Part shown: positions 1 through 30,235 of the stretch, piece after piece | Position numbering within the stretch: the stretch's first letter is position 1 | Layout of the letters: every line of letters begins with the position of its first letter | Source of the DNA: Steroidobacteraceae bacterium | GTDB lineage: Bacteria; Pseudomonadota; Gammaproteobacteria; Steroidobacterales; Steroidobacteraceae | Assembly (NCBI GenBank): GCA_035571175.1 | Contig: DATMKO010000061.1 | Location: 1 to 30,235, forward strand | DNA: 30,235 nucleotides | Direction: 5' to 3' | The notes under the pieces: model-generated | Database searches by the model: none | What the model saw: the letters and a program-made list of their open reading frames with translations, nothing else | What the model was told of the DNA's origin: nothing | Made by a program: the position numbers and the translations under genes

Positions 1-2360
1 AGGGCCCGGCTACGGTCGGTGCGCGCCGCGCCCGCGGCGCGATCGGCGGCGATGATCTCCCTCAGCCAATAATCGCGGCCGCTGTAGTCACCCGCCTTTG
101 CCGCCATCGCGCTCAATTTGCTGCGCGCCTCGATGGCAGGATTCAAAGGCTGAGGGAAATGCTTCACGAAGGCCTCGAGCATGGTGCGCGCCTTCGCCGA
201 ATTGCCGGCCTTGTCGTAAAGACTCGCCGCCTGCACGGTGGCTTCGCGCTGCACGTCAACCGATTCCTGCGGCGATGCCGCGATGAGTTCGAATTCGGCG
301 GCGGCTTCGCCGGGGTGATTCGATTCCGAATAAGCCACTGCAAGATTCCTCGTGACATCCGCCTGCAGCGGGCTTTGCGGAAAGTTGCGGCGGAACCCTT
401 CCAGCACGGGGATGGCCCGGTCCCATTGTTTTTCTTTGATGAGCAGCGCCGCGGCATCGAAGTCGGCATTCGCCCGGACTTTCGATGTGGGTGCCAAACT
501 GGCCACGCGCAGGAAATCATCGACGGCCGCCGCGCTGTCGCCCGCCTTGCTCTTCTGTTCTCCTTGCTTGTAGATCGACGCGGCAAGCCGCTCCACGATG
601 ACCGCTCGCTCCGGATCGTTGGGCGCCATCAGGGCCTGCGCATGCGTATAGCCCGCCTCGGCCTTGTCGAATATGCCCTGGTCGAAATTCGAGTTGGCGA
701 TCACCGTCCAGGCGATGCGTTGTTTGCCCGCATCGACTTGCGGCTGCTTCGCAAGCAATGCTTCCGCCGCGGACGTCGCGCGCAGATAGTCCTTGGCGGC
801 ATATAGTTCGGTGGCCGCGCGAGTCAGCACTTGGGCACTTTCCGGGTGAGCGGGAAATGCCGCGGCGAATCGCAAAGAACTGTCGAGAGCCTTGAGATGC
901 AGCGCCGCCTTGGGCTCGCCCGACAGCGTCTCTTCCTGCTTGCCGTAGGCGATGATCGCCGCGTATCCCGCCGCCGCGGCTTTTTCATTATTGCCGTAGT
1001 GGTAGGCAGTGCTTTCATATTCCTGGGCGGCATCCAGATATTGCCGGCTCTCGAACAACGTGTCGGCCAGAAGATAGTTGGTGACCGCGGAATTCGGATC
1101 GTCAGGCCATGATCTCAAGTAGCTGCGATACCATTTGGCTGCCTCTTGGTAATCCGCCACATCCTTGGTGCGCTGCGCCTGGGCGTGATAGTACTGCGCC
1201 ACGTCCTTGAGATTGGTCTGCAATACCGCGACGACTTTCGGTTCGTTCTTTGGGTCGCGTCCCTGCCAATACGGCGTACCGAAACTGTAGTTCTGCACGA
1301 ATTCCCTCTTGCCCTGCAGAACCAGCTGCGGGAAGCCGCCTTTGGAGTACGCTTCGATCGCCTGCATTTCCAGGAGCGGCGCCTTTTCATTGTTGCGGTC
1401 CTGCGAGACGAAGGCGCGGTAGCTGTCGGCGGCATCCGTCCAGCGCTCCTTCTCCATGTACAGATCGCCCAAGCGCGCATACATGAGGTACGAGTACGGG
1501 CGGGACTTGTGGCGCTTGATGAACTCATCGATGGTCTTGGGTCCATCGAGGTAGGAGTAGGTGATCGACATCACTCTGAAGGTATCTTCGACCAATTCGC
1601 GATTGGCCCGGGTCAAGGTATCGATCTCGATCAGCTTGTTTGGATCATTTTTGGCAACCAGTTCCGAATCGAGCACGCCGGCAAAGGAATCCAGGCTGCG
1701 CTCGTTCTCGCCCTGCTTGAACAACGACCAGCCATGTTTGTAAAGACTCTGGTTATAAAACGCGGACGAGGAACCGATTTTGATCACTGACTCGTAGGCG
1801 GCCTGCGCCTTCGGATACGCCTTGTCGGTGAATAGAATCTCGCCGCGGCGAAACTGCGCCTCGTCGATGAAGCGGCTGTTGGGATATTGCGCCACCAAGC
1901 GGTCCAGGGAGGCAAGTCCCTTGTCGGGTTGCGCGTTCAGTTCGTAGGCGCGCGCCAGCTGGTACAGCACCGAGTCGTTGCGCTCGTATTTCGGATATGC
2001 CTTCAGCAGCGCGGTATACAAATGAATGGCTTCGGTTGCGCGTAGGCCTTCGTTGGTGGCGAGTTCCTGCGCGATGCGCTCGGATTCCGAGCTTTCCAGG
2101 TTCAAGTCGCCGAGCCGGCGCAGCGCCTCGGCACGCAGCGCGGCATCGCCCGCGTTCAAATCGAGAAAGCGCTTGTAGCTCTCCATGGTCTTGGCGGCAT
2201 CCACGTTCTTCGGCGGATCGGTATTGACGTCGATCGGCTGATTTTCGAGGTCCTTGATCGTCGCGGGGGGTTTCTGGGTCGCCGCGCCCGAATACGCCGC
2301 TCCAAAAGCCAGCACGGCCAGTATGGCGGCGCCGCATGTCAATTGTGAGACCGAAGCCAT
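1..2360 (-). CDS. Large exported tetratricopeptide-repeat (TPR) protein, truncated at the left edge (at least 786 aa)
   Basis: Not in the ORF track because it has no stop in the window. Translated by hand from ATG 2360, which shares one base with the upstream TGA: MASVSQLTCGAAILAVLAFGAAYSGAATQKPPATIKDL...DSVLYQLARAYELN...DEAQFRRGEILF...QSLYKHGWSLFKQ. The same frame was spot-checked at about 1150 (DYQEAAKWYRSYLRSWPDDP) and at 1-120 (RDYWLREIIAADRAAG). It has a signal peptide and repeated TPR-type helices. Confidence 0.9.
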   Translation of the reverse strand, partial: MASVSQLTCGAAILAVLAFGAAYSGAATQKPPATIKDLENQPIDVNTDPPKNVDAAKTMESYKRFLDLNAGDAALRAEALRRLGDLNLESSESERIAQELATNEGLRATEAIHLYTALLKAYPKYERNDSVLYQLARAYELNAQPDKGLASLDRLVAQYPNSRFIDEAQFRRGEILFTDKAYPKAQAAYESVIKIGSSSAFYNQSLYKHGWSLFKQGENERSLDSFAGVLDSELVAKNDPNKLIEIDTLTRANRELVEDTFRVMSITYSYLDGPKTIDEFIKRHKSRPYSYLMYARLGDLYMEKERWTDAADSYRAFVSQDRNNEKAPLLEMQAIEAYSKGGFPQLVLQGKREFVQNYSFGTPYWQGRDPKNEPKVVAVLQTNLKDVAQYYHAQAQRTKDVADYQEAAKWYRSYLRSWPDDPNSAVTNYLLADTLFESRQYLDAAQEYESTAYHYGNNEKAAAAGYAAIIAYGKQEETLSGEPKAALHLKALDSSLRFAAAFPAHPESAQVLTRAATELYAAKDYLRATSAAEALLAKQPQVDAGKQRIAWTVIANSNFDQGIFDKAEAGYTHAQALMAPNDPERAVIVERLAASIYKQGEQKSKAGDSAAAVDDFLRVASLAPTSKVRANADFDAAALLIKEKQWDRAIPVLEGFRRNFPQSPLQADVTRNLAVAYSESNHPGEAAAEFELIAASPQESVDVQREATVQAASLYDKAGNSAKARTMLEAFVKHFPQPLNPAIEARSKLSAMAAKAGDYSGRDYWLREIIAADRAAGAARTDRSRA

Positions 2361-4252
2361 CACGGTTTGGCCTTCGGCGCATTCGATGCGCGATCATAGA
2401 TCGCGGCCAATTCGTAGCGCGCCTGGATTTGGTAGGCCTCGATGCGCTGTTTTTGACCTTCGAGCTCCTGTATGGCGAGCACTTGCAGGAATCGGTTCTG
2501 CCTCTCCGACACATCGGCCAGGCGCTGCTGCAGATCATCGATGCGGCCGCGTACATCCGAGACACGCGATCCGTACTCGCCGGTGGTCAGCGGCGTACCC
2601 TCGCGAGCCTGCTTGACCAGCACGGCGCGCTTTTGCGTCTCCTTGAGTATGCCCTCGAGTTCCTTGACCGAGCGCCGTTCATTCCACACCCTCGCTTTGA
2701 AGCTCTCCGACAGGCGCCAGTACATGACTCCCTTCATCAGGCGATGCTTTTCGCGCATCTCCGTCAACTCCGGATCGTCCGGGTGCGCCGCGAGATAATC
2801 CTCGATGCGCTTCAATCGCGCCCAGGTTTGCTGCTCCTCGGGCGTGCCCAAAGCCGCCACGTCATTGGATTTCTCGATGTCGTTGATGCGCGATTCGAAA
2901 TCCACGCGTTGCCGGGTCAAGCCGTCGAGATCGGTGGCGCCCAAGACCGCGTCAGCCTTCGGAACGCGTTGCGTATAGGCCGCCTGGCGGGTATCCAGCA
3001 TGTCGTGAAAGGCTGCGATGTCATCGTGCCAGGCGTCCAGATTGCGGCTCATGAAATTGAGTTCGCGATAATTCTTCAAGCCCTCCTGAAATTCATTGCT
3101 CGCCAGGAGTGCGTACAGGTAGCGCGACTCGGGAGCATCGGGCACGCTGGTCAGCTGCCAGTACCAGGTCAGCGTGTCCTTCTTGTCGTCGTTCAGCAGG
3201 CGGTCGAGCATCTTGCCGCTGCGAATCTGTTCGATTGAGTCGTCAATCAGCTTCAATTCGGAATCGAAGGATGCAATCGCCGACTCGTAGCCTTCGGCGG
3301 CCTGCCCGGTGGCGGACAATTGCAAATATGCATAGGGCACGGTGAGAAAGGACTCTTGAACCGCCGAGTCCAGCAAGCTGCGCTTGCGCAATGCAACCCA
3401 TGGCACCAGCGCGCGCTTGAATTCGCCCATGCCGGCGTCCGCCCAGCCGACTCCGAGCAGCGCCTTGCTTGAGTACGGGCCTTCGAGCCGGATTCGCTGC
3501 AGGATGGGCCTGGCTTCAGCCGCCCGCTGCGCCTGCAGCAGCGCAAACCCGAGGGCGAGATTTGCCTTGTCCTTCAGCGCCAACAATTCCGGGCTGCGCG
3601 TCTGCATGGTGCCGACCCGATCAAGATACCTGGCGGCGTCGGCAAGCCGCTCCTTGCGCACCAAAGCTATCCCTAAGTTGAACTGTGCATACGCGGTCCA
3701 GTCCGGCGCACCGTGCCAATTGCTCAAGGCGGCAATCGCCTCGTCATAGCGCCCCTGCTTCATCATCAATTGCGCGATCAGCATGTAACGTTCGGCGTTG
3801 ATGCGCGGATCCATCTTGTCTGAGACCTGCCGCAGCGCGCGCTCCGATTCCTCCAGGTAGCCGCGCTGATACCAGACTTTTCCCAAATAAAACCACGCCC
3901 GGTTGCGCACCGCTTCGGAGGTGTTTTGTTTGAGCAAGGCCTCGAAGATCCTGCCGGCCTCCACGTGCTGGCCCAGCGACAGGTACAAACCACCGAGCAG
4001 CAATTCCGCTTCGCCTTCGGTGTGCGGAATCCGGTTCTGTTCGCGCGCCGCGAGCAGACGGGTAATCGAATCGAAATAATCATCCTGAAAGAAATAAAAC
4101 AGCACATCGCCGTATTGCAGATCCTGCACCACATGCGGCGGCAAACCGTTGGGATCCGGCTTGACGTTTTTCGCCGGCGCGGACGCCAGCGGCAGCGCCA
4201 GCAGCAGCCCGCCGAGGATCAGCGGCCGACGTCTATTAATAACGCGCTGCAC
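2360..4252 (-). CDS. Exported TPR protein with C-terminal coiled-coil region (630 aa)
   Basis: GTG start and signal peptide (RRRPLILGGLLLALPLASAPA). TPR-like repeats (AELLLGGLYLSLG, AWFYLGKVWYQRG, AQFNLGIALV, ANLALGFALL, ALLGVGWA). Helical coiled-coil C-terminal half. Coupled to the neighbouring genes. Confidence 0.88.
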   Translation of the reverse strand: MQRVINRRRPLILGGLLLALPLASAPAKNVKPDPNGLPPHVVQDLQYGDVLFYFFQDDYFDSITRLLAAREQNRIPHTEGEAELLLGGLYLSLGQHVEAGRIFEALLKQNTSEAVRNRAWFYLGKVWYQRGYLEESERALRQVSDKMDPRINAERYMLIAQLMMKQGRYDEAIAALSNWHGAPDWTAYAQFNLGIALVRKERLADAARYLDRVGTMQTRSPELLALKDKANLALGFALLQAQRAAEARPILQRIRLEGPYSSKALLGVGWADAGMGEFKRALVPWVALRKRSLLDSAVQESFLTVPYAYLQLSATGQAAEGYESAIASFDSELKLIDDSIEQIRSGKMLDRLLNDDKKDTLTWYWQLTSVPDAPESRYLYALLASNEFQEGLKNYRELNFMSRNLDAWHDDIAAFHDMLDTRQAAYTQRVPKADAVLGATDLDGLTRQRVDFESRINDIEKSNDVAALGTPEEQQTWARLKRIEDYLAAHPDDPELTEMREKHRLMKGVMYWRLSESFKARVWNERRSVKELEGILKETQKRAVLVKQAREGTPLTTGEYGSRVSDVRGRIDDLQQRLADVSERQNRFLQVLAIQELEGQKQRIEAYQIQARYELAAIYDRASNAPKAKP

Positions 4253-4255
4253 GCA

Positions 4256-4933
4256 TCATTCCCAGTCTTTGATCATGAACTCAGGTTGATGCTTGGGAAC
4301 ACGGTCGGTGATCTTCAGCTCCAGATACTTTGCACCGACGCCCTTGTCGAAACTGATGGTGGCGCCGCGCTTGTAGGCGCGCTCCACCGGACCCTTGCCG
4401 GTAAAAAACGCCACCAGTTCATGTTTGCCGACCTTCAAATTGCCCAAATAAATCTGCTGCACTCCGCCCTTGAGCAGTGCATCGGCTTCGCGCGCGGTGT
4501 ACAGATAATTCTTCACTTCCTTGTTGTCGATCTTGACGGTCACCGAATCCAGCGCGAAGAACGTGCCTACGTCCATCGATATGTAGAGCGCGACCTGGGT
4601 ATTGGCGGGAAACAGCAGTTCTTCTTGCAGAACGAACAGGTCCTTGTTGAGGTCAATGACGTCCTTTTTCAGACTCTGCACTTCCTGATCCAGGGTCTTG
4701 AGTTCGGCCGGCGGCGCATCCGGGGCTGCGGCAGCTGCCGGCGGCGCGGAATCGCTCCCCGGCGTTGGGGCGGCAGCGGCCGGATTTTGCTCGCTCGGCG
4801 CAGCTGCCGGCGGCGTTGCCGGAGCCGCAGCTGCGGGGGCCGCCGCGTTCGCCGCCGACGCGCCTGCGGCCATCCACGCCGCCGACAGCACGCCGAAAAC
4901 CATGATCGACACAACCCGGACTTTAAGATTCAT
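4256..4933 (-). CDS. Secreted protein: signal peptide, Ala/Pro-rich linker, coiled coil and beta-rich C-terminal domain (225 aa)
   Basis: Signal peptide, AAAPAAAAPATPP low-complexity linker, coiled coil LDQEVQSLKKDVIDLNKDLFVLQEELL, then a beta-rich domain. No helix-turn-helix is visible. From memory, homologues are often labelled 'AraC family regulator', which the sequence does not support. Confidence 0.8.
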   Translation of the reverse strand: MNLKVRVVSIMVFGVLSAAWMAAGASAANAAAPAAAAPATPPAAAPSEQNPAAAAPTPGSDSAPPAAAAAPDAPPAELKTLDQEVQSLKKDVIDLNKDLFVLQEELLFPANTQVALYISMDVGTFFALDSVTVKIDNKEVKNYLYTAREADALLKGGVQQIYLGNLKVGKHELVAFFTGKGPVERAYKRGATISFDKGVGAKYLELKITDRVPKHQPEFMIKDWE

Positions 4934-4947
4934 AACTGGCCTATCGT

Positions 4948-5451
4948 TTACTCGCGCAGCAATTCGCGAATTTGATCAAGAAAAATGCGCTCATCACCGC
5001 GCTTGAAGCCGACAATCGAATAGCGCACCACGCCGGCGCGATCCACCAGGATCGTCATGGGCATTTTTTGCAGCAAGTAGTCTTTGCCGATTTCTGATCC
5101 GGTATCGAACAGGATCGGATATGACACTCCCATCGCGACCGCGAACTCCTGCGCACGGCGCAGATCCTCGTCGACCGACACGCCGATCACCACGAGTCCG
5201 GCGCGCTGGTAGGTGGTGTTGATGCGGTCGAGCGCCGACATCTCCTGCCGCGAATCGCCCGCCCAGCGCGCCCAAAAATTAACCAGAACCACCTGGCCGC
5301 GATACTCGGACAAGCGCAAATTTCTGCCATCCAGTCCACGCAGCACAAAATCCGGCGCCTCCTTGCCCACCATGGTCGGCGCGGCCGCAAGCGAGGAGCC
5401 GGCCATTGCGGCGCCGAGGATCAGGCAGCCGAGGAAGAATGCTCTACGCAT
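4948..5451 (-). CDS. TlpA/ResA-like thioredoxin-fold protein lacking both active-site cysteines (AGDS in place of CxxC)
   Basis: APDFVLRGLDG..LRLSEYRGQVVLVNFWARWAGDSRQEM..MPMTILVDRAGVVRY is a typical TlpA scaffold. Codons at 5251-5262 read GCG GGC GAT TCG (A-G-D-S). The only Cys lies in the signal peptide. Confidence 0.88.
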   Translation of the reverse strand: MRRAFFLGCLILGAAMAGSSLAAAPTMVGKEAPDFVLRGLDGRNLRLSEYRGQVVLVNFWARWAGDSRQEMSALDRINTTYQRAGLVVIGVSVDEDLRRAQEFAVAMGVSYPILFDTGSEIGKDYLLQKMPMTILVDRAGVVRYSIVGFKRGDERIFLDQIRELLRE

Positions 5452-5499
5452 GCGGTGCTAAATTCAAGCTGACGCCGAAGCGCCGCGATTCATCAATCA

Positions 5500-5585
5500 C
5501 GCTGGTAACCCCGCTGTCCTAGGAACACCCCGTAGACCGGAAGCTTTGCGCCCTCGCCTTTCAGCGAGTTTGCCCTGATCAGACC
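5500..5585 (-). ncRNA. c-di-GMP-I (GEMM) riboswitch
   Basis: The minus strand reads GGUCUGAUCAGGGCAAACUCGCU-GAAA-GGCGAGGGCGCAAAGCUUCCGGUCUACGGGGUGUUCCUAGGACAGCGGGGUUACCAGCG. It aligns by eye to the V. cholerae Vc2 aptamer: P2 stem CUCGCU/GGCGAG with GAAA tetraloop, GCGCAAAG junction and AGCGGGGUUACC 3' end. Ligand-contact equivalents G20 (5574), A47 (5547) and C92 (5505) and the C44-G83 pair are conserved. P1 can form G14-C93, U13-A94 and C12-G95. It lies about 50 nt upstream of ATG 5451. Confidence 0.95.
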
Positions 5586-5591
5586 TTATGC

Positions 5592-5621
5592 AAAATCGCA
5601 CAATGCGAGCCGCAGTGTCAA
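5592..5621 (-). promoter_or_regulatory. Candidate sigma70-type promoter for the riboswitch-led transcript
   Basis: Perfect TTGACA at 5621-5616. A 17-18 nt spacer gives only a weak -10 (CGATTT/GATTTT). The implied start at about 5586 would sit just 5' of the aptamer. Confidence 0.4.
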
Positions 5622-5785
5622 CGCAGCGGCAGCGGCTTCACTGGATTTCTGTATGACTTGGCGCACATTCATGGAATTTCATTGCGATGCTGCTCTCGTG
5701 ACATGCCACGCACCGCTCGAGGCGCACAATGCAAGCGGCTTGCTACCCCGCATCACTGCTCGATGTGTTGTCTCTGGATTGAGAC

Positions 5786-5810
5786 AGACCTGCGCGGAAA
5801 GCGCAGGTCT
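5786..5810. repeat. Perfect inverted repeat, 10-bp stem
   Basis: AGACCTGCGC-GGAAA-GCGCAGGTCT, read directly from the sequence. Confidence 0.8.
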
Positions 5811-5844
5811 AAAAGCCAAGGGTCCGACGTCAGCCGGACCCTTG
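5811..5844 (-). terminator. Probable intrinsic terminator downstream of the DUF1501-like gene
   Basis: The minus strand reads CAAGGGTCCG-(8 nt)-CGGACCCTTG followed by GCTTTT, starting about 18 nt after the TAG at 5862. The U-tract is short. Confidence 0.6.
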
Positions 5845-5861
5845 TGTTGCAGATCACATTC

Positions 5862-7481
5862 CTAGGCAACTAATCCATTGACGAGACCGGCCAGCGGTTG
5901 CCATGCAACCAGCGGTTCGAGCGCGGTGCCGCTGCCCAGGGTGTTGTTCAAGTTCGGCGCGGGCCACAGTGTCGGCCACGCGGATATCGCGTTGGCACTG
6001 TGCAGCGCCATGTAGTTGAGCACCACCATCTGCACCAGGTTGGGTACGTTGTTGCCGGCGGGGCTGCCGGTGGTGTTCTGCGAACCGTCGGGATTGAAGT
6101 TGCCGATCTGCAAACTCATTTCCGGATTGGATTGCGCGGACACCGCCCTTCCCGCGGGATTGAAGACCAGGAAATAGGTCGCCGCGACGCTTTGGTTGTC
6201 GGCCGTCCAGACGCCCTTGCCGCGCCCGCCAACGGAGTTGTCGATCATGCCGTTGCTGGCGAGCGAGCCGTCGCTGAATACATAGATCATCACCGGTTTG
6301 CCCACGCGGTTGGCATATTCCAGAACCGCGCCGATGCAATTGCCCAGGTTCAAATCCTTGGCCTCACCGTCCATGCGGTTGCCGCTGTGATAGTCGAAGC
6401 CGCCCATTTCGATGGTGCCGGCGGCGGCATTGCCGTCGATCACGAGTTTCATGACTGCCGCGGTCGCTTGATAGGACGAGTTGGCCTGGTATTCGGCCGT
6501 TTGGAAGATGCCGCTGGCGCCCACGATGTTCGGATCCACGTCGGGATTCACGGCGGACGGACTGTTGTACTTGTCGACGATGTAGGCCGACTTCGTATAG
6601 CCGCAGGCCTCGATTCCGGCCGACCCGATTGCTGCGGTATTCAATGCCGCATTATTCGGATACGCCGTCACCACGCCGTACTTGGCATCGCTGATGCGCT
6701 TCATGGACTCCAGCACATTGGTGACGTCGGAAGAATTGGGCAGCAGCGTGCTCAACTGTCCGGTGCTGACCAAACCCTTGCTGTCCTGCGAACTGGAGAT
6801 TTTGGTCGGCGTCGCCGACGGGATGACCATGGTGGGCGGTGACATGGAGTTGCCACCCGACATGGAACTATCCGTGCCGATGAGATTCAGCAGGCCGCCG
6901 CGCGCGCCCGCTTGATAGATGCCGTACATCGGGTTGTGCGGATTGGTATTGGTATCGTTTTGCGACAGCGCAGGAATGATCGTGCCGGTCGTGCCCGCCA
7001 TGGCCGCGGCGCTGGCCCGCAGCTTCATGCCGCGCAAATGCGCGCTGTCCGAGTGATAGCGCAAGCCGAAGCTCGCGTCGACGAAACTACCCGAGGCGCT
7101 GGCATTCGGCACCATGGTTCCGGGCAGTCCCAGTTTGCTGTAGCCTGCGACCGAGAGGAAATCCAGCTGCCCGGCAGGACCGCCGACCAGCACATTGGAT
7201 CCGGCGATATTGCCGCCGCCGGCGAGGTCGAAGCAGATGAACGGGATCTTGCCGGCGCCGGTGGTGATGTTGCAGGCGGTTACCGCGGCCTGGATATCCG
7301 CAGCGAGCGTCGCGCGAGCAGATCGCGGGTAGGCCAGCATACCGGCCAGCGTCGGTGCGACCACCGTCGCCGCGCCGGTGATGAAGCCCTGCGCGAGGAA
7401 CTCGCGGCGCGTGCGTGGCCGTGGGTGATCCTGGTGACGGAACGGCCCGTTGGTACCCGCCGTAACTGATTTCTTGCTCAT
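5862..7481 (-). CDS. Tat-exported DUF1501-like protein of unknown function (539 aa)
   Basis: Twin-arginine motif RTRREFLAQG with a signal ending SARA. The motifs PFICFDLAGG, IEMGGFDYH and VMIYVFSDG resemble the DUF1501 motifs (xFLxGG, GGWDTH, vvxsEFGR). A purine-rich SD (GGAAGAGG) precedes ATG 7481. Confidence 0.65.
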   Translation of the reverse strand: MSKKSVTAGTNGPFRHQDHPRPRTRREFLAQGFITGAATVVAPTLAGMLAYPRSARATLAADIQAAVTACNITTGAGKIPFICFDLAGGGNIAGSNVLVGGPAGQLDFLSVAGYSKLGLPGTMVPNASASGSFVDASFGLRYHSDSAHLRGMKLRASAAAMAGTTGTIIPALSQNDTNTNPHNPMYGIYQAGARGGLLNLIGTDSSMSGGNSMSPPTMVIPSATPTKISSSQDSKGLVSTGQLSTLLPNSSDVTNVLESMKRISDAKYGVVTAYPNNAALNTAAIGSAGIEACGYTKSAYIVDKYNSPSAVNPDVDPNIVGASGIFQTAEYQANSSYQATAAVMKLVIDGNAAAGTIEMGGFDYHSGNRMDGEAKDLNLGNCIGAVLEYANRVGKPVMIYVFSDGSLASNGMIDNSVGGRGKGVWTADNQSVAATYFLVFNPAGRAVSAQSNPEMSLQIGNFNPDGSQNTTGSPAGNNVPNLVQMVVLNYMALHSANAISAWPTLWPAPNLNNTLGSGTALEPLVAWQPLAGLVNGLVA

Positions 7482-7506
7482 AAGTTTAAGACCTCTTCCG
7501 TCTTGC

Positions 7507-10032
7507 TTAGTAGATCAACATGTCGGCGCTGCCGAAGGCCGTCGCGCAGGCCGCGGCGGTGACCGCCTGTACCCGTGCGGTGGTCGTGCAAGCGGTGCTG
7601 CTGCAAAGATTGGTTATCAACTTGTCGAGCTCGCCGCTGGCTCCTGTCATGGTCGAGGCCGCCGGCTGGCTTTGCAGACCGCTGCCGAGCACCTTGGCCG
7701 CGAGCGGGCCGGTGACCGAGTCGATACCGGCCTGCGTCCCGAACAATCCAGCACTCAAGGTCACGCCCGGGAACATGGCCGAAACCAATGCCGGGTTGTT
7801 GACCATTTCATTGCAGTACTGGATGGCGATCTGCGCGATGCCGACCTGTTGCGCCGAGGAGAAGCTCTCCAGCGTCGGAATCGCCGGCAGCTGCTGCTGT
7901 ACGGCCTGATATGTCGCGACCACGTTCGGATCCGAAGTCGCCACGCCCGTGAGCGCCGACAGCGTCGAATTGACCGATGCAAAGGTCTTGATGCCGATAT
8001 CGGCGACCACCGGACCCGGCGAGGGCGCCGGCGCGGTCGGCGTCGGCTCGACCACCACATCGGTCTGGCTGCCCAGCACGTCGAAGGTAAGGAAGAACTG
8101 GTCGCTGGCAGGCCCGCTCTGCAGCGCAATCACGGTGCCGATGGGCGACAGCACCTCGCCCGTTGGCGTGTAGTTGGCCGCAGTCACGGTGGTATTCAGC
8201 GGTATGTAGGCCTGGCCCACTGACGGGATCGTGCCGTTCAAGCCGATGCGTATGCCCTGCACCGGAATGCTGGGCAGGTTGGCCGAGGTAACCGTCGGAT
8301 CCAGCGAGATGAAAGTCGGCTGGTAGAACAGGTAGCTGTAGCTGTCGTACTGGCTGACCGTGAACATCACATAGGACTGCGACACGTTGGTGACGCTCGC
8401 CACATTGAACAGCATGTAGTAGCGCTCGCCAACGCCCGCGTTGAAGTTCTGCATCACCTGCGCAGCCGACATGGCGCGGCTATGGATGGCGACGAACTTG
8501 ATGAGTCCCGTCCAGGACCGATCGCCGGACACGCCATTGCCGAGCACCAGCGCGAAGGTGCTGTCCCAGTTGGAGATGGTGCCGCCCTTCTGTGCATCAG
8601 CCGGACCGACGTTCACGCCGTTGACGTAGATCATGCGGCCGTTGACCGGATCGTACGTCAGCACCACGTGCTGCAAAGACGCCTGCAAAGCCATGGCAGC
8701 ATTCGGAGTCTGCAGCTGCGGCATGCCGGTCAGCGCCGTTGTCGAGGCGCGCATCAGGAAGTCATAGTCCTGATTGGTTTGACCCAGCGTGAAGTTACGC
8801 GTGGTGTCACCGCCCTCATAACTGACCATGTAGGAATTGTCGACCGCCACCACCGCGGGCGCCACCCAGGCCTCGACCGAGAACTCGCCCGTCGCCTGGA
8901 TGAGATTGTAAAGCTTCGAGCTCGAGGCGGTCGTGGCCTGCGCCTTGCCGCCGCTGCCGACATTGATACCCCAACCGCCGGCCAGGGTGACGTTGCCCGA
9001 GATCGTGAGATCCGCAGACGGGTCGATGCCGCTGGTGTCGAACGTGGTGTTGTTGACGATCGACTGGAACTCGTACTTGGCGATCGTGTCGGCATCGTAG
9101 CGGCTCGCGCCGCTGGCGATGGTGCCCTGCGTGAGCGTTATCGCCTTGCTGACGACCAGATTAGGATCGATGTTGGACGGGGTCAGCATTTGCGCGAATG
9201 CCTGAATCTGCGCCAGCATCTGCGCTGCATCGGAAGCGCAGTTGTCCCAACAGTTGTGGTTGTCGGTAAGCAGCCGCTGATACAGGCGTGAATTCACGCC
9301 GCACGACAAGGGAGTCGTGGTGCCGTTGCTGTTGCCGGCGACGAACGGACTGCAGCCGGTGAAGTCGATTTTCGGAATCGCTGCCGGATAAGCAATCAAC
9401 AGATTGGGATCGGCGTGATACGGCTGCTGCTCCACGGAAGGATCGGCCGTCGTCGAATGGCAGCGCACACAGTACTTGCTGGTCAGCGTGTACACCGTGT
9501 TCTGGTAGTCGGTGTAGGACGCCGGGAAGTTCAGGCTCTGTCCGACGGTTTGCACCGGCGGCGCCACCAATTGCACCGTGGTTGAGGAGGTGGCTCCCGT
9601 GGCATTGGCCCAGTTGGTGATCCAAGTGGTCAAAATCTGGCCGCAGGCGTTAGGGTCGGCGAGCCAGCAGTTGTGACCGCCGCTCACCTTGATAACCATG
9701 GTTGACTGCGAGGGTTGCGCCAGGTTGACGACGGTGTTGGCCTGCACGTAGGCGAGATTCACATCGTCGCTGCGCGCAAAATTCGGCATCTGCGCCGGGG
9801 TGGTGGCGTTGTGGCACTGTCCGCAGCGGTTTTGCACGCGGATGTTGTTCCACAGATTGATTTCGAACGCCTGGACGTCCGCCGTCGCCGGCGCAGGCCC
9901 CGTGTAGGTGCTCGCCGTTGCCGTCTGCGAGGGCGCAACGTTGGCCACGGTTGGAGCGCCGGCGCCGCCGCAAGCGCTTAAGGCGAATGACGCTGCGAGA
10001 GCGATCAAGCCGGTAATGCGTGTAGCGTTCAT
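7507..10032 (-). CDS. Lipoprotein with two c-type heme domains and a LamG/concanavalin-A-like domain (about 841 aa)
   Basis: Lipobox LSA-C. CxxCH motifs CGQCH (9811-9825) and CVRCH (9457-9471), each followed downstream by HNCW...C. LamG_3 signatures GEFSVEAWV, LQHVVLTYD..MIYVNG and WTGLIKFVAIHSRAMS. The start was moved from TTG 10038 to ATG 10032, which follows a GGGGA SD. Confidence 0.85.
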   Translation of the reverse strand: MNATRITGLIALAASFALSACGGAGAPTVANVAPSQTATASTYTGPAPATADVQAFEINLWNNIRVQNRCGQCHNATTPAQMPNFARSDDVNLAYVQANTVVNLAQPSQSTMVIKVSGGHNCWLADPNACGQILTTWITNWANATGATSSTTVQLVAPPVQTVGQSLNFPASYTDYQNTVYTLTSKYCVRCHSTTADPSVEQQPYHADPNLLIAYPAAIPKIDFTGCSPFVAGNSNGTTTPLSCGVNSRLYQRLLTDNHNCWDNCASDAAQMLAQIQAFAQMLTPSNIDPNLVVSKAITLTQGTIASGASRYDADTIAKYEFQSIVNNTTFDTSGIDPSADLTISGNVTLAGGWGINVGSGGKAQATTASSSKLYNLIQATGEFSVEAWVAPAVVAVDNSYMVSYEGGDTTRNFTLGQTNQDYDFLMRASTTALTGMPQLQTPNAAMALQASLQHVVLTYDPVNGRMIYVNGVNVGPADAQKGGTISNWDSTFALVLGNGVSGDRSWTGLIKFVAIHSRAMSAAQVMQNFNAGVGERYYMLFNVASVTNVSQSYVMFTVSQYDSYSYLFYQPTFISLDPTVTSANLPSIPVQGIRIGLNGTIPSVGQAYIPLNTTVTAANYTPTGEVLSPIGTVIALQSGPASDQFFLTFDVLGSQTDVVVEPTPTAPAPSPGPVVADIGIKTFASVNSTLSALTGVATSDPNVVATYQAVQQQLPAIPTLESFSSAQQVGIAQIAIQYCNEMVNNPALVSAMFPGVTLSAGLFGTQAGIDSVTGPLAAKVLGSGLQSQPAASTMTGASGELDKLITNLCSSTACTTTARVQAVTAAACATAFGSADMLIY

Positions 10033-10034
10033 GC

Positions 10035-11249
10035 TCAATTCCCCATGCAGTAAGCGGCGCCTTCAGCGAAGGGTTGCCGCAGCGAATAGTTGTGCGCTTG
10101 GAACGAAGTGATCATCGAATTGATCTGAGTGAAGTCGGCGGCGGAATTCGGCGCGCGCAGACACACGGTCTTGAACACCCGGGTGACCTGGCAGCTGGTG
10201 AATGCCGCGCTGCTCTCCAGTTCCTGGCCCATGGACTTGGCACCGTTGCCGCTGCCCGGAAGGGCCGCGCTCCATCCCAGCACATAGTTCGGTCCGGTGC
10301 GCCAGTGGTTGTTCCAGCTGTCGTCCGGGGTGTTGAACCCTTGCGGGAAATTGGTGTTGTTAATATGGTACTTCGGCTGTGTTTGGCCGGCGGTGTACTG
10401 GATCTGGCCGACGGTGTCGGTCATGGTCGGGTCGGTGCCGGTGAAGTTGTAGAAGGCAAAGGCCTGCGCCATCGGATCCATGCCGCTGTGACAGCCGATG
10501 CAGTTGTTCAGGAACAGAGTGCTGACGCCGCCCGGGCTGCGCGTCACGTCCTGGCGAATTCGATCCGGTGGCCGCGTGATGTCCATCACGGTCGGCAGGT
10601 CGTTACACAGATGGTTCAACATCGTGAAGCGGAACATCGCCCGGTTTGTGCCGTTGATGAAGAACGCGCTGGCCGCGCCGCGCGTGGTCATGATGCCGGC
10701 GGTCGCCGCAGCAGGGATGCCGGTCAGCGCCGATTGAGTGCTTGAAACCAGGTGGACGCTGAGGTCGACATTGTTGGCGTCCAGTGCGTCGTACATGGCG
10801 TTGTTCGCCGGCGAATACGTTCCCTCGCCGGACTTGCCGTCGCCGACGTAAACCAAATCGGCGCTGAGCAAGGTATTAAAAGGAACGTTGTCGCGCACCA
10901 TGCCGACCACGGTCGCGGTGTAATCGTTGAGCGAGACGAACACCGATTGATCGCGGTTGGTCCAGGGCGCCGCCATGTTGCGGATGGTGTTGTTGTAGAA
11001 CGCCGGGTCGTTGGTGGCGATGAGTGCGGCGGCTACCGGGCTGGCCGCGCTCGTCATCTGCGACAGCTGCGCCGCGGTGGGCGGCACACCGGCGATGCGG
11101 TTGTAGATTCGCGTCGCTTGGTCGGCGTTGGGTGCCTGCGCGAGCGCCTGCCCGCCAAGCAGTGCTACAGCGCCTGCACACGCGGCTGCGCGCACAGCGA
11201 GCGTTACAAGATGCGGCGTGGCTGCCGCGCGGCGTGCAATCTGCCTCAT
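10035..11249 (-). CDS. Exported monoheme c-type cytochrome, DUF1588/DUF1585 (PSD)-like (about 404 aa)
   Basis: Signal peptide ending GGQALA. CIGCHSGMDPMAQAF (CxxCH at 10488-10502) and AGIMTTRG..NRAMFRFTMLNHLC resemble DUF1588. The C-terminal FTSCQVTRVFKTVCLRAP..FQAHNYSLRQPF resembles DUF1585. The start was moved to ATG 11249, which follows a GGAGA SD. Confidence 0.72.
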   Translation of the reverse strand: MRQIARRAAATPHLVTLAVRAAACAGAVALLGGQALAQAPNADQATRIYNRIAGVPPTAAQLSQMTSAASPVAAALIATNDPAFYNNTIRNMAAPWTNRDQSVFVSLNDYTATVVGMVRDNVPFNTLLSADLVYVGDGKSGEGTYSPANNAMYDALDANNVDLSVHLVSSTQSALTGIPAAATAGIMTTRGAASAFFINGTNRAMFRFTMLNHLCNDLPTVMDITRPPDRIRQDVTRSPGGVSTLFLNNCIGCHSGMDPMAQAFAFYNFTGTDPTMTDTVGQIQYTAGQTQPKYHINNTNFPQGFNTPDDSWNNHWRTGPNYVLGWSAALPGSGNGAKSMGQELESSAAFTSCQVTRVFKTVCLRAPNSAADFTQINSMITSFQAHNYSLRQPFAEGAAYCMGN

Positions 11250-11606
11250 TGGTTTCTCCATCCCGTTGTTCATATGCACATCCACTCGCGTGAGTTGTCG
11301 GTTCGACTGGGTGCGAATATACGCAGCCCACAAGGCCCCCAGTAATGTCTCATCCAGACGACGTCGGCGTTTCGCGACAGTACGACCATTAAGAGTGCGC
11401 CTATATCCTGAGCCTCGATTGCCGCACGGTCTGGCACGGCGTGCACAGAGAAACGGATATGGACAAGTTCTTCTGTGAGTGCGTTAACAGTATGCGTATG
11501 CGCGTCGAACGAAGATGCGCATATGAGACCGATTAAGTTCAATGATGCCGTCTTCACGCGTGCCGGCCGATCGCTGAACCGAAACATTGTGCATAGGTAG
11601 CAACAA

Positions 11607-14330
11607 ATGAACACTTGCAGTCCGCGTGAACGACATCACGGTTTGCTGAAACTCGCAGCGCTCGCTCTGCCCCTGCTCGCGATGCTTGGCTGCGAAAGCG
11701 CCACGACCGGGCATGCGCCGGGTCTCGCGGGCGGACAAAACCTGACCCCCGGCATCACCAATTATCCGCTGGCCTACATCAAGCGCCCGGTGATCACCAA
11801 GGATTTCGACAACGTCCGCGACCTCATCACCTCGATGACGGGCGGCGATGTGTACATCCGCGATACCGCCAGCGCCGGCGGCGCCGAAACCAACATCACC
11901 GCATCGATCACCAAGGGCATGGGCGATGTCCGCGACCTCGATGTGTCGCCGGACGGCGCGAAAATGATTTTCTCGCTGCGCCTGCCGCTGAACCCGAAAC
12001 TCAAGAATACGGACCTGAAGCAGCCGAATTGGCACATCTACCAGTATGACGCCGCGGCCAAGACCGTTACCCAGCTGACCAACGATGACATCACCGCGGG
12101 CCACGATGTCGGCGGGCACTATCTGCCGGACGGCAGAATCGTATTCTCCTCGACACGGCAGCTCGCGACGCAATCCATCCTGCTCGATGAGGGACGTCCG
12201 CAGTACTCGGCCGAGACCGACAATCGCCAGCAGGAGATATTCCTGCTGCATGTGATGAACGGCGACGGCACCCAGATGCATCAGATCAGTTTCAACACGA
12301 ATCACGATTTCTTGCCGTCCGTCTCGGCCAATGGGCAGATCATCTTCTCGCGCTGGGAAGTCACCAACGGCGCCGATCAGGTCAGCTTGTATCGCGCCAA
12401 TCCGGACGGCACCGGGCTGCAGCTCTACTACGGCGCCAACAGCCATGCCAGCGGTGCCAACATCGCAGGCACCAACAACAACGTGATCCAGTTCGTCAAT
12501 GCTCGCGAGCTTGCCAGCGGCGCGCTGGTGTCGATTGTTCGGCCGTTTATGGGCACACAGCTCGGTGGCGACATCGTCACGATCAACGCGCCCGAATTCG
12601 TCGAAATCCATCAGCCGGCCACGCCGGGGGGCACCGCCGGCACCGCGCAGGCCAGCACCACGACCCTGGGGGTCACCACGGATGCGAATCTGCCGTCCAT
12701 GGGCGGTCGCTTTGCCTCGGTTTTCCCTCTCTATGACGGCACCAATCGCATGCTGGTGAGCTGGTCGCCCTGTCTGGTTCTCGACACCACCGTGACGCCC
12801 AATACCACCAATCTTTGCACCGCCGCGAATACCGCCGGCGCCAACGTGACCTTGGCGCCTCCGCAGTACACATTGTGGATTTACGATTTGGATCAAGGAA
12901 CCTTGGGCCCGGTGTTGAGCGCCGATGTGGGCACCATGGTCGTCGAACCGGTGATTTTGCAGGCGCGCAAGCCGGTACCGACCACCTTGGTCGATGCAGC
13001 TCCCGCGCCCGGCGCACAGCAGAACATGGCCACCGCGGGTGTCGGCTTGCTGGATATCAGCAGCGTCTACGATGTGGACGGTGTTGATACCGCGGTGCCG
13101 AGTATTCCAGGGCTGGCGGACCCAAGCCAGGCGCCCTTCTATACGCGACCGTACCGCTTCGTAAGAATTCAGAAGTCGGTGGAAATTCCCGACAAGACGG
13201 TGCGCAAGATCAACAACTCCGCGTTCGGACCCGCGGGAATGGGGATGCGCGAGATTCTCGGCTACGCGCCCATCCAGCCCGATGGATCGGTGCAGATCCA
13301 AGTGCCCGCCAACGTCCCCTTCACGATCGACATCGTCGATGTGAACACACGGCGCATCTTGTCGCAGCACACCAGCTGGCTGCAATTGCTGCCGGGAGAG
13401 ACCAAGACATGCAATGGCTGCCACACCACCGTCAATATGACCTCGCATGGCCGCTCGGGATTGACCAACCCGGTTAATCCGGGCGCGCCGACCACCGGTC
13501 AGCCGTTCCCGAATACCAGTCCGGCGCTGTTTGCCAACGCCGGCGAAACCATGGCACAAACCCTGGCACGGATCACCTGCGCGAACGGCAAGACTCCGAG
13601 CGGCGCCGCTACGCCCTGCTCGCAGCTCCTGACCTCGGATGTGATCTACGCCAATGTCTGGACCACGGGCATCACCCCGCCGGCCGGAGACACCGACGCC
13701 AGCTTCTCCTATCCCTATACCGGCGTCACGGGACTCTCGGAAACGCCACCCACCAATGCGAATTGTGTGCCGTGGACCGCGCAATGCCGAATCACGATCC
13801 ACTACGATACCGACCCCGTGAAGCAAACGTTCCTGCAAGCGGTGTGGAGCCTGCCGACTCGCTTGGCGGCTGACGGCGTTACCCCGGCGGTTTGCGTGAC
13901 CTGTCACAACCCGGTGAACGCGATGGCCATGGTACAAGTGCCTCAGGGCCAGCTAGACTTGACGGGCGGTGCATCGAGTGTGGACCCGACCGTGGTCACC
14001 TCATATGAGGAAGTGCTGTTCCCTCACAACGAACAGACGCTTAATATGGGCGTGCTGCAGGATTTGTTGGTGCCGGCGCCGGGACCTCCGGATCCTGTGA
14101 CCGGACTTCCGACCACGATAATGGTGCCCGTGTCGTTGGCGCCGCCGATGGCTGCCGGCAGCGCAGCGGGATCGACAACTTTCTTGAGGATGTTTGACGG
14201 TAGTTTTCATGACCCCGTACTCGATCACACCGGCTATTTGTCGCCCGCTGAACTGCGATTGATAACCGAATGGCTCGACATTGGTGCTCAATTCTACAAC
14301 GATCCGTTTGTCGCGCCCGTAGCGAACTGA
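11607..14330 (+). CDS. Hydrazine synthase alpha-subunit-like diheme lipoprotein: PD40/WD40 beta-propeller, HZS_alpha middle domain and C-terminal cytochrome c (907 aa)
   Basis: Lipobox MLG-C. Propeller repeats DLDVSPDGAKMIFS, YLPDGRIVFSSTR, DFLPSVSANGQIIFSRWE and LYRANPDGTG. HZS-alpha middle signature DGSVQIQVPANVPF..WLQLLPGETKTCNGCH (CxxCH at 13410-13424). Second heme motif CVTCH (13893-13907) and C-terminal ELRLITEWLDIGA. Confidence 0.85.
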   Translation: MNTCSPRERHHGLLKLAALALPLLAMLGCESATTGHAPGLAGGQNLTPGITNYPLAYIKRPVITKDFDNVRDLITSMTGGDVYIRDTASAGGAETNITASITKGMGDVRDLDVSPDGAKMIFSLRLPLNPKLKNTDLKQPNWHIYQYDAAAKTVTQLTNDDITAGHDVGGHYLPDGRIVFSSTRQLATQSILLDEGRPQYSAETDNRQQEIFLLHVMNGDGTQMHQISFNTNHDFLPSVSANGQIIFSRWEVTNGADQVSLYRANPDGTGLQLYYGANSHASGANIAGTNNNVIQFVNARELASGALVSIVRPFMGTQLGGDIVTINAPEFVEIHQPATPGGTAGTAQASTTTLGVTTDANLPSMGGRFASVFPLYDGTNRMLVSWSPCLVLDTTVTPNTTNLCTAANTAGANVTLAPPQYTLWIYDLDQGTLGPVLSADVGTMVVEPVILQARKPVPTTLVDAAPAPGAQQNMATAGVGLLDISSVYDVDGVDTAVPSIPGLADPSQAPFYTRPYRFVRIQKSVEIPDKTVRKINNSAFGPAGMGMREILGYAPIQPDGSVQIQVPANVPFTIDIVDVNTRRILSQHTSWLQLLPGETKTCNGCHTTVNMTSHGRSGLTNPVNPGAPTTGQPFPNTSPALFANAGETMAQTLARITCANGKTPSGAATPCSQLLTSDVIYANVWTTGITPPAGDTDASFSYPYTGVTGLSETPPTNANCVPWTAQCRITIHYDTDPVKQTFLQAVWSLPTRLAADGVTPAVCVTCHNPVNAMAMVQVPQGQLDLTGGASSVDPTVVTSYEEVLFPHNEQTLNMGVLQDLLVPAPGPPDPVTGLPTTIMVPVSLAPPMAAGSAAGSTTFLRMFDGSFHDPVLDHTGYLSPAELRLITEWLDIGAQFYNDPFVAPVAN

Positions 14331-14334
14331 ACTG

Positions 14335-15069
14335 ATGCGTCGTCTGCTCGCGCTGGTGCTGCTGCTGCAGGCGTTACATGTAGGACTAGCGGAAGCCGCC
14401 GACAAGTACCTGGTACTCGTGGTCACCGACCCTTACCTGGAAATGCACTCCGGGCCGGGGCGCGGCTTTCCGATCGTATACGTGATTGGACGGGATGAAC
14501 TCGTCACGGTGCTGTACAGCCGCACCGACTGGTTCAAAGTTCGCGCACCGCGTGGACAAGAAGGCTGGGTGCGCCGCTCCGACCTGTCGCGCACGCTGTT
14601 GGCCAGCGGCGAACCGGCGCCGATACCGCCATATCCCGATTTCGCCAGTCATCGCTGGGAGGTCGGCGCCGGTTACGGCGTTTACAACCGCGAGAATCTG
14701 GTCACCACTTACGCCGACTTCGGCCTTACTTCCAGCCTCGACGTCGAGTTTGTCGTGCAGCAGGCATTCGGTACTCTGGACAACCGCTACATCGCGACCA
14801 TTGGATTGCGGCACACCTTTGTACCCGAATGGAAGTGGTTCTCACCGACGGCTGGAATAGGCACCGGCTATCAGTTTATCCAAGATGTAGTTCCACCCGC
14901 GCCGCTGCAGAACAATAACGAGATGGCCTACGTCTCGCTGGGCGCCCGCGGTTTCATCACCCGTCGCTTCATGTGGCGCGCCGATTGGCGCCACTATGTC
15001 GTCTTCAACAATCAGAATGTGTATGAGGATCTAGAAGAATGGAAATTAGACTTAGCAGTATTCTTCTAG
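14335..15069 (+). CDS. Bacterial SH3 domain plus outer-membrane beta-barrel protein (244 aa)
   Basis: Signal peptide and SH3-like segment (LEMHSGPGRGFPIV..WFKVR..EGWV). Alternating aromatic/hydrophobic strands follow, with a terminal Phe beta-signal (LAVFF). Confidence 0.8.
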   Translation: MRRLLALVLLLQALHVGLAEAADKYLVLVVTDPYLEMHSGPGRGFPIVYVIGRDELVTVLYSRTDWFKVRAPRGQEGWVRRSDLSRTLLASGEPAPIPPYPDFASHRWEVGAGYGVYNRENLVTTYADFGLTSSLDVEFVVQQAFGTLDNRYIATIGLRHTFVPEWKWFSPTAGIGTGYQFIQDVVPPAPLQNNNEMAYVSLGARGFITRRFMWRADWRHYVVFNNQNVYEDLEEWKLDLAVFF

Positions 15070-15710
15070 TCGCGGCGCTGCTGTCCGGCTGCAGCTGGTT
15101 TCACCGCGGCAACAAGGGTCCGCCCGAAGTGGTTGCGGAGGAGCCGCAGGGCGAGCCGTCGATCGTCGAGCCGCAGGTGACCCGCCGCGTGGTAAAGACG
15201 CCCAAGATCAAAGCCAAGGACTTCGAGGTGGGCGCGTATTTTGGTGCGCTCAGCATTCAGGATTTCGGCACCAATCCGGTTTACGGGGTGCGCGGCGCGT
15301 ACCACGTATCGGAGGACATTTTCCTCGAAGGCTACGTGGGCCGCTCCAAAGCCGGAACCACCAGTCTCGAGGACGTGTTTCCGGATATCACGGTGGTCAG
15401 CAACTCTGGGAGGTATTTCACGTACTACGACCTGGACGTAGGCTACAACGTACTGCCGGGCGAGATCTTTCTGGGACGCGGACGCGCGTTCAATTCGGCC
15501 CTGTACGTGACGGTCGGCATGGGCGATGTGAAATTTGCCGATAAAGACCAGTTCGCGTTGAACTTTGGGGTAGGCGAGCGGCTGCTGGTAACCGATTGGA
15601 TGGCGATTCATCTGGATGTACGAGACCACATCTTCGAAACCGATCTGACCGGCCGCACCAAGAATGTCGACAACATCGAAGCCACACTGGGCTTAACCTT
15701 TTTCTTCTGA
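15039..15710 (+). CDS. Lipoprotein-signal outer-membrane beta-barrel protein, OmpA-like 8-stranded class, TIGR04565-like (223 aa)
   Basis: Lipobox LSG-C. Amphipathic strands FEVGAYFG, YGVRGAYH, LYVTVGMG and FALNFGVGER. The C-terminus is ATLGLTFFF. Confidence 0.8.
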   Translation: MEIRLSSILLVAALLSGCSWFHRGNKGPPEVVAEEPQGEPSIVEPQVTRRVVKTPKIKAKDFEVGAYFGALSIQDFGTNPVYGVRGAYHVSEDIFLEGYVGRSKAGTTSLEDVFPDITVVSNSGRYFTYYDLDVGYNVLPGEIFLGRGRAFNSALYVTVGMGDVKFADKDQFALNFGVGERLLVTDWMAIHLDVRDHIFETDLTGRTKNVDNIEATLGLTFFF

Positions 15711-15726
15711 TCAGGAGTAATGATCA

Positions 15727-16236
15727 ATGCATATTGCCAAATCAAGTCTATTGAAACGCTGCGCGATGGCGGCGCTCGTGCTCGCCTCGTCCGCGTTCGC
15801 GGCCGGCGGCGATGCCGCGGGTCCCGCACCTTCCTTCACGTTGACCACCCTCGCCGGCCAGCCCGGCGGCCTCGGCGAGTACAAGGGTCAGGTCGTGATG
15901 GTTAACTTCTGGGCGACCTGGTGCGGACCCTGCCAGCAGGAAATGCCGCTGTTGGACCAAATGTACAAGAAGTACAAACCGGCGGGATTTACCCTGATCG
16001 GCGTCAACGTCGACAAGGAGTCGCCCGCGGTCAAGGAATTGTTGGCGCGCAAACCCGTGAGCTTCCCGGTGCTGCTGGATCCCGCCAACCAGGTGAGCAA
16101 GGCCTACCACGTCGATGAGATGCCGAGCTCGGTCATCATCGATCGCAAGGGTCAGATTCGCTACGTGCACCGTGGCTACAAGCCCGGCGACGAAAACGAC
16201 TATCAAGATCTCATTCGCAAGCTCATCCGGGAATAG
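15727..16236 (+). CDS. TlpA-family thiol:disulfide oxidoreductase (169 aa)
   Basis: Signal peptide, NFWATWCGPCQQEM active site, cis-Pro motif EMPSSVIID and an AGGAG SD upstream. Confidence 0.92.
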   Translation: MHIAKSSLLKRCAMAALVLASSAFAAGGDAAGPAPSFTLTTLAGQPGGLGEYKGQVVMVNFWATWCGPCQQEMPLLDQMYKKYKPAGFTLIGVNVDKESPAVKELLARKPVSFPVLLDPANQVSKAYHVDEMPSSVIIDRKGQIRYVHRGYKPGDENDYQDLIRKLIRE

Positions 16237-16239
16237 CCC

Positions 16240-16461
16240 ATGCGCTGCCAACCGCTCTTGGCGTTGAGCGCCTTGCTGCTGCTCTCCGCGTGCAACATCC
16301 AGCCCTGGGTGAAACCGTATGAGCGCGACCGCCTCGCGGATCCGATCATGGCCTGGGACCGCGACGCCATCTCCGGCGCCTACCTGGATCACATTCGTGA
16401 ATCCAGAGAGGGATCACGCGGCGCCACCGGCGGAGCGGGCGGCGGCTGCGGCTGCAACTGA
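16240..16461 (+). CDS. DUF4266 small lipoprotein (73 aa)
   Basis: Lipobox LSA-C, VKPYERDRLADPIM motif and C-terminal GGAGGGCGCN, all characteristic of DUF4266. Confidence 0.88.
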   Translation: MRCQPLLALSALLLLSACNIQPWVKPYERDRLADPIMAWDRDAISGAYLDHIRESREGSRGATGGAGGGCGCN

Positions 16462-16464
16462 CGT

Positions 16465-17640
16465 ATGGCGCGACGGCAACGCATCTTCGCTCGTGCAGCA
16501 GTCATCGCTGCGTTGCTGCTGGTCCGCAGCACGAGCGCGGATGTGCTGCCCGACGATCGCGCCGATCTTTTCTACAGCAAGTACAGCGGCGGCGGGATGG
16601 ATATCACCGGCGAATCCGCGACAGTGCGCAAGAAATTCACGGAGAACATCGCCGTTGAGGCCAATTATTTCATCGACAAGGTCAGCGGCGCATCCATCGA
16701 CGTGCTGAGTCAGGCGAGTGTCATCAAGGACACTCGCAAACAAAAGACCGGCACGATCGAATATCTCCACGACAAAACCACCTACACCGCCTCGTACATC
16801 AGCAGCACCGAGCGGGACTACGTCTCCAATACGGCGAGTTTTTCCTTGAGCCAGGACATGTTCGGCGATCTGACCACCGTGTCTCTCGGTTACGCCAAGA
16901 CCAACGACCGGGTTGGTGAAAACAACGGCACCGCCTGGGTTCCGATCATCGATTGGCTGGGATACGCGCAAACCAGCAGTTACACGGGGGGCATCTCGCA
17001 GATCATCACCAAGAATTTCATCGCAGGATTGAATCTGCAGGTCATCACGGACAGCGGCTACCTCGCCAACCCCTATCGCTCGGTCCGGTACCTGGACTCC
17101 AGCAATCCCAAAGGCTACTCGCTGGCCAGCCAGGTGTATCCCGACACGCATACCAGCACGGCAATTCAAGTGCAGGGCAAGTACTACCTGCCCTATCGGG
17201 CCGCTGTGACGGCCTCGTATCGGTACTACACCGACACCTGGGGAGTGGTCGGCAACACCGTGGAACTCGACTACACCCATCCGATCCGCAATCTTTGGAT
17301 ACTGGAGGGTCGGGCGCGGTACTACAAACAGGGGGCGGCGACTTTTTACAGCGATTTATTTCCGTTCGCGAACGCTCAGAATTTCGAGGCCCGCGACCAG
17401 AATCTCGCCGCTTTGGATAATTATACGCTCGGCGCCAAAGCCACTTACGCGTTCTTGCCCGATGGATGGAAGTTCTTCAAGCGCGCCACGGTCACGCTCG
17501 ACATCAGCCGCATTCGCTTCAACTACACCGACTTTCGCAACATCAAGTACTACGGTGTGCCGCAATATCCGCCGGGGACGGAACCCTTGTACTACTTCAA
17601 CGCCACGGTCAGCCAGATCTACATATCGATGTTTTTCTGA
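16465..17640 (+). CDS. DUF3570-family predicted outer-membrane beta-barrel (391 aa)
   Basis: Signal peptide, VDxxSGAS-type motif (IDKVSGASIDV), GYLANPYRSV, many Tyr/Thr-rich strands and terminal Phe (ISMFF). It sits directly after DUF4266, as expected for the family. Confidence 0.85.
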   Translation: MARRQRIFARAAVIAALLLVRSTSADVLPDDRADLFYSKYSGGGMDITGESATVRKKFTENIAVEANYFIDKVSGASIDVLSQASVIKDTRKQKTGTIEYLHDKTTYTASYISSTERDYVSNTASFSLSQDMFGDLTTVSLGYAKTNDRVGENNGTAWVPIIDWLGYAQTSSYTGGISQIITKNFIAGLNLQVITDSGYLANPYRSVRYLDSSNPKGYSLASQVYPDTHTSTAIQVQGKYYLPYRAAVTASYRYYTDTWGVVGNTVELDYTHPIRNLWILEGRARYYKQGAATFYSDLFPFANAQNFEARDQNLAALDNYTLGAKATYAFLPDGWKFFKRATVTLDISRIRFNYTDFRNIKYYGVPQYPPGTEPLYYFNATVSQIYISMFF

Positions 17641-18005
17641 CCCGACCTGACGAGCCCACGCCACCACACCAGCAGCATGGGCGCCAGCGCGCTGATGATG
17701 GCAATCGTATCCGCGACCCAGTCCCAAAAATCCCGATCTCTGTGCACCAACGGAAGCCCCTGCACCACCTCGATCAGGGCGCCGAACGCGGACAGCAAGG
17801 CGGCGATCAAGAACAGGTTGCGCTTCGGAAATGCCGCGACCGCAAGACCGGTCAAAGCATAGAAGGCCATGAAGTGCTCGGCCTTGTCCCACGGCGCCAA
17901 TTGCAACGCAAGCTGCGAGGGTATGACGGCGCTGTAAAACGTAAAGACGAGAGCGGCAAAGAATGCGATCTGTGCCAGCTTGAGCAATACCGATACTTTG
18001 AGCAC
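17619..18005 (-). CDS. VanZ-like integral membrane protein (about 128 aa)
   Basis: The C-terminal half of track ORF 17619..18380 has four hydrophobic segments with WDKAEHFMAF, GALIEVVQG and RDRDFWDWVAD. The N-terminal 125 aa of the track ORF are antisense to the HiPIP gene and its upstream region. GTG 18005 is the likely start, but this is uncertain. Confidence 0.75.
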   Translation of the reverse strand: MLKVSVLLKLAQIAFFAALVFTFYSAVIPSQLALQLAPWDKAEHFMAFYALTGLAVAAFPKRNLFLIAALLSAFGALIEVVQGLPLVHRDRDFWDWVADTIAIISALAPMLLVWWRGLVRSGQKNIDM

Positions 18006-18134
18006 GGGCGTTCCAAAAAGATGCAGGATAGCAAATCGCGACCGCCGCGGTTTCCCCGAGCGATTCCGGCGATTCCCGGGTGACTGCGCCGCGATTTTTC
18101 TGCATATTAGCGTTCCCAATCGAAGGAACCGCGC

Positions 18135-18476
18135 ATGAGCCGACCAATACCAGGCGCCGCCATCACACGCCGGGCGCTGGTGAAGAACATTGCCATTGCC
18201 GCCGGCGCCGCCGCGGTGCTGCCCCATCGAACATCGAACGCCGGCGAACCGCAGCGGCTCGACGTTAAGGATCCGGCGGCCAAGGCGCGCGGCTACGTCG
18301 AAGACGCACAGCAGCTGGACGTGAAGAAATATCCATCCTACGTGAAGGGTTCGACCTGCGAGAACTGTCTGCTGTTGCAAGGAGCCAGCGGCGCGAATTA
18401 CCGCCCCTGCAATTTGTTCCCCGGCAAGGTGGTCTCCGTCCGCGGCTGGTGCAGCGGCTGGGCCGCTGAAATATAG
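18135..18476 (+). CDS. High-potential iron-sulfur protein (HiPIP), Tat-exported (113 aa)
   Basis: Twin-arginine signal TRRALVK and DPAAKARGYVEDA motif. The four-Cys pattern CENC...CNLFPGKVV...GWCSGW is typical of HiPIP. AAGGA SD upstream. Confidence 0.92.
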   Translation: MSRPIPGAAITRRALVKNIAIAAGAAAVLPHRTSNAGEPQRLDVKDPAAKARGYVEDAQQLDVKKYPSYVKGSTCENCLLLQGASGANYRPCNLFPGKVVSVRGWCSGWAAEI

Positions 18477-19378
18477 GCGTCGCGCACTCGCACTCCCACC
18501 TCGGGAAAATCGACGAAGAATCCATCGATGCCACGCTGTAGAAATTCACGGATTTCCGCTTCCAGGTTGCCGTGCGCGGCCGGCGCGTCGCCGATTTTCA
18601 AGTCATCCGGGAGAAACTCGTTTTCGGCGCGAAAGGTCCAGACGTGCACCTGCAGATTCACGGCATGCGCCGCACGCACTGCCTCGAGCGTGGCCAGCGG
18701 CTTCGTGATGCCGATCCCATCGGCATAGGTTGCGATCTCTCCAAGATCGCCCAATTCCTGTTCGAGCAGCTGAATCAGCGGCAGCTTGGTCATGGCACGC
18801 AATTGCCGTAAATTATTCGGATCGAAGGACTGAATGAATACCGGCGCGCCATCCTTCGCGTAGTCATAGCGGCGCAGGGTGTTCAATACGGCCGATTCGA
18901 GCGGCAGCCCCATCCGTGCAAAATGTGCGGGGTGCTTGGTTTCCGGGTACACGCCGATCGGTCGATTGGCGTTGCGATGGTTTGCATTGATCACCAATTG
19001 CATGATTTCATCGAAGGTTGGCACGCTGAATCGGCCATCAAAAACGCGATTTTGCGGCCGCAATTCCGCCAGCCGTTCGCGGGCGCGCAGACTCTTGATT
19101 TCCGATAGTGTGAAATCTTCGCTGAACCATCCGTCCGTGGGTTCACCGTCGATGACTTGCGTGCGGCGGCGCATCGCGAACTCCGGATGCTGCGCGACAT
19201 CCGTCGTGCCGCCAATTTCATTCTCGTGCCGCGCGATCAGCACCCCGTCGCGCGTCATGACCAAGTCGGGTTCGATGTAATCCGCGCCCTCCTCGATCGC
19301 CAGTCGGTACGATTCCAGGGTGTGTTCCGGCCGTTCGCCGCTGGCGCCGCGATGCGCAATTACAATGATTTTGCTCAA
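18398..19378 (-). CDS. Glycerophosphodiester phosphodiesterase, GDPD/GlpQ-like (about 326 aa)
   Basis: IAHRGASGERPEHT, ADYIEPDLVMTRDG, ARHE, GVYPETKHP, VFIQSF, VHVWTFR and GIDGFFVDFP. The start was placed at TTG 19378 just before the catalytic motif (uncertain). No signal peptide is visible. Confidence 0.9.
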   Translation of the reverse strand: MSKIIVIAHRGASGERPEHTLESYRLAIEEGADYIEPDLVMTRDGVLIARHENEIGGTTDVAQHPEFAMRRRTQVIDGEPTDGWFSEDFTLSEIKSLRARERLAELRPQNRVFDGRFSVPTFDEIMQLVINANHRNANRPIGVYPETKHPAHFARMGLPLESAVLNTLRRYDYAKDGAPVFIQSFDPNNLRQLRAMTKLPLIQLLEQELGDLGEIATYADGIGITKPLATLEAVRAAHAVNLQVHVWTFRAENEFLPDDLKIGDAPAAHGNLEAEIREFLQRGIDGFFVDFPEVGVRVRDAYISAAQPLHQPRTETTLPGNKLQGR

Positions 19379-19477
19379 CGGGTACCCGTGCTTCAAAACA
19401 TTTGATTTTAGCGCACACGGGCAAGGCCGAGGCCCCGCGTTGCCACGGAACCTCGAGCCTTCAGTCCCCAACCCGTC

Positions 19478-19690
19478 CTATCGGGGCGGGTTCAACAGCG
19501 ACTCGTCCGGATCGTGCGCTGACATCAGACTGGCCGTGCCGGGGCTCCATGGCAACTCCTGTTGCCCGAAGCCACCGCCCCAATCCGCCCGCAGCGACGT
19601 TGGTTGAGCCGCGAAGGCGGCGCCGATCGCGAATATTGCCGCAGCCGCCACCGTGACCCTTCGATGATGCATGCCTGTCCCCGGACTCAT
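19478..19690 (-). CDS. Small secreted protein of unknown function (70 aa, or 64 aa from ATG 19672)
   Basis: Signal peptide HHRRVTVAAAAIFAIGAAFA, then a mature part of about 43 aa. ATG 19690 overlaps the upstream stop codon (ATGA), implying translational coupling. Confidence 0.65.
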   Translation of the reverse strand: MSPGTGMHHRRVTVAAAAIFAIGAAFAAQPTSLRADWGGGFGQQELPWSPGTASLMSAHDPDESLLNPPR

Positions 19691-19866
19691 GCGCTGTGCG
19701 GCGGCGTGATGGGCGGGTTGTCCATCAGGGCAACATGCGGCGGGGTGATGGGCGGGTTGTCCATCAAGGCAACATGCGGCGGGGTTATCGGCGGATTATC
19801 GAACATCGCCAAAGCGGAACTGGCCATAGCGCAGCCGGCGATCAAAGCGACTAGACTTACCTTCAT
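19687..19866 (-). CDS. Secreted multi-core peptide precursor (59 aa): signal peptide plus three DNPPITPPH cores
   Basis: Hand translation gives MKVSLVALIAGCAMASSALA-MFDNPPITPPHVALMDNPPITPPHVALMDNPPITPPHSA*. A GGAG SD lies upstream. All 7 variable nucleotide sites among the repeats are synonymous in this frame. It falls below the 60-aa cutoff of the ORF track. Confidence 0.85.
   Translation of the reverse strand: MKVSLVALIAGCAMASSALAMFDNPPITPPHVALMDNPPITPPHVALMDNPPITPPHSA
19696..19800 (-). repeat. Tandem repeat, 39-nt period, three 27-nt cores separated by two 12-nt linkers
   Basis: Units recur at 19696, 19735 and 19774. The cores encode DNPPITPPH and the linkers encode VALM. Confidence 0.95.
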
Positions 19867-20046
19867 AATGAATGCTCCGAATTTGAGTTGTTAAAAGGAC
19901 ACCGACAGGGGATGCCTGCGCGATGTCCTCATAGGTATAAGCGACATCTGTGGATGTTTCCCCTCATATTGGGCTGCGATATATGCTTAGGGGAAAACCT
20001 CAATCTGTATAGTGCCGTGAGCTTTTCCGAGCAACAGAAATAGACG

Positions 20047-20619
20047 ATGCAAGTCCCTGCCAATTTCACGCAGCTATTGACCGAGTGGCGCGCGGGTCAT
20101 CCGCAAGCGCTGGACCGTTTGACGCCTTTGGTATACGACGAACTTCGCCGCTTGGCGCACGGTTACATGCGCGCGGAGCGCGGCAGCCATACGCTGCAGG
20201 CCACCGCGGTAGTGCATGAAGCGTTTCTCAGATTGATCCAGGCGAATGTGGCGCTGGAGGATCGCGATCACTTTCTCGCCCTGGCTTCGCGCCTCATGCG
20301 CCGCGTGCTGGTCGATCATGCCAAGTCGCGTGCGCGGCTGAAGCGCAATGCCGGCATCAGGGGAACTCTCAGCGGCGAAGAAATGGGCAACAATTCGCCG
20401 TCGCTCGACGTCGACGTGATCGCCCTTGATGATGCGCTGGAGAATCTGCTGCAGCTGGAGCCGCGCCTGGCTCAGGTAATCGAGTTGTATTATTTCGGCG
20501 GAATGACATACGACGAAATTGCCGCCGCAACGGGCACCTCATCCGCCACCGTGCATCGGGATATCCGCCTGTCCCGCGCCTGGTTGCTCAATGAAATCGG
20601 CGGCACCCGATCGACATGA
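20047..20619 (+). CDS. ECF sigma factor, TIGR02999/ECF43-like kinase-associated group (190 aa)
   Basis: TQLLTEWRAG..ALDRLTPLVYDELRRLA..HTLQATAVVHEAFLRL..MRRVLVDHA, and region 4 ELYYFGGMTYDEIA..TVHRDIRLSRAWL. It overlaps the kinase start by 4 nt (ATGA). Confidence 0.92.
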   Translation: MQVPANFTQLLTEWRAGHPQALDRLTPLVYDELRRLAHGYMRAERGSHTLQATAVVHEAFLRLIQANVALEDRDHFLALASRLMRRVLVDHAKSRARLKRNAGIRGTLSGEEMGNNSPSLDVDVIALDDALENLLQLEPRLAQVIELYYFGGMTYDEIAAATGTSSATVHRDIRLSRAWLLNEIGGTRST

Positions 20620-23321
20620 TTCCGCGCGCTCGCTGGCAGCAGATTCAGACCTTGTTCGACCAGTTGGCTGATGTCGAGATCGCCGAACGCGCCGCACAAT
20701 TGGAAAAGAGCTGCGGTGACGACACCGAACTGCGCCTGTCGGTGACCTCCCTCCTCGATCTTGATCGGCGGCGCGAGGACCCGCTTCTGGATGCCATCGG
20801 CACGGCCGCCGAGTCATTATTGGAAGATCACCGCGATCGCTTGATTGGTACGCGCGTGGGTCCGTACCGGGTGGTATCGATTCTCGGCCATGGCGGTATG
20901 AGCACGGTGTATCGCGGCGAGCGCGACGACTCGCAATACCAGCAAACCGTGGCGATCAAGGTACTGCAGCATGCCGCATTGCATCCGCGGCTGCGCAGCA
21001 GGTTGCACAGCGAAAGGCATATCCTCGCGACGCTCGATCATACTTCCATCGCGCGCCTGATCGACAGCGGCGATCTGGAGGACGGCACCCCCTACCTGGT
21101 GATGGAACACGTCGACGGCGAATCCATCGACAGCTATTGCGACAGCCGCACCTTGTTCGTTCGCGAGCGCATCGAATTGTTCATCGCGGTATGCGCTGCG
21201 GTGCACTATGCGCACCGCAACCTGGTGGTACATCGGGATATCAAGGCGTCGAACATCTTCGTCACCCACGACGGTACGCCAAAGCTGCTGGATTTCGGTA
21301 TTGCCAAGTTGCTCGCGCCGGAAAGTCTGTCGCACACGCTTCCGGTGACGCGTCTGCAGGAACGGATCCTCACGCCGGAGAACGCCGCGCCGGAACAGGT
21401 TCTCGGGCGGCCCATTACCACCGCGACCGACATTTACGCGCTCGGCGTGCTGCTGTACCAGCTGTTGACGGGCCGATCCCCATATCGGCTGCTCAGCTAC
21501 AGCCAGCTGCAACTGGAGCGGGCCATCTGCATGGACGATCCGGTGCGCCCGAGTCAAATGGTCGTTTCCAAGCTGAAAGGCGAAACCGACGCGGACCGCA
21601 GCCGCATTTCCGATCGCCGCGGCCTCTCTCCGCAGCGCTTGCGTGCCCGTCTGAGCGGCGACCTGGATGCCATCGTCGCCATGGCGATGCGCAAGGAACC
21701 GGATCGGCGCTACCCATCCGTCGAAGCCTTCGCCGACGATCTGCAAAGACACCTGCTGGGACAGCCGGTGCGCGCGCGCCAGGGCGATTGGCGCTACAAC
21801 TCCGCCAAGTTCCTGCGGCGCAATGTATTCGCAGTCCTCGGAGCGGCGGCGGTATTCGTGGGGTTGGTCGTGATCGCAGGCATGACCCTCTGGCAGAATC
21901 ACCGCATCGGAATTGCGCGCGACGCCACCGCCCAAGAACGCGACCGCGCACAGCAGGTATCCGCGTTTCTGGTCGACGTGTTCTCGCAAGCCGATCCTTT
22001 CAATGCCCAAGGCCGGGAAATCACCGCCAAAGACTTGCTGGATCGAGGCGCAGAGAAGATCACCGGCAATGCGAATCTACAGCCTGAAGTGCGCGCGCAG
22101 CTGCTGGAGAGCATCGGTCTTGCGTACCGGCGCCAGGGATTGAACGAGCGCGCCATACCCTTGTTCGAACAAGCGGTTGCCATCCGGCGCGAGGAGCAGC
22201 CGCTCGATAATCGCACTCTCGCCGCAGCTTTGGCCAATTTGGCCCAGGCGTTGACCGGTGCGGGGCATTTGGTGAGCGCCGATGCCTACATGCAGCAAGC
22301 GGTCGCCCTGTCGCAAAGCAGCGATGCGCCGCCATCGGCGGAAACCGCCGACATTCTGGTGCAGTACGGGCATTTTGCTCAAAACGCCAAGAGTGACCCG
22401 GAACTGGCCACCAAGCAGTTTACCGACGCGCTCGCCATCTACCGCAATCTTCCCGGCGATCAGCATTTGTCGATTGCCTCAACCTTGAGTGCTCTTGCCG
22501 GCGCAGCGATTTGGTCGGGCGACTATGTGCATGGCGAGCAGTATCAACGCGAGGCGCTCAACCTGTTTCGCGCCACGGTCAGCCGCAATTATCCCGATCA
22601 CGCCGTGGCGCTGGCGGGCTTGGGCAACATTCTCACCCAGCGCGGCAAGTATGCCGAAGCCGATCAGACCCTCAACGAGGCCTTGGAGATAGAGCGCAAC
22701 GTTTTTGGCCCGGACAATCAGCGGATCGCATCGATCGAGGCCGATCTTGGCGCTTTGTATCAGCGCGAAGGGGACCCGCTTCGCGCCATGGCCTCGACGC
22801 AGGACGCCTTGAGGATCACTACGAGCCGCTTGGGCCCCAATCACTACATGACCGGATACTATCTGGATGCGGTCGCCGACCTTGATCTCAAGAACAATCA
22901 TCTGGACGACGCCGAATCTCATGCGCGGCAAGCGCTCGCCGTATACGCGCAGTCGCTGCCTGCGCGGCATTTATTTGTAGCCGCGACGCGACAGCTGCTC
23001 GGAGAAGTACTTCTGCGCCGCGGCCAACTTGCGCAAGCCGAAGCGGAGGTTCGCGCCGCGCTGGATATCGACCTTGCATTGGCGGGACCCGGAAATTGGC
23101 GCACTGCTCGCACCGAGGCGAGCCTGGGCTGGATCTTGATCGCGGAAGACAAGGCAGCGGAGGGCGAGCCTTTGCTGCTCGAGGCGCAGAAAAAACTCTT
23201 GGCGATGTTGGGCCCGCAGCATCCCGAAACCGCGCAGGCAACCTCGCGCCTCAGCGATTACTACCACGCGCATCACCGCGACGCCGACGCCGCGCAACTT
23301 CATGCGGCCGACAAACACTAG
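20616..23321 (+). CDS. Membrane Ser/Thr protein kinase with C-terminal extracytoplasmic TPR domain (901 aa)
   Basis: Hanks motifs LGHGGMSTVY, VAIK, HRDIKASN, DFGIAK, APEQ and TDIYALG. One TM helix (VLGAAAVFVGLVVIAGMTLW) is followed by roughly 450 aa of TPR repeats. Confidence 0.93.
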   Translation: MIPRARWQQIQTLFDQLADVEIAERAAQLEKSCGDDTELRLSVTSLLDLDRRREDPLLDAIGTAAESLLEDHRDRLIGTRVGPYRVVSILGHGGMSTVYRGERDDSQYQQTVAIKVLQHAALHPRLRSRLHSERHILATLDHTSIARLIDSGDLEDGTPYLVMEHVDGESIDSYCDSRTLFVRERIELFIAVCAAVHYAHRNLVVHRDIKASNIFVTHDGTPKLLDFGIAKLLAPESLSHTLPVTRLQERILTPENAAPEQVLGRPITTATDIYALGVLLYQLLTGRSPYRLLSYSQLQLERAICMDDPVRPSQMVVSKLKGETDADRSRISDRRGLSPQRLRARLSGDLDAIVAMAMRKEPDRRYPSVEAFADDLQRHLLGQPVRARQGDWRYNSAKFLRRNVFAVLGAAAVFVGLVVIAGMTLWQNHRIGIARDATAQERDRAQQVSAFLVDVFSQADPFNAQGREITAKDLLDRGAEKITGNANLQPEVRAQLLESIGLAYRRQGLNERAIPLFEQAVAIRREEQPLDNRTLAAALANLAQALTGAGHLVSADAYMQQAVALSQSSDAPPSAETADILVQYGHFAQNAKSDPELATKQFTDALAIYRNLPGDQHLSIASTLSALAGAAIWSGDYVHGEQYQREALNLFRATVSRNYPDHAVALAGLGNILTQRGKYAEADQTLNEALEIERNVFGPDNQRIASIEADLGALYQREGDPLRAMASTQDALRITTSRLGPNHYMTGYYLDAVADLDLKNNHLDDAESHARQALAVYAQSLPARHLFVAATRQLLGEVLLRRGQLAQAEAEVRAALDIDLALAGPGNWRTARTEASLGWILIAEDKAAEGEPLLLEAQKKLLAMLGPQHPETAQATSRLSDYYHAHHRDADAAQLHAADKH

Positions 23322-23389
23322 ACGGGACCCACTGAGGGAAGCCGACGGCCCCGTCTTGCGGTAAACTGTTTGCATTTGAGGAGTCCCCG

Positions 23390-24211
23390 ATGCCAAACAG
23401 AATCACCTCAGCGTCGAGTGCGCTCATTGCCGCGCTGTTCGTGGCGGGCGCGATTGTAAACATTGCGCACGCCGGCGCTCGCGAAGAGAGCCGCCTGCTC
23501 ACCGCGACCGAAGTGCTGCAGCAAATCAAGGCGATGCCCGATTCGCGAGTGCCTGATGCCCTGCTGGCTCGCGCTTACGGAATCGCGGTTATACCCGATG
23601 TGGGAAAATTCGCCTTCTTCTTCGGCGGCCGCCATGGCACCGGCGTGCTGGCGGTGCGCGATAAATTGACATCCGCCTGGAGTAATCCGGTGTTGGTCTC
23701 GCTGTCCGGCGGCAGCTTTGGTTTTCAATGGGGCGTGCAATATTCCGACATCATTTTGGTGTTCACCACCAAGCGCGGCATTGAGGGGATAGTGGGCGGC
23801 AAGCTTACCTTGGGCGCGGATGCCTCGGTTGCGACCGGACCCGTCGGACGCCAAGGTTCTGCCGCTACCGATATGAATTTGGCGGAAATCTATGCGTACG
23901 CGCGCACGCGCGGCTTATTCGGCGGGATCGCGCTGGATGGCAGCGTGATATCGATCGATAGGTCGGCGAATGCCTCGCTGTACCAAAAGAGCGGCGTAAC
24001 CGCGTCCGAGATCTTTTCTGGAGAGGCTCCGGCGCCTCCGCAAACCGCGCAGCGCTTTCTTGAGGAGTTGGCTAAAGCCACCGGAACCGCGGTGCGCACC
24101 TCGCCCGCGCCGCAGGCGGAAGTATCAGCCGCCCAGGCCCCGGGCAGCGTTCCGCCCAGCGCCCAGCCGGCTCGCACTTTTCCCTTGGAAGAACAGAAAA
24201 AAAATCAGTGA
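23390..24211 (+). CDS. Lipid-binding SYLF (Ysc84/DUF500) domain protein, exported (273 aa)
   Basis: Signal peptide, then AYGIAVIPDV.K..FFFGGRHGTG, GGSFGFQWG, LTLGADASVATGPVGR and IYAYARTRGLFGGIALDG. GAGGAG SD upstream. Confidence 0.9.
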   Translation: MPNRITSASSALIAALFVAGAIVNIAHAGAREESRLLTATEVLQQIKAMPDSRVPDALLARAYGIAVIPDVGKFAFFFGGRHGTGVLAVRDKLTSAWSNPVLVSLSGGSFGFQWGVQYSDIILVFTTKRGIEGIVGGKLTLGADASVATGPVGRQGSAATDMNLAEIYAYARTRGLFGGIALDGSVISIDRSANASLYQKSGVTASEIFSGEAPAPPQTAQRFLEELAKATGTAVRTSPAPQAEVSAAQAPGSVPPSAQPARTFPLEEQKKNQ

Positions 24212-25131
24212 ATTTCGCACGACTCGTCAACCACAGAGCCGCGCTCAGGGCAGGCTTGCTGCTCGCCTCCCTGACGCTTTTTTCCGTGCTCGCAGCAGCA
24301 CGGGCGCCACTGGTGATATTGACGGATTTTGGGACTCAGGACGGCGCGGTCTCGGCCATGAAGGGCGTCGCGTACAGCGTCTCGCAGGATTTGCTGATAT
24401 CCGACCTGAGTCACGAAAATCCGAGCATATTCGACGGCGCCTACCGGCTGTTTCAAACCGAACAGTTTTGGCCCGAGGGCACGGTGTTCGTCGCGGTGGT
24501 GGATCCCGGGGTGGGTACCAAGCGCTTGTCAGTGGTGTTGAAAACCCGCACCAACCGCTACTTCGTCGGCCCGGACAACGGTCTGTTGTCGTTGGTCGCA
24601 GAGCGTGATGGGATCGAAGGGCTGCGGCAAATCGATGAAGGCGTCAATCGACGGCCGGGATCCGATGATTCCCACACATTTCACGGCCGCGACGTTTTCG
24701 CCTATACCGGCGCGCGTCTCGCCGCCGGCGTGATCAGCTTCGAACAAGTGGGACCGGCGTTGCCGCCGCAGTCCCTCATCAGTATTGCCTACCGCAAACC
24801 CGTGCGCACCGGATCCGACGTATCCGGGATCATTCCGGTGCTGGACGTGCAATTCGGCAATGTATGGACCAATATCCCGAAGTCGTTGTTCGACGAGTTG
24901 CATGTGGCGCTGGGCACTTCGCTGCATGTTCGCATTTTCCACGATGGCAAACTGGTCGATGAAACTCGCGCCCCCTATCAGCGCACGTTCGGCGAAGTGG
25001 CGGTGGGCAAGCCCTTGGTGTACATCAATAGTCTTCTGAACGTGGCCGTGGCGCTCAATCAGCAAAACTATGCCGCAGCCCACAAAGTAGAATCCGGACC
25101 GGACTGGACCATCGAGATCGGCAAGAACTGA
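24208..25131 (+). CDS. DUF62 SAM hydroxide adenosyltransferase (SAM hydrolase) family protein with N-terminal signal peptide (307 aa)
   Basis: LTDFG, VVDPGVGTKR, GPDNGLL, TFHGRDVFA and FGNVWTNI. The Asp-Arg-His triad of the hydrolase branch appears intact. There is a 33-aa hydrophobic N-terminal extension. The GTG start overlaps the SYLF stop. Confidence 0.88.
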   Translation: MNFARLVNHRAALRAGLLLASLTLFSVLAAARAPLVILTDFGTQDGAVSAMKGVAYSVSQDLLISDLSHENPSIFDGAYRLFQTEQFWPEGTVFVAVVDPGVGTKRLSVVLKTRTNRYFVGPDNGLLSLVAERDGIEGLRQIDEGVNRRPGSDDSHTFHGRDVFAYTGARLAAGVISFEQVGPALPPQSLISIAYRKPVRTGSDVSGIIPVLDVQFGNVWTNIPKSLFDELHVALGTSLHVRIFHDGKLVDETRAPYQRTFGEVAVGKPLVYINSLLNVAVALNQQNYAAAHKVESGPDWTIEIGKN

Positions 25132-25144
25132 GAATCGACACGGG

Positions 25145-25615
25145 ATGAACCAACAACGCCGTCCGATGTTTCGCAGCAGCGGACAAAACGGCTTCTCGGC
25201 TGAAGTGAGCAACCACCCGCGGCATGTGAAGGCACGCAAACTGGAACGCGAGGTGGAGGTTCGCTTCACTCCCGTTGACTGTATCGTTCGCACGCCGGAG
25301 GGCATCGTGCATGCGCATGCCGGAGACGCGATATTAACGGGCAACGGCGGCCAGCATTGGCGCGTGTCGCGCGCGAAATTCGCGAATAAGTACCGTCCGG
25401 TACCGCCAATCGCCACGGGCGAGTCGGGGCATTATATGAGCCGGCCGTACCAGATCCTGGCGTTGCAATCGCAGGAGCCATTCGCCGTGTTGCTCGCAGA
25501 TGGGATATCGGAGCTTGCCGGCCACCCCGGCGATTGGCTGGTCGATTATGGCGATGGCAGTCTGGGTATAGTCGCGGAAAACGTTTTCGCAACCACCTAC
25601 GAGATCCTGAGCTAG
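25145..25615 (+). CDS. PGDYG-family protein with two internal repeats (156 aa)
   Basis: Duplicated motif: TPEG..AHAGDAILTG..W.VSRAKFANKY and LADG..AGHPGDWLVDYG..IVAENVFATTY. Confidence 0.7.
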   Translation: MNQQRRPMFRSSGQNGFSAEVSNHPRHVKARKLEREVEVRFTPVDCIVRTPEGIVHAHAGDAILTGNGGQHWRVSRAKFANKYRPVPPIATGESGHYMSRPYQILALQSQEPFAVLLADGISELAGHPGDWLVDYGDGSLGIVAENVFATTYEILS

Positions 25616-25621
25616 GCCGCA

Positions 25622-26659
25622 ATGCCGCTGCATCAGACAATTCAACGCGTGCTGCTGATCGGCGTGCGATTGAAGTATCCGCCGCCCGCGCCGACGCCCA
25701 TTCCGCCTGCGCGACTGCTGCCGTTCATTGACGCCATCGCTCCTGAACACCAAATGTTCGATGAGCGCGCCGTGCTGTTTGGTCACCGCTACCGCAGCGG
25801 TTTCTGGGCCATTTATCTGTTGAGCGCCATCGCGGTACTGTTCGCCGTCCTGCCGCTTGCGCTTGGCTGGGATGATCGCCGCCACGTATTGCACCCGTAT
25901 CTTGGCCTGTGGGCAGTTGCGGAGGTCGGCATTATAGGCACGGTGAGCGCCATCTATTGGCTGGGTCACAGGCACGACTGGCAGGGGCAATGGCTGCGCG
26001 CCCGCACGACCGCCGAATTGACCTGGTATCTGCCGCTGATCGCACCGCTGCTCGACTTTACACGGCGCGAAACCACGTTGAACTGGTACGAGAGGGTTTT
26101 CGATCCCGGCCAGCATCTGCGCAGCGGCGATGATGTGGCGGCGATTTGTTCGAAGCATGAACCCTTGGTGCGAACACTGCTCGAGCGGGCCTGGTCGGAC
26201 CCGCAGTTCATATCGGGCTACGCGCTCTGGACGGTGGGCATTCTCGAGGGGCAGACGCATTACCATCATCGCGTTGCCATTAAACAGCACGCGCTGTTGC
26301 ATCGCGTCCATGCCGTGAACAGCGGATTATTCGGGCTGACCGCGCTCGGGGCGCTGCTGCATCTTGCGATGCACACCTTCTGGTTATCGATAATCACCAC
26401 TTTTTTCCCGGCGCTCGGTGCCTCCCTGCATGGCGCACTCGCGCAGTCCGAGGCCTATCGACTGGAAGCGACCTCCGCGAGGCTTGCGGTCGATCTGCAG
26501 CGCGCCGTCGGCCGCATTCGTTCGACACTCGACCCGCAAGACCCGCTGCGCAGTGCCGAGGCGATCAAGGAGTCGATCCAGGCAGCCATCGAGTTGATCC
26601 TGGAGGAGCACCAAGATTGGCACATGCTGGTGCGGCCTCATCATCTGCCGCTGGCGTGA
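25622..26659 (+). CDS. 4-TM membrane protein with two SLATT/DUF4231-like 2TM effector modules (345 aa)
   Basis: TM pair 1 is followed by WQGQWLRARTTAEL. TM pair 2 (GLFGLTALGALLHL, WLSIITTFFPALGA) is followed by EAYRL..S. The C-terminus contains LILEEHQDW. This resembles the tandem-SLATT tail of SLOG-SLATT proteins. Confidence 0.62.
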   Translation: MPLHQTIQRVLLIGVRLKYPPPAPTPIPPARLLPFIDAIAPEHQMFDERAVLFGHRYRSGFWAIYLLSAIAVLFAVLPLALGWDDRRHVLHPYLGLWAVAEVGIIGTVSAIYWLGHRHDWQGQWLRARTTAELTWYLPLIAPLLDFTRRETTLNWYERVFDPGQHLRSGDDVAAICSKHEPLVRTLLERAWSDPQFISGYALWTVGILEGQTHYHHRVAIKQHALLHRVHAVNSGLFGLTALGALLHLAMHTFWLSIITTFFPALGASLHGALAQSEAYRLEATSARLAVDLQRAVGRIRSTLDPQDPLRSAEAIKESIQAAIELILEEHQDWHMLVRPHHLPLA

Positions 26660-26697
26660 GACGTCGCTTGCCATCCGACTCAAAACCGGGATATCCG

Positions 26698-28803
26698 ATG
26701 AAACATCTGCTCAAGATTTATGCGATCGTGACCGCGGCCTGTGTGGCGCTGCCGCTCCAATCCCTGGCGCAGACGCCCGCAGCAACCAAACCCATCACGC
26801 ATGAAGCGCTCTGGATGATGAAGCGTGTTGGGACTCCGGTTGTAAGTCCGGACGGCAAATGGGTGGTGTACGCGGTGTTGGAGCCTTCCTACGATGCCGA
26901 CAAAGCCGTAAGCGACTTGTGGCTGGTGCCGGCCGATGGGAGCAAACCGCCGCGCCGCATCACCAATACCAAGGCTCCGGAAAGTGATGTTGCATGGTCT
27001 GCCGACAGCAGCAGCATTGCATTTGCCACCAAACGTGAAAACGACGAGGTCGAGCAAATCTACATTCTCAATCTCGCGGAGGGCGGCGAGGCGCGCCGGC
27101 TCACCAACATTTCAACCGGTGCGAGCAGCCCGCAATGGCGCGCGGACGGCAAGGCGATTTTGTTCGAGTCGCGCGTCTATCCCAACGCTCTGGACGATGA
27201 GGCCAACAAGAAAATCGCGGCGGAGCACAAAGAGCGCAAATACAATGTTCGGGTATACGAGCACTTTCCGGTGCGCTATTGGAATCAGTGGTTGGATGAG
27301 CGCCAGCCGACCATCATGGTGCAATCAATCGAGCCGGGATCGGCGGCCAAAGACATTCTCTCGGCCACTGCGCTCGCACGCACGGCGGGGTTCTCCGGAA
27401 CGGAAACCGAAACCAGCGTCACCCTCGCACCTTTGTTCAGCCCGGATGGACGCGAGGTGGTGTTTACAGCGACCACTGAACGATGGAACGCGGCGTTCGC
27501 GCACGTGCGCCATCACCTGTACCGCATGGCAGCGGCGGGCGGTGAGCCTGTCATCGTCAGTCCTGCGTTTGGCATTTACGAGGAGGCGATGTTCAGCCCG
27601 GATGGCAAGGCGCTGTATTTCAAGTACGCACCACAGGATTCAGAGGTCTACCATCTGGCGCAGCTTTACAAGGCGGCGTGGCCCGCGGGCGGAGAGCCGA
27701 CGCTGGTGACCCGCGACTTCGATCGCGAAACGGCGCGATATGCGCCGACGCCGGATGGCAAATTTGTATATCTGCTGGTACCGGATGCAGGCAAGGAGAA
27801 TCTCTACCGAGTTGCCGCCGCCGGCGGTAAACCGGTGCTGGCGCTCGAGCCCGCCGCGGGCGGCTACACCTCGCTGCAAATTCCAACAAAAGCCGCGAAG
27901 CCGGTGCTGATTGGAAGCTTCGGAAGTTCGGTGAATCCGGCGGAAATCGTGCGTATCGATCCAGCGGAGCGGCTGCACGTCAATCTCACTCATGTCGATA
28001 CGGCGGCAGCCGCGGCGATCGATTGGCAGCCGCCGCAGCACTTTTATTTCACCAGTGCCAAAGGCCGGAGCATACACAACATGATCGTGCTGCCGCCGGC
28101 ATTCGATCCTGCCAAGAAATATCCGCTGTTGGTGCTGATCCACGGCGGTGCGGCGAGCAACAACCCGGATCAAATCGGATTGCGCTGGAACTATCATCTG
28201 CTCGCGGCGCCGGGCTACGTAGTGCTGATGACCGACTACACTGGGTCGACCAGTTTCGGCGAGAAATTTGCGCAGGCCATCAAGCTTGACCCGTTGAAAA
28301 CGCCGGGCGATGAGATCAATCAGGCGGTCGATGAGGCCATTAAGCGCTATCCTTACATCGATGCGACCCGGATGTGCGCCGCAGGCGCGAGCTACGGCGG
28401 ACACTTGGCCAACTGGATCGAAGCGACCAGCACCCGCTACCGGTGCATCGTGAGCCACGCCGGCGAGGTCGATCTCACCACTCAGTGGGGCACCAGCGAC
28501 GGAATCTACGGCCGCGAAGTTACCAACGGCGGCCCACCCTGGGAGGGAAACCCGGTGTGGCGCGATCAGAGCCCGATAACCTACGCGGCCAACTGGAAAA
28601 CCCCGATGCTGCTCAGCATCGGAGAGCGCGATTTTCGCGTGCCCATCAACAATACGCTGGAAAATTGGAGCACCCTGCAGCGCATGCATGTACCCAGCCG
28701 ACTGCTGGTATGGCCGGACGCCTGGCATTGGATCTTGAAGCCCGAGGACAGCCGCCACTTCTACGAAGAAGTTCAGAAGTGGCTGGCTGCGTATCTCAAT
28801 TAG
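26698..28803 (+). CDS. S9-family serine peptidase (dipeptidyl/acylaminoacyl-peptidase type) with beta-propeller, exported (about 701 aa)
   Basis: Signal peptide from ATG 26698 (MKHLLKIYA..). Propeller SPDG repeats, LIHGG, nucleophile GASYGG (28384-28401), DFRVP and AWHW triad motifs. The track start at 26617 overlaps the preceding gene. Confidence 0.92.
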   Translation: MKHLLKIYAIVTAACVALPLQSLAQTPAATKPITHEALWMMKRVGTPVVSPDGKWVVYAVLEPSYDADKAVSDLWLVPADGSKPPRRITNTKAPESDVAWSADSSSIAFATKRENDEVEQIYILNLAEGGEARRLTNISTGASSPQWRADGKAILFESRVYPNALDDEANKKIAAEHKERKYNVRVYEHFPVRYWNQWLDERQPTIMVQSIEPGSAAKDILSATALARTAGFSGTETETSVTLAPLFSPDGREVVFTATTERWNAAFAHVRHHLYRMAAAGGEPVIVSPAFGIYEEAMFSPDGKALYFKYAPQDSEVYHLAQLYKAAWPAGGEPTLVTRDFDRETARYAPTPDGKFVYLLVPDAGKENLYRVAAAGGKPVLALEPAAGGYTSLQIPTKAAKPVLIGSFGSSVNPAEIVRIDPAERLHVNLTHVDTAAAAAIDWQPPQHFYFTSAKGRSIHNMIVLPPAFDPAKKYPLLVLIHGGAASNNPDQIGLRWNYHLLAAPGYVVLMTDYTGSTSFGEKFAQAIKLDPLKTPGDEINQAVDEAIKRYPYIDATRMCAAGASYGGHLANWIEATSTRYRCIVSHAGEVDLTTQWGTSDGIYGREVTNGGPPWEGNPVWRDQSPITYAANWKTPMLLSIGERDFRVPINNTLENWSTLQRMHVPSRLLVWPDAWHWILKPEDSRHFYEEVQKWLAAYLN

Positions 28804-30235
28804 CGGGATTGCTGGTTCTGCGTATGAAACCGGCGACGTTGTCATGCAGCATCTTGAGCGATGCGTCCTTGGCGTACACCATGTGGCCCGAGTCGTAGAA
28901 CTTGTACTCGATATTCGACTGCAAGTTCGCCGGAATCGGCAGGTGATGCATCTCGTAGACGCCTTGGTAGAACGGCGTCGCCAGATCGTAATACCCGGCG
29001 TTCAACTGAATCTTTAAATTCGGATTGATCTTCATTGCGTTCGCAAGGTCGGGCATGACGTTGGAACCTTGGCGCGAGGAGGTTGGCGGCTGATTTTGGC
29101 CCGGCTGGCGGTGCTGAAAATTCCAGGTTCCAAAGGTCTGGATGCTGGGCTTGAAGGTTTTGCCCTCGCCGTAGCGCAGCTCCTTGCGCAGATACTCGTT
29201 GAACGCCGACACATACGCCGAGCTCAAGGCCGAGGATTGCGGGTCATAGTCAGCGCGCTGCGCCAAGGGATCGAGATCCGGTCCCGAAAACCGGGTATCC
29301 AGCCGGCCGGTTGCCAACCCGGCATCGCCTTGTAATGTCTGGCGAAATTCGCCGCCATCGATACGCAGGTCGGCCCTGAGGATGTATTCGACCGAAAGTC
29401 CGGTGTACTGATGCAGCTTCTCGGCGATCGCGGAGCGTTCCGCGGGGGCAAGCTCGGATCCAGCCGCCAGCGCACGTCCATAATCCCCCATGGCGAACTG
29501 TTCGACCTCCGCGAGAAAGGCTTCGAGATTCTCATGCTGAGCCGGCAGTTTCTTGTGGTACCAGGCGGTCGCGGCATAGGTGGGCAACACCGTCTGGTAG
29601 GGCAAATCGACACCGGGATTGCCGGTCGGCCGATCCGGACTGAGATCGAAGTTGAGAATCTGCGACAGCAGAATCACGCCGTTGAAATCGATCGAGCGGT
29701 CTGCCTCGAGTATGTTGATGAGAACCGCCGAGCGCGGCGTACCGTAGCTTTCGCCGAACAGATATTTGGGCGAATTCCAGCGGCCGTATTTCGACAGGAA
29801 CTGTGAAATGAATTCAGAAAAGGCGTATGCATCCTGATCGACGCCGTAAAATGCCTTCTCCTTGTCCTTGCCGGCGATGCGGCTGAAACCGGTGCCGGGC
29901 GCGTCGATGAACACCAGATCGGTCACATCGAGAAGGCTCGAACCATTGTTGATCAGCGAATACGGCGCCGCCGGCGTGTGTCCGTCGGTGGATGTGACGA
30001 TCCGGCGCGGTCCGAACGCTCCCATATGCAGCCAGAAGCTCGCGGAGCCCGGACCGCCGTTGTACACGAAGGTCACCGGCCGCGAACCTGCACCGGATTT
30101 GAAATAGGCGACATAGAACACCGAGGCTTCGGCGGTCGGATTCTTGGCATCGCCGCCATCCTCCGCGGCGCCGGGGCCGCCCTTCTCCGCTTTGGGATCG
30201 CGCGGAACATCGTCCCAATCCTTCGGGTGCACGAT
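28796..30235 (-). CDS. S10-family serine carboxypeptidase, 5'-truncated at the right edge
   Basis: FYVAY, FVYNGGPGSAS, DLVFIDAPGTGFS, YLFGESYG (Ser), NAGYYDLATP (Asp) and YDSGHMVY (His). The frame stays open to the window end. Confidence 0.92.
   Translation of the reverse strand: MVHPKDWDDVPRDPKAEKGGPGAAEDGGDAKNPTAEASVFYVAYFKSGAGSRPVTFVYNGGPGSASFWLHMGAFGPRRIVTSTDGHTPAAPYSLINNGSSLLDVTDLVFIDAPGTGFSRIAGKDKEKAFYGVDQDAYAFSEFISQFLSKYGRWNSPKYLFGESYGTPRSAVLINILEADRSIDFNGVILLSQILNFDLSPDRPTGNPGVDLPYQTVLPTYAATAWYHKKLPAQHENLEAFLAEVEQFAMGDYGRALAAGSELAPAERSAIAEKLHQYTGLSVEYILRADLRIDGGEFRQTLQGDAGLATGRLDTRFSGPDLDPLAQRADYDPQSSALSSAYVSAFNEYLRKELRYGEGKTFKPSIQTFGTWNFQHRQPGQNQPPTSSRQGSNVMPDLANAMKINPNLKIQLNAGYYDLATPFYQGVYEMHHLPIPANLQSNIEYKFYDSGHMVYAKDASLKMLHDNVAGFIRRTSNPAN

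What the first reader, a model, noticed from the sequence alone, without database searches (positions are those of the whole stretch)
4948..5451. Cysteine-less TlpA pseudo-thioredoxin (AGDS) heading the riboswitch-controlled operon, with an intact paralogue 10 kb away
Seen: the WCxxC site is replaced by WAGDS, with both Cys lost (5251-5262), while the ORF, signal peptide and the rest of the fold are intact. The paralogue at 15727 keeps WCGPC. Inference: this is a redox-dead thioredoxin repurposed as a chaperone, substrate-binding or heme/cofactor-handling subunit, or a competitor of the active TlpA. The two paralogues bracket the heme cluster.
Basis: partly seen in the sequence, partly recalled or inferred. 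Interest (0 to 1): 0.65.

Follow-up and report, generated by a model that had tools for sequence, protein, structure and literature searches.

The report
Redox-dead thioredoxin heading envelope-machine operon
A secreted thioredoxin-like protein has lost both catalytic cysteines yet is kept under selection in more than 65 soil bacterial species, so it probably now serves as a non-redox part of a motor-driven cell-envelope machine.

Summary
ORF 4948-5451(-) is a 167-aa exported TlpA/ResA-fold protein whose WCxxC motif reads WAGDS, and four independent soil metagenome assemblies carry the same codons.

It is not decaying:
- All 65 closest species-level orthologues lack the cysteines and keep synteny.
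- dN/dS is about 0.16-0.19.
- It diverges at the same rate as its operon neighbours.
- The predicted fold is intact (pLDDT 89; TM 0.95 to a solved TlpA/DsbE-like structure).

The gene heads an 11-gene operon whose order and sizes match the gammaproteobacterial Agl-Glt "core complex" (three TPR proteins, a TolQ/TolR/TolR motor, a GltG-type TonB-like protein). That operon, not the heme cluster, is its conserved partner.

The intact paralogue at 15727 sits in an OMP-TlpA-DUF4266-DUF3570 thiol/flavin module, which in other lineages lies directly upstream of the same operon.

Most genera of the family (30 of 35 sampled) keep CxxC in the operon copy. Five have lost it, probably three or four separate times.

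Best reading: a duplicated reductase became a redox-dead but selected binding or assembly subunit. The partner is unknown.

First readers of this scan noted the same thing on two other genomes. It is a new variant of a known kind, of moderate interest.

The parts
4948..5451 (-). Cys-less TlpA/ResA-fold protein, 167 aa, with a signal-peptide-like N-terminus. It is the first gene of the operon.
5251..5262 (-). Codons for A64-G65-D66-S67, which replace the CxxC motif.
5059..5061 (-). Codon of P131, the conserved cis-Pro-loop proline of the thioredoxin fold. It is kept in 99% of Cys-less orthologues.
5501..5584 (-). c-di-GMP-I riboswitch aptamer, 50 nt upstream of the start codon.
   Evidence: 71.2 bits, E 2.7e-12
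4256..4933 (-). p225: exported protein with a Pro/Ala-rich linker, a long helix and a beta-sandwich. It is the most conserved protein of the operon and has no Pfam family. It starts 14 nt after the trx stop codon.
2360..4252 (-). GltC-like TPR protein, 630 aa.
   Evidence: size and order match PMC3169522 suppl. 5
3..2363 (-). GltD-like TPR protein, cut by the contig end (942 aa in L009).
15727..16236 (+). Intact TlpA paralogue (WCGPC).
15039..15710 (+). Outer-membrane beta-barrel gene of the paralogue's module.
16240..16461 (+). DUF4266 small secreted protein of the paralogue's module.
   Evidence: 79.3 bits
16465..17640 (+). DUF3570 protein of the paralogue's module. This family is flavinylated by ApbE in other bacteria.
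   Evidence: 148 bits; PMC8238504

Best explanation
SHOWN. This is an exported TlpA/ResA-fold protein with an intact fold and no cysteine in the mature chain, so it cannot exchange thiols and disulfides. It is kept under purifying selection in at least 65 species.

It is the first gene of an 11-gene operon: trx, p225, GltC-like, GltD-like and GltE-like TPR proteins, p180, a TolQ-like protein, two TolR-like proteins, a GltG-type TonB-like protein, and p115. The operon matches the gammaproteobacterial Agl-Glt 'core complex', and in this genome a c-di-GMP-I riboswitch precedes it.

The same position holds a CxxC-bearing TlpA in sister families and in most genera of the same family. The family also always carries a second, strictly CxxC-conserving TlpA in an OMP-TlpA-DUF4266-DUF3570 module about 10 kb away.

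INFERRED. The two copies arose by duplication of the TlpA that, in many other Gammaproteobacteria, sits in that redox module directly upstream of p225. With the redox job covered by the module copy, the operon copy lost its cysteines several times. It was retained each time because it has a second, non-catalytic job.

That job is probably to bind a periplasmic partner through the old substrate groove (cis-Pro loop plus subfamily-specific surface residues). It would then act as an adaptor or assembly factor of the TolQR-powered TPR machine, made together with it when c-di-GMP permits. The partner is not identified.
For: Fold and missing cysteines.

Selection:
- NG86 dN/dS is 0.16 for the mature part and 0.19 for the whole protein, over about 1,550 pairs.
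- In the same six genomes, the Cys-less copy has dN/dS 0.18 and the intact paralogue 0.105.
- Median identity among 65 orthologues is 76.0% for trx and 76.9% for the GltC-like neighbour; Spearman rho 0.83.

Active site versus the rest of the protein:
- Constraint is relaxed only at the old active site. Position 64 is A/D/E, 66 is D/P/E/N/A/V/L and 67 is S/T/A.
- F59, W60, R62, P131, N44, R46, S48, E49, R51, Y125, D137, R138 and R143 stay 97-100% conserved. Except for R62 they are shared with the CxxC forms.

Operon identity:
- Gene order and sizes match PMC3169522 suppl. 5.
- The TonB-like protein hits the AgmX/PglI C-terminal domain NF033768 at 62.3 bits against a cut-off of 40. The best hit of the 283-aa TPR protein is GltE.

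The ancestral state was CxxC:
- 18 of 18 other-family loci that have the gene keep the cysteine pair; one of them reads CxxxC.
- 18 of 20 p225-anchored loci of the same family keep it.
- 30 of 35 genera of the family keep it.

Repeated loss: the tree needs 4 changes, and the AU test rejects a single Cys-less clade at p = 0.028.

The paralogue keeps WC[GAV]PC in 30 of 30 loci, always in the OMP-TlpA-DUF4266-DUF3570 module. That module sits directly upstream of p225 in about 14 of 29 class-level loci and in L162.
Against: - There is no interaction, expression or phenotype evidence.
- The operon copy is not obligatory everywhere. No TlpA gene lies next to p225 in the f8 and f10 loci, and it is truncated in two genomes (L172, 97 aa; L180, 108 aa).
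- It evolves about 1.8 times faster than the intact paralogue.
- The riboswitch is missing in at least 10 of the 65 Cys-less loci, so c-di-GMP control is not an integral feature.
- The one concrete partner lead, co-loss of a conserved Cys in the TonB-like protein, failed on wider sampling.
- NG86 estimates at dS of about 1 in GC-rich genes are rough.
Confidence: 0.6

Rival explanations
1. Regulated decoy. The dead copy competes with the intact TlpA paralogue for its partners (DUF4266's CXC tail, DUF3570, or a DsbD-type donor). That would throttle the thiol/flavin relay when c-di-GMP switches the operon on.
For: - The two copies are 43% identical and share the groove residues.
- The modules are physically linked in other lineages.
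- The riboswitch lies directly upstream.
Against: - The riboswitch is absent in at least 10 Cys-less loci. It is also present upstream of CxxC forms in other families, so it is not tied to the dead state.
- In L162 the only TlpA of the module is itself Cys-less, which leaves nothing to compete with.
- There are no binding data.
Confidence: 0.15
2. New chemistry or ligand binding at the remodelled site. R62, D66, S67 and R68 would form a non-thiol catalytic or small-molecule/metal site.
For: R62 is invariant in the g1/g10 clade and new relative to most CxxC forms. G-D-S is the commonest triplet.
Against: - The candidate residues vary freely among orthologues under the same selection: S67 is S/T/A, D66 is D/P/E/N/A/V/L, and W63-A64 become S-D in many.
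- The other Cys-less lineages read WAGPS or WSGPS.
- No match to another enzyme family was found.
Confidence: 0.1
3. A slowly decaying relic. The gene is dispensable and survives only because it is short and sits between the riboswitch and the next gene.
For: - It evolves faster than the paralogue.
- The gene is absent or truncated in a few lineages.
- It has lost its active site repeatedly.
Against: - dN/dS is 0.16-0.19.
- 64 of the 65 orthologue frames are full length with no internal stop; L038 is cut by its contig end at residue 154.
- The rate of change equals that of the TPR neighbours.
- Fold-core and surface residues are 97-100% conserved.
Confidence: 0.07
4. A sequencing or assembly artefact at 5251-5262.
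For: None found.
Against: Four independent metagenome assemblies carry identical codons. All 65 orthologues and 119 of the 120 nearest database proteins lack CxxC; one did not match the search pattern.
Confidence: 0.01

Closest known systems
TlpA / ResA / CcmG (DsbE) periplasmic thiol-disulfide oxidoreductases
   Same: - Same fold (TM 0.95 to 3gl3; ResA and CcmG follow).
- Same Pfam families.
- Same export signal, cis-Pro loop and F-W-A-x-W context.
   Different: - Both catalytic cysteines are replaced, so no thiol chemistry is possible.
- Scores fall below every NCBIfam equivalog cut-off.
- It has no link to cytochrome c or CuA maturation genes. Instead it heads a TPR/TolQR operon.
Redox-inactive thioredoxin-fold modules: PDI b/b' domains, ERp29, and E. 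coli thioredoxin as a redox-independent T7 DNA polymerase subunit (own knowledge). Also the 'Other' class of the thioredoxin-fold atlas, where neither Cys is present (PMC2757866).
   Same: A thioredoxin fold kept for binding rather than for electron transfer. Loss of both cysteines is a known outcome within the fold class.
   Different: Those cases are eukaryotic ER proteins or a cytoplasmic host factor. This one is a bacterial periplasmic TlpA-type duplicate tied to one envelope machine, and its partner is unknown.
Gammaproteobacterial Agl-Glt 'core complex' (Luciano et al. 2011, PMC3169522)
   Same: The order and sizes of the GltC-, GltD- and GltE-like genes, an extra gene, AglR, AglQ, AglS and GltG match. 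The AgmX/PglI C-terminal domain is present.
   Different: The paper's main text does not mention a thioredoxin (0 occurrences). Its supplements mention one only once, in the annotation of an unrelated Anaeromyxobacter zinc-finger protein. It does not describe a p225-type gene. Here trx and p225 precede the core, and a c-di-GMP riboswitch precedes both. The function of the core complex in Gammaproteobacteria is still unknown.
DsbD-linked ApbE / DUF3570 / thioredoxin-like / DUF4266 clusters (Meheust et al. 2021, PMC8238504)
   Same: The window's intact paralogue sits in a TlpA-DUF4266-DUF3570 arrangement.
   Different: The Cys-less gene is not in that module in this genome. The module's thioredoxin-like protein in the paper is PF13899, whereas here it is a TlpA/Redoxin type. 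Adjacency of ApbE or DsbD was not examined here.

Membership tests
TlpA/ResA-type thiol-disulfide oxidoreductase | Thioredoxin fold with the TlpA-type N-terminal hairpin and central insert | tested here: met
   AF2 pLDDT 89.4. Foldseek TM 0.95, rmsd 1.1 A to 3gl3, followed by ResA, CcmG and Etrx. Pfam AhpC-TSA 87.7 bits and Redoxin 76 bits.
TlpA/ResA-type thiol-disulfide oxidoreductase | CxxC active-site dithiol | tested here: not met
   The motif is WAGDS and the mature protein has no Cys. The codons are confirmed in independent assemblies.
TlpA/ResA-type thiol-disulfide oxidoreductase | Conserved cis-Pro loop facing the active site | tested here: met
   P131 is kept in 99% of Cys-less and 100% of CxxC orthologues. 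The cis conformation itself was not examined.
TlpA/ResA-type thiol-disulfide oxidoreductase | Reaches a curated equivalog score (ResA, TlpA, DsbE) | tested here: not met
   ResA 93.9 against 170, TlpA 58.7 against 230, DsbE 49.5 against 123.
TlpA/ResA-type thiol-disulfide oxidoreductase | Export to the periplasm | tested here: inconclusive
   The N-terminus has two Arg residues, a hydrophobic stretch and an A-x-A site (read from the sequence). No signal-peptide predictor was available.
Agl-Glt core complex operon (Gammaproteobacteria) | Clustered GltC-, GltD- and GltE-like TPR genes, then TolQ-like, two TolR-like and GltG-like genes, in that order | tested here: met
   compared with PMC3169522 suppl. 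5: 630/942/283 aa, an extra gene, then 235/168/164/310 aa.
Agl-Glt core complex operon (Gammaproteobacteria) | GltG/GltJ-type C-terminal domain in the TonB-like protein | tested here: met
   NF033768 at 62.3 bits against a cut-off of 40.
Agl-Glt core complex operon (Gammaproteobacteria) | Equivalog-level match to the M. xanthus GltE or GltG proteins | tested here: not met
   GltE 48 bits against 225; GltG 38 bits against 650. The proteins are relatives, not equivalogs.
c-di-GMP-I riboswitch | Rfam RF01051 covariance model reaches its gathering score, full length | tested here: met
   71.2 bits against 35, model positions 1-87. Ligand binding was not tested.
DUF3570/DUF4266/thioredoxin-like redox module (for the paralogue) | Adjacent thioredoxin-like, DUF4266 and DUF3570 genes | tested here: met
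   (30 of 30 family loci).
DUF3570/DUF4266/thioredoxin-like redox module (for the paralogue) | Cognate ApbE and DsbD-type donor | not tested
   Neither was looked for in the window or the genome.

The most novel reading that the evidence does not exclude
The TlpA-type protein is a genuine non-redox subunit that docks the DUF4266/DUF3570 thiol-flavin outer-membrane module onto the TolQR-powered Glt-core TPR machine. The repeated, independent loss of CxxC with continued purifying selection would then show that binding, not electron transfer, is its selected function. It would also mean that the long-unexplained gammaproteobacterial Glt 'core complex' works together with an envelope redox module.
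Probability: 0.3. Interest if true: 0.7.

Novelty: new variant of a known kind. Interest (0 to 1): 0.5.

Why it matters
- It is a clean natural example of a periplasmic enzyme turned pseudo-enzyme. There are several independent losses, an intact paralogue as an internal control, and CxxC-bearing orthologues in the same operon position for comparison.
- Public annotation calls these proteins 'TlpA family protein disulfide reductase' or 'peroxiredoxin'. That cannot be right for the Cys-less forms.
- The context work gives a lead on the function of the gammaproteobacterial Agl-Glt core complex, which has been unknown since 2011. The operon is regularly preceded by a thioredoxin and a DUF4266/DUF3570 redox module, and sometimes by a c-di-GMP riboswitch.

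Tried and rejected
1. Co-loss of a substrate cysteine.
- The GltG-type TonB-like protein has one conserved Cys in its C-terminal domain, in the column G-x-V-T-x-C-x-V-V-S-S-E-L.
- It was Cys in 14 of 15 CxxC operons and Ala in 18 of 18 g1/g10 Cys-less operons. That suggested the dedicated reductase and its target lost their thiols together.
- Wider sampling broke the pattern. The Cys-less genera g77, g82 and g93 keep the TonB Cys (for g93 the trx and TonB data come from different genomes of the genus).
- Genera g6 and g2 lost it while keeping CxxC. Loci without an adjacent trx keep it.
- I reject this as a rule. It is a single event.

2. One origin of the Cys-less state.
- A first tree, restricted to close homologues, showed one clade.
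- That set was biased, because one of the search patterns of the search for related loci contained the Cys-less motif itself.
- Sampling anchored on p225 and on the paralogue showed that most of the family keeps CxxC and that there are further Cys-less genera.

3. Riboswitch as a hallmark of the Cys-less form.
- It is absent from at least 10 Cys-less loci.
- It is present upstream of CxxC forms in families f4, f15 and f16.

4. Heme link. No operon protein carries CxxCH, and the neighbouring heme cluster is adjacent only within this family.

5. Function of p225 from structure. The model is confident for the beta-sandwich, but no PDB match reached E <= 0.001.

6. Literature searches for a described Cys-less TlpA, or for this operon with a riboswitch, found nothing specific.

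Full report
**Observation**

ORF 4948-5451 on the minus strand encodes 167 residues. It scores above the Pfam cut-offs for AhpC-TSA and Redoxin. Its nearest NCBIfam models are ResA, TlpA and DsbE, but all fall below their equivalog cut-offs.

The only cysteine, C9, lies in the signal-peptide-like N-terminus and is not conserved.

The paralogue at 15727-16236 keeps WCGPC and is 43% identical. A full-length c-di-GMP-I aptamer lies at 5501-5584(-), 50 nt upstream of the start codon (71.2 bits).

Contigs from four independent soil metagenome runs cover 5038-5521 with no change at the motif. The AlphaFold2 model is confident (pLDDT 89.4). It superposes on solved TlpA/DsbE/ResA/CcmG structures, with TM 0.95 and rmsd 1.1 A to 3gl3.

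**Is it decaying?**

No.
- The 120 nearest database proteins (78-99% identical) all show Cys-less variants of the motif: ARWAGDS, TRSDGDS, ARWEGDS and others.
- A scan of one genome per species returned 65 Steroidobacteraceae-type loci at 60-98% identity. All lack CxxC and all share the same neighbours. Of these, 63 have no cysteine beyond residue 26.
- Pairwise NG86 dN/dS within this set is 0.19 for the whole protein and 0.16 for the mature part.
- In six genomes where both copies could be compared, the Cys-less copy has dN/dS 0.18 and the intact paralogue 0.105. It evolves about 1.8 times faster but is clearly constrained.
- Its median identity among orthologues (76.0%) equals that of the neighbouring GltC-like protein (76.9%), and the two co-vary (rho 0.83).

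Constraint is relaxed only at the former active site. Position 64 is A/D/E, 66 is D/P/E/N/A/V/L and 67 is S/T/A. By contrast F59, W60, R62, the cis-Pro-loop proline P131 and a set of surface residues (N44, R46, S48, E49, R51, Y125, D137, R138, R143) stay 97-100% conserved. Except for R62 these are shared with the CxxC forms.

**What operon is this?**

Downstream of the gene, on the same strand, lie:
- p225 (4256-4933), starting 14 nt after the trx stop;
- a 630-aa TPR protein;
- a TPR protein cut by the contig end.

A 98%-identical relative on a 4.8-Mb contig (L009/L109) shows the rest: TPR 942 aa, TPR 283 aa, p180, a MotA/TolQ/ExbB protein, two ExbD/TolR proteins, a 310-aa TonB-like protein and p115. 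Unrelated genes follow.

This order and these sizes match the 'core complex' of the Myxococcus Agl-Glt gliding machinery that Luciano et al. found in Gammaproteobacteria. There it runs GltC about 550-690 aa, GltD about 940-1016 aa, GltE about 160-263 aa, one extra gene, AglR, AglQ, AglS, and GltG about 321-334 aa (PMC3169522, suppl. 5).

Sequence supports the match. The TonB-like protein reaches the cut-off of the AgmX/PglI C-terminal domain model (62.3 bits against 40). The best NCBIfam hit of the 283-aa TPR protein is GltE, though below the equivalog level. The paper's main text does not mention a thioredoxin (0 occurrences). Its supplements mention one only once, in the annotation of an unrelated Anaeromyxobacter zinc-finger protein.

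**How old is the association, and what was the ancestral state?**

I used p225 as an unbiased anchor. It is the most conserved protein of the operon and occurs in 204 of 301 genomes of the order.
- In other families, a TlpA-type gene lies within 2.5 kb upstream of p225 in 18 of 20 loci. All 18 keep the cysteine pair; one reads CxxxC.
- Within the window's own family, 18 of 20 p225-anchored loci also keep CxxC (mostly F-W-S-S-R-C-x-x-C). Only genus g10 was Cys-less in that sample.

So the first, homology-driven set was biased. One of its search patterns contained the Cys-less motif itself.

Further sampling raised the count to 35 genera. Thirty keep CxxC and five lack it: g1, the window's genus, and g10, g77, g82 and g93. 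The last three read WAGPS or WSGPS.

With the motif columns removed, the g1/g10 sequences sit on one side of a strongly supported branch (100/99). The other Cys-less genera fall among CxxC sequences. The tree then needs four changes, and the AU test rejects a single Cys-less clade (p = 0.028). The support is moderate, so I read this as probably three or four independent losses, and at least two.

**The paralogue**

The intact copy lies in an outer-membrane barrel - TlpA - DUF4266 - DUF3570 module. This arrangement belongs to the DsbD-linked ApbE/DUF3570/thioredoxin-like/DUF4266 clusters of Meheust et al. There DUF3570 is flavinylated and DUF4266 carries a C-terminal CXC motif (PMC8238504).

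The paralogue is present in all 40 genera sampled, typically about 10 kb from the operon copy on the same contig. It keeps WC[GAV]PC in 30 of 30 loci, in Cys-less and CxxC lineages alike.

Across the class, p225 is nearly always followed by the GltC-like gene (28 of 29 loci). In about 14 of 29 loci it is directly preceded by DUF4266-DUF3570. In one such genome (L162) the module's only TlpA is itself Cys-less (WSGSS), and a second Cys-less example (WAGAS) sits in the same module type.

The simplest history has three steps. A single TlpA once lay between the redox module and the p225/Glt genes. It was duplicated in this family when the two blocks were separated by the heme-protein cluster. The copy that stayed in front of p225 then became free to lose its thiols.

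**Mechanism**

What is shown:
- The fold is intact and no thiol chemistry is possible.
- Purifying selection persists.
- Constraint is relaxed only at the dead site.
- The groove and surface residues shared with the catalytic relatives are kept.
- The gene is stably linked to the TPR/TolQR operon.
- The active site was lost repeatedly in the one family that has a spare copy.

What I infer: the protein keeps a binding function of its ancestor and serves as an adaptor or assembly factor for the envelope machine. In this genome it is made together with that machine under c-di-GMP control.

I could not identify the partner. The one concrete lead failed. A conserved lone cysteine in the GltG-type C-terminal domain is Ala in all 18 g1/g10 operons and Cys in 14 of 15 CxxC operons. 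But g77, g82 and g93 keep that cysteine, g6 and g2 lost it while keeping CxxC, and loci without an adjacent trx keep it.

The riboswitch is also not integral to the dead state.
- It is found in full or in part in 48 of the 65 close loci by BLAST.
- It is absent by Rfam in 10 of them.
- It was not detected upstream of the CxxC-type copies in the 18 loci of this family that were scanned.
- It is present upstream of CxxC copies in three other families.

**Rivals**

- A regulated decoy of the intact paralogue remains possible but has no support of its own.
- New chemistry at R62/D66/S67 is unlikely, because those positions vary freely.
- A drifting relic is contradicted by the selection data.
- An artefact is excluded.

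**Comparison and novelty**

Thioredoxin folds without either cysteine are a recognised class (PMC2757866). Redox-independent uses of the fold are textbook knowledge (PDI b' domains; thioredoxin in T7 DNA polymerase; own knowledge). My searches found no description of a Cys-less TlpA tied to the Glt core operon. Public records name these proteins as reductases or peroxiredoxins.

First readers of this scan noted the same phenomenon on two other genomes, with WAGDT and WEGDS variants. I class it as a new variant of a known kind, of moderate interest. The link between the DUF4266/DUF3570 redox module and the Glt core operon may be the more useful lead.

**Caveats**

- All genomes involved are metagenome-assembled.
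- The dN/dS values are pairwise NG86 at dS of about 1 in GC-rich genes.
- The trees rest on about 160 columns.
- Two genomes flagged as unpublished (G544, G498) enter only the tallies.

Noticed in passing
window 4256-4933 (-): p225 is the most conserved protein of the operon: median 86% identity among close orthologues and 55-70% across the order. It has no Pfam or NCBIfam family. It occurs in 204 of 301 genomes of the order and 41 of 250 class-level genomes, nearly always directly followed by the GltC-like gene (28 of 29 loci). The AF2 model shows a signal peptide, a disordered Pro/Ala linker, one long helix and a confident 8-strand beta-sandwich, with no significant PDB match.
   Followed up: partly
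window 15039-17640 (+); L162:407-9464; L219-L245: In about 14 of 29 gammaproteobacterial loci the OMP-TlpA-DUF4266-DUF3570 thiol/flavin module lies directly upstream of p225 and the GltC/GltD-like genes. This suggests that the Glt 'core complex', whose function is unknown, works with an envelope redox module.
   Followed up: partly
L109:3116-4543 (+); G000:C458:252-1181 (-): The second TolR-like protein carries one conserved periplasmic Cys (about position 144-150) in nearly all operons. The GltG-type TonB-like protein carries one conserved Cys in its AgmX/PglI C-terminal domain in most lineages, replaced by Ala in genera g1 and g10. Lone conserved periplasmic cysteines in a motor and its transducer are unexplained.
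   Followed up: partly
window 5862-11333 (-): The three genes upstream of the riboswitch are p432, p843 (two CxxCH motifs plus a LamG domain) and the Tat-signal p539. They keep this position next to the trx gene throughout the family, at 46-99% identity, in both CxxC and Cys-less lineages. They are absent from that position in other families.
   Followed up: partly
L091, L092, L103, L110 against window 5501-5584: The aptamer upstream of the orthologous operon is classified as c-di-GMP-I in some lineages and as the c-di-GMP-I-GGC variant (RF03167) in others, and it is missing in many. The riboswitch has been gained, lost or remodelled often at this one locus.
   Followed up: no
L172 (G373) and L180 (G138): The operon-linked trx frame is only 97 aa and 108 aa in these two genomes. 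This could be a real truncation or an assembly fault. G138 has two copies of the operon.
   Followed up: no
L053 (record titled Luteitalea sp.): This 6.5-kb contig matches the query proteins at the same identities as the Steroidobacteraceae locus L052 and has the same synteny. It is probably a mis-binned contig in an Acidobacteriota MAG.
   Followed up: no
window 11607-14330 (+): A 907-aa protein with a hydrazine-synthase-alpha middle domain (58 bits) and a PD40 repeat lies between the two TlpA copies. It was not examined further.
   Followed up: no

Follow-up and report, generated by a model that had tools for sequence, protein, structure and literature searches.

A predicted class-I cyclic di-GMP riboswitch ahead of a TPR and Tol/Exb-type envelope operon in a Steroidobacteraceae genome

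Among GEMM riboswitches, the combination of a GAAA tetraloop with a receptor-like motif is a common arrangement (PMC1950547). Of the two guanines of c-di-GMP, one is read by G20 at its Hoogsteen edge and the other forms a pair with C92; an A in place of G20 is the mark of the cGAMP class, and the wild-type G20 discriminates against cGAMP (PMC6140456). On the protein side, the closest described gene clusters are the Agl-Glt 'core complex' clusters of Gammaproteobacteria, which comprise GltC, D, E and G together with AglR, Q and S and one extra gene (Luciano et al. 2011, PMC3169522), and whose function is stated as unknown (PMC3169522).

We analysed a window of 30,235 nucleotides, the whole of one contig from a Steroidobacteraceae MAG that is 76% complete. 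We estimate at roughly 0.85 the probability that a functional class-I c-di-GMP aptamer heads here the mRNA of a ten-gene envelope operon, expressed from a conserved promoter of predicted sigma-70 type. The initial annotation had proposed a near-complete GEMM-I aptamer, together with a covariance-model search for the Rfam family RF01051 (c-di-GMP-I) as a way to check it. That search (Rfam release 15) returned a significant match of 71.2 bits (E = 2.7e-12), compared with a gathering score of 35 bits, and this was the sole Rfam family match in the 30 kb window. The GEMM-I identity was therefore upheld, but not the qualifier, as the match spans model positions 1-87 of 87 and the aptamer is complete. 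A GAAA tetraloop caps its first hairpin, the second hairpin carries a receptor-like CUACG/CUAGGA motif, and the invariant segments CAGGGCAAAC, GCGCAAAGC and GGGGUUACC are all present in the aligned sequence. The features of the locus are collected in Table 1.

Table 1. Riboswitch, leader and operon features, in positions of the window
Feature	Position	Strand	Basis or remark
Two G+C-rich hairpins	5786-5841 (5820-5841, then TTGGCTTTT; 5786-5810)	-	Read from the sequence
-35 hexamer TTGACA of the predicted sigma-70 promoter	5616-5621	-	5' edge of the conserved block
Predicted extended -10, TG-c-GATTTT, 18 nt after the -35	5592-5600	-	Conservation
c-di-GMP-I (GEMM-I) aptamer	5501-5584	-	RF01051 match and compensatory changes in orthologues
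Aptamer first hairpin	5548-5573	-	GAAA loop at 5559-5562
Aptamer second hairpin	5507-5545	-	
Aptamer closing 3-bp helix	CUG 5580-5582 with CAG 5502-5504	-	
Hairpin H0, GUGAUU-GAUG-AAUCGC, adjoining the aptamer 3' end	5485-5500	-	RNAalifold consensus of 12 short-leader orthologues
Hairpin H1, GGCGC-UUCG-GCGUC	5471-5484	-	RNAalifold consensus of 12 short-leader orthologues
A/U-rich 19-nt spacer lacking a Shine-Dalgarno sequence	5452-5470	-	Before the start codon
Gene 1, exported thioredoxin/AhpC-TSA-like protein, CxxC replaced by AGDS	4948-5451	-	PF00578, 7.8e-25; translation
Gene 2, exported 225-aa protein	4256-4933	-	No Pfam or NCBIfam family
Gene 3, 630 aa, N-terminal TPR repeats	2360-4252	-	Profile matches; translation
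Gene 4, large TPR protein with YbgF/CpoB-like repeats	3-2363	-	Residues 1-787, cut by the contig end

For comparison, gene 2 served as the probe to gather orthologous loci from relatives. Eighty loci were fetched, 74 of them including upstream DNA, and a thioredoxin-like gene precedes gene 2 in all 74. The relatives are uncultured Steroidobacteraceae from soil, peat and sediment. We define as genus-type those loci with a Cys-less gene 1 of at least 60% identity (n = 50).

Directly 5' of the aptamer stands a block of the form GCG-TTGACA-C, 17-18 nt, TG-C-GATTTT-GCATAAG, which is 90-100% identical in 45 genus loci; the -35 hexamer and the TGCGATTTTGCATAA of the extended -10 are invariant (45/45) and the spacer is 17 nt long in two loci. 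Conservation starts abruptly at TTGACA, with unconserved sequence upstream of the -35 in the 45 loci, and the 5' limit first given to the element (5621) falls on this hexamer. The block is kept in species with a deleted aptamer, and this survival fits a promoter rather than a part of the RNA. A generic promoter scan of positions 4800-6100 did not flag it, so the promoter call derives from conservation. The predicted transcript start would lie at about 5585-5587 and would precede the Rfam match by 1-3 nt.

The aptamer is oriented in the sense direction and ends 50 nt ahead of the ATG at 5451; it stands directly after the conserved promoter and behind two hairpins, in agreement with the first assignment of the TPR operon as its target. 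These G+C-rich hairpins, which the terminator scan did not flag, follow the stop of the upstream gene at 5862 and probably shield the riboswitch operon against transcription arriving from that side. Two other candidate elements were discarded. The one minus-strand 'terminator' that the scan reported, at 5596-5608, falls within the promoter spacer, ahead of the predicted start; and the spacer palindrome TCGCA-ttg-TGCGA, considered as an operator and also as a CRP/Clp-like TGTGC-N6-GCATA site, has a variable left half and a right half that overlaps the -10.

The ten genes of the operon are split between two contigs, with four in the window and six on contig C458 of the same genome. C458 opens with the last 150 residues of gene 4 (94% identity to residues 798-941 of a relative's protein), and the two contigs therefore abut. 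Genes 5-10 on C458 are the same six genes, in the same order, as those that continue the operon in the relative G002: a third TPR protein, an unknown 197-aa protein, a MotA/TolQ/ExbB-family protein, two ExbD/TolR-family proteins and a TonB-like protein. In G002, the TolQ-like protein matches PF01618 (1.3e-23), PF02472 is found twice, in the two TolR-like proteins, and the C-terminus of the TonB-like protein matches the AgmX/PglI domain NF033768 (60.7 bits, cut-off 40); the ExbB-like protein of C458 is 95% identical. Hence the 'TPR operon' of the initial annotation does contain TPR proteins, but its extent had been underestimated, as the operon is larger and continues on C458 with a Tol/Exb-type motor.

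As to the individual products, AGDS replaces the CxxC motif of gene 1 at window positions 5251-5262. Gene 1 is Cys-less in 50 of 50 genus-type loci and retains CxxC in other genera and families; the loss of the cysteines is genus-specific and does not depend on whether a locus has the riboswitch. The AlphaFold model of the gene 2 product consists of a long helix and a beta-sandwich, with a mean pLDDT of 65, and gave no PDB match at E <= 0.001, so we describe its fold as 'helix plus beta-sandwich' only. Its C-terminal domain of 150 aa is very conserved (LFPANTQV...YLYT...GGV...QPEF...WE), and 29 of the 151 gammaproteobacterial families sampled have the gene. The label 'AraC family transcriptional regulator', attached to its relatives in some sources, was rejected as a misfit with an exported protein. 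The C-terminal half of gene 3 looks like a coiled coil; its orthologue in G002 gave sub-threshold SMC-like matches.

In the mechanism that we propose, the aptamer would form the first ~85 nt of an mRNA starting at about 5585-5587. Binding of c-di-GMP at G20, A47 and C92 would lock the 3-bp closing helix and the two hairpins; the locked aptamer would fix the fold of the next 50 nt, with hairpins H0 and H1; and this fold would set the accessibility of the A/U-rich start region. Within this explanation, we consider it slightly better than an even bet that the output lies at translation initiation, with Rho polarity as a possible consequence.

The leader between the aptamer and gene 1 agrees in two respects with what had been read at first. 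The UUCG hairpin without a U-tract is H1, whose tail, AGCUUGAAUUU, is not a proper U-tract, and the terminator scan of positions 4800-6100 did not flag it as terminator-like; and no Shine-Dalgarno sequence of the GGAG/GAGG type occurs within 20 nt of the ATG at 5451. Several other genes in the window also lack one, weak or absent Shine-Dalgarno sequences being common there, which makes the start of gene 1 unremarkable in this respect. In the 12 short-leader orthologues, both H0 and H1 show one-sided changes only, all of them compatible with pairing. As there is no canonical terminator, control is probably translational; the translational or Rho-dependent control suggested earlier is compatible with this absence.

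Relatives with a long leader (77-85 nt) have a GCGGUGAGG...CCGC hairpin that holds the Shine-Dalgarno sequence directly before the ATG, and no U-tract after the equivalent hairpin. A lineage-specific deletion of ~29 nt from the leader, which removed this hairpin, accounts for the missing Shine-Dalgarno sequence in the window. Long-leader loci in which the gene 1 Shine-Dalgarno sequence lies inside the conserved hairpin include L010, L017, L018, L020 and L065. Many long-leader loci also have, just upstream, an in-frame mini-ORF, AUG-(NNN)-CGG-UGA, with its stop overlapping the Shine-Dalgarno sequence; it is absent from the window because of the same deletion. An upstream ORF in the window itself, from GTG 5500 to a TAG overlapping the ATG, was dropped because its frame is not kept in relatives.

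Folding of the whole leader was no more stable than that of shuffled sequences (z = +0.67). Unconstrained folds of the window contain two alternative pairings: one joins the aptamer core GGCGC-A-AAGC to H1, at its loop and 3' arm, and the other joins the 5' end GGUCUGA to UUAGCACC, immediately upstream of the ATG. They predict opposite directions of switching, according to whether H1 serves as a terminator or as a decoy for an anti-start element. With constrained folding, the accessibility of the start site in the window was 0.55 in the bound state versus 0.40 in the free state, and the change was ~0 in many orthologues; over 25 orthologues, the rise upon binding was small and inconsistent, with no consistent direction. 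We regard ON and OFF switching as evenly balanced. In three lineages a partial deletion has spared just the 3' half of the aptamer, with the downstream genes intact, and the tolerance of such deletions leans slightly towards expression in the free state.

Transcription attenuation is the foremost alternative to control at the start codon, although we hold it to be unlikely. Here H1 (5471-5484), with its U-containing tail, would serve as a weak intrinsic terminator in an OFF switch: in the free state, the GGCGC/AAGC of the aptamer core would capture the 3' arm of H1 and allow read-through, and with c-di-GMP bound H1 would form and stop transcription. In the unconstrained minimum-energy fold, H1 does engage the core through its loop and 3' arm, but the H1 stem has just 5 bp. 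Better U-tracts follow H1 in several short-leader orthologues (for example, AAUUUUGAUUUUG and AUUUUAAUCG), whereas the tail in the window fails the terminator scan and the long-leader relatives have no U-tract after their hairpin. Terminators are used by 78 of 322 GEMM RNAs, but in the usual GEMM design it shares sequence with the second hairpin, on the 3' side (PMC1950547), and here H0 intervenes. The tolerance of 3'-half-only deletions in the three lineages is easier to reconcile with expression in the free state, as attenuation would have it.

Returning to the reading of a functional aptamer, we examined its conservation with a covariance model, R1, built from 18 aptamers, which gave 39 matches; 37 distinct sequences were analysed. 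In this alignment, which was fitted to the model and so favours the structure, 95.6% of cells hold standard pairs and 8 of the 21 pairs have changed on both sides. None of 500 column shuffles reached the observed covariation score, and sliding the partner columns, as a control, brought pairing down to 38-57%. Covarying stems had been claimed from the window, which as a single sequence cannot show covariation; the compensatory changes across the 37 orthologues now provide it. In some species the distal part of the second hairpin is wholly rebuilt, with pairing retained.

Within the genus, the aptamer is subject to turnover. Among the 50 genus-type loci, 35 have a strong aptamer, two a partly deleted one (L077 and L074) and 13 none; in a smaller set of 17 usable genus loci, 15 have it at that same place. 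The losses in the genus are deletions from which the promoter and some aptamer fragments survive (L045, L051, L055, L059, L076, L088 and L089). The thirteen sister species without the aptamer still have the operon, so riboswitch control is dispensable. Farther afield, none of 24 loci from other genera of the family (~40-50% gene 1 identity, CxxC intact) has the aptamer, as confirmed with Rfam on 20 of them, and GEMM-I occurs at the same place in three of seven loci from other families of the order (L029, L030 and L033), where gene 1 keeps its CxxC. In 28 other sampled gammaproteobacterial families with gene 2, no GEMM-I lies nearby among the matches listed, which come from the part of the first-look candidates that was scored.

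A wider deletion series (L045, L051, L055, L059, L064, L067, L076, L077, L078, L081, L088 and L089) has the promoter block intact and the aptamer partly or wholly gone, sometimes with the transcript start fused almost directly to the start codon.

GEMM-I aptamers are common in the order, being present in 114 of 151 sampled genomes with up to 21 per genome. Many form tandem pairs 150-240 nt apart among the matches listed, as in G210:C26:111525-111851, G224:C103:12-320, G227:C9:467107-467389 and G040:C84:7084-7401. The genome of the window has a second full-length c-di-GMP-I aptamer (69.3 bits) at C153:1926-2020 on the minus strand, equivalent to L002:1501-1595 on the minus strand. It lies directly upstream of a gene for a 466-aa FAD_binding_4 (PF01565) protein and downstream of one for a KefB-like Na/H exchanger with TrkA domains.

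These losses raise the question of whether the aptamer, albeit intact, now regulates nothing in the lineage of the window, the ~29-nt deletion having removed the expression platform and loss being under way. We find this improbable. Short leaders do lack the GCGGUGAGG...CCGC hairpin of the long-leader relatives, and folding shows no clear switch, but 12 of 12 short-leader loci keep an aptamer with a full score (at least 99 bits with model R1). The 13 genus loci that lost the aptamer and the two with partial copies are likewise offset by the pair-preserving substitutions, by the rebuilt and still paired distal second hairpin, and by the conservation of H0 and H1 in the short leaders, all of which argue that selection continued after the leader deletion.

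Concerning the ligand, alignment to the family model places G20 at 5574, A47 at 5547 and C92 at 5505, which is the canonical c-di-GMP set; in the Vc2 structure, A47 also contacts the ligand. G occupies position 20 in all 37 aligned orthologues as well as in the window. Because the set is canonical, and both the A20 signature of the cGAMP class and the G47 of family RF03167 are absent, the c-di-GMP class first read from G20 holds. We infer that the aptamer in the window binds this ligand, for whose supply the genome may rely on the enzymes behind its 18 GGDEF matches, and the RNA itself is an ordinary, standard c-di-GMP-I riboswitch.

It is accordingly very improbable that the RNA senses another cyclic dinucleotide, be it 3',3'-cGAMP, in the manner of GEMM-Ib, or the ligand of a variant class. 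RF03167 (c-di-GMP-I-GGC) does score slightly higher than RF01051 for three close relatives at the same locus (L004:850-934, L008:2719-2801 and L019:715-801), but the G that distinguishes this model, at position 47 after the G-C pair, is an A in these three and in the window, so membership was rejected for them all; their match is an artefact of a similar first stem without G47. Likewise, position 20 is G, not A, and G20 discriminates against cGAMP (PMC6140456). Clan competition in Rfam nonetheless puts the canonical aptamers of L004, L008 and L019 in RF03167, and automatic annotation would mislabel them.

Contigs from four soil metatranscriptome runs cover and bridge the aptamer and gene 1 (5282-5520, with 0 mismatches; 5320-5521; and 5151-5496), which denotes presence in RNA libraries only, as such contigs may hold DNA and cannot show ends, strand or level. 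One of the RNA-library contigs (5497-5624, 3 mismatches) extends 37 nt past the predicted start. None from the four runs covers 5625-5724, and several stop at 5520/5521, the start of a species-variable loop. Contig ends and depth were rejected as evidence for a start or a stop, because contigs do not show ends and depth is confounded by relatives. The least probable reading of all is that the leader works mainly as an abundant RNA of its own, with the free aptamer serving as c-di-GMP sponge or small RNA rather than in cis: in some soil RNA runs the summed contig depth is greater over the aptamer than over the coding sequence (14.9 versus 3.1 in run X4), but contig depth cannot rank parts of a gene, contigs of relatives pile up on an aptamer that is near-identical in many species, there is no terminator, and contigs bridge the aptamer and the coding sequence.

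The value of this riboswitch lies in its target, a Tol/Exb-type motor with TPR scaffolds, for which a second-messenger input is a testable clue to when the machine is needed. True homology between this operon and the ancestral Agl-Glt 'core complex', with a machine wired directly to c-di-GMP, seems to us tentative, somewhat short of an even chance. If this is true, the machine would be tied to the decision between surface and free life, and the sister species that lost the aptamer and kept the promoter would offer a ready-made comparison of regulated and constitutive alleles; the tie to a sessile/motile switch drawn at first is speculation. The genus also affords a clean view of riboswitch turnover, with a constant promoter and an aptamer that is intact in 35 loci, partial in two and gone in 13, and with a platform reshaped by the ~29-nt deletion in the lineage of the window; aptamer loss and leader remodelling are thus well resolved in close relatives. 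A full-text literature search for a c-di-GMP riboswitch together with ExbD, TPR or TonB found nothing.

Compared with known riboswitches, the element most resembles Vc2 of Vibrio cholerae (VC1722/tfoY leader; RF01051; PDB 3IRW), with which it shares the two-hairpin GEMM-I fold, the GAAA tetraloop and receptor-like motif, the AAA linker, the G20/A47/C92 set and a short closing helix that adjoins C92. We take CAGGGCAAAC and GGGGUUACC to be identical to the corresponding Vc2 segments. Unlike Vc2, it precedes an envelope operon of TPR and Tol/Exb type rather than tfoY, and its predicted platform consists of two small hairpins and a start without a Shine-Dalgarno sequence. The GEMM-Ib riboswitches for 3',3'-cGAMP in Geobacter (for example, Gs1761) have in common with it the fold, the family model and the location upstream of cell envelope or surface genes, but carry an A at the G20 equivalent (PMC6140456), where the window and its 37 orthologues keep G.

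As to the operon, Tol-Pal (TolQ, TolR, TolA and CpoB/YbgF) offers a MotA/ExbB-family channel, ExbD/TolR-family partners, a TonB/TolA-like transducer and TPR repeats of YbgF/CpoB type, all of which have counterparts here, the TPR repeats with TIGR02795 matches of 106-109 bits. Unlike Tol-Pal, the operon has no TolB or Pal, has two ExbD paralogues and encodes much larger TPR proteins; the TolQ and TolR equivalog scores are all far below their cut-offs. Like the Agl-Glt core complex, it gathers in a single cluster the genes for three TPR proteins, for one TolQ-like and two TolR-like proteins and for a TonB-like protein, here with an AgmX/PglI tail, as well as extra genes without myxobacterial counterparts. 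GltE is the top NCBIfam match of the third TPR protein (44.9 bits, cut-off 225), the GltG equivalog reaches 31 bits versus 650 on the TonB-like protein, and the NCBIfam GltC and GltD models matched none of the operon TPR proteins. We treat the TPR proteins as putative homologues of GltC, D and E at most, and for this reason we call the operon core-complex-like rather than a proven member; unlike the core clusters as published, it begins with a thioredoxin-like gene and has the riboswitch as its predicted control.

Follow-up and report, generated by a model that had tools for sequence, protein, structure and literature searches.

[quoted passage not shown] (2021, eLife; PMC8238504), and the DUF3570 family was flavinylated by ApbE experimentally (PMC8238504). 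The Glt/Agl "core complex" of Gammaproteobacteria comprises gltD, E, G and C, aglR, Q and S and one extra gene (Luciano et al. 2011, PLoS Genet; PMC3169522). In these bacteria it is not expected to drive gliding (PMC3169522), and what a Glt/Agl-type motor does outside gliding bacteria has been a question since 2011. Pairs of PSCyt/PSD and DUF1501/DUF1552 genes are found in Planctomycetes and Verrucomicrobia; LamG-type carbohydrate-binding domains are common in such proteins, and the pairs are uncharacterised (He et al. 2017; PMC5615132).

On balance, we regard the 12-kb cluster analyzed here as the redox half (haem, flavin and thiol) of a modular system of about 20 genes that spans the envelope and has a Glt/Agl-type motor. 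Three sets of conserved genes of unknown function, each described separately, would then belong to a single co-inherited system; approximately one-eighth of the sampled Gammaproteobacteria carry it. Flavinylation clusters with DUF3570, the core complex as found in non-gliding bacteria and the PSCyt/DUF1501-type pairs were already known separately, whereas literature searches found no paper describing their union.

The window, that is, the whole stretch analyzed, is the 30,235-nt contig DATMKO010000061.1 from a member of Steroidobacteraceae. A first-pass annotation had described exported proteins around a divergent region, with five CxxCH sites in three of them, and all the genes that it named, with their coordinates and motifs, were confirmed by ORF and profile checks. 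Nine exported proteins are arranged on both sides of a single divergent intergenic region (11334-11606, or 357 nt when 11249 is taken as the cyt432 start), and the spacing within both operons is -31 to +25 nt. Neither a sigma-70-like site nor an Rfam family was found in the intergenic region, and a promoter and terminator scan of 5400-18600 gave nothing exceeding shuffles.

The plus-strand operon begins with Hzs907 (11607-14330), which has a lipobox (MLGC), a beta-propeller, two CxxCH sites and matches to HZS_alpha (E 1.3e-15) and PD40. Two paralogous barrel proteins of the same BLAST family follow. SH3brl244 (14335-15069) is Sec-exported and consists of SH3_3 fused to a small outer-membrane barrel with a C-terminal F. 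OMP223 (15039-15710), another small barrel of the outer membrane, is of the OMP_myx_plus type (TIGR04565, 148.5 bits, cut-off 60; Pfam OMP_b-brl, 28.5, slightly below the 28.7 cut-off), and its C-terminal F is present in 37/37 homologues. The remaining plus-strand genes encode TlpA169 (15727-16236), an exported thiol-disulfide oxidoreductase (WCGPC) whose CxxC is kept in homologues, a DUF4266 lipoprotein (16240-16461; PF14086, E 4.1e-22) ending in GGCGCN and thus in a CXC tail, and a DUF3570 protein (16465-17640; PF12094, E 3.6e-43, 148.4 bits, cut-off 25). The lipobox and GGGCGCN tail of DUF4266 were kept in 18/18 homologues.

Judged by its sequences, the TlpA-DUF4266-DUF3570 part is the ApbE flavinylation cluster of Meheust et al. 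(PMC8238504), so flavin would be one of the cofactors here. In both cases, genes for a thioredoxin-fold protein, DUF4266 with a CXC tail and DUF3570 lie next to each other in this order. ApbE lies inside about half of the related clusters (21/40 distant clusters); none was found on this contig, and an orthologous ApbE (47-55% identity) is present on the unlinked contig C215 of the same genome. In contrast to the published clusters, DUF3570 here belongs to a divergent subfamily (approximately 90-150 bits versus 300-450 for canonical members) in which SSAS replaces SGAS in most proteins, the thioredoxin belongs to the Redoxin/AhpC-TSA type rather than to PF13899, and DsbD is missing from the cluster. 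The sole DsbD_TM match in the 76%-complete genome falls slightly below the cut-off. The module here is also flanked by two extra barrels and the HzsA-like cytochrome, and by a Glt-type motor operon. The main text of Meheust et al. mentions neither flank, and HZS_alpha and MotA_ExbB were not found in the searched portion of the eLife supplement.

A long loop of DUF3570 carries tandem D-x-x-[ST]-x-A-S motifs (SGAS, 74-77; SQAS, 82-85). Exact [S/T]GA[S/T] was found in 11/39 homologues, and most have SSAS and T-x-AS. The protein belongs to a family of ApbE substrates and is a putative substrate itself, with the reservation that the SSAS of most homologues differs from the flavinylated motif. The model of DUF3570 is a 16-18-stranded barrel (pLDDT 91.5) that matches outer-membrane barrels, in agreement with the barrel named in the first-pass annotation. 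A predicted complex with the DUF4266 lipoprotein inside this barrel scored 0.60, compared with 0.00 for the best control, and its CXC tail was not placed; the mark for this score was reached by 58/80 solved complexes and 2/110 mismatched pairs. This prediction lends weak support to a seat of DUF4266 in the barrel. A JDVT-CTERM lead (Haft 2023) was rejected, as such a tail is absent here.

We compared the Hzs907 family profile with hydrazine synthase alpha (5C2V_A) and obtained a match of E 1.3e-20 in four colinear segments that reach from the propeller through the haem-I middle domain to the C-terminal helix. HzsA (PDB 5C2V) and Hzs907 have two CxxCH sites each. Hzs907 is a colinear full-length homologue of hydrazine synthase alpha and not an equivalog. 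Unlike HzsA, it is a lipoprotein (Cys29 of the lipobox is invariant), and it was rejected as a hydrazine synthase because it scored 35.8 bits against the equivalog cut-off of 800 and no HzsB/HzsC-like genes were found in any of the 40 clusters. The family comprises at least 1293 clusters (50% identity) at E<=1e-30, a range far wider than anammox bacteria. HzsA-like genes outside anammox thus form a large family in a different context and should not be taken for anammox markers.

The minus strand carries a trio of genes. The first, cyt432 (11333/11249-10035; likely start ATG 11249), encodes a monohaem protein with a Sec signal and CIGCH at ORF residue 278. Its stop overlaps by 4 nt with the start of LamG843 (10038-7507), which encodes a dihaem lipoprotein with a lipobox (ALSAC), two CxxCH sites and a central Laminin_G_3 domain (E 4e-20). 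Laminin_G_3 was present in 25/25 homologues, the lipobox Cys23 is invariant, and the C-terminal domain has no family assignment. The third gene encodes Tat539 (7481-5862), a Tat-exported protein (twin-arginine TRREFL). Its homologues number more than 7900, all unnamed. RRDF is conserved in the family, and a GG-x-D-Y-H motif is invariant. In searches of PDB sequences, the Tat539 and cyt432 family profiles gave no significant match, and the only matches of the LamG843 profile were sialidase lectin domains.

The cyt432 protein of the window, previously called DUF1588/1585-like, matched PSCyt3 only weakly (E 0.057). The assignment fared better across the family, where PSD2 was matched by 20/26 homologues (best E 1.3e-6) and PSCyt3 by 9/26, all sub-gathering or marginal, suggesting that cyt432 is a distant relative of PSD2/PSCyt3 (DUF1585/1588). 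The label "DUF1501-like" for Tat539 reflects only its predicted fold. The Foldseek matches to models of DUF1501 and DUF1552 had E values of 2e-6 to 1e-2, yet the TM was just 0.3-0.4; the PDB fold matches were weak, every one of them in the alkaline-phosphatase superfamily, and Pfam matched 0/24 homologues. The predicted fold of Tat539 may therefore be called only distantly similar to DUF1501/DUF1552 of this superfamily. In the Atlas, Tat539 goes under "GspF family", an unsupported name of automatic origin that was discarded. In keeping with the earlier comparison, cyt432 and Tat539 do resemble the PSCyt/PSD and DUF1501/DUF1552 pairs (PMC5615132), in that an exported haem protein, putatively PSD-type, is followed by a Tat-exported protein with a predicted alkaline-phosphatase-like fold. 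Unlike those pairs, which have many paralogues, the trio is tied to the Hzs/Glt-like system; it has three genes, including a separate dihaem LamG lipoprotein, and in sequence it is only marginally similar to them (best PSD2 match, E 1e-6; DUF1501, no match).

The adjacent minus-strand operon is preceded by a c-di-GMP-I riboswitch aptamer (5501-5584; 71.2 bits, gathering 35). An Rfam scan found no riboswitch in six distant loci, so c-di-GMP control is lineage-specific. The operon is headed by a Cys-less thioredoxin-fold protein (4948-5451), a TlpA169 paralogue in which CxxC is absent. It continues with u225 (4256-4933), an exported protein without a family that is the signature gene travelling with the TPR/motor module, with TPR630 (2360-4252), a periplasmic TPR scaffold in a GltD/E-like position, and with TPR787 (3-2363), a second TPR scaffold truncated by the contig end. 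In relatives, TPR787 is followed by genes for a short TPR protein, a 95-aa protein, a TolQ/ExbB-like protein and two TolR/ExbD-like proteins, and by a GltG-type TonB-like gene. These motor genes are directly downstream in six distant genomes and one genome of the same family (L142); their place in our genome is beyond the end of the contig.

In the relatives, the motor module matched MotA_ExbB and twice ExbD, and the TonB-like gene matched the AgmX/PglI C-terminal domain (NF033768, 74.7 bits, cut-off 40) and, under the equivalog cut-off, the gliding_GltG model (E 5e-16). The TPR proteins gave generic TPR matches only, with the GltE model (E 2e-13) far under its cut-off. No Pfam or NCBIfam family was found for Tat539, u225, the 95-aa protein or a small lipoprotein (f12). 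The complete module (u225, three TPR proteins, one TolQ-like and two TolR-like proteins, and the GltG-type TonB-like protein) sits behind DUF3570 or behind the trio.

From these profile matches, the operon appears to be the core complex of Luciano et al. (PMC3169522). Both form a single operon in Gammaproteobacteria with three TPR genes, a TolQ-like gene, two TolR-like genes and a TonB-like gene with the AgmX/PglI (GltG) C-terminal domain. That paper reports no linked barrels, TlpA, DUF4266, DUF3570, ApbE or cytochromes, and the word "cytochrome" occurs 0 times in the text. The question of 2011, what the ancestral gliding-motor core does, would thereby gain a concrete and testable answer, namely that it is the partner of an outer-membrane flavin/thiol/haem module. 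Our system is also built like the Myxococcus GltABH-GltK-CglB-GltC platform (PMC11761067): each combines three barrels in the outer membrane, of which two are paralogues encoded side by side, with a small lipoprotein, a propeller-containing lipoprotein and a TPR connection to a motor of the TolQR type. This likeness is one of architecture only, and it is by architecture that our barrels are set beside GltA/B. Unlike that platform, ours would carry flavin, thiol and haem cofactors, and the adhesin (VWA) domain is absent from it.

We surveyed co-occurrence in 400 Gammaproteobacteria (52 Hzs-positive and 348 Hzs-negative). Among the Hzs-positive genomes, u225 was present in 51/52, DUF3570 in 50/52 and Tat539 in 43/52, although these counts overstate the evidence because related genomes are not independent. 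u225 was found in 76/400 genomes overall and in 46 of the 48 Tat539-positive genomes. Gene order was studied in 62 Steroidobacteraceae loci, where the entire 30-kb region is syntenic, including unrelated genes (GDPD, ECF sigma factor and kinase); therefore, 40 distant gammaproteobacterial loci were used. The plus-strand operon (Hzs, two barrels, TlpA, DUF4266 and DUF3570) was colinear in 36-40/40 of these, and the trio was its divergent neighbour in 27-28/40. Because the distant loci lack GDPD, the ECF sigma factor and the kinase, these genes were excluded from the system.

The five CxxCH sites were conserved across approximately 40 gammaproteobacterial families, far more than expected by chance (cyt432, 28/28; LamG843, 29/30 for both sites; Hzs907, 40/41 homologues from distant genomes). 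Cytochrome-free variants also exist, in which the motor is retained together with the barrels, TlpA, DUF4266 and DUF3570. The invariant core thus consists of the motor, the two small barrels, TlpA, DUF4266 and DUF3570, to which the HzsA-like protein and the trio are accessory. Thus, the view of the first-pass annotation that these are co-inherited exported redox proteins withstood the survey, and its overall interpretation was partly supported.

The genes might instead form a functionless neighbourhood in which vertical synteny alone has kept unrelated modules for exported proteins together, namely the pair of PSCyt/DUF1501-like genes, the HzsA-like gene, the cluster with DUF3570 and the TPR operon. 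The synteny of unrelated genes within Steroidobacteraceae would fit this, as would the DUF3570 clusters that occur without Hzs and the occasional separation of the trio from the Hzs operon. This explanation is largely refuted and highly improbable. Across approximately 40 families, with identities of 30-55%, the genes stay linked although their order and orientation shift between lineages, the trio was located elsewhere in the genome in 3/5 genomes without adjacency, Tat539 occurs in just 5/348 Hzs-negative genomes, 4 of which have a u225 homologue, and GDPD, the ECF sigma factor, the kinase and the HiPIP drop out beyond the family.

The HiPIP gene (18135-18476, plus strand; PF01355, E 4.6e-22) had been noted 0.5 kb beyond the set, and the locus had been likened to the porin, cytochrome and HiPIP sets of iron oxidisers. 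Outer-membrane barrels, c-type cytochromes and a HiPIP do lie within 13 kb, and a lipoprotein is predicted within a barrel, as a trans-envelope conduit for metal (iron) oxidation or reduction would have it. Such a conduit is very unlikely. The HiPIP was found in 47/62 close loci and 0/40 distant loci, and was rejected as a member because this is local Steroidobacteraceae synteny. Unlike porin-cytochrome or Cyc2-HiPIP conduits, it is not conserved with the barrels, and none of these (SH3brl244, OMP223 and DUF3570) has a CxxCH. A multihaem wire is absent, with only five haems split among three proteins, and the invariant core contains none. Mtr-type Pfam matches were obtained only at E >= 0.05, and no MtrA/Cyc2-type family was matched above threshold. 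The iron-oxidiser analogy thus found no specific support.

Within the proposed redox system, the function most likely is a thiol-to-flavin relay at the outer-membrane barrel that serves the haem lipoproteins. A DsbD/CcdA-type protein would deliver electrons from the inner membrane to TlpA, which would hand them on to the DUF4266 lipoprotein, seated in the DUF3570 barrel, at its CXC tail, and from there they would reach FMN covalently bound on the long DUF3570 loop; we infer every one of these steps. The HzsA-like and LamG dihaem lipoproteins and the Tat-exported alkaline-phosphatase-fold protein may be exchangeable terminal modules that use the relay on a cell-surface or periplasmic substrate. 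By pure analogy with GltABH/GltC of Myxococcus, the proton-driven TolQR/GltG/TPR part could assemble, gate or move the outer-membrane platform.

TlpA/ResA/CcmG-type proteins classically reduce apocytochrome cysteines. TlpA and DUF4266 might accordingly serve biogenesis by keeping apocytochrome or cargo cysteines reduced, with no relay and with the haem proteins acting independently; the Glt/Nfs-like motor and three barrels would then form a surface-display or transport machine that exports, exposes or moves the HzsA-like propeller and LamG lipoproteins as cargo, as CglB is for GltABHK. This possibility, which we consider rather unlikely, agrees with the classical job of TlpA, the invariant lipobox cysteines of Hzs and LamG, the c-di-GMP riboswitch ahead of the TPR operon, and the parallel with Myxococcus, where three barrels likewise occur with a TPR protein, a small lipoprotein and a propeller lipoprotein as cargo (PMC11761067). 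However, TlpA, DUF4266 and DUF3570 are retained in variants without cytochrome and without Hzs/LamG cargo; among the distant clusters, the presence of ApbE in half of them speaks for a functional flavin cofactor, and the invariant CXC tail suggests redox cycling.

The relay reading can be extended, tentatively and with low confidence, to a previously unrecognised trans-outer-membrane redox device in which the CXC-tailed lipoprotein plugs the flavinylated barrel, electrons pass from thiol through covalent FMN to the surface haem lipoprotein, and a Glt/Agl-type motor assembles, gates or moves the platform. The core complex would originally have served such a device, and the myxobacterial gliding and spore-coat machines would have evolved from that complex.

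Identical gene order was also present on unrelated metagenome contigs. Near-identical contigs were found in four soil metatranscriptomes, suggesting that the system is transcribed in soil.

The window is the entire contig of 30,235 bases and derives from a 76%-complete soil Steroidobacteraceae genome. The first-pass annotation had placed exported redox genes on both sides of a divergent promoter region, and all of the genes it named are present, in two tightly packed operons that diverge from 11334-11606, with three genes on the minus strand and six on the plus strand. The minus operon consists of cyt432 (10035-11333), which carries a Sec signal and a single CIGCH; LamG843 (7507-10038), a lipoprotein that combines a Laminin_G_3 domain (E 4e-20) with two CxxCH sites; and Tat539 (5862-7481), which bears a twin-arginine signal and belongs to neither a Pfam nor an NCBIfam family. 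These genes are referred to as the trio. The plus operon begins with Hzs907 (11607-14330), a HzsA-like lipoprotein with PD40 propeller repeats, an HZS_alpha domain in its middle (E 1.3e-15), and a pair of CxxCH sites. It continues with SH3brl244 (14335-15069), a fusion of an SH3_3 domain and a barrel; OMP223 (15039-15710), which matches TIGR04565 OMP_myx_plus with 148 bits; TlpA169 (15727-16236), with WCGPC; a DUF4266 lipoprotein of 73 residues (16240-16461) with a C-terminal GGCGCN; and a DUF3570 protein (16465-17640; 148 bits). A HiPIP gene with a Tat signal (18135-18476, +) lies 3' of the cluster and is overlapped by a 253-codon antisense ORF without a family (17619-18380, -). The right end of the contig is occupied by two genes unrelated to the cluster: one (26617-28803, +) encodes an S9 prolyl-oligopeptidase that has PD40 repeats, the other (28796-30232, -) an S10-like serine carboxypeptidase.

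The whole region was syntenic in 62 close Steroidobacteraceae loci. Because unrelated genes were conserved there too, within-family synteny was uninformative, and therefore we compared 40 loci from other gammaproteobacterial families, in which Hzs identity was 28-48%. Hzs, the two barrels, TlpA, DUF4266, and DUF3570 were colinear in 36-40 of these 40 distant loci, and the divergent neighbor was the trio in 27-28 of them. The genes u225 (4256-4933, -), TPR630 (2360-4252, -), and TPR787 (3-2363, -), which lie to the left of the cluster in the window, were found in approximately 32 of the 40 but were placed differently, most commonly on the same strand directly behind DUF3570. Linkage that survives rearrangement is a signature of functional coupling. 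ApbE (PF02424, E 2.5e-83) was an extra family in 21/40 distant loci, at three different positions. The source genome has an orthologous ApbE (47-55% identity) on another contig, together with a second, unrelated paralogue; the cluster-type orthologue (G000 contig C215, L140:751-2409) is unlinked and located directly behind a rhomboid protease gene. HiPIP, phosphodiesterase, ECF sigma factor, and kinase genes were absent from essentially all 40 distant loci. HiPIP, retained only within Steroidobacteraceae (47/62 loci), was thus rejected as a member of the system. The earlier proposal of an undescribed envelope redox system is partly supported: a conserved envelope redox system is borne out, and its inclusion of HiPIP and its analogy with iron oxidizers are not supported. 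Flavin and motor components of the system had been missing from that reading.

As TPR787 is cut by the contig end, the genes downstream of it were read from six distant genomes and one genome of the same family. Behind TPR787, these relatives carry genes for a short TPR protein, a protein of 95 residues, one MotA/TolQ/ExbB and two ExbD/TolR proteins, and a TonB-like protein. The TonB-like protein has an AgmX/PglI domain at its C-terminus (NF033768, 74.7 bits against a cut-off of 40) and matched the GltG model as well, at E 5e-16. This set has the same composition as the Glt/Agl 'core complex', which Luciano et al. (2011) reported as a single operon of Gammaproteobacteria with no function assigned (PMC3169522); cytochromes are unmentioned in that paper, which lists Marinobacter, Saccharophagus, and Teredinibacter among the bacteria that have the complex. 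One Hzs-free genome belongs to the same family as the window; in it, the two barrels, TlpA, and DUF3570 diverge from the series Trx-u225-TPR-TPR-...-TolQ-TolR-TolR-GltG; neither Hzs nor the trio was found, and there was no DUF4266 match with the query used. Three further Hzs-free genomes have the series from the barrels to u225, with a small extra lipoprotein present or absent. These Hzs-free genomes, four informative ones in all, show that the thiol/flavin/barrel set and the motor constitute the constant core, and the cytochromes are optional additions. In a trio-less subgroup, Hzs bears a third CxxCH, and an extra small lipoprotein is encoded. This lipoprotein (f12, about 170 residues, no Pfam family) contains a C-x4-CH-like motif and ends in ...CGF, and its gene lies between Hzs and the barrels in trio-less clusters (L126:13202-13717 (+), also L127, L129, L130, L132, L133, L143, and L144). 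The TPR operon of Steroidobacteraceae is headed by a Cys-less thioredoxin copy (4948-5451, -), and the intact second TlpA is in the Hzs operon; one distant genome has the only thioredoxin of its cluster at the TPR-head position, with WCGPC kept (L095:3054-3581, -).

Four markers were searched in the same 400 sampled Gammaproteobacteria, and Hzs, u225, Tat539, and DUF3570 were detected in 52, 76, 48, and 91 genomes, respectively. Among the 52 Hzs-positive genomes, u225 was also present in 51, DUF3570 in 50, and Tat539 in 43, and u225 was present in 46 of the 48 Tat539-positive genomes; these counts are descriptive and not a test, because related genomes are not independent. Tat539 occurred without Hzs in only five of the 400 genomes. 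Where the trio was not adjacent to Hzs, it was located elsewhere in three of five genomes tested. One complete genome carries the trio with a truncated Hzs (propeller part only) and has no match to u225 or DUF3570 (G044:C1:1998638-2005796); this locus may be either a remnant in decay or a variant that stands alone.

Homologues conserve all five CxxCH sites (28/28 for cyt432, 29/30 for LamG, and 40/41 for Hzs), and the lipobox cysteines are likewise conserved in Hzs and LamG. The Hzs family profile matched HzsA (5C2V) with E 1.3e-20; the matching segments are colinear and extend from propeller to C-terminus. Hzs907 scored 35.8 bits on the HzsA equivalog model, far short of its 800-bit cut-off, and no HzsB/C neighbors were found; it is thus a homologue, and its identification as hydrazine synthase was rejected. 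The family comprises 1293 clusters (50% identity) at E <= 1e-30, and two randomly picked clusters showed the same gene order on metagenome contigs. The PSCyt3 likeness of cyt432 in the window is marginal, and 20/26 of its homologues match PSD2/DUF1585. The sequence family search gave no match for Tat539, whose RRDF Tat motif and N-terminal P-L-x-H-x-D-H-x-R-P stretch are both conserved. With its structural model (pLDDT 74) as query, models of DUF1501, DUF1552, and DUF1800-fused proteins were retrieved with E values from 2e-6 to 1e-2 and low TM, and its weak PDB matches all belonged to the alkaline-phosphatase superfamily. Because of these matches and an invariant GG-x-D-Y-H motif, it is reasonable, though unproven, to regard Tat539 as a distant DUF1501-like metalloenzyme. 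The placement of PSCyt genes beside such families, frequently together with Laminin_G_3 modules, is a recognized but unexplained arrangement (PMC5615132).

The CxxC of TlpA is conserved in homologues, and the DUF4266 lipobox and GGGCGCN tail were present in 18/18 homologues. DUF3570 was predicted to be a barrel of 16-18 strands (pLDDT 91.5) matching FadL, PelB, PgaA, AlgE, and porins, and 38/39 homologues end with an aromatic residue. Its ApbE-type motifs, a tandem D-x-x-[ST]-x-A-S pair, are located in a long loop between strands 3 and 4, which, judging from the usual barrel topology, would face outward. ApbE flavinylation of DUF3570 was demonstrated experimentally for a Chlorobium protein (PMC8238504). 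The subfamily here is divergent, with SSAS instead of SGAS in most members, and its flavinylation is putative. Complex prediction placed mature DUF4266 against lumen-facing residues of the DUF3570 barrel with a score of 0.60 (best control, 0.00), a mark reached by 58/80 solved complexes and 2/110 mismatched pairs, which gives weak support to a seat for DUF4266 against the barrel lumen.

Taken together, the exported proteins form a modular set that is inherited jointly and has conserved cofactor motifs; one member is a barrel of the outer membrane from the ApbE-substrate family, and a proton-motor module is linked to the set. We consider a thiol-to-flavin relay with a motor-served platform the most likely working of this set, with every step inferred. 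A DsbD/CcdA-type protein of the inner membrane would supply TlpA with reducing equivalents, TlpA would hand them on to the CXC tail of a DUF4266 lodged in the DUF3570 barrel, and covalent FMN would receive them from this tail. In the incomplete source genome, DsbD_TM gave only a sub-threshold match. The heme lipoproteins and the Tat enzyme would be exchangeable terminal modules, and the analogy with GltABH/GltC (PMC11761067) suggests that the motor and TPR scaffolds may serve to assemble, gate, or move the platform in the outer membrane. The main rival is a machine that displays or moves lipoproteins, with TlpA and DUF4266 serving biogenesis; the heme-free variants of the system and the clustered ApbE make it less likely. 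Each module has a described, uncharacterized counterpart (Meheust 2021; Luciano 2011; PSCyt/DUF1501 pairs). Our literature search found no paper joining these modules, and none of the DUF3570 papers found was about Glt. The system is built from known kinds, and the joining of the modules is new in the literature searched; with it, the old question of the role of the Glt core complex becomes testable.

A c-di-GMP-I aptamer (5501-5584, 71 bits) precedes the Trx-u225-TPR operon of the window and was not found in six distant loci. Contigs nearly identical to the cluster (0-9 differences per 240-800 nt) were present in four soil metatranscriptome runs; this evidence for transcription in soil is suggestive only, because DNA can be present in RNA libraries and part of the window sequence was used to select the runs. 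In these runs, summed word depth over the trio ranged from about 0.3 to 31, and three of the four had values of 10-31 per bin there; the corresponding ranges were 0-12 for the plus operon and 0-3 for the TPR genes. Contig depth over the trio (5851-11050) exceeded that over the neighboring TPR operon (1-5200) several-fold in the four runs, suggesting that the trio is transcribed separately from, and more strongly than, the TPR operon.

Follow-up and report, generated by a model that had tools for sequence, protein, structure and literature searches.

An HzsA-like di-haem lipoprotein of a soil Steroidobacteraceae bacterium heads a conserved gammaproteobacterial operon with thioredoxin, DUF4266 and DUF3570 genes

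Introduction

The alpha subunit of hydrazine synthase (HzsA; Kuenenia stuttgartiensis, PDB 5C2V chain A) is a soluble anammoxosome protein consisting of a beta-propeller, a haem alpha-I domain and a haem alpha-II domain, in that order. Proteins resembling HzsA have already been published from outside the anammox bacteria (PMC12758564; PMC11828985), and their existence is thus not new in itself. Hagglund et al. (2025; PMC12758564) grouped them in clades I-IV, which were chosen for their adjacent fused beta-gamma homologues, and a "previously undescribed HzsA" was reported in cold-seep MAGs (PMC11828985). The published non-anammox homologues come from planctomycete, desulfobacterotal, acidobacterial and other genomes and were judged incapable of hydrazine synthesis. 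NCBI names the non-anammox group "HzsA-related protein". No gammaproteobacterial or pseudomonadotal member is named in PMC12758564 or PMC11828985.

Three other described systems are relevant to the locus reported here. Clusters of ApbE, DUF3570, thioredoxin and DUF4266 genes are known as "DsbD systems" (Meheust et al., 2021; PMC8238504). They contain no cytochrome, and the term HZS is absent from the text and searched supplements of that paper. Flavinylation of DUF3570 by ApbE was shown experimentally in Chlorobium luteolum (PMC8238504). MtrCAB of Shewanella (PDB 6R2Q) combines a lipoprotein cytochrome, an outer membrane (OM) beta-barrel and periplasmic redox carriers. The Glt/Agl "core complex" (PMC3169522) comprises large TPR proteins, TolQ/ExbB, two TolR/ExbD proteins and a TonB-like protein, encoded in one cluster.

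[quoted passage not shown]

The window is the whole stretch of DNA that was analysed, 30,235 nucleotides from GCA_035571175.1 (DATMKO010000061.1:1-30235). The host is a soil Steroidobacteraceae bacterium. An ORF on the plus strand (11607..14330) translates to a protein of 907 aa whose closest homologues are also found in the Steroidobacteraceae, Gammaproteobacteria, and the non-anammox context given in the preliminary description is therefore correct. Homologues of this HzsA-like protein form >3400 clusters at 50% identity, and Lentisalinibacter sediminis C23 is one of its cultured carriers.

The preliminary description read the protein as a lipoprotein with a propeller, an HZS_alpha-type middle domain and a second C-terminal haem domain, in the order found in HzsA, and each part of that architecture was recovered. 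A signal peptide and lipobox (...LLAMLGC) lead to a lipidated Cys29 (11607..11693, plus strand). Cys29 is invariant in 73/73 homologues and is preceded by a lipobox-like L-x-[AGS]-C. The low pLDDT of residues 30-49 in the AlphaFold2 model fits a tether. The lipoprotein is probably anchored in the outer membrane, and the lipid anchor sets it apart from soluble HzsA. A six-bladed TolB/PD40-like beta-propeller follows (aa ~50-454; 11754..12968, plus strand), recognized by superposed TolB chains, a PD40 match and collinear HMM pieces that match the HzsA propeller. The middle domain (aa 532-606; 13200..13424, plus strand) matches PF18582 (HZS_alpha) in Pfam at 58.2 bits against a cut-off of 26.6 (E 1.3e-15) and has the haem-1 motif at its end; the genome-level match lies at 13182-13424. 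An exported propeller-plus-haem protein with PF18582 above the gathering score corresponds to what has been called "HzsA-related" in non-anammox bacteria.

Profile and structure comparisons extend this relationship over the length of the protein. The profile of the 73-member family matched PDB 5c2v_A (HZS alpha) with an E-value of 3.9e-19, in collinear pieces located in the propeller, the middle domain and the C-terminus. A profile-profile comparison (hhalign) with eight true HzsA sequences gave a probability of 99.8% and an E-value of 1.8e-27 over 591 columns. The AlphaFold2 model (pLDDT 87.7, pTM 0.88) had 5c2v_D/A as its top Foldseek match (E 1.7e-25, target-normalised TM 0.62), with TolB second (5.5e-10). 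VIA-align superposed model residues 50-907 on residues 54-808 of 5c2v_A, with 601 residues aligned at Z 33.1 and rmsd 3.5 A. TolB shares the propeller only: its chains superpose within model residues 42-454, where 265-278 residues align at Z about 26 (Z 26.9 and about 270 residues in the VIA-align comparison), and it has no lipid anchor, haem domains or redox operon. Thus, the likeness to HZS alpha reaches well past a generic propeller. Every fold neighbour in the ESM-Atlas was a PF18582 cluster; the phyla represented were Pseudomonadota, Myxococcota, Planctomycetota and Kiritimatiellota. The protein is a full-length, lipid-anchored HZS-alpha homologue with two c-type haems that are predicted to be covalently bound.

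Haem sites

Identity to HzsA is about 18-22%, and both CXXCH motifs align between the two proteins. The haem-1 motif C602-N-G-C605-H606 (13410..13424, plus strand) corresponds to C583, C586 and H587 of HzsA in the hhalign/MAFFT column map. The full stretch reads P596-G-E-T-K-T-C602-N-G-C605-H606; this PGE.KTCNGCH sequence and the second C-terminal motif (CVTCH) are both present as first described. C602, G604 and C605 do not vary among the family members, 70/73 of which have H606. The haem-2 motif C763-V-T-C766-H767 (13893..13907, plus strand), identified by motif and alignments in a cytochrome-c-like C-terminal domain, corresponds to C685, C688 and H689 of HzsA; C766 and H767 are invariant across the 73-member family. 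H874 (14226..14228, plus strand) aligns by phmmer, hmmsearch and MAFFT with HzsA His772, the distal ligand of the bis-His haem alpha-II, and is kept in 68/73 members. The His772 column is kept in 11/12 sampled gammaproteobacterial members, whereas it is kept in 0/9 sampled proteins of the planctomycete "HzsA-related" group. Retention of this second axial His makes bis-His ligation and an electron-transfer role, like those of the HzsA counterpart, most likely for haem 2.

The surroundings of haem 1 differ from those in HzsA. The tyrosine ligand of haem alpha-I and the zinc site, both singled out for checking in the preliminary description, are not conserved. Tyr591 aligns to N610. Tyrosine fills this column in 7/7 HzsA, its place being taken by N, S, A or T in 12/12 sampled gammaproteobacterial members, and there is no conserved Tyr at positions 607-613 among 73 sequences. 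The zinc ligand Cys303 aligns to N278; this position is His in 43/73 family members and Cys in none. Cys303 is itself found in only 3/7 sampled HzsA, and its absence from some HzsA has been published (PMC12758564). His587 of the HzsA zinc site aligns to H606 and is present. In lacking both Tyr591 and Cys303 while having an exported PF18582 protein with haem motif 1, the gammaproteobacterial family resembles the published non-anammox homologues. With neither the Tyr591 ligand nor the Cys303 zinc ligand, haem 1 is probably ligated canonically by H606.

Directly after the missing Tyr591 is an H614-G-R motif (13446..13454, plus strand), which aligns to R592-G-R of HzsA and whose H614 is kept in 72/73 family members. 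Its conservation and alignment make it a candidate for a ligand of haem 1 or a residue of the haem-1 pocket. Candidates for the sixth ligand of haem 1 are H614, H588 and M649, and haem 1 may be either a catalytic five-coordinate haem or a pure electron-transfer haem, the two having equal standing. Relative to HzsA, the family has a 3-residue and a roughly 55-residue insert after haem motif 1; T648-M649-A650 in the longer, family-specific insert is invariant. Near-invariant polar residues of the propeller and middle domain include H215, Q226, H233-D234, R249, S279-H280, H588, W591, E598 and H614-G-R.

Relationship to hydrazine synthase

The HzsA-like protein is not a hydrazine synthase, and no genes for beta or gamma partners were found in the host's genome or in five near-complete relatives. 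Against the NCBIfam HzsA equivalog (NF052339) it scores 35.8 bits where the cut-off is 800, matching profile positions 523-586 only; the true HzsA sequences P0274 and P0284 score 1549 and 1568 bits. It also falls far short of TIGR02800, the equivalog of TolB, which is the periplasmic propeller of the Tol-Pal system (29.5 bits against a cut-off of 343), and it does not lie in a Tol-Pal context. The preliminary description had seen no hzsB/C-like genes, and this held with a wider search. Domain searches found none within the window. In the host's own genome, which is 76% complete, hydrazine_beta (NF052340; the propeller subunit) did not exceed 40 bits, where the cut-off is 560, and hydrazine_gamma (NF052341; the CCP/MauG-like di-haem subunit) gave no match. 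Five relatives of 95-100% completeness gave beta and gamma equivalog scores no higher than 49 bits, at sites distant from the locus or on different contigs. We also did not find a fused beta-gamma homologue within 10 kb at the examined loci or in the tested genomes, which distinguishes the gammaproteobacterial family from clades I-IV, as does its own invariant operon. Both operon and host are wholly different from those of HzsA.

In the tree, HzsA clusters with planctomycete HzsA-related proteins (SH-aLRT 99), and the gammaproteobacterial family stands apart as a clade on a long branch. The suggestion that this gene may inform the origin of hydrazine synthase consequently holds to a limited extent.

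A conserved operon downstream

The preliminary description took the protein to be a stand-alone haem enzyme. This reading does not fit the gene neighbourhood, as the HzsA-like gene is the first of a conserved operon. The next gene starts 4 nt past its stop codon and encodes an exported SH3-domain protein (14335..15069, plus strand; SH3_3 match and sequence) with a C-terminal small beta-barrel ending in ...LAVFF. It is followed by a lipoprotein with an OM beta-barrel domain (TIGR04565; 15039..15710, plus strand) and the C-terminus ...LTFFF. Next are a TlpA/ResA-like periplasmic thioredoxin (15727..16236, plus strand; Redoxin 110.9 bits), whose WCGPC motif is found in 60/70 orthologues, and an ORF for a small DUF4266 lipoprotein (16240..16461, plus strand; PF14086 on its orthologues), whose C-terminal GGGCGCN (CXC) tail is kept in 67/69. 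The last is a 16-stranded DUF3570 OM barrel (16465..17640, plus strand; PF12094, 148 bits) carrying the ApbE motif D-K-V-S-G-A-S at aa 70-76. Each of the 40 motif variants listed for an alignment of 71 orthologues fits D-x-[VI]-[ST]-[GS]-A-S. The DUF3570 model has a pLDDT of 85.5 and matches barrels at Z about 20. Three of the operon proteins end in an aromatic OM beta-signal.

In 64/64 informative loci the HzsA-like gene is followed, in its own direction of reading, by those for the SH3 protein, the small OM barrel, DUF4266 and DUF3570; the TlpA-like thioredoxin gene is among them in 56/64. The 93 loci compared are all gammaproteobacterial and kin by descent, and such counts overstate their independence. 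Members at 37-38% identity have an identical gene order. In a class-wide sample, DUF3570 occurs in 27/28 genomes with the HzsA-like protein, and 23/23 pairs on the same contig are no more than about 3.5 kb apart. Soil metatranscriptome contigs from different studies cover the HzsA-like gene, and contigs in three of these libraries run from it into the SH3 gene, with 1-5 mismatches; being assembled contigs, these are also compatible with separate transcripts or DNA carry-over.

The downstream genes reproduce the module of the DsbD systems (Meheust et al., 2021), with the CXXC thioredoxin, the C-terminal CXC of DUF4266 and the flavinylation motif of DUF3570 all adjacent. There are differences from the published clusters. 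The DUF3570 protein belongs to a divergent subfamily that matches profile positions about 113-385 only, it has one recognisable flavinylation motif instead of two, and the HzsA-like lipoprotein and two small OM barrels are encoded ahead of it in every case. The ApbE gene is not in the window. Two copies are on other contigs of the same genome, and one is 54% identical to an ApbE that lies inside the HzsA-like operon of genome G202. Depending on the flank required, ApbE is found within 10 kb in only 25/69 to 28/64 loci. In the host genus a HiPIP gene follows the operon; HiPIP is present in only 7-9 of the compared loci.

The likeness to MtrCAB is one of functional analogy only. The HzsA-like protein is unrelated to MtrA and MtrC in sequence and in fold, and it has two haems as opposed to ten. 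The DUF3570 barrel has 16 strands and a predicted flavin site, and MtrB is just one among its many generic barrel matches (Z 14.2, rmsd 8.8).

Upstream genes and the TPR/motor operon

Three divergent genes on the minus strand precede the operon. They encode an exported, PSCyt/PSD-like 432-aa protein with one CXXCH (10035..11333), an 843-aa lipoprotein with two CXXCH and a LamG domain (7507..10038), and a 539-aa Tat-signal protein that is DUF1501-like by language-model features only (5862..7481). The di-haem LamG protein has no CCP/MauG likeness (CCP probability 1.8%). This trio of haem/Tat-exported proteins is upstream in 66/69 loci.

Beyond it, also on the minus strand, an operon for a Cys-less thioredoxin-like protein, a 225-aa protein and two large TPR proteins (3..5451) runs off the contig. 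Its ExbB/ExbD/ExbD/TonB-like continuation is on another contig (C458) of the same genome. In G202, the TPR/motor genes come straight after the HzsA-like operon and share its strand, and the HzsA-like gene heads a 16-gene single-strand run ending in ExbB, ExbD, ExbD and a TonB-like gene. Within 10 kb of the HzsA-like gene, the 225-aa protein is encoded in 50/69 loci, the 630-aa TPR protein in 49/69 and the 787-aa TPR protein in 38/69. The TPR/ExbBD/TonB-like motor operon is thus usually near the HzsA-like gene. In domain composition, the motor genes of G202 and of contig C458 agree with the Glt/Agl "core complex" (PMC3169522), to which they may be related.

Possible functions

The function closest to the preliminary description is that of a catalytic small-molecule oxidoreductase, in which a five-coordinate haem 1 would turn over H2O2, NO, hydroxylamine or nitrite in a pocket where the middle domain meets the propeller, haem 2 would supply electrons, and the neighbouring genes would only give reductant or help biogenesis. 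The equivalent haem of HzsA is a substrate-binding active site (PMC12607021), the near-invariant polar residues of the propeller and middle domain exceed the needs of a simple electron carrier, and a thiol/flavin chain could bring low-potential electrons for reductive detoxification. We nevertheless consider this unlikely. The hallmarks of HzsA are missing, namely Tyr591 and the His587-Cys303 zinc site, in which His587 is turned from the iron; the ~55-residue insert with T648-M649-A650 could shut the distal face of haem 1; and the conserved cluster holds no nitrite/NO reductase or other substrate-related gene. Catalysis of the hydrazine synthase kind, as a cryptic enzyme or as a component of some gammaproteobacterial pathway akin to anammox, is a far more remote proposition. 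The three-domain architecture and both haem motifs are common to HzsA, and divergent HzsA-like genes in other phyla have been read as anammox potential (PMC11828985), but anammox function has been rejected even for closer homologues (PMC12758564). The equivalog score, the absent Tyr591, the lack of beta and gamma subunit matches in the host's genome and five near-complete relatives, and a tree position far from HzsA effectively refute a hydrazine synthase identity.

Two further possibilities were weighed. The protein could be a structural TolB-like adaptor of the TPR/ExbB-ExbD-TonB-like, Glt/Agl-type envelope machine, with the propeller docking OM proteins or a TonB-like arm and the haems serving as structural elements or a redox sensor. 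TolB chains are the best propeller matches after HZS-alpha, a gammaproteobacterial core complex is already described (PMC3169522), the motor genes are present in the host's own genome and are included in the 16-gene run of G202, and most loci have TPR genes within 10 kb. This is nonetheless quite unlikely, as the almost invariant haem motifs and haem-2 His ligands point to redox use, the invariant neighbours are redox proteins (a thioredoxin, a CXC protein and a predicted flavoprotein) and not motor parts, and the protein scores far too low for the TolB equivalog. We give slightly less credence still to the idea that the thioredoxin, DUF4266 and DUF3570 serve biogenesis or repair instead of donating electrons, the trio keeping apocytochrome cysteines reduced or mending oxidised envelope proteins while the cytochrome is fed by periplasmic carriers, e.g., the nearby HiPIP or the divergent cytochromes. 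TlpA/ResA/CcmG-type thioredoxins are established factors that serve cytochrome maturation, and such a thioredoxin beside a cytochrome gene could have a role in haem attachment instead. The three divergent haem-motif/Tat-exported proteins and the HiPIP gene of the genus fit this idea. Against this, the trio is self-standing in hundreds of genomes without any cytochrome (PMC8238504), the flavinylation motif and CXC tail are conserved, and the HiPIP gene is confined to a handful of loci.

The reading that we favour, and hold to be somewhat probable, is that the HzsA-like protein is the haem component of an OM thiol-flavin-haem relay. The canonical ApbE/DUF3570/DUF4266/thioredoxin clusters work without an HzsA-like protein (PMC8238504), so the thiol/flavin trio may have a function of its own, and its co-location with the cytochrome may have a structural basis common to both, with no exchange of electrons. 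What we infer here is the OM location, the path and direction of the electrons, the contact between the parts and any catalysis. In the relay, the TlpA-like thioredoxin would pass reducing equivalents from its WCGPC motif to the CXC tail of DUF4266, which would in turn reduce the FMN attached by ApbE to the DUF3570 OM barrel. Electrons would then be exchanged, in either direction, between this FMN and the two haems of the HzsA-like lipoprotein, whose propeller would bind a substrate or a partner.

Fold and haem motifs of the HzsA-like protein

The gene at 11607–14330 (+) is an ORF of 907 residues. We refer to its product as the HzsA-like protein, after HzsA, the alpha subunit of anammox hydrazine synthase (HZS). 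The sequence features named in the preliminary description, i.e., a propeller, a PGE.KTCNGCH middle domain, a second haem domain and a lipoprotein anchor, were all found. The N-terminal signal peptide terminates in ...LLAMLGC29, and Cys29 is present in 73/73 aligned homologues, behind a lipobox-like L-x-[A/G/S]. The residue after this Cys is Glu here and Gly in most family members, not Asp. Because it is not Asp, the E. coli sorting rule suggests that the lipoprotein would be transferred to the outer membrane. The middle domain, PF18582 (HZS_alpha), matches residues 532–606 at 58.2 bits (Pfam cut-off 26.6); the PD40 repeat gives a weak Pfam match. There are two c-haem motifs, C602-N-G-C-H606 and C763-V-T-C-H767.

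An AlphaFold2 model was built from the 73-sequence family alignment (pLDDT 87.7, pTM 0.88). Both alpha chains of the Kuenenia hydrazine synthase (5c2v) top its Foldseek list (E 1.7e−25), with TolB fifteen orders of magnitude worse. In VIA-align, 601 residues of the 5c2v alpha chain align with the model (Z 33.1, rmsd 3.5 Å; model residues 50–907, chain residues 54–808), so the likeness to HZS-alpha extends beyond the propeller, as had been anticipated. TolB aligns to residues 42–454 only (Z 26.9, 272 residues aligned). The family sequence profile also finds 5c2v_A (E 3.9e−19) in collinear pieces covering the propeller, the middle domain and the C-terminus. True HzsA sequences were retrieved with a 62-residue piece of 5c2v_A, and their identity was confirmed by NF052339 scores of 1549–1568 bits. 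A profile-profile comparison of HzsA with the gammaproteobacterial relatives of our protein (the gamma family) gave a probability of 99.8% and E 1.8e−27 over 591 columns, at 22% identity. Against the HzsA equivalog model the HzsA-like protein scores 35.8 bits vs. a cut-off of 800. Myxococcota, Planctomycetota and Kiritimatiellota also show the HzsA-like fold, with various fusions.

Residues kept and lost relative to HzsA

HzsA residues were mapped from profile-profile and multiple-alignment columns. The published Kuenenia numbering is that of HzsA sequence P0274, and C583, C586, H587, Y591, C685, C688, H689 and H772 are invariant in the alignment of true HzsA. Both haem motifs are kept, C583/C586/H587 of haem alpha-I as C602/C605/H606 and C685/C688/H689 of haem alpha-II as C763/C766/H767. 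The alpha-II distal ligand, His772, corresponds to H874 and is found in 68/73 family members. Haem 2 is very probably, judging from these alignments, a bis-His electron-transfer haem as in HzsA. The role of the bis-His haem alpha-II in HzsA itself is still unknown (PMC12607021).

The Tyr ligand and Zn site that the preliminary description had proposed to look for are not conserved. The proximal ligand Tyr591, present in 7/7 HzsA and in none of the 33 other PF18582 proteins compared, is replaced by N610. The Zn ligand Cys303 aligns with N278, a position that holds His in 43/73 of the family. Judged by sequence, the catalase-like ligation by Tyr, the defining trait of the HZS active site, is lost at haem 1. 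The segment behind Tyr591, R592-G-R in HzsA, becomes H614-G-R and is preceded by a 3-residue insert. It is followed by a family-specific insert of about 55 residues (window 13452–13634, aa 616–676) for which HzsA has no counterpart. Candidates for a possible sixth ligand of haem 1 are H614, H588 and M649, the last because it lies within the invariant T648-M649-A650 of this insert.

The CXXCH His of haem 1 (H606; window 13422–13424) is itself replaced in a few family members, by Tyr in 2/73 and by Leu in 1/73; in the protein with Leu, H614 is also changed, to Val. Since Tyr is the ligand in HzsA, such natural variants of the proximal ligand may be instructive. Residue combinations at positions 278, 280, 606 and 614 showed no informative covariation in the family.

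Distribution and phylogeny

The family comprises 3440 clusters (50% identity) at E ≤1e−3 and 492 at ≤1e−30, and among the 150 best clusters listed the majority are full-length, about 850–1000 aa. Relatives are encoded in at least 582 species-level genomes. The best 80 of these are nearly all labelled gammaproteobacterial or proteobacterial and include Steroidobacteraceae, Woeseiaceae, Nevskiaceae, Sedimenticolaceae with Candidatus Thiodiazotropha, a tubeworm symbiont, and the isolate Lentisalinibacter sediminis C23. The gene is carried by 21/24 genomes of the genus, usually with one match each, by 12/16 other families of the order, and by 30/251 genomes sampled class-wide.

A quick maximum likelihood tree (IQ-TREE, LG+G4) was computed from 36 hand-chosen rows and 680 columns, with short forms omitted, and is unrooted. 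All gamma-family rows fall into a single clade (SH-aLRT 100), whose branch is long (0.99). The planctomycete HzsA-related proteins are the ones that join HzsA (SH-aLRT 99), so the gamma family is, in this tree, not the sister of HzsA. The His772 equivalent occurs in 11/12 sampled gamma members and 7/7 HzsA, and in 0/9 planctomycete 'HzsA-related' proteins. The last count agrees with the remark that clade I HzsA homologues are without His772 (PMC12758564). Retention by the gamma branch suggests that the bis-His alpha-II site is old and ancestral to the fold. Beyond this site, the family says little on the immediate origin of HZS, on which the preliminary description thought it might inform.

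Gene neighborhood

The preliminary description regarded the protein as a stand-alone enzyme. The gene instead heads an operon of five further genes on the same strand: an SH3 protein (14335–15069), a small outer-membrane barrel (15039–15710), a TlpA-like thioredoxin (15727–16236), DUF4266 (16240–16461) and DUF3570 (16465–17640). We compared 93 loci from species-level genomes (29–93% identity in the HzsA-like protein); the loci share descent, so the counts that follow are not independent events. The SH3 protein, small barrel, DUF4266 and DUF3570 lie downstream on the same strand in 64/64 loci with at least 6.5 kb of downstream sequence, and the thioredoxin in 56 of these. Gene order is unchanged in family members at 37–38% identity and survives divergence to about 30%. 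In the class-wide sample, DUF3570 is also found in 27/28 genomes with an HzsA-like protein, and all 23 same-contig pairs lie within about 3.5 kb of each other. Upstream, a divergent trio occupies 5862–11333 (−) and is present in 66/69 loci with at least 6.5 kb upstream. It consists of a one-CXXCH protein (10035–11333), a two-CXXCH LamG lipoprotein (7507–10038) and a Tat-signal protein (5862–7481). A 225-aa protein and TPR genes are also found no more than 10 kb away, in between 38 and 50 of these 69 loci.

Language-model features, taken as leads only, suggest that the one-CXXCH protein is PSCyt/PSD-like and the Tat protein DUF1501-like. The trio recalls an arrangement of planctomycete type, in which PSCyt/PSD cytochromes are paired with Tat proteins of the DUF1501 kind. 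Pfam gave no PSCyt/PSD or DUF1501 match on the trio. A gene for a HiPIP (high-potential iron-sulfur protein) with a twin-arginine-like signal (18135–18476, +) lies 3′ of the operon in this genus and is found in only 7–9 of the compared loci. Between 11200 and 18600, a sigma-70 promoter scan returned zero sites, and terminator-like sequences were no more frequent than expected by chance.

Experiments have shown that ApbE, a flavin transferase, uses DUF3570 as a substrate. The DUF3570 gene usually clusters with those for ApbE, a thioredoxin-like protein, DUF4266 (with a C-terminal CXC) and sometimes DsbD, and together they make up an extracytosolic system for electron transfer whose purpose is unknown (PMC8238504). 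In the window, the small DUF4266 lipoprotein gene sits inside a 228-nt gap between the thioredoxin and DUF3570. It has 19 invariant positions among 40 sequences, and 67/69 orthologues share the seven C-terminal residues GGGCGCN. WCGPC is present in 60/70 thioredoxin orthologues. All 40 motif variants listed for an alignment of 71 DUF3570 orthologues conform to the flavinylation site D-x-[V/I]-[S/T]-[G/S]-A-S. The DUF3570 model is a 16-strand barrel (pLDDT 85.5) with this site at the end of strand 3, leading into a long loop. Three products of the operon (DUF3570, SH3 protein and small barrel) have a C-terminal Phe-Phe, which is the common signal of outer-membrane barrels. The SH3 protein has a signal peptide, an SH3 domain, a proline-rich linker and a domain of about 140 residues ending ...LAVFF, which looks like a small outer-membrane barrel and not a YgiM-type tail anchor.

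The best structural matches of the DUF3570 barrel are the 16-strand barrels of PelB, PgaA and BcsC (Z 19–20), which are TPR-linked, c-di-GMP-controlled exopolysaccharide exporters. The likeness is striking beside the TPR genes of this neighborhood, but these barrels score only 1–2 Z units above CymA and CdiB, and we take the match as that of a generic 16-strand barrel and not as a sign of polysaccharide export.

In another genome with the operon (G202), ApbE directly follows DUF3570 in a 16-gene single-strand run that continues with a coiled-coil protein, three TPR proteins, ExbB, two ExbD and a TonB-like protein. The window's own assembly is fragmented, and its ApbE orthologue (54% identity) and motor genes lie on contigs other than that of the window. 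In composition, the TPR/motor genes resemble the Glt/Agl 'core complex', which has been reported in Gammaproteobacteria with function unknown (PMC3169522).

For RNA, we compared this region with assembled contigs of soil metatranscriptome libraries, which came from four different studies. Pieces inside the HzsA-like gene come from three of the four (e.g., 12902–13353, one mismatch), and the junction between its stop and the SH3 start is bridged in three (13971–14595, 13998–14621 and 14301–14618; 1–5 mismatches). The contigs are compatible with transcription and co-transcription and prove neither.

Search for beta and gamma subunits

The earlier statement that hzsB/C-like genes are missing was borne out in the window, in its own genome and in five near-complete relatives. 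Neither a CCP/MauG-like protein nor an HZS-beta-like propeller is encoded in the window. In the window's own genome (76% complete), the hydrazine_beta model gives generic propeller-repeat matches only (≤40 bits vs. a cut-off of 560) and hydrazine_gamma zero matches. In the five relatives (95–100% complete), matches to the beta and gamma models do not exceed 49 bits; they are either on contigs without the locus or hundreds of kilobases away from it. Two ordinary CCP_MauG matches in the own genome, one within a 430-aa frame and one cut by a contig end, are on other short contigs unlinked to the locus. Hydrazine synthesis by the HzsA-like protein is excluded for practical purposes.

The two-haem LamG neighbor was considered as a cryptic gamma subunit and rejected; its profile matches a CCP/MauG protein of the same genome with a probability of 1.8%. 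PDB sequence searches with the three divergent neighbors yielded nothing useful. In another gammaproteobacterium (G190), a 2146-aa open frame around 608766–610379 of contig C2 weakly matches hydrazine_beta (22 bits) and hydrazine_gamma (40 bits) and may be a fused beta-gamma-like protein. It is unlinked to the HzsA-like operon of that genome, which is on contig C1.

Possible function and significance

The best-supported reading is that the HzsA-like protein would be a lipid-anchored di-haem cytochrome on an HZS-alpha scaffold. In an outer-membrane redox module of thiol, flavin and haem, it would provide the haem, and its propeller may serve as a binding platform for a substrate or partner. Less probable readings are that it is a catalytic enzyme, that it has a TolB-like and chiefly structural part in the motor machine, or that the thiol and flavin genes serve biogenesis only. 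A complex prediction of DUF3570 (25–391) and DUF4266 (18–73) with the haem half (455–907) scored 0.00 and carries no weight either way.

The cytochrome reading can be extended to a speculative whole that we think improbable as it stands. The HzsA-like lipoprotein, flavinylated 16-strand DUF3570, CXC DUF4266 and the two small barrels would form a new outer-membrane redox complex. In many Gammaproteobacteria, a relay from thiol through flavin to haem would bring reducing power from the cytoplasm (DsbD/thioredoxin) as far as the outer membrane or across it. The neighboring TPR/ExbBD/TonB motor, which is Glt-core-like, would organise or energise the complex, with c-di-GMP in control.

Proteins resembling HzsA have already been published for non-anammox bacteria (PMC12758564, PMC11828985), and NCBI names them 'HzsA-related protein'. 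Gammaproteobacterial or pseudomonadotal members are listed in neither paper. The flavinylation paper (PMC8238504) has no cytochrome partner, and HZS, PF18582 and 'hydrazine' are absent from the text and supplements examined. New relative to these papers are a branch without beta and gamma subunits that retains His772, its invariant DUF3570-module operon, and the link to a TPR/motor operon.

Metagenome studies now count PF18582 proteins as indicators of a potential for anammox. The very large gammaproteobacterial branch is certainly not hydrazine synthase, and its carriers include soil Steroidobacteraceae, Woeseiaceae and sulfur-oxidising symbionts. The invariant linkage supplies the orphan electron-transfer system of DUF3570 with a concrete candidate redox partner, a prediction that is testable in cultivable bacteria. 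If the redox complex is real, three orphan systems would receive a first function together, namely the PF18582 proteins, the system of DUF3570 and the Glt core complex of Gammaproteobacteria.

What the first reader, a model, noticed from the sequence alone, without database searches (positions are those of the whole stretch)
19687..19866. Unannotated secreted precursor with three identical DNPPITPPH cores: candidate peptide signal or RiPP-like product
Seen: a 59-aa ORF missed by the track, with an SD, a signal peptide (A-L-A cleavage site; a weaker alternative lipobox IAG-C12) and three identical 9-aa cores separated by VALM. All 7 variable nucleotide sites among the repeats are synonymous (GAT/GAC, AAT/AAC, CCG/CCC, ATA/ATC, ACC/ACG, CAT/CAC, TTG/CTG), which points to purifying selection on the peptide. 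The PP pairs near both ends of the core would resist exopeptidases. Established: multi-core precursors are typical of yeast alpha-factor and of cyanobactin and dikaritin RiPPs. Inference: it yields a diffusible DNPPITPPH-type peptide. No modifying enzymes are adjacent, so an unmodified signal is more likely than a modified RiPP.
Basis: partly seen in the sequence, partly recalled or inferred. Interest (0 to 1): 0.9.

Follow-up and report, generated by a model that had tools for sequence, protein, structure and literature searches.

The report
Exported multi-copy proline-rich peptide gene
This is a real, strongly transcribed gene of uncultured soil Steroidobacteraceae that encodes an export signal followed only by repeated copies of a 9-residue proline-rich peptide. 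It travels as one four-gene cassette with a sigma factor and a membrane kinase, so it is a good but unproven candidate for a peptide-based signalling or feedback loop in a Gram-negative bacterium.

Summary
The 59-codon ORF (19687-19866, minus strand) has a conserved GGAG ribosome-binding site, a signal peptide ending A-L-A, and three DNPPITPPH cores. All 7 nucleotide differences between the repeats are synonymous.

- **Family:** It is new, with no Pfam or NCBIfam match. It occurs in 104 of 150 species genomes of one Steroidobacteraceae genus and was not found outside it.
- **Structure:** Members carry 1 to 9 cores of the form D-x-P-x-x-x-P-P-x. Spacers are 2-6 residues long.
- **Selection:** Within arrays the core is under strong purifying selection (pN/pS 0.12) and the spacer looks neutral (1.10). 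Between species, core changes appear in every copy at once.
- **Single-core members:** These would give mature products of only about 14-20 residues, so the functional unit is a peptide, not a fold.
- **Expression:** In four soil metatranscriptomes the gene and a second exported-peptide gene (orf70) have depth 10-82. Flanking genes have 0-7.
- **Cassette:** The two peptide genes, an ECF43-type sigma factor and a PknS-like kinase with a periplasmic TPR domain form one 3.9-kb insertion/deletion unit. A promoter-like motif unique in this genome lies upstream of the peptide gene.

The reading as a diffusible signal is not shown. I found no processing site, exporter or peptide/TPR co-evolution signal. 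Earlier notes from this scan describe similar layouts on other DNA; I did not check them.

The parts
19687..19866 (-). Repeat-peptide gene ('rep'), 59 codons plus stop: signal peptide followed by three 13-residue units
   Evidence: ORF and translation. Homologues in 104/150 genus genomes. Within-array core pN/pS 0.12. RNA contigs at depth 10-82.
19807..19866 (-). Signal peptide, residues 1-20, predicted signal peptidase I site after A-L-A
   Evidence: Hydrophobic profile. A-x-A/AFA is conserved across the family. The mature part is an exact multiple of 13 residues. It evolves more slowly (p-distance 0.19) than the core (0.42).
19690..19800 (-). Three tandem units: 9-residue core DNPPITPPH plus spacer VALM (last unit has the tail SA)
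   Evidence: All 7 differences between units are synonymous.
19875..19878 (-). Shine-Dalgarno GGAG, 8 nt upstream of the ATG
   Evidence: conserved column block in the 43-locus alignment.
19940..19966 (-). Bipartite promoter-like motif TGAGGG-N15-GTCGCT, 73 nt upstream of the ATG
   Evidence: Both blocks are invariant, at fixed spacing and fixed distance to the ATG, in 42 of 43 loci. No other match in the own genome fits the conserved consensus. RNA contigs start downstream of it and none covers it. The sigma factor that uses it is inferred, not shown.
19896..19930 (-). Stem-loop at the start of the 5' UTR
   Evidence: Folds of 42 loci: mean z -1.57, with stems that differ in sequence between lineages. 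RNAalifold on the MAFFT alignment gave no consensus. No Rfam match.
19987..19998 (+). Inverted copy of the -35-like block (TTAGGGGAAAAC) pointing toward the sigma gene
   Evidence: Present about 55 nt upstream of the sigma ATG in most lineages but absent in the DDPG-core clade. Function not determined.
19478..19672 (-). orf70: second exported peptide gene. The likely start is MHHRR (64 codons); an upstream ATG at 19690 overlaps the rep stop as ATGA.
   Evidence: Conserved in all complete loci, signal peptide ending AFA, about 43-residue mature part ending P-P-R. The start was chosen from homologues. One RNA contig spans the rep/orf70 junction. AlphaFold2 gives no structure for the mature part.
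20047..20619 (+). ECF43-type sigma factor, divergent from rep
   Evidence: PF07638 at 1.3e-45; TIGR02999 at 1.3e-56. It has Q-A-T-A in region 2.2 where ECF43 members carry QTTA/STTA with the phospho-Thr (PMC13147305, PMC8999054). The orthologue is present in the same genomes as rep.
20616..23321 (+). PknS-like Hanks Ser/Thr kinase: 83-residue N-extension, kinase domain, one transmembrane helix (residues about 402-424), periplasmic TPR region (residues about 431-901)
   Evidence: Pfam Pkinase plus TPR_12/TPR_10. Single hydrophobic segment. The best solved structure, 9eed_A, covers the N-extension and kinase, E 2.4e-47. The gene overlaps the sigma stop by 4 nt.
19478..23321 (.). Four-gene cassette (orf70, rep, sigma, kinase) inserted between the GDPD gene and the Ysc84-domain gene
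   Evidence: Synteny is fixed in 43 loci. In two genomes without the cassette, GDPD and the Ysc84 gene are direct divergent neighbours.

Best explanation
The ORF is a real gene for a Sec-exported propeptide. It consists only of a signal peptide and tandem copies of a 9-residue proline-rich core (family pattern D-x-P-x-x-x-P-P-x) separated by short unconstrained spacers. There are three copies in this assembly and 1-9 across the family.

Together with a second exported peptide gene (orf70, about 43 mature residues) it forms a highly transcribed operon. That operon is divergent from an ECF43-type sigma factor and a PknS-like receptor kinase whose TPR domain faces the periplasm. The four genes are one cassette.

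The short linear core, not a folded domain, is the functional unit. The most likely circuit has three steps:
1. The kinase phosphorylates the sigma factor.
2. The sigma factor drives the promoter upstream of the peptide gene, which is unique in this genome.
3. The exported peptide(s) act in the cell envelope, most plausibly on the kinase's own TPR domain. This would close a feedback or self-sensing loop.

Shown here:
- the gene is coding and under selection;
- it is transcribed far above its neighbours;
- it belongs to a cassette;
- the family has a core/spacer architecture.

Inferred:
- Sec export and cleavage after Ala20;
- that the cassette's sigma factor uses the promoter;
- that the TPR domain is the target;
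- whether the array is cut into single cores.
For: **Coding and selection**
- All 7 differences in the window are synonymous.
- Across 44 distinct genes, variation between repeats of one array gives a core pN/pS of 0.12 (165 synonymous, 56 non-synonymous). The spacer gives 1.10 (27 and 77).
- Between species, core changes are shared by all copies. L046 has T6 to V in all 5 cores although its signal-peptide DNA is identical to the window's.
- The non-synonymous to synonymous count is 100:82 between species against 56:165 within arrays.

**Peptide rather than fold**
- Single-core genes of 34-42 codons in a whole subclade keep the promoter motif and orf70.
- The repeat period varies from 11 to 15 residues while the core stays at 9.
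- AlphaFold2 gives pLDDT 43 for an 8-unit member.

**Expression**
- Four metatranscriptomes show depth 10-82 over rep and orf70, against 0-7 on GDPD, sigma and kinase.

**Cassette**
- Presence or absence of rep and the sigma orthologue agrees in 140 of 150 genomes. The discordant cases I examined (6 of 10) are explained by frameshifts or divergence, and two more lie at contig ends.
- GDPD and the Ysc84 gene are adjacent where the cassette is missing.
- Neither peptide gene was found outside the genus. There are only 86 clusters in 1.84 billion representative proteins.

**Promoter**
- An invariant bipartite motif lies at fixed spacing and distance in 42 of 43 loci, and no other match in the own genome fits the conserved consensus.

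**Regulator type**
- TIGR02999 sigma with QATA, and a kinase like X. citri PknS with a periplasmic TPR domain (PMC13147305).
Against: - No experiment or signal-peptide predictor was available, so export and the cleavage site are inferred.
- No published ECF43 promoter consensus was found to compare with the motif. The 15-nt spacer is short for typical ECF promoters.
- The cassette is fixed in one clade, so co-occurrence may reflect very few gain or loss events.
- A partial Mantel test found no link between core and TPR divergence once the kinase domain is controlled for (r 0.04, p 0.30).
- TPR dN/dS is 0.10-0.20, which is purifying.
- The spacers have no conserved protease site, and the cassette has no protease or exporter.
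- The selection counts are not phylogenetically independent.
- RNA contigs carry no strand information.
Confidence: 0.5

Rival explanations
1. Diffusible cell-to-cell pheromone. The array is cut into single cores that leave the cell, accumulate with density and are sensed by the TPR kinase. This would be quorum sensing with species-specific 'pherotypes'.
For: - Conserved leader with a fast-changing core.
- Array-wide switches between very close relatives.
- Identical cores kept by selection.
- 1-9 cores, as in tandemly duplicated Phr propeptides (PMC11343458).
- High transcript level.
- Adjacent TPR receptor.
Against: - Sec export ends in the periplasm. No outer-membrane exporter or processing protease is in the cassette.
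- No conserved cleavage site in the spacers.
- No peptide/TPR co-evolution signal.
- There is no evidence of release from cells.
Confidence: 0.17
2. An output with no feedback role. The exported peptides are the effectors of the sigma/kinase stress response, acting intact on another envelope or external target. They could be a multivalent binder or decoy, or an envelope protectant.
For: - Studied ECF43/kinase pairs respond to envelope threats: polymyxin for EcfP/PknT and amoebal predation for EcfK/PknS (PMC8999054, PMC13147305).
- No co-evolution with the TPR domain.
- No processing site in the spacers.
- Very high expression, as for small stress-induced periplasmic proteins.
Against: - Single-core members make multivalency non-essential.
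- Rapid species-specific change of the core, with identity enforced within arrays, fits a co-adapting partner better than a generic target.
- The cassette contains no other candidate partner.
Confidence: 0.2
3. RiPP precursor whose modifying enzymes are encoded elsewhere in the genome.
For: Multi-core layout and a conserved N-terminal region, as in cyanobactin-type precursors. This rests on established knowledge, not on a test here.
Against: - The gain/loss unit holds only two peptide genes, a sigma factor and a kinase.
- The N-terminus looks like an ordinary Sec signal with an A-x-A site.
- The core has no Cys, Ser/Thr pattern or aromatic residue that is conserved across the family.
Confidence: 0.04
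4. Lipoprotein or rigid polyproline spacer protein anchored by Cys12 (lipobox I-A-G-C).
For: The window sequence has L-I-A-G-C, and Cys12 is conserved in most members.
Against: - Cys is absent in several members.
- Cys at position 12 leaves a very short signal.
- The residues after Cys are hydrophobic up to a conserved A-x-A.
- Single-core members and the variable period argue against a spacer rod.
Confidence: 0.05
5. Translation-stalling leader. The many Pro-Pro motifs make the ORF a sensor of EF-P/proline supply, or of Sec activity (SecM/VemP-like), that controls the downstream orf70.
For: Six or more Pro-Pro pairs in 59 codons, a signal peptide, and orf70 starting 15 nt after (or overlapping) the stop.
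Against: - Selection also keeps the non-proline core positions identical within arrays.
- The copy number varies from 1 to 9.
- The RNA depth of rep is equal to or above that of orf70.
- Known arrest peptides are single-copy.
Confidence: 0.04

Closest known systems
Tandemly duplicated Phr propeptides of Rap-Phr (RRNPPA) quorum sensing in Bacillota (PMC11343458)
   Same: A small gene next to its TPR-domain partner. It has an export signal followed by one or several copies of a short unmodified peptide, and the peptide diversifies quickly between lineages.
   Different: - Here the host is a Gram-negative gammaproteobacterium.
- The TPR domain is predicted to be periplasmic, on a Hanks kinase. 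It is not on a cytoplasmic Rap/HTH receptor.
- No Opp re-import step is implied.
- The cores are 9 residues and proline-rich.
- Processing and signalling are unproven.
EcfK/PknS of Xanthomonas citri and EcfP/PknT of Vibrio parahaemolyticus (ECF43 sigma factor activated by a Hanks kinase; PMC13147305, PMC8999054)
   Same: - The sigma factor is in the same family and has Thr in place of the acidic region-2.2 motif.
- The kinase gene is co-directional and overlapping.
- No anti-sigma factor is present.
- The kinase has an N-extension, one transmembrane helix and periplasmic TPR repeats.
   Different: Those systems control a T6SS or polymyxin resistance, and no ligand of the periplasmic domain is named in the two papers cited. 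Here the only genes that travel with the pair are two exported peptide genes behind a unique promoter.
Yeast alpha-factor and fungal Kex2-processed repeat proteins (PMC7329392)
   Same: A signal peptide followed by tandem identical peptides separated by spacers. The copy number varies between species.
   Different: The spacers here have no dibasic Kex2-type site. The system is bacterial, with Sec export into a periplasm.
Multi-core RiPP precursors (cyanobactins, dikaritins)
   Same: Several identical or similar cores in one precursor, with a conserved N-terminal part.
   Different: No modifying enzyme, protease or transporter is linked. The N-terminus is a Sec signal, not a recognition leader.
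Microbisporicin MibX/MibW feed-forward (as summarised in PMC4203916)
   Same: An exported peptide that feeds back on an ECF sigma factor controlling its own production.
   Different: That system is an actinomycete lantibiotic acting through an anti-sigma factor. This one has no anti-sigma factor, and the peptide is apparently unmodified.

Membership tests
ECF43-type sigma factor / Hanks kinase pair (neighbour genes) | Sigma factor of the TIGR02999/PF07638 type that lacks the acidic DAED motif in region 2.2 and has a Thr there (QTTA/STTA) | tested here: met
   PF07638 at 1.3e-45; TIGR02999 at 191 bits against a cut-off of 126. The sequence reads L-Q-A-T-A-V-V-H-E at residues 50-58. Motif as described in PMC13147305 and PMC8999054.
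ECF43-type sigma factor / Hanks kinase pair (neighbour genes) | Adjacent Hanks-type kinase and no anti-sigma factor | tested here: met
   The kinase overlaps the sigma stop by 4 nt. The cassette holds no other regulator.
ECF43-type sigma factor / Hanks kinase pair (neighbour genes) | [quoted passage not shown] | not testable with these tools
   Needs biochemistry.
RRNPPA-type (Rap-Phr-like) peptide signalling | Sec-exported propeptide with the pheromone unit(s) in its C-terminal part | tested here: inconclusive
   The signal-like N-terminus and 1-9 C-terminal units are seen in the sequence. Export and maturation were not tested.
RRNPPA-type (Rap-Phr-like) peptide signalling | Cytoplasmic TPR receptor (Rap phosphatase or HTH regulator) reached after Opp import | tested here: not met
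   The only TPR protein in the cassette is a membrane kinase, with its TPR region after the single transmembrane helix, so it is periplasmic.
RiPP precursor (cyanobactin/dikaritin-like multi-core) | Co-encoded modifying enzymes and a processing protease or exporter | tested here: not met
   The four-gene insertion/deletion unit has none. The flanking genes are GDPD, HiPIP, Ysc84 and SAM hydroxide adenosyltransferase.
Kex2-processed repeat proteins / alpha-factor type | Dibasic (KR/RR) cleavage sites between the repeats | tested here: not met
   The spacers are mostly small and hydrophobic (VALM, AAVM, LALT and others). Only some lineages have a single Arg.
Bacterial lipoprotein | A conserved lipobox Cys that becomes residue +1 | tested here: inconclusive
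   L-I-A-G-C is present here and in most members, but Cys is missing in L090, L113, L115, P0069 and P0079. No lipoprotein predictor was available.
Any curated protein family | A match to Pfam or NCBIfam | tested here: not met
   No family matched rep, a 9-unit member, a single-core member or orf70. Atlas look-alikes scored 0.81 or less, which is the noise range.

The most novel reading that the evidence does not exclude
A self-contained peptide quorum-sensing circuit in a Gram-negative bacterium. An unmodified, Sec-exported, multi-copy proline-rich pheromone is sensed in the periplasm by the TPR domain of a Hanks kinase. The kinase phosphorylates an ECF43 sigma factor, which in turn drives the pheromone promoter. 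Species-specific cores would act as pherotypes. If so, this would also name the first ligand class for the periplasmic TPR domains of PknS-type kinases.
Probability: 0.15. Interest if true: 0.9.

Novelty: new variant of a known kind. Interest (0 to 1): 0.68.

Why it matters
Unmodified peptide signalling with tandem propeptides and TPR receptors is characterised mainly in Gram-positive bacteria. In Gram-negatives, the papers on PknS-type kinases and their ECF43 sigma factors that I read name no ligand for the periplasmic domain.

This cassette offers a compact, testable candidate: two exported peptides, one kinase, one sigma factor and one promoter. It also has natural variants, with 1-9 cores and core switches between near-identical strains, that can be used directly in binding and reporter assays.

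Even if the peptides turn out to be only an output, they define a new, abundant and highly expressed family of small exported peptides in widespread soil and peat Steroidobacteraceae that current annotation misses.

Tried and rejected
- **Protein family searches:** Pfam and NCBIfam found nothing for rep, orf70, a 9-unit member or a single-core member.
- **ESM Atlas:** the best score was 0.81, within noise.
- **AlphaFold2:** an 8-unit member gave pLDDT 43. For orf70 only the signal helix was confident. I ran no fold search because the models are not usable.
- **Mirror-tree test:** core divergence tracks phylogeny. The partial Mantel correlation of core with TPR given the kinase domain is r 0.04, p 0.30.
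- **TPR selection:** dN/dS is 0.10-0.20, so there is no domain-wide positive selection.
- **5' UTR structure:** RNAalifold gave no consensus. Single-sequence folds suggest a hairpin. Rfam found nothing.
- **Paralogous sigma/kinase pairs:** one in the own genome (C295), and homologues at 40-52% identity in nine other gammaproteobacterial genomes, have no comparable repeat ORF.
- **Pro-Pro endopeptidase:** a search for a family M34 enzyme that could cut N-P|P-I found nothing in the own genome. The control genomes also gave nothing, so this is uninformative.
- **Sigma-70 promoter hit:** the one at 19865-19894 is rejected as the main promoter, because RNA contigs extend upstream to 19907.
- **Antisense ORF:** the 110-aa ORF is rejected, because the repeat differences are non-synonymous in that frame.
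- **Resemblances recalled from memory:** similarity of the core to insect proline-rich antimicrobial peptides and to EVH1/WW ligands. I did not pursue these, because the charge and cell compartment do not fit.

Full report
**1. Observation**

The minus-strand ORF 19687-19866 encodes 59 residues.
- Its N-terminus is a hydrophobic signal ending S-A-L-A.
- It has a GGAG ribosome-binding site 8 nt before the ATG.
- It has three units of DNPPITPPH. The first two are followed by VALM and the last by SA.
- Tandem Repeats Finder reports a 39-nt period at 19697-19794.
The chance of this is about 4.5e-5.
- In the antisense 110-aa ORF the same sites change residues, so the minus-strand frame is the one under selection.

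**2. Organism and family**

Record titles of related loci name uncultured Steroidobacteraceae (Gammaproteobacteria) MAGs from soil and peat. The window is a whole contig of a MAG that is 76% complete.

Distribution:
- A profile of the signal plus two units finds the gene in 104 of 150 species genomes of the genus.
- It was not found in 24 other genomes of the order (23 other genera).
- There are only 86 clusters among 1.84 billion representative proteins, all but two of them under 200 residues.
- No Pfam or NCBIfam family matches.

Variation among members:
- The signal is conserved, close to MKVSLIALVAGCAVASSAFA.
- There are 1 to 9 units.
- The 9-residue core differs between species, for example DNPPMTPPH, DLPPILPPH, DTPPTSPPH, DDPGVNPPR, DSVPSTPPH and DSIGTHPPQ. 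Only D1 and the second Pro of the C-terminal Pro-Pro pair are essentially invariant.
- Spacers are 2-6 residues, so the period varies from 11 to 15 while the core stays at 9.
- A whole subclade has single-core genes of 34-42 codons. Their mature products would be about 14-20 residues.
- AlphaFold2 finds no confident fold for an 8-unit member (pLDDT 43).

Taken together, the functional unit is a short linear peptide.

**3. Selection**

Variation between repeats of the same array, over 44 distinct genes:

| Region | Synonymous | Non-synonymous | pN/pS |
|---|---|---|---|
| Core | 165 | 56 | 0.12 |
| Spacer | 27 | 77 | 1.10 |

Variation between species, summed over a minimum spanning tree:

| Region | pN/pS |
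|---|---|
| Signal peptide | 0.19 |
| Core | 0.42 |
| Spacer | 0.51 |

- Core positions 3, 5 and 6 are near or above 1 between species.
- For the core, the non-synonymous to synonymous count is 56:165 within arrays and about 100:82 between species. The Fisher p is 2e-9, not corrected for shared ancestry.
- A clear example: the window, L044, L045 and L046 share an identical 66-nt signal region, yet L046 has Thr6 to Val in all five cores.

So the copies must encode the same peptide within a genome, while the peptide changes between lineages. That is what one expects of a ligand that matches a partner. These counts are not independent across related genomes.

**4. Expression**

- Contigs of four soil metatranscriptomes match the locus, 17 of 24 of them at 99% or better. 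Their depths are 10-82 over rep and orf70, against 0-7 over the GDPD, sigma and kinase genes. The uneven profile argues against DNA carry-over.
- The contigs reach 19907, which is 41 nt upstream of the ATG.
- None covers 19908-19952, where the promoter-like motif lies.
- One contig spans the rep/orf70 junction.
- Contigs carry no strand information.

**5. Context**

*orf70.* It lies directly downstream. Homologues show that its start is the MHHRR methionine (19672), not the ATGA-overlapping ATG. It has its own signal ending AFA and a mature part of about 43 residues. That part has conserved Trp and Pro-Gly and a C-terminal P-P-R, with no predicted structure. It was not found in 149 genomes of 53 other genera of the order.

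*Sigma factor and kinase.* Divergently lie a TIGR02999/PF07638 sigma factor and a Hanks kinase.
- The sigma factor has Q-A-T-A in region 2.2, which is the ECF43 hallmark position of the phospho-threonine (PMC13147305, PMC8999054).
- The kinase has an 83-residue N-extension, a single transmembrane helix and about 470 residues of periplasmic TPR repeats.
- Its best solved relative is 9eed_A, which covers the N-extension plus kinase. This is the architecture described for X. citri PknS in PMC13147305. That paper gives no accession in the passages I read, so the identity of 9eed is my inference.

*Synteny and co-occurrence.*
- Synteny is fixed in 43 loci.
- The sigma orthologue is found in 104 of 150 genomes. 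Both genes are present in 99 and both absent in 41.
- Of the ten discordant genomes, the six I examined are frameshifted sigma genes or divergent rep genes, and two more lie at contig ends.
- In two genomes without the cassette, the GDPD gene and the Ysc84-domain gene are direct divergent neighbours.

So orf70, rep, sigma and kinase are one 3.9-kb insertion/deletion unit. Because carriers may form one clade, this may represent few events.

**6. Promoter**

- The intergenic region has two invariant blocks, TGAGGG and GTCGCT, 15 nt apart and 73-75 nt from the ATG in most of 42 of 43 loci.
- The window copy is at 19940-19966.
- A pattern scan of the own genome finds no other convincing copy.
- An inverted copy of the first block points toward the sigma gene in most lineages.
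- A stem-loop follows the predicted start, and its sequence differs between lineages.
- That the cassette's sigma factor uses this promoter is an inference. The papers I read give no ECF43 promoter consensus.

**7. Mechanism**

The best-supported reading is an output operon for two exported peptides, controlled by the cassette's sigma/kinase pair. The peptides would act in the envelope, most plausibly on the kinase's TPR domain. This reading has three gaps:
- There is no specific co-variation between core and TPR.
- There is no processing site or exporter.
- The signal peptide cleavage is only predicted.

The rivals are a true diffusible pheromone, a pure effector output, a RiPP, a lipoprotein and a stalling leader. 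They are weighed in their own sections of this report.

**8. Comparison with known systems**

The closest known analogues are:
- tandemly duplicated Phr propeptides with TPR receptors in Bacillota (PMC11343458);
- fungal Kex2-processed repeat proteins (PMC7329392);
- peptide feedback on an ECF sigma factor in microbisporicin production (PMC4203916, background section).

The gene fails the defining tests for RiPP, Kex2-type and RRNPPA membership, but it resembles the last of these in logic.

**9. Data note**

The tallies include genomes flagged as unpublished (G078-G082). Locus L040, from G080, is one of the 44 genes. No conclusion depends on them.

**10. Earlier notes of this scan**

Notes on the same window propose the same circuit and the second peptide. 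Notes on other genomes describe ECF sigma/TPR-kinase operons with divergent tandem-repeat mini-protein genes. I did not check those, and they are not independent evidence.

Noticed in passing
window 19478-19690 (-): Second exported peptide gene, orf70. Homologues start at the MHHRR methionine (19672), so the ATGA overlap with the rep stop is probably not the real start. The family ends in P-P-R, faintly like the repeat core.
   Followed up: partly
window 19697-19800: The three-unit array may be a collapsed assembly. The nearest long-read relatives (L044, L045, L046), which have an identical signal-peptide DNA, carry five units. A 2-unit version (P0002) sits on a 3.5-kb contig.
   Followed up: partly
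window 19896-19930 (-): 5' UTR stem-loop just after the predicted transcription start. Its stem sequences differ between lineages (mean fold z -1.57 over 42 loci). There is no Rfam match.
   Followed up: partly
window 19987-19998 (+): Inverted copy of the -35-like block, facing the sigma gene. It is present in most lineages but absent in the clade with DDPG-type cores. It could be the sigma gene's own promoter or a regulator site.
   Followed up: partly
window 18398-19471 (-): The listed TTG start of the GDPD gene is probably too far upstream. In genomes without the cassette the protein begins about 40 residues later, just before the conserved block VIAHRGASG.
   Followed up: no
G000 contig C197:2491-2655 (+) and L120 (divergent ORF 67 nt from the sigma gene): Next to paralogous kinase or sigma genes lies a small ORF with a proline-rich N-terminus and a glycine-zipper transmembrane tail. 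In C197 it overlaps the kinase's N-terminal region on the other strand, so it may not be real.
   Followed up: no
L061 and L041 (same gene); L085: In L061/L041 the array ends in a frameshifted arginine-rich tail. In L085 the rep frame breaks after the signal peptide, although repeats continue in another frame. These are either decaying genes or long-read indel errors.
   Followed up: no
window 19771: Three metatranscriptomes carry A>G here. In rep this is a synonymous third-position change in Val32.
   Followed up: no
window 20616-23321 compared with L046: Between the window and L046, 30 of 36 kinase amino-acid differences lie in the periplasmic TPR region and only one lies in the kinase domain. 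The TPR dN/dS is still 0.16.
   Followed up: yes

Follow-up and report, generated by a model that had tools for sequence, protein, structure and literature searches.

The kinase-sigma-peptide cassette

In this work, we have used sequence and comparative analyses to describe a locus of a soil gammaproteobacterium in which a receptor kinase gene, the gene of an ECF43-type sigma factor and two small genes, pepA and pepB, form a four-gene cassette. The window, that is, the whole stretch of DNA analysed (30,235 nucleotides), holds the following features:

19478-19672, minus strand: pepB, 64 aa; with the alternative start at 19690, the product would have 70 aa and its gene would run into the stop of pepA (ATGA)
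19687-19866, minus strand: pepA, a 59-aa precursor with a signal peptide followed by three repeat units
19807-19866, minus strand: predicted pepA signal peptide, residues 1-20 (MK, a hydrophobic stretch, A-L-A; from sequence features)
19774-19800, 19735-19761 and 19696-19722, minus strand: the three copies of the pepA core DNPPITPPH
19867-20046, no strand: divergent intergenic region of 180 bp separating pepA and the sigma gene
19933-19971, minus strand: bipartite promoter-like motif TGAGGG-N15-GTCGCT, pointing at pepA from about 70 nt upstream
19961-19966, minus strand: -35-like element TGAGGG, with the -10-like element GTCGCT at 19940-19945
20047-20619, plus strand: ECF43-type sigma factor (EcfK/EcfP-like; PF07638, E 1.3e-45)
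20197-20208, plus strand: sigma2.2 motif Q51-A-T53-A, in place of the acidic DAED motif
20616-23321, plus strand: PknS-like Hanks receptor Ser/Thr kinase, 901 aa, overlapping the sigma gene by 4 nt
Kinase residues 1-83, plus strand: N-terminal extension (from the sequence)
20865-21725, plus strand: kinase domain, residues 84-370 (Pkinase match to residues 84-296, 2e-40)
21822-21893, plus strand: single TM helix, residues 403-426 (one hydrophobic segment)
21906-23318, plus strand: predicted periplasmic TPR domain, residues 431-901 (TPR_12, 6e-39, and TPR_10; matches from about residue 497 to the C-terminus)

The open reading frames and domains agree with the layout given by the first-pass annotation, which had described small peptide genes head-to-head with an ECF sigma factor and a coupled TPR-kinase, without an anti-sigma gene; a domain search of the neighbours GDPD, HiPIP, Ysc84 and SAM_HAT found no anti-sigma domain. 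The sigma factor has the two domains of an ECF protein (sigma2 and sigma4), with Sigma70_r4_2 and r2 matches besides PF07638. In the ECF43 group, the acidic DAED/DxxD of sigma2.2 is replaced by uncharged residues and a Thr phospho-site, as in STTA or QTTA (PMC8999054, PMC13147305). The assignment to this group, taken as background at the outset, is borne out by QATA in the place of DAED, by Thr53 at the phospho-site position and by the adjacent Hanks-type kinase. HTLQATAVVHEAF is present in 39 of 39 sigma orthologues, and Thr53 is a candidate phospho-acceptor. The best PDB match of the kinase is 9EED (X. citri PknS residues 1-364; aligned residues 5-380, E 2.4e-47), and the alignment includes the unusual N-terminal extension of PknS. 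Since there is one TM helix and the TPR matches lie C-terminal to it, the topology places the TPR domain in the periplasm.

Our comparisons show that, within the Steroidobacteraceae, gain and loss between Ysc84 and GDPD affect all four genes together. The order Ysc84 - kinase - sigma <> pepA - pepB - GDPD - HiPIP is common to 41 loci found with pepB and to about 17 loci found with pepA, some of the latter from the same species as the pepB-found loci. The length of the pepA-sigma intergenic region is kept at about 165-200 bp at orthologous loci. In three congeners with genomes 94-98% complete, Ysc84 directly adjoins GDPD-HiPIP; none of the four cassette genes is found at this site, and the orthologous kinase is absent from these genomes, which have only paralogues of 35-45% identity. 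A second genus carries the arrangement kinase - sigma <> signal-peptide and 8-repeat peptide - small signal-peptide/TM protein; there, the peptide side is flanked by other genes.

The repeat precursor PepA and its companion PepB

The PepA repeat unit is (M/F)DNPPITPPH(VAL), present three times (Tandem Repeats Finder: period 39, 2.5 copies, 93% match), and the seven nucleotide differences between the repeats are all synonymous. PepA orthologues consist of a signal peptide and 1-11 repeats with a 9-aa core of consensus D-x5-(P/A)-P-(H/R/K/Q), which is identical within a gene and different between species, giving 27 distinct cores across the 33 loci with a scorable core. When repeats were compared within genes, the core proved to be under purifying selection (28 amino-acid-changing versus 434 synonymous-only codon differences), and the spacers unconstrained (157 versus 120). 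The open frames of pepA and pepB are kept in more than 45 related species. Because of these conserved frames, the synonymous repeat differences and the abundant representation in RNA libraries described below, we consider pepA and pepB real genes and not chance ORFs.

From its sequence, we infer that PepA is secreted via a Sec-type signal peptide and then processed. Identical cores separated by spacers are a layout typical of a poly-precursor, which would supply a single short peptide or epitope in many copies. Eukaryotic poly-precursors of peptide signals, such as that of the yeast alpha-factor, likewise have a signal peptide ahead of tandem identical units with spacers; their copy number also differs from species to species, and the unit, not the spacer, is under selection. 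They differ in being cut by known proteases (Kex2, Ste13), the cleavage of PepA being putative. Assignment of PepA to the bacterial lipoproteins, which have a lipobox [LVI][ASTVI][GAS]C behind a signal sequence of normal length, was rejected: Cys12 is kept in the genus, but the residues at -1 to -3 frequently depart from the lipobox (C, V, P, N), the cysteine has just 11 residues before it, and the second genus lacks any Cys. A standard A-x-A signal-peptidase site follows Cys12.

Could pepA instead encode a multi-core RiPP precursor or a periplasmic repeat protein that binds metal, linked only incidentally to the sigma factor and the kinase? Identical tandem cores do resemble those of multi-core RiPP precursors, and the repeat in the window holds Met, Asp and His. 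Against this, the cassette has exactly four genes, with no modifying enzyme or dedicated exporter among them, PepA carries what appears to be a Sec-type signal peptide and not a RiPP leader, and neither Met nor His is a constant residue (R, K, Q or Y can take the place of H, and Met is missing from many species). Moreover, presence and absence of pepAB match those of the sigma gene, the kinase gene and the promoter motif, which argues against an incidental link. We regard this explanation as very improbable.

For pepB, the start at 19672 is the likelier one, since orthologues and most gene callers begin at M-x-R-R-R. The protein starts with M-HHRR, continues with an Ala/Gly-rich hydrophobic segment (FAIGAAFAAQP) and has a tail of about 40 aa ending in ..PPR. 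Its N-terminus is basic and hydrophobic with only about 5 cytoplasmic residues, and PepB could be either cleaved and secreted or membrane-anchored. PepB is more conserved than PepA (mean column identity 73% in 17 orthologues); its 142 database clusters are all annotated as hypothetical, and none of them matched a Pfam family.

The promoter-like motif and the probable output of the sigma factor

The predicted pepA transcription start lies near 19933, with a 5'UTR of about 66 nt. The motif upstream of it is kept in 33 of 35 orthologous intergenic regions, where its distance to the pepA ATG is constant, and is a single match in its own 3.04-Mb genome (PWM score of 43.6 bits, versus 12.5 for the runner-up). 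Exact or 1-mismatch sites are confined to cassette-bearing genomes, and the three genomes without the cassette have no such site. Next to the best sigma matches in 29 other genomes of the order, the motif is divergent at 16 loci and oriented towards the sigma gene at none, and it recurs beside sigma orthologues in other families. No copy of the motif precedes the sigma gene itself; the sigma factor is therefore not autoregulated through it, and the lack of this classic ECF trait counts against the proposed output. The motif bears no resemblance to a sigma-70 promoter; the one sigma-70-like site lies downstream of the 5' end reached by the RNA contigs.

The first-pass annotation had proposed that the sigma factor drives the peptide genes, and a conserved ECF-like motif that points at pepA, is unique in the genome, is found and lost together with the cassette and reappears next to sigma orthologues lends strong comparative weight to this proposal. 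We infer, with good support from these comparisons, that the sigma factor drives pepA-pepB, although the motif might instead belong to a different factor that is passed on with the cassette. In the other families, the motif precedes a gene not for a secreted repeat peptide but for a small membrane protein, Gly/Ala-rich and single-pass, or for a small protein that is soluble; therefore, the output of the sigma factor is not always a candidate ligand.

At the RNA level, our results show strong production of the peptides in soil. Contig depth in four soil metatranscriptomes was 24-63 over pepA versus 0-6 over sigma, kinase and GDPD, pepA RNA being 10-30 times deeper than its neighbours, and pepB reached a depth of 5-31 in three of the four runs. 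One RNA contig (19514-19735) bridges pepA and pepB, and the high-depth contigs extend to 19907, stopping short of the motif. High pepA RNA together with low sigma and kinase RNA would also fit a constitutive promoter.

We propose that the kinase, with its putative periplasmic TPR sensor, presumably phosphorylates at Thr53 an intrinsically inactive ECF43 sigma factor, as homology suggests. The main target of the sigma factor, and in this genome the only detectable one, would be TGAGGG-N15-GTCGCT in the divergent region, a promoter that, from comparative genomics, would transcribe pepA-pepB. PepA would then be exported by its Sec-type signal peptide, bringing many copies of the core to the envelope or the medium, and PepB would be a small co-expressed envelope protein. 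A self-contained kinase-sigma-pepA-pepB cassette with pepAB as the sigma output is, in our assessment, probable; this judgement leaves aside any feedback of the peptides on the kinase.

Possible peptide sensing and comparison with known systems

Does the TPR domain sense the peptide? As a hypothesis, PepA units, the -PPR tail of PepB or both might act back on the TPR domain as a self-made cue, with either sign. This would be the most economical mechanism, because the TPR domain is the only other extracytoplasmic part of the module. Two observations are indirect hints in this direction, namely that the four genes are inherited together and that the core, identical within a gene, varies between species. 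A predicted complex of the TPR domain with the peptide gave an ipSAE of 0.01, which counts neither for nor against binding. The covariation of core and TPR domain that was to be expected from the first-pass annotation did not emerge as a TPR-specific signal: core divergence follows that of the cytoplasmic kinase domain no less than that of the TPR domain, and an identical core, DDPGVNPPR, coexists with TPR domains differing at 26-27% of their positions. Of the earlier reading, the step from sigma factor to peptide genes has gained comparative support, and the sensing step has only the two indirect hints in its favour. We put forward only tentatively, as less likely than not, the complete Gram-negative self-sensing circuit, which would be of a novel kind: the phospho-activated ECF43 sigma factor would transcribe a poly-precursor whose released, species-specific and Pro-rich 9-residue peptides, together with the PepB -PPR tail, would be read in the periplasm by a PknS-type TPR domain in a quorum-sensing-like or envelope-integrity loop.

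Alternatively, PepA and PepB could be effectors of the sigma regulon and nothing else, as an envelope or surface component or as a peptide directed against other organisms, with the TPR domain sensing an unrelated cue (envelope stress, a predator or a competitor), as has been suggested for PknS and PknT, and no self-sensing loop. Such a cue would agree with the known ECF43 systems, which answer external insults, polymyxin and amoebae (PMC8999054, PMC13147305), and the non-secreted small proteins behind the same promoter in other families and the lack of TPR-specificity in the core covariation also favour an output role. A core that is identical within each gene yet species-specific is harder to accommodate, as it implies some specific, co-evolving recognition partner, and the sole candidate extracytoplasmic partners in the cassette are the TPR domain and PepB. 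We give this explanation serious weight, at somewhat less than an even chance.

A further possibility is that feedback is exerted by PepB, as a small sigma-induced membrane or periplasmic protein modulating the receptor kinase, with PepA as a separate product of the same operon. The model here would be MgrB-PhoQ, in which a pathway-induced small membrane protein acts on the sensor of a histidine-kinase two-component system; PepB could have a comparable role, as could the small TM proteins encoded at orthologous loci, although PhoQ belongs to a different class of kinase and MgrB has no sequence relationship to PepB. The conservation of PepB, higher than that of PepA, would fit such a role, as would the small single-pass Gly/Ala-rich membrane protein encoded divergently from sigma orthologues of other families, often behind the motif, and the small signal-peptide/TM protein that the second genus keeps after its repeat gene. 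However, the resemblance to the proteins of other families is one of position, and the topology looks different, the TM segment being C-terminal in those proteins and N-terminal in PepB. We consider feedback of this kind unlikely.

What the periplasmic domains of ECF43 kinases sense has been named as future work by the authors of the PknS study (PMC13147305). ECF43 sigma/kinase pairs are widespread, and the cassette provides a cheap and concrete hypothesis for this sensing. It is also tractable, with one promoter, one operon and a short, unmodified peptide amenable to synthesis, and the natural variety of cores makes specificity tests possible. If the feedback were true, these peptides would be the first ligand class for ECF43-associated kinases. 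Even as output only, PepA is an unannotated, highly expressed, putatively secreted poly-peptide family of abundant soil bacteria with an unusually clean selection signature, and the promoter motif is a usable specificity determinant for this group of sigma factors.

In the RRNPP systems of Firmicutes (Rap, NprR, PlcR and PrgX, with Phr-type peptides), a cytoplasmic TPR receptor binds a peptide re-imported by Opp, with an HTH or phosphatase output. Similarly to the locus described here, a precursor exported by Sec is encoded beside a TPR protein, there the receptor, and peptide variants are specific to species or strains. In our cassette, in contrast, the TPR domain would be periplasmic and forms part of a Ser/Thr kinase, the precursor carries multiple copies of the unit and peptide binding is hypothetical. 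Membership in RRNPP was rejected on the extracytoplasmic position of the TPR domain and its fusion to a kinase, and the four-gene cassette includes no Opp gene or HTH; the parallel is solely one of function.

Closer relatives are found among the ECF43 systems. In V. parahaemolyticus, EcfP is inactive until its partner TM kinase PknT phosphorylates a sigma2.2 Thr; the stimulus is polymyxin stress and the regulon confers resistance, with no self-made peptide involved (PMC8999054). The motif there is STTA and here QATA, and phosphorylation at our locus is proposed by homology only. In Xanthomonas citri, EcfK controls a T6SS cluster and answers amoebae (PMC13147305). Our cassette shares with EcfK/PknS a kinase of about 900 aa in which an N-terminal extension of about 80 aa leads into a Hanks domain, followed by a single TM helix and a TPR domain on the periplasmic side, a sigma factor with the Thr but without the acidic sigma2.2 motif, adjacent genes with no anti-sigma, and a gammaproteobacterial host (here of the Steroidobacterales). 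It differs in its local target, which is not a T6SS but, as predicted, the two-gene operon of the secreted repeat peptide PepA and the small envelope protein PepB.

A feedback of a peptide on an ECF sigma factor has been proposed for microbisporicin, where the secreted peptide would activate the sigma factor MibX via the anti-sigma MibW (Foulston and Bibb 2011, in PMC4203916). As presented there, a secreted ribosomal peptide is likewise proposed to raise its own production through an ECF sigma factor; the setting is an actinobacterial lantibiotic cluster with modification enzymes, and the route is that of an anti-sigma and not of a kinase-TPR protein and sigma phosphorylation. Judged against that account, the first-pass annotation's view that such a circuit had not been described stands for a kinase-TPR/ECF43 system and not for peptide feedback on an ECF sigma factor as such (PMC4203916). 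If true, our hypothesis would add to these systems a receptor-kinase peptide self-signalling in Gram-negatives, distinct from acyl-homoserine-lactone signalling and from the peptide sensing of Gram-positives by RRNPP or two-component systems.

Layout of the cassette and identity of its sigma factor and kinase

Open reading frames and domain searches confirm the layout read in the first-pass annotation, in which two small peptide genes lie head-to-head with genes for an ECF sigma factor and a kinase, with no anti-sigma gene. The domain search identified GDPD, HiPIP, Ysc84 and SAM_HAT as the neighbours of the four genes, and no anti-sigma domain was found among these neighbours.

Genes of the cassette in the window
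19478-19672, or up to 19690 with an upstream ATG, minus strand: pepB, ORF
19687-19866, minus strand: pepA, ORF
180 bp, divergent: gap between pepA and the sigma factor gene
20047-20619, plus strand: ECF sigma factor (PF07638, E 1e-45)
20616-23321, plus strand: Hanks-type kinase of 901 aa (4-nt overlap with the sigma stop)

The sigma factor carries the string H-T-L-Q51-A-T53-A-V-V-H-E, kept in 39 of 39 orthologues, with the acidic DAED motif of sigma2.2 replaced. Thr53 sits where EcfP and EcfK are phosphorylated, within STTA and QTTA, respectively (PMC8999054, PMC13147305). The best solved relative of the kinase is X. citri PknS (9EED, residues 1-364), and the alignment runs from residue 5 to 380, thus covering the unusual ~80-residue N-terminal extension of PknS. 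Since the kinase domain is cytoplasmic and is followed by a single hydrophobic segment (residues 403-426), residues 431-901 must face the periplasm; TPR repeats fill this C-terminal half. Judged by sequence, sigma factor and kinase form an EcfK/PknS-type module of the ECF43 group. Contig G000:C295 of the window's own genome (locus L023:1507-3295) also carries a distant second PF07638 sigma factor, 35% identical, followed by a Hanks kinase that is 42% identical over 400 aa.

The four genes as a unit and the repeats of PepA

A search with the PepB alignment in species-representative genomes gave 41 loci, and the order Ysc84 - kinase - sigma <> pepA - pepB - GDPD - HiPIP is common to all of them; the related loci derive from soil MAGs of Steroidobacteraceae and Steroidobacterales (Gammaproteobacteria). 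Taken alone, adjacency within one syntenic block is weak evidence. In three congeners (94-98% complete), however, the orthologous kinase is absent, its best matches being paralogues of 35-45% identity, and the ~200 bp between Ysc84 and GDPD-HiPIP hold none of the cassette genes. As precisely these four genes are missing at that site, they form a unit. In the complete genome of another genus of the family, a kinase with TPR repeats (923 aa) and a sigma factor gene are divergent from a gene coding for a signal peptide plus eight copies of DGSGGGKRPVLQLA, followed by a 68-aa small signal-peptide/TM protein; Ysc84 again lies past the kinase, and the genes past the peptide operon are unrelated. Another species of this second genus has AENNPPMRPLAQF repeats. 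Together with the cassette-less congeners, the second-genus locus strengthens the evidence for a unit beyond mere synteny.

The pepA frames are open and conserved in about 17 species of the genus in the PepA search, and PepB falls in 142 database clusters, every one named 'hypothetical'; neither protein has a match in Pfam. We take both small genes to be genuine and part of the module. Ysc84 and GDPD were rejected as further parts, since they adjoin each other where the cassette is absent; in other families, moreover, the orthologous kinases have no Ysc84 downstream. The Ysc84/SYLF-domain protein has a signal peptide, and in both genera of the family its gene comes directly after that of the kinase (window 23390-24211; second locus, L099:1011-1997); it is probably a marker of the insertion site and not a component.

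In the window, PepA consists of MKVSLVALIAGCAMASSALA followed by three copies of (M/F)DNPPITPPH(VAL), and Tandem Repeats Finder gives a period of 39. In more than 45 species the protein has a conserved signal peptide, MKxSLxALxAxCAxxSSAFA, and 1 to 11 tandem units, each made of a 9-residue core, D-x-x-(P/G/H/Q)-x-x-(P/A/V)-P-(H/R/K/Q/Y), and a spacer of 2-5 residues; a single copy suffices throughout one whole subclade. When repeats were compared within genes (23 genes, 235 repeat pairs), core codons differed by 28 amino-acid-changing versus 434 synonymous changes, and spacer codons by 157 versus 120; all seven differences among the repeats of the window pepA are synonymous. Gene conversion alone would also erase synonymous differences, so selection keeps all core copies of a gene identical, and the spacers are left to drift. 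The core varies freely from species to species, with 27 distinct cores in the 33 loci with a scorable core. This pattern has the signature of a poly-precursor that would deliver one short peptide or epitope, specific to the species, in many copies, and a core that is identical within a gene and differs by species points to a specific recognition partner.

The cassette encodes no modification enzyme, protease or dedicated exporter. A lipoprotein was rejected as a reading of PepA on the sequence features tested, and so were a RiPP and a metal-binding protein, given the lack of enzymes and of conserved Met and His residues. In several assemblies (loci L013 and L020/L074) the pepA repeat array is a run of N, which may be an assembly gap or masked bases, and there gene callers fuse or miss pepA.

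A conserved promoter-like motif and expression in soil

Two elements stay constant in the otherwise variable divergent intergenic regions: the Shine-Dalgarno sequence of pepA and a block, (C/T)A-N3-TGAGGG(G)AWT-N10-(C/T)GTCGCT. In 33 of 35 loci this block is oriented towards pepA, 65-80 nt before its ATG. The distance between its halves resembles that between the -35 and -10 elements in ECF promoters, and the -10-like half contains GTC/CGTC, which is common in ECF promoters. With a weight matrix, the window site (first base 19971, minus strand) scores 43.6 bits, the next best in the 3.04-Mb assembly 12.5. Near-complete relatives show exact or one-mismatch matches only at pepA and, in some cases, at one additional conserved site. 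Exact matches at pepA also occur in two more genomes with the cassette, and the three cassette-less genomes have no match, the second conserved site also being absent.

Outside the genus, 29 further genomes of the order were represented by their best sigma match (46-55% identical). A ~900-aa kinase-TPR gene follows most of these sigma genes, and at 16 of the 29 loci the motif is found within 700 bp in divergent orientation; the gene behind it codes for a small Gly/Ala-rich single-pass membrane protein or a small soluble protein. The motif thus tracks the sigma lineage while the driven gene changes. The proposal that the sigma factor drives the peptide genes therefore stands as a strong inference: a motif that is conserved, unique in the window's assembly, absent where the cassette is absent and recurrent beside sigma orthologues would be the cognate promoter of the sigma factor, with pepA-pepB as its main local output. 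Autoregulation of the sigma factor through the motif was rejected, since the motif is in sigma orientation at none of the loci, the 29 best matches included, and the window sigma gene lacks it.

At loci L029-L053 (best sigma matches in other Steroidobacterales families), the opposite strand carries the divergent gene, within 100-480 bp ahead of sigma. It codes for an unannotated 50-90-aa protein whose N-terminal part is acidic and rich in Pro, often with D-(D/E/Q)-P-I-P, and which has a Gly/Ala-rich TM helix. In several of these loci another small unannotated gene is driven by a second copy of the motif, for example a gene for a 62-aa 'TIRIRPF...LSIEIDGRILPLAKF' protein or a basic 'DHANKxADR..NPNR' protein.

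In some congeners with the cassette, TGAGGG-N15-GTCGCT occurs a second time, as an exact or near-exact copy followed by a conserved segment of ~95 nt (GTGGGGACACCATG...GGATGGCCAAGGGATTTGGGCATGGCT...) and, in one species, by a GC-rich hairpin.

Second motif sites in congeners (locus; genome and contig)
L100; G010:C15:221200-223400, minus strand
L101; G022:C3:892050-894200, plus strand
L102; G007:C12:1018600-1020800, plus strand
L118; G006:C110, minus strand

The codons of a tiny ORF within the segment show non-synonymous changes, which would make a sigma-dependent small RNA the likelier reading. Rfam gave no match at this site, and the window's own assembly (76% complete) yielded no such second site.

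Parts of the locus are present in four soil metatranscriptome runs from four studies, in contigs that carry no strand information.

Contig word depth in the soil metatranscriptomes
19737-19870/19907, pepA including its unique signal-peptide part: 24-63
pepB: 5-31, in three of four runs
sigma factor, kinase and GDPD: 0-6

Depth would be flat under DNA carry-over, and reads mapped across from relatives would raise the better conserved neighbours; the uneven depth and the pepA excess argue against both. One RNA contig bridges the pepA/pepB junction, and a recurrent RNA variant, 19771 A>G, is synonymous (Val32). The high-depth contigs extend to 19907 and stop short of the motif, a limit that fits the predicted pepA start near 19933 and excludes the sole sigma-70-like site as the only promoter. 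In two runs, low-depth contigs (window 19936-20126, depth ~3) have 19936 and 19953 as their first positions and extend into the sigma gene, so the sigma transcript may begin inside or beyond the pepA promoter region, tentatively as overlapping divergent transcription.

Possible peptide sensing and comparison with known systems

What does the kinase sense? The periplasmic ligand of PknS-type kinases is not known (PMC13147305). The first-pass annotation proposed that the TPR domain senses the PepA peptide. In favour of this count the need of the core for a specific partner, the fact that PepA, PepB and the TPR domain are the only extracytoplasmic parts of the cassette, and the -PPR end of PepB, alongside PepA cores that end in -PP(H/R/K). 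Short extended peptides or C-termini are common ligands of TPR domains. A model of mature PepA (39 aa) in complex with the TPR domain (431-901, 29-row alignment), predicted for this pair alone, had an ipSAE of 0.00-0.01 and a partner pLDDT of 24-25, values that count neither for nor against binding. The covariation of core and kinase that the proposal would lead one to look for shows no TPR specificity: across 24 loci, a sample of low power, r is 0.49 for the periplasmic and 0.50 for the cytoplasmic part, with core-distance partial correlations of 0.24 and 0.26, respectively. The identical core DDPGVNPPR is found with TPR domains differing at 26-27% of positions. The correlation between core and kinase is shared phylogeny only, and binding of the PepA peptide by the TPR domain is a putative step, less likely than not. 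The peptides may instead be pure output of a kinase that senses an external insult, as the known ECF43 systems work; alternatively, the role of an MgrB-like feedback modulator may fall to PepB or to the small TM proteins of orthologous loci.

The sigma/kinase half of the cassette belongs to the known ECF43 EcfK/PknS group. In the searchable literature we found no description of a highly expressed, Sec-exported poly-peptide operon dedicated as the output of an EcfK/PknS-type sigma factor of ECF43, nor of the promoter motif TGAGGG-N15-GTCGCT or the four-gene cassette structure. The general idea of a peptide-ECF loop is not new, since for microbisporicin a secreted peptide has been proposed to feed back on an ECF sigma factor via an anti-sigma factor, as recounted in a passage of PMC4203916 citing Foulston and Bibb 2011. 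In contrast to that anti-sigma route, feedback in the cassette described here would hypothetically pass through the kinase-TPR protein, and this route for a peptide-ECF loop would be new.

Follow-up and report, generated by a model that had tools for sequence, protein, structure and literature searches.

The window, that is the whole stretch of 30,235 nucleotides that was analysed, carries two forward ORFs lying in the same frame with starts 477 nt apart, one for a small soluble protein of the PGDYG family and one for a membrane protein with four transmembrane helices (4-TM). The original prediction had described them as a two-gene unit separated by 6 nt, and the coordinates agree with this (25145-25615 and 25622-26659, with the gap at 25616-25621). 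The features are the following.

25145..25615, + strand: gene of the PGDYG protein, 156 aa, soluble and without signal peptide (ORF; Pfam PF14083)
25226..25399, + strand: PGDYG repeat 1, about residues 28-85, EG-V..GDAILTG..G..W.VS...F...Y (alignment and repeat-to-repeat hhalign)
25427..25606, + strand: PGDYG repeat 2, about residues 95-154, carrying the name-giving GDWLVDYGDGSLG motif (alignment and hhalign)
25616..25621, + strand: spacer of 6 nt, TAG plus two codons between the same-frame ORFs (sequence)
25622..26659, + strand: gene of the 4-TM membrane protein, 345 aa, assigned to a tandem SLATT type (ORF, hydropathy, hhalign)
25754..26071, + strand: module 1, about residues 45-150, DUF4231/SLATT-like, with TM1, TM2 and then an invariant W120..W124...R128..AE132 helix (relatives' matches, invariant columns)
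26246..26620, + strand: module 2, residues 209-333, SLATT_1-like, with a Q211..YH215 helix, TM3, TM4 and C-terminal helices to W333 (Pfam and NCBIfam SLATT_1)

The setting is of the housekeeping type, as had been stated: the pair lies among genes for an ECF sigma factor, a Ser/Thr kinase-TPR protein, Ysc84, SAM_HAT and S9 and S10 peptidases, is co-directional with ordinary genes and is 13 nt away from SAM_HAT. A scan for promoters and terminators around the pair gave nothing above shuffled expectation. Within the 30-kb window, no other known defence family was found except for kinase-domain-level matches, and no TIR, SLOG or SMODS is linked to the pair. The genome of the window (76% complete) encodes neither SMODS nor a SLOG head, so that the usual SLOG/SMODS partner is lacking at both levels, as originally noted; two TIR_2 genes are present on other contigs.

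The PGDYG protein and its membrane partner

The smaller protein matches Pfam PF14083 with 85.7 bits (cut-off 27), its residues 57-152 covering profile positions 5-101 of 102, and it was also recovered by a family search of the genome. Its proposed two-repeat organization holds: in a profile-profile comparison, residues 26-88 match residues 93-156 with an hhalign probability of 94% (E 9e-8). Furthermore, the AF2 model (pLDDT 93.5, pTM 0.86), which is all-beta overall, displays two similar beta4-alpha-beta units. The homologue search reported more than 3,700 relatives; the alignment used here has 37 rows and is shallow because the search behind it listed close relatives only.

Among solved structures (PDB), the sequence profile had no match and Foldseek gave nothing significant (best E 0.05, TM <= 0.25), and neither search detected a relative with a known ligand-binding function. 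The proposed sensing of a ligand or phage by PGDYG was thus not established. PGDYG also occurs beside a SLOG-bearing SLATT protein (see below). A connection with Tad1, Tad2 or other known sponges could not be demonstrated, tblastn against 50,697 phage records returned no match and no mention of the PGDYG domain was found in the searchable literature. At the level of structure, phage proteins of the BFVD that are uncharacterised share the double-PGDYG fold (E down to 6e-9, TM 0.59-0.74). Look-alikes of the PGDYG fold also appear in atlas structures inside DHH/DHHA1, RyR, TPR-S and patatin proteins; taken as leads only, both kinds of match would make PGDYG a portable regulatory module.

The larger protein has four helices by hydropathy (57-85, 93-114, 231-253 and 255-273), grouped 2+2 as predicted, which gives the two hairpins looked for in a protein of this type. 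The claim of two SLATT-like modules stands for the family but not for the window protein taken singly, which stays under the curated cut-offs both for Pfam SLATT_1 (PF18181; 19 bits, cut-off 26.3, E 0.0015, residues 209-333) and for NCBIfam SLATT_1 (NF033634; 29.8, cut-off 41, E 4.7e-7, two stretches). More than 1,300 relatives were obtained by homologue search. Of the 26 that were aligned, 14 match SLATT_1 (best 2.5e-8), 14 match DUF4231 (PF14015) on module 1, four match SLATT_3 and three SLATT_4; DUF4231 is taken here to be a member of the SLATT clan. Relative P0341 exceeds two cut-offs, with 52 bits for NCBIfam SLATT_1 (cut-off 41) and 26 bits for DUF4231 (cut-off 24.7), and P0314 scores 41.0 with NCBIfam SLATT_1 (cut-off 41). 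Depending on the relative, NCBIfam SLATT_1 falls on module 1 or on module 2 (the best stretch is module 1 in P0305, P0319 and P0341). The modules share no detectable similarity with each other (hhalign 0.8%); the label "tandem SLATT" is used because each has profile matches of its own, with no detectable duplication behind it. In the AF2 model of P0314 (pTM 0.90), an entry helix of about 50 residues leads into a hairpin, which is followed by a return TM helix and then by cytoplasmic helices; this layout occurs twice, and the soluble parts of the 345-aa protein are all predicted to face the cytoplasm. Family-level (transitive) homology thus supports the view that this protein would be of tandem SLATT type.

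Residues 3-345 also correspond to the membrane half of proteins of about 600 aa (hhalign 100%, E 7e-71, 311 columns). AF2 and Foldseek assign a SLOG fold to the head of this long class (matches to YpsA, DprA, ShosA and LOG folds); this region of about 300 aa has no match in Pfam, NCBIfam or PADLOC, and its sequence profile gives in the PDB only a weak match to nucleoside 2-deoxyribosyltransferase (E 0.01). The window protein has no N-terminal SLOG domain and begins 45 residues ahead of module 1, and the SLOG-head profile has no match in the window's own genome (76% complete). The neighbours of the long proteins include TIR, TIR-NACHT, DUF4062-NACHT, RyR, Apyc1-like MBL, WYL, IS110 and MazE-PIN genes. 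SLOG-SLATT architectures were predicted by Burroughs et al. 2015, as cited in PMC9226505.

Co-inheritance and genomic context

A 4-TM gene lies directly 3' of the PGDYG gene at 10/10 family loci and at 77 of 80 independent genome loci, an adjacency that is far above chance. The two can even be joined: natural fusions were found (P0242, P0243, P0247 and P0313), and loci L019 and L099 each carry one continuous ORF, 520 aa long in the former and 510 aa in the latter. The supposed conservation of the pair is therefore borne out, and these data support PGDYG and 4-TM as a probable conserved functional unit.

In relatives, the pair forms the 3' end of an operon with 4-nt overlaps that encodes a SIR2_2+TIR_2 protein (461 aa), an nSTAND1 protein (about 1,080-1,160 aa), PGDYG and 4-TM. 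An nSTAND1 NTPase is found at 35/90 loci of relatives and SIR2-TIR at 18 of the 62 loci for which the neighbouring genes had been sorted into clusters. Within Steroidobacteraceae, the PGDYG and 4-TM genes of this operon are orthologous to those of the window (55-70% identity) and have the same adjacency. The SIR2-TIR/nSTAND1/PGDYG/tandem-SLATT operon was not found in the literature searched. The catalogue check suggested at the outset was negative, PADLOC v2.0.0 (2023) having no match for PGDYG, the 4-TM protein or nSTAND1; on relatives it gave a single "2TM effector" match (P0332). Together with the SLOG-fused homologues, these operons support the view that the pair would belong among nucleotide-signal conflict systems. 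The conflict-module idea is thus supported in part; the window copy lies outside any defence island.

The window copy belongs to a synteny clade of about 33 species-level genomes (33 rows, SH-aLRT 100), in which the pair stands alone at a fixed locus. Such vertical stability is unusual for defence genes. In a tree rooted on the SLOG class, whose root and deep nodes are weakly supported (68-85), this clade is nested among STAND-linked lineages. Compared with the four-gene operon, it keeps the last two genes only, at another locus, and the sensor and TIR genes are unlinked, as in G421, or were not found. G421 retains orthologous SIR2-TIR (82% identity) and nSTAND1 (60%) on another contig; nSTAND1 was not found in four of five clade genomes, and each clade genome has 5-17 unlinked TIR_2 genes. 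This indicates that the window pair is probably a derived, detached half of the SIR2-TIR/nSTAND1 operon. The pair would therefore not be a self-contained unit devoid of partners from the start.

An "effector swap" in G421 was considered and rejected, the 253-aa multi-TM ORF that follows nSTAND1 being unrelated to the 4-TM family. By motif reading, this ORF is CrcB-like and its start is over-called.

The dN/dS values of the PGDYG gene (0.06-0.15) and of the 4-TM gene (0.10-0.16), that is 0.06-0.16 for the pair, are similar to those of the neighbours and denote purifying selection; on the best reading of these sequences, the window pair would still be functional.

Possible roles of the orphan pair

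We consider it fairly probable that the window pair, inherited as a unit, is an orphaned cassette that serves as membrane effector in a TIR/STAND (Thoeris-like) conflict system. Since this pair closes an operon of immune type in related soil bacteria, the window copy would probably be a killing module that became detached from a Thoeris-like defence system. In relatives, the nSTAND1 NTPase may sense the invader or serve as the switch, and SIR2-TIR may consume NAD+ or synthesize an NAD-derived messenger, as in Thoeris. Activation of the 345-aa protein would produce oligomers able to breach or depolarise the inner membrane, which would lead to abortive infection or growth arrest. PGDYG would be the cytoplasmic protein dedicated to this effector; most likely it would serve as a regulatory or sensor subunit that couples the upstream signal to SLATT opening. 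The pore, the binding of a ligand by PGDYG, the kind of signal and any defence phenotype are inferred, as is a role of PGDYG as ligand sensor or gate. In the ancestor of one Steroidobacteraceae clade, the cassette could have been transferred to another place in the chromosome, where it would have lost linkage to its sensor genes and been kept intact by selection. As the window cassette has no linked sensor genes, its trigger would have to come in trans, for example from unlinked TIR proteins. A separate sensor would not be required, because the SLATT protein of type VII Thoeris is thought to bind cADPR itself (10.64898/2025.12.03.692087). This point, the lack of ligand-binding relatives of PGDYG and its occurrence without partner in some replicons, the negative PADLOC search, the position outside a defence island, the vertical stability, the weak deep nodes of the tree and the SLATT scores below threshold all speak against the cassette reading.

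A more far-reaching version, to which we give a limited chance, makes the orphan cassette a common "hub" effector. Under this view, PGDYG would be a new receptor family for a diffusible NAD-derived (cADPR-type) messenger, one pore could answer the many unlinked TIR proteins (5-17 in each genome) and the double-PGDYG proteins of phages could be messenger sponges. If so, the Thoeris-like network would be wired in trans and would not consist of self-contained operons.

A locus that is fixed, with synteny conserved across about 33 species-level genomes, and selection equal to that on the neighbours would also suit a domesticated device of the window clade, namely a regulated channel or stress device answering an endogenous small molecule, perhaps with its envelope-signalling neighbours (ECF sigma, Ser/Thr kinase-TPR and Ysc84). 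The co-directional upstream genes, the failure to detect a promoter of its own, the lack of a defence island in the window and the missing nSTAND1 in 4/5 clade genomes agree with this role. It seems unlikely, however, as what is known of both protein families points to conflict systems. Ysc84 and SAM_HAT have apparent N-terminal signal peptides, as read from their sequences, whereas PGDYG is cytoplasmic. Furthermore, the flanks do not form a fixed operon, because roughly one syntenic locus in two lacks SAM_HAT and the insertion of a methyltransferase downstream varies between loci, and the distribution within the bacterial family is patchy (14/95 good genomes, 12/40 genera).

At three loci (L083, L089 and L108), PGDYG is kept and the 4-TM gene lost, as expected of a harmless lone antitoxin. 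A small soluble gene placed just 5' of a membrane effector, tight coupling and strict co-inheritance also recall toxin-antitoxin pairs; the 4-TM SLATT protein would be a membrane toxin held closed by PGDYG and freed by loss or titration of the latter, for instance upon host synthesis shut-off. We rate this as quite improbable, since the 4-TM gene of one genome, G074 (96% complete), is intact and conserved although PGDYG is nowhere present, a single case, and the SLATT proteins of the SLOG class and of Thoeris VII occur without PGDYG. The natural covalent fusions, the reversed gene order in Caballeronia and, as a lead only, the presence of the PGDYG fold in many unrelated enzymes, in the manner of a regulatory domain, argue in the same direction.

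The ORFs of cluster C39 located 3' of PGDYG in L083 and L089 were rejected; as they are Arg-rich and have neither TM helix nor Pfam match, they are probably spurious and the 4-TM gene is simply absent. PGDYG also occurs without partner on Ralstonia megaplasmids and in G295. On a Caballeronia plasmid, the order is TIR / GlyZip / trypsin / SLOG-2xSLATT / PGDYG, with no STAND protein; as PGDYG is found there beside a SLOG-bearing SLATT, it appears to be an addition and not a simple replacement of SLOG.

STAND systems commonly use adaptor domains for effector recruitment (PMC8195603), but it is very unlikely that PGDYG is a protein-protein adaptor linking an activated nSTAND1 oligomer to the SLATT effector, the orphan cassette then being inert or repurposed: Pfam finds only nSTAND1 and AAA_16 in the nSTAND1 protein, which excludes a homotypic adaptor pair as no PGDYG-like domain is detected in it, the orphan pair is under strong purifying selection without nSTAND1, and the Caballeronia PGDYG sits with TIR and SLOG-SLATT in a locus devoid of STAND protein.

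The selected orphan state raises the question whether unlinked signal producers can drive the effectors of signalling-type immune systems in trans, in which case operon-based catalogues of defence systems would miss such effectors. Few predicted membrane effectors of bacterial immunity are as common as SLATT proteins (CBASS, Thoeris VII, DRT10, RADAR). Here, across a large natural family, a double SLATT is paired, and sometimes fused, with a small and confidently folded beta protein. The pair is thus a tractable two-protein system for studying the gating of a SLATT assembly, and such work would also show what the PGDYG domain, itself frequent in phages, does.

Comparison with known systems

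SLATT effectors of CBASS, DRT10/UG17 and RADAR belong to the same superfamily as the window protein and have the same presumed role of membrane effector or accessory toxin; in DRT10, SLATT is the essential effector (10.64898/2026.04.29.721553). However, they come from other subfamilies (SLATT_5 for DRT10), are single 2-TM units without PGDYG partner and have cyclic oligonucleotides or cDNA as triggers.

The putative Thoeris effectors called "SLOG and 4TM" share with the window protein the two-hairpin layout with long entry helices and, like the relatives of the window pair, have neighbours of the TIR/STAND kind. They carry a SLOG head, whereas the window protein has an N-terminal tail of only 45 residues and is accompanied by PGDYG as a separate gene. 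When tested in E. coli, candidates of the "SLOG and 4TM" kind conferred no defence (10.64898/2025.12.03.692087).

Type VII Thoeris consists of the TIR protein ThsB and the SLATT effector ThsH and is triggered by canonical cADPR (Yirmiya et al., bioRxiv 10.64898/2025.12.03.692087); both the cADPR-triggered toxicity and the phage defence were defined experimentally in that study. It has a single SLATT and an adjacent TIR (ThsB), whereas the window effector combines DUF4231-like and SLATT_1-like modules in tandem (4 TM) and has no TIR within 30 kb. In relatives of the window pair, unlike in type VII Thoeris, the TIR domain shares a polypeptide with SIR2 and an nSTAND1 NTPase is encoded alongside, the SIR2-TIR gene lying two genes upstream. 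The window effector also comes with PGDYG, which goes unmentioned in the searched text and supplements of the preprint on type VII Thoeris. Nevertheless, a SLATT-type membrane effector is coupled to a TIR protein in these relatives as well, and the predicted logic would be the same, i.e., an NAD-derived signal leading to oligomerisation of a membrane effector.

The PGDYG protein and the nature of its membrane partner

The window derives from a Steroidobacteraceae soil MAG (3.04 Mb, completeness 76%). The two ORFs of the original prediction, 6 nt apart, are borne out by the sequence:

25145-25615, + strand, PGDYG protein, 156 aa
25622-26659, + strand, 4-TM protein, 345 aa

They share a reading frame, with TAG plus two codons between them (25145-26659). 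A fusion protein, as found naturally in other lineages, is one substitution or stop read-through away.

The 156-aa protein matches Pfam PGDYG (PF14083) with 85.7 bits. It had been described as a two-repeat protein, and its halves indeed align profile to profile (94%, E 9e-8); its AlphaFold2 model (pLDDT 93.5, pTM 0.86) shows two beta4-alpha-beta units. No resembling solved structure was found by sequence profile or by fold search. Among predicted viral structures, five uncharacterised phage or giant-virus proteins resemble it (E 6e-9 to 8e-6, TM 0.59-0.74), and the single repeat is matched by phage 'PGDYG proteins'. Atlas look-alikes, which come without statistics and are leads only, show the double fold within DHH/DHHA1 phosphoesterases, RyR-domain proteins, TPR-S proteins and a patatin. 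Such a spread would suit a regulatory or ligand-binding module that is portable, without being proof of it. The term 'PGDYG' is absent from papers in the literature searched.

For the second protein, hydropathy agrees with the four transmembrane segments proposed, as 2+2 hydrophobic helices (residues 57-85, 93-114, 231-253 and 255-273). According to the positive-inside rule, the N-terminal tail, the 115-residue linker and the C-terminal 70 residues would be cytoplasmic. The claim of two SLATT-like modules holds at the family level, but the window protein itself stays under the curated cut-offs (19 bits against 26.3 for Pfam SLATT_1; 29.8 against 41 for NCBIfam SLATT_1, with two stretches matched) and its modules do not match each other. 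A PADLOC search of this protein gave no match. A total of 617 relatives were found among 1.84 billion representatives. In an alignment of 26 full-length stand-alone relatives, 14 match SLATT_1 (best 2.5e-8), 14 DUF4231, four SLATT_3 and three SLATT_4. NCBIfam SLATT_1 lands on module 1 in some relatives and on module 2 in others, and one of them, P0341, exceeds its cut-off (52 bits). It is at the family level, and not by the protein's own score, that sequence comparison settles the SLATT identity.

Relatives of ~570-700 aa form a large class whose C-terminal part is the complete 4-TM module. Profile-to-profile alignment of the stand-alone proteins with this class covers window residues 3-345 (100%, E 7e-71). 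The ~290-aa head of these long relatives matches nothing in Pfam, NCBIfam or PADLOC. In a full-length model of one of them (pLDDT 89, pTM 0.90), the best structural matches of the head are YpsA (2nx2, E 4e-5, TMt 0.65), DprA, ShosA and LOG-like TM1055, which, as modelled, places it in the SLOG superfamily. Given this fold and the full-length homology, the window protein corresponds to the membrane half of a classical SLOG-SLATT protein and has no SLOG head. As predicted, the usual partner is lacking: neither SMODS nor a SLOG head occurs in its own genome (76% complete).

Pairing and operon contexts in relatives

Conservation of the pair is confirmed, PGDYG lying directly upstream of the 4-TM gene in 10/10 complete Steroidobacteraceae loci and in 77 of the 80 PGDYG loci retrieved from 185,579 species genomes. 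Fusion of PGDYG and 4-TM into a single chain recurs among relatives (P0242, P0243, P0247, P0313, L019, L099). Either gene can also be missing: at three loci PGDYG persists with no trace of the 4-TM gene, and one genome (96% complete) has an intact 4-TM gene and PGDYG nowhere. PGDYG stands alone, without a SLATT neighbour, in 133 Ralstonia megaplasmid records (L033 and 132 others) and in G295 (L014). The R. solanacearum megaplasmids conserve it close to a HipA toxin-antitoxin pair; its neighbour in G295 is a glycine-zipper lipoprotein.

A second, more telling context emerged when neighbours were clustered and annotated. A same-strand nSTAND1 NTPase of ~1,080-1,160 aa precedes the pair in 35/90 loci, and a 461-aa SIR2_2+TIR_2 protein precedes nSTAND1 in 18 of the 62 loci with clustered neighbours. 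This four-gene operon has stop/start overlaps of 4 nt, as in locus L114:

1341-2726, SIR2-TIR
2723-5995, nSTAND1 NTPase
5992-6459, PGDYG
6467-7522, 4-TM

At locus L103, the array runs on (7490-9126), again with 4-nt overlaps, into genes for a Tll0287-HAMP protein and an additional TIR protein. This combination, Tll0287-like+HAMP and then a TIR protein of ~250 aa, is recurrent and occurs on its own in the window's genome (L122, contig C432).

On Caballeronia sp. Lep1P3 plasmid p1 (L032, NZ_CP084267.1 337238-342421), five co-directional genes encode, in order, a TIR protein, an RT0821-Lpp0805 glycine-zipper protein, a trypsin-like protease, SLOG-2xSLATT (649 aa, annotated DUF4231) and PGDYG, which here lies downstream of the membrane protein, the reverse of the usual order. 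Neighbours of SLOG-headed relatives include TIR, TIR-NACHT, DUF4062-NACHT, RyR, Apyc1-like, WYL, IS110 and MazE-PIN genes. The plasmid and these loci lend independent support to an immune-type context of the pair. PADLOC run on the partner genes of relatives recognised the TIR domain and nothing else. At L034 and L035, SLOG-2xSLATT genes have RyR-domain proteins (TrkA_N-RyR; a 94-aa RyR protein) at their flanks, besides TIR and NACHT genes, and an association with RyR turns up again among the atlas look-alikes of PGDYG.

The orphan pair and its history

The surroundings are of housekeeping type, as originally noted: an ECF sigma factor, a Ser/Thr kinase-TPR protein, Ysc84, SAM_HAT, and S9 and S10 peptidases.

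20047-23321, ECF sigma factor (Sigma70_ECF, E 1e-45), then Ser/Thr kinase-TPR (20616-23321)

The sigma gene overlaps the start of the 901-aa kinase gene by 4 nt. PADLOC matches in the window concern a single protein, taken to be this kinase, through kinase models PD-T4-6 and mad6 (E to 8e-64), probably by domain-level similarity only. The synteny is common to ~32 loci (identity at least 70%); more distant relatives have none of the window's flanking genes around the pair. Variable slots flank it (25131-25145 and 26659-26695). Roughly one in two syntenic loci has SAM_HAT, and in relatives L029 and L030 the 4-TM gene is separated from the S9 peptidase by a ~235-250-aa methyltransferase absent from the window.

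A maximum-likelihood tree built from 96 4-TM sequences, with the SLOG class as root, groups all window-synteny loci in a single clade (33 rows, SH-aLRT 100) surrounded by STAND-linked lineages. The orphan state would thus most parsimoniously be derived, which is not proven, the deep nodes being weak (68-85). Five near-complete clade genomes were searched (G420-G424; loci L037, L040, L046, L055, L060). Each has exactly one PGDYG gene; nSTAND1 was found in G421 and in none of the other four. G421 carries orthologous SIR2-TIR (82% identity) and nSTAND1 (60%) on a contig other than the pair's, with a gene apparently of CrcB type next downstream; in this genome, the four-gene system exists as two separate halves. 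TIR_2 genes are strikingly expanded in the clade, numbering 5-17 per genome, and most of their ORFs measure 450-870 aa. The window's own genome (76% complete) has two TIR_2 genes and no nSTAND1 above the cut-off.

With dN/dS of 0.06-0.16, both genes are under purifying selection, like those around them; in the comparison with least saturation, the values are 0.06 (PGDYG) and 0.10 (4-TM gene). The latter is patchy in Steroidobacteraceae (14/95 high-quality genomes, 12/40 genera). At G101:C1:387339-388352, it is broken by several TGA stops (pseudogene or assembly error).

Proposed mechanism and comparison with known systems

Homology and context make a four-step scheme the most likely for the four-gene relatives. 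The invader would be sensed by nSTAND1, NAD+ would be converted by SIR2-TIR, the product or a complex would work via PGDYG, and the double SLATT would oligomerise in the membrane. The orphan pair would have kept the last two steps, PGDYG and double SLATT, with input in trans. Less likely readings are a toxin-antitoxin-like pair, a domesticated channel, and PGDYG as a protein adaptor.

The window contributes an orphan pair that is vertically stable, together with selection data on it, the split system of G421, the SLOG head assigned by modelled structure to the long relatives, and the full-length homology between stand-alone and SLOG-fused membrane modules.

The combination of TIR and SLATT is known as type VII Thoeris, in which TIR makes canonical cADPR upon infection and cADPR in the medium arrests system-carrying cells (10.64898/2025.12.03.692087); PGDYG is not mentioned in this preprint or the supplementary material searched. 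In DRT10, SLATT is an essential effector (10.64898/2026.04.29.721553). Rather than a new category, the pair is a SLATT effector with a previously undescribed partner.
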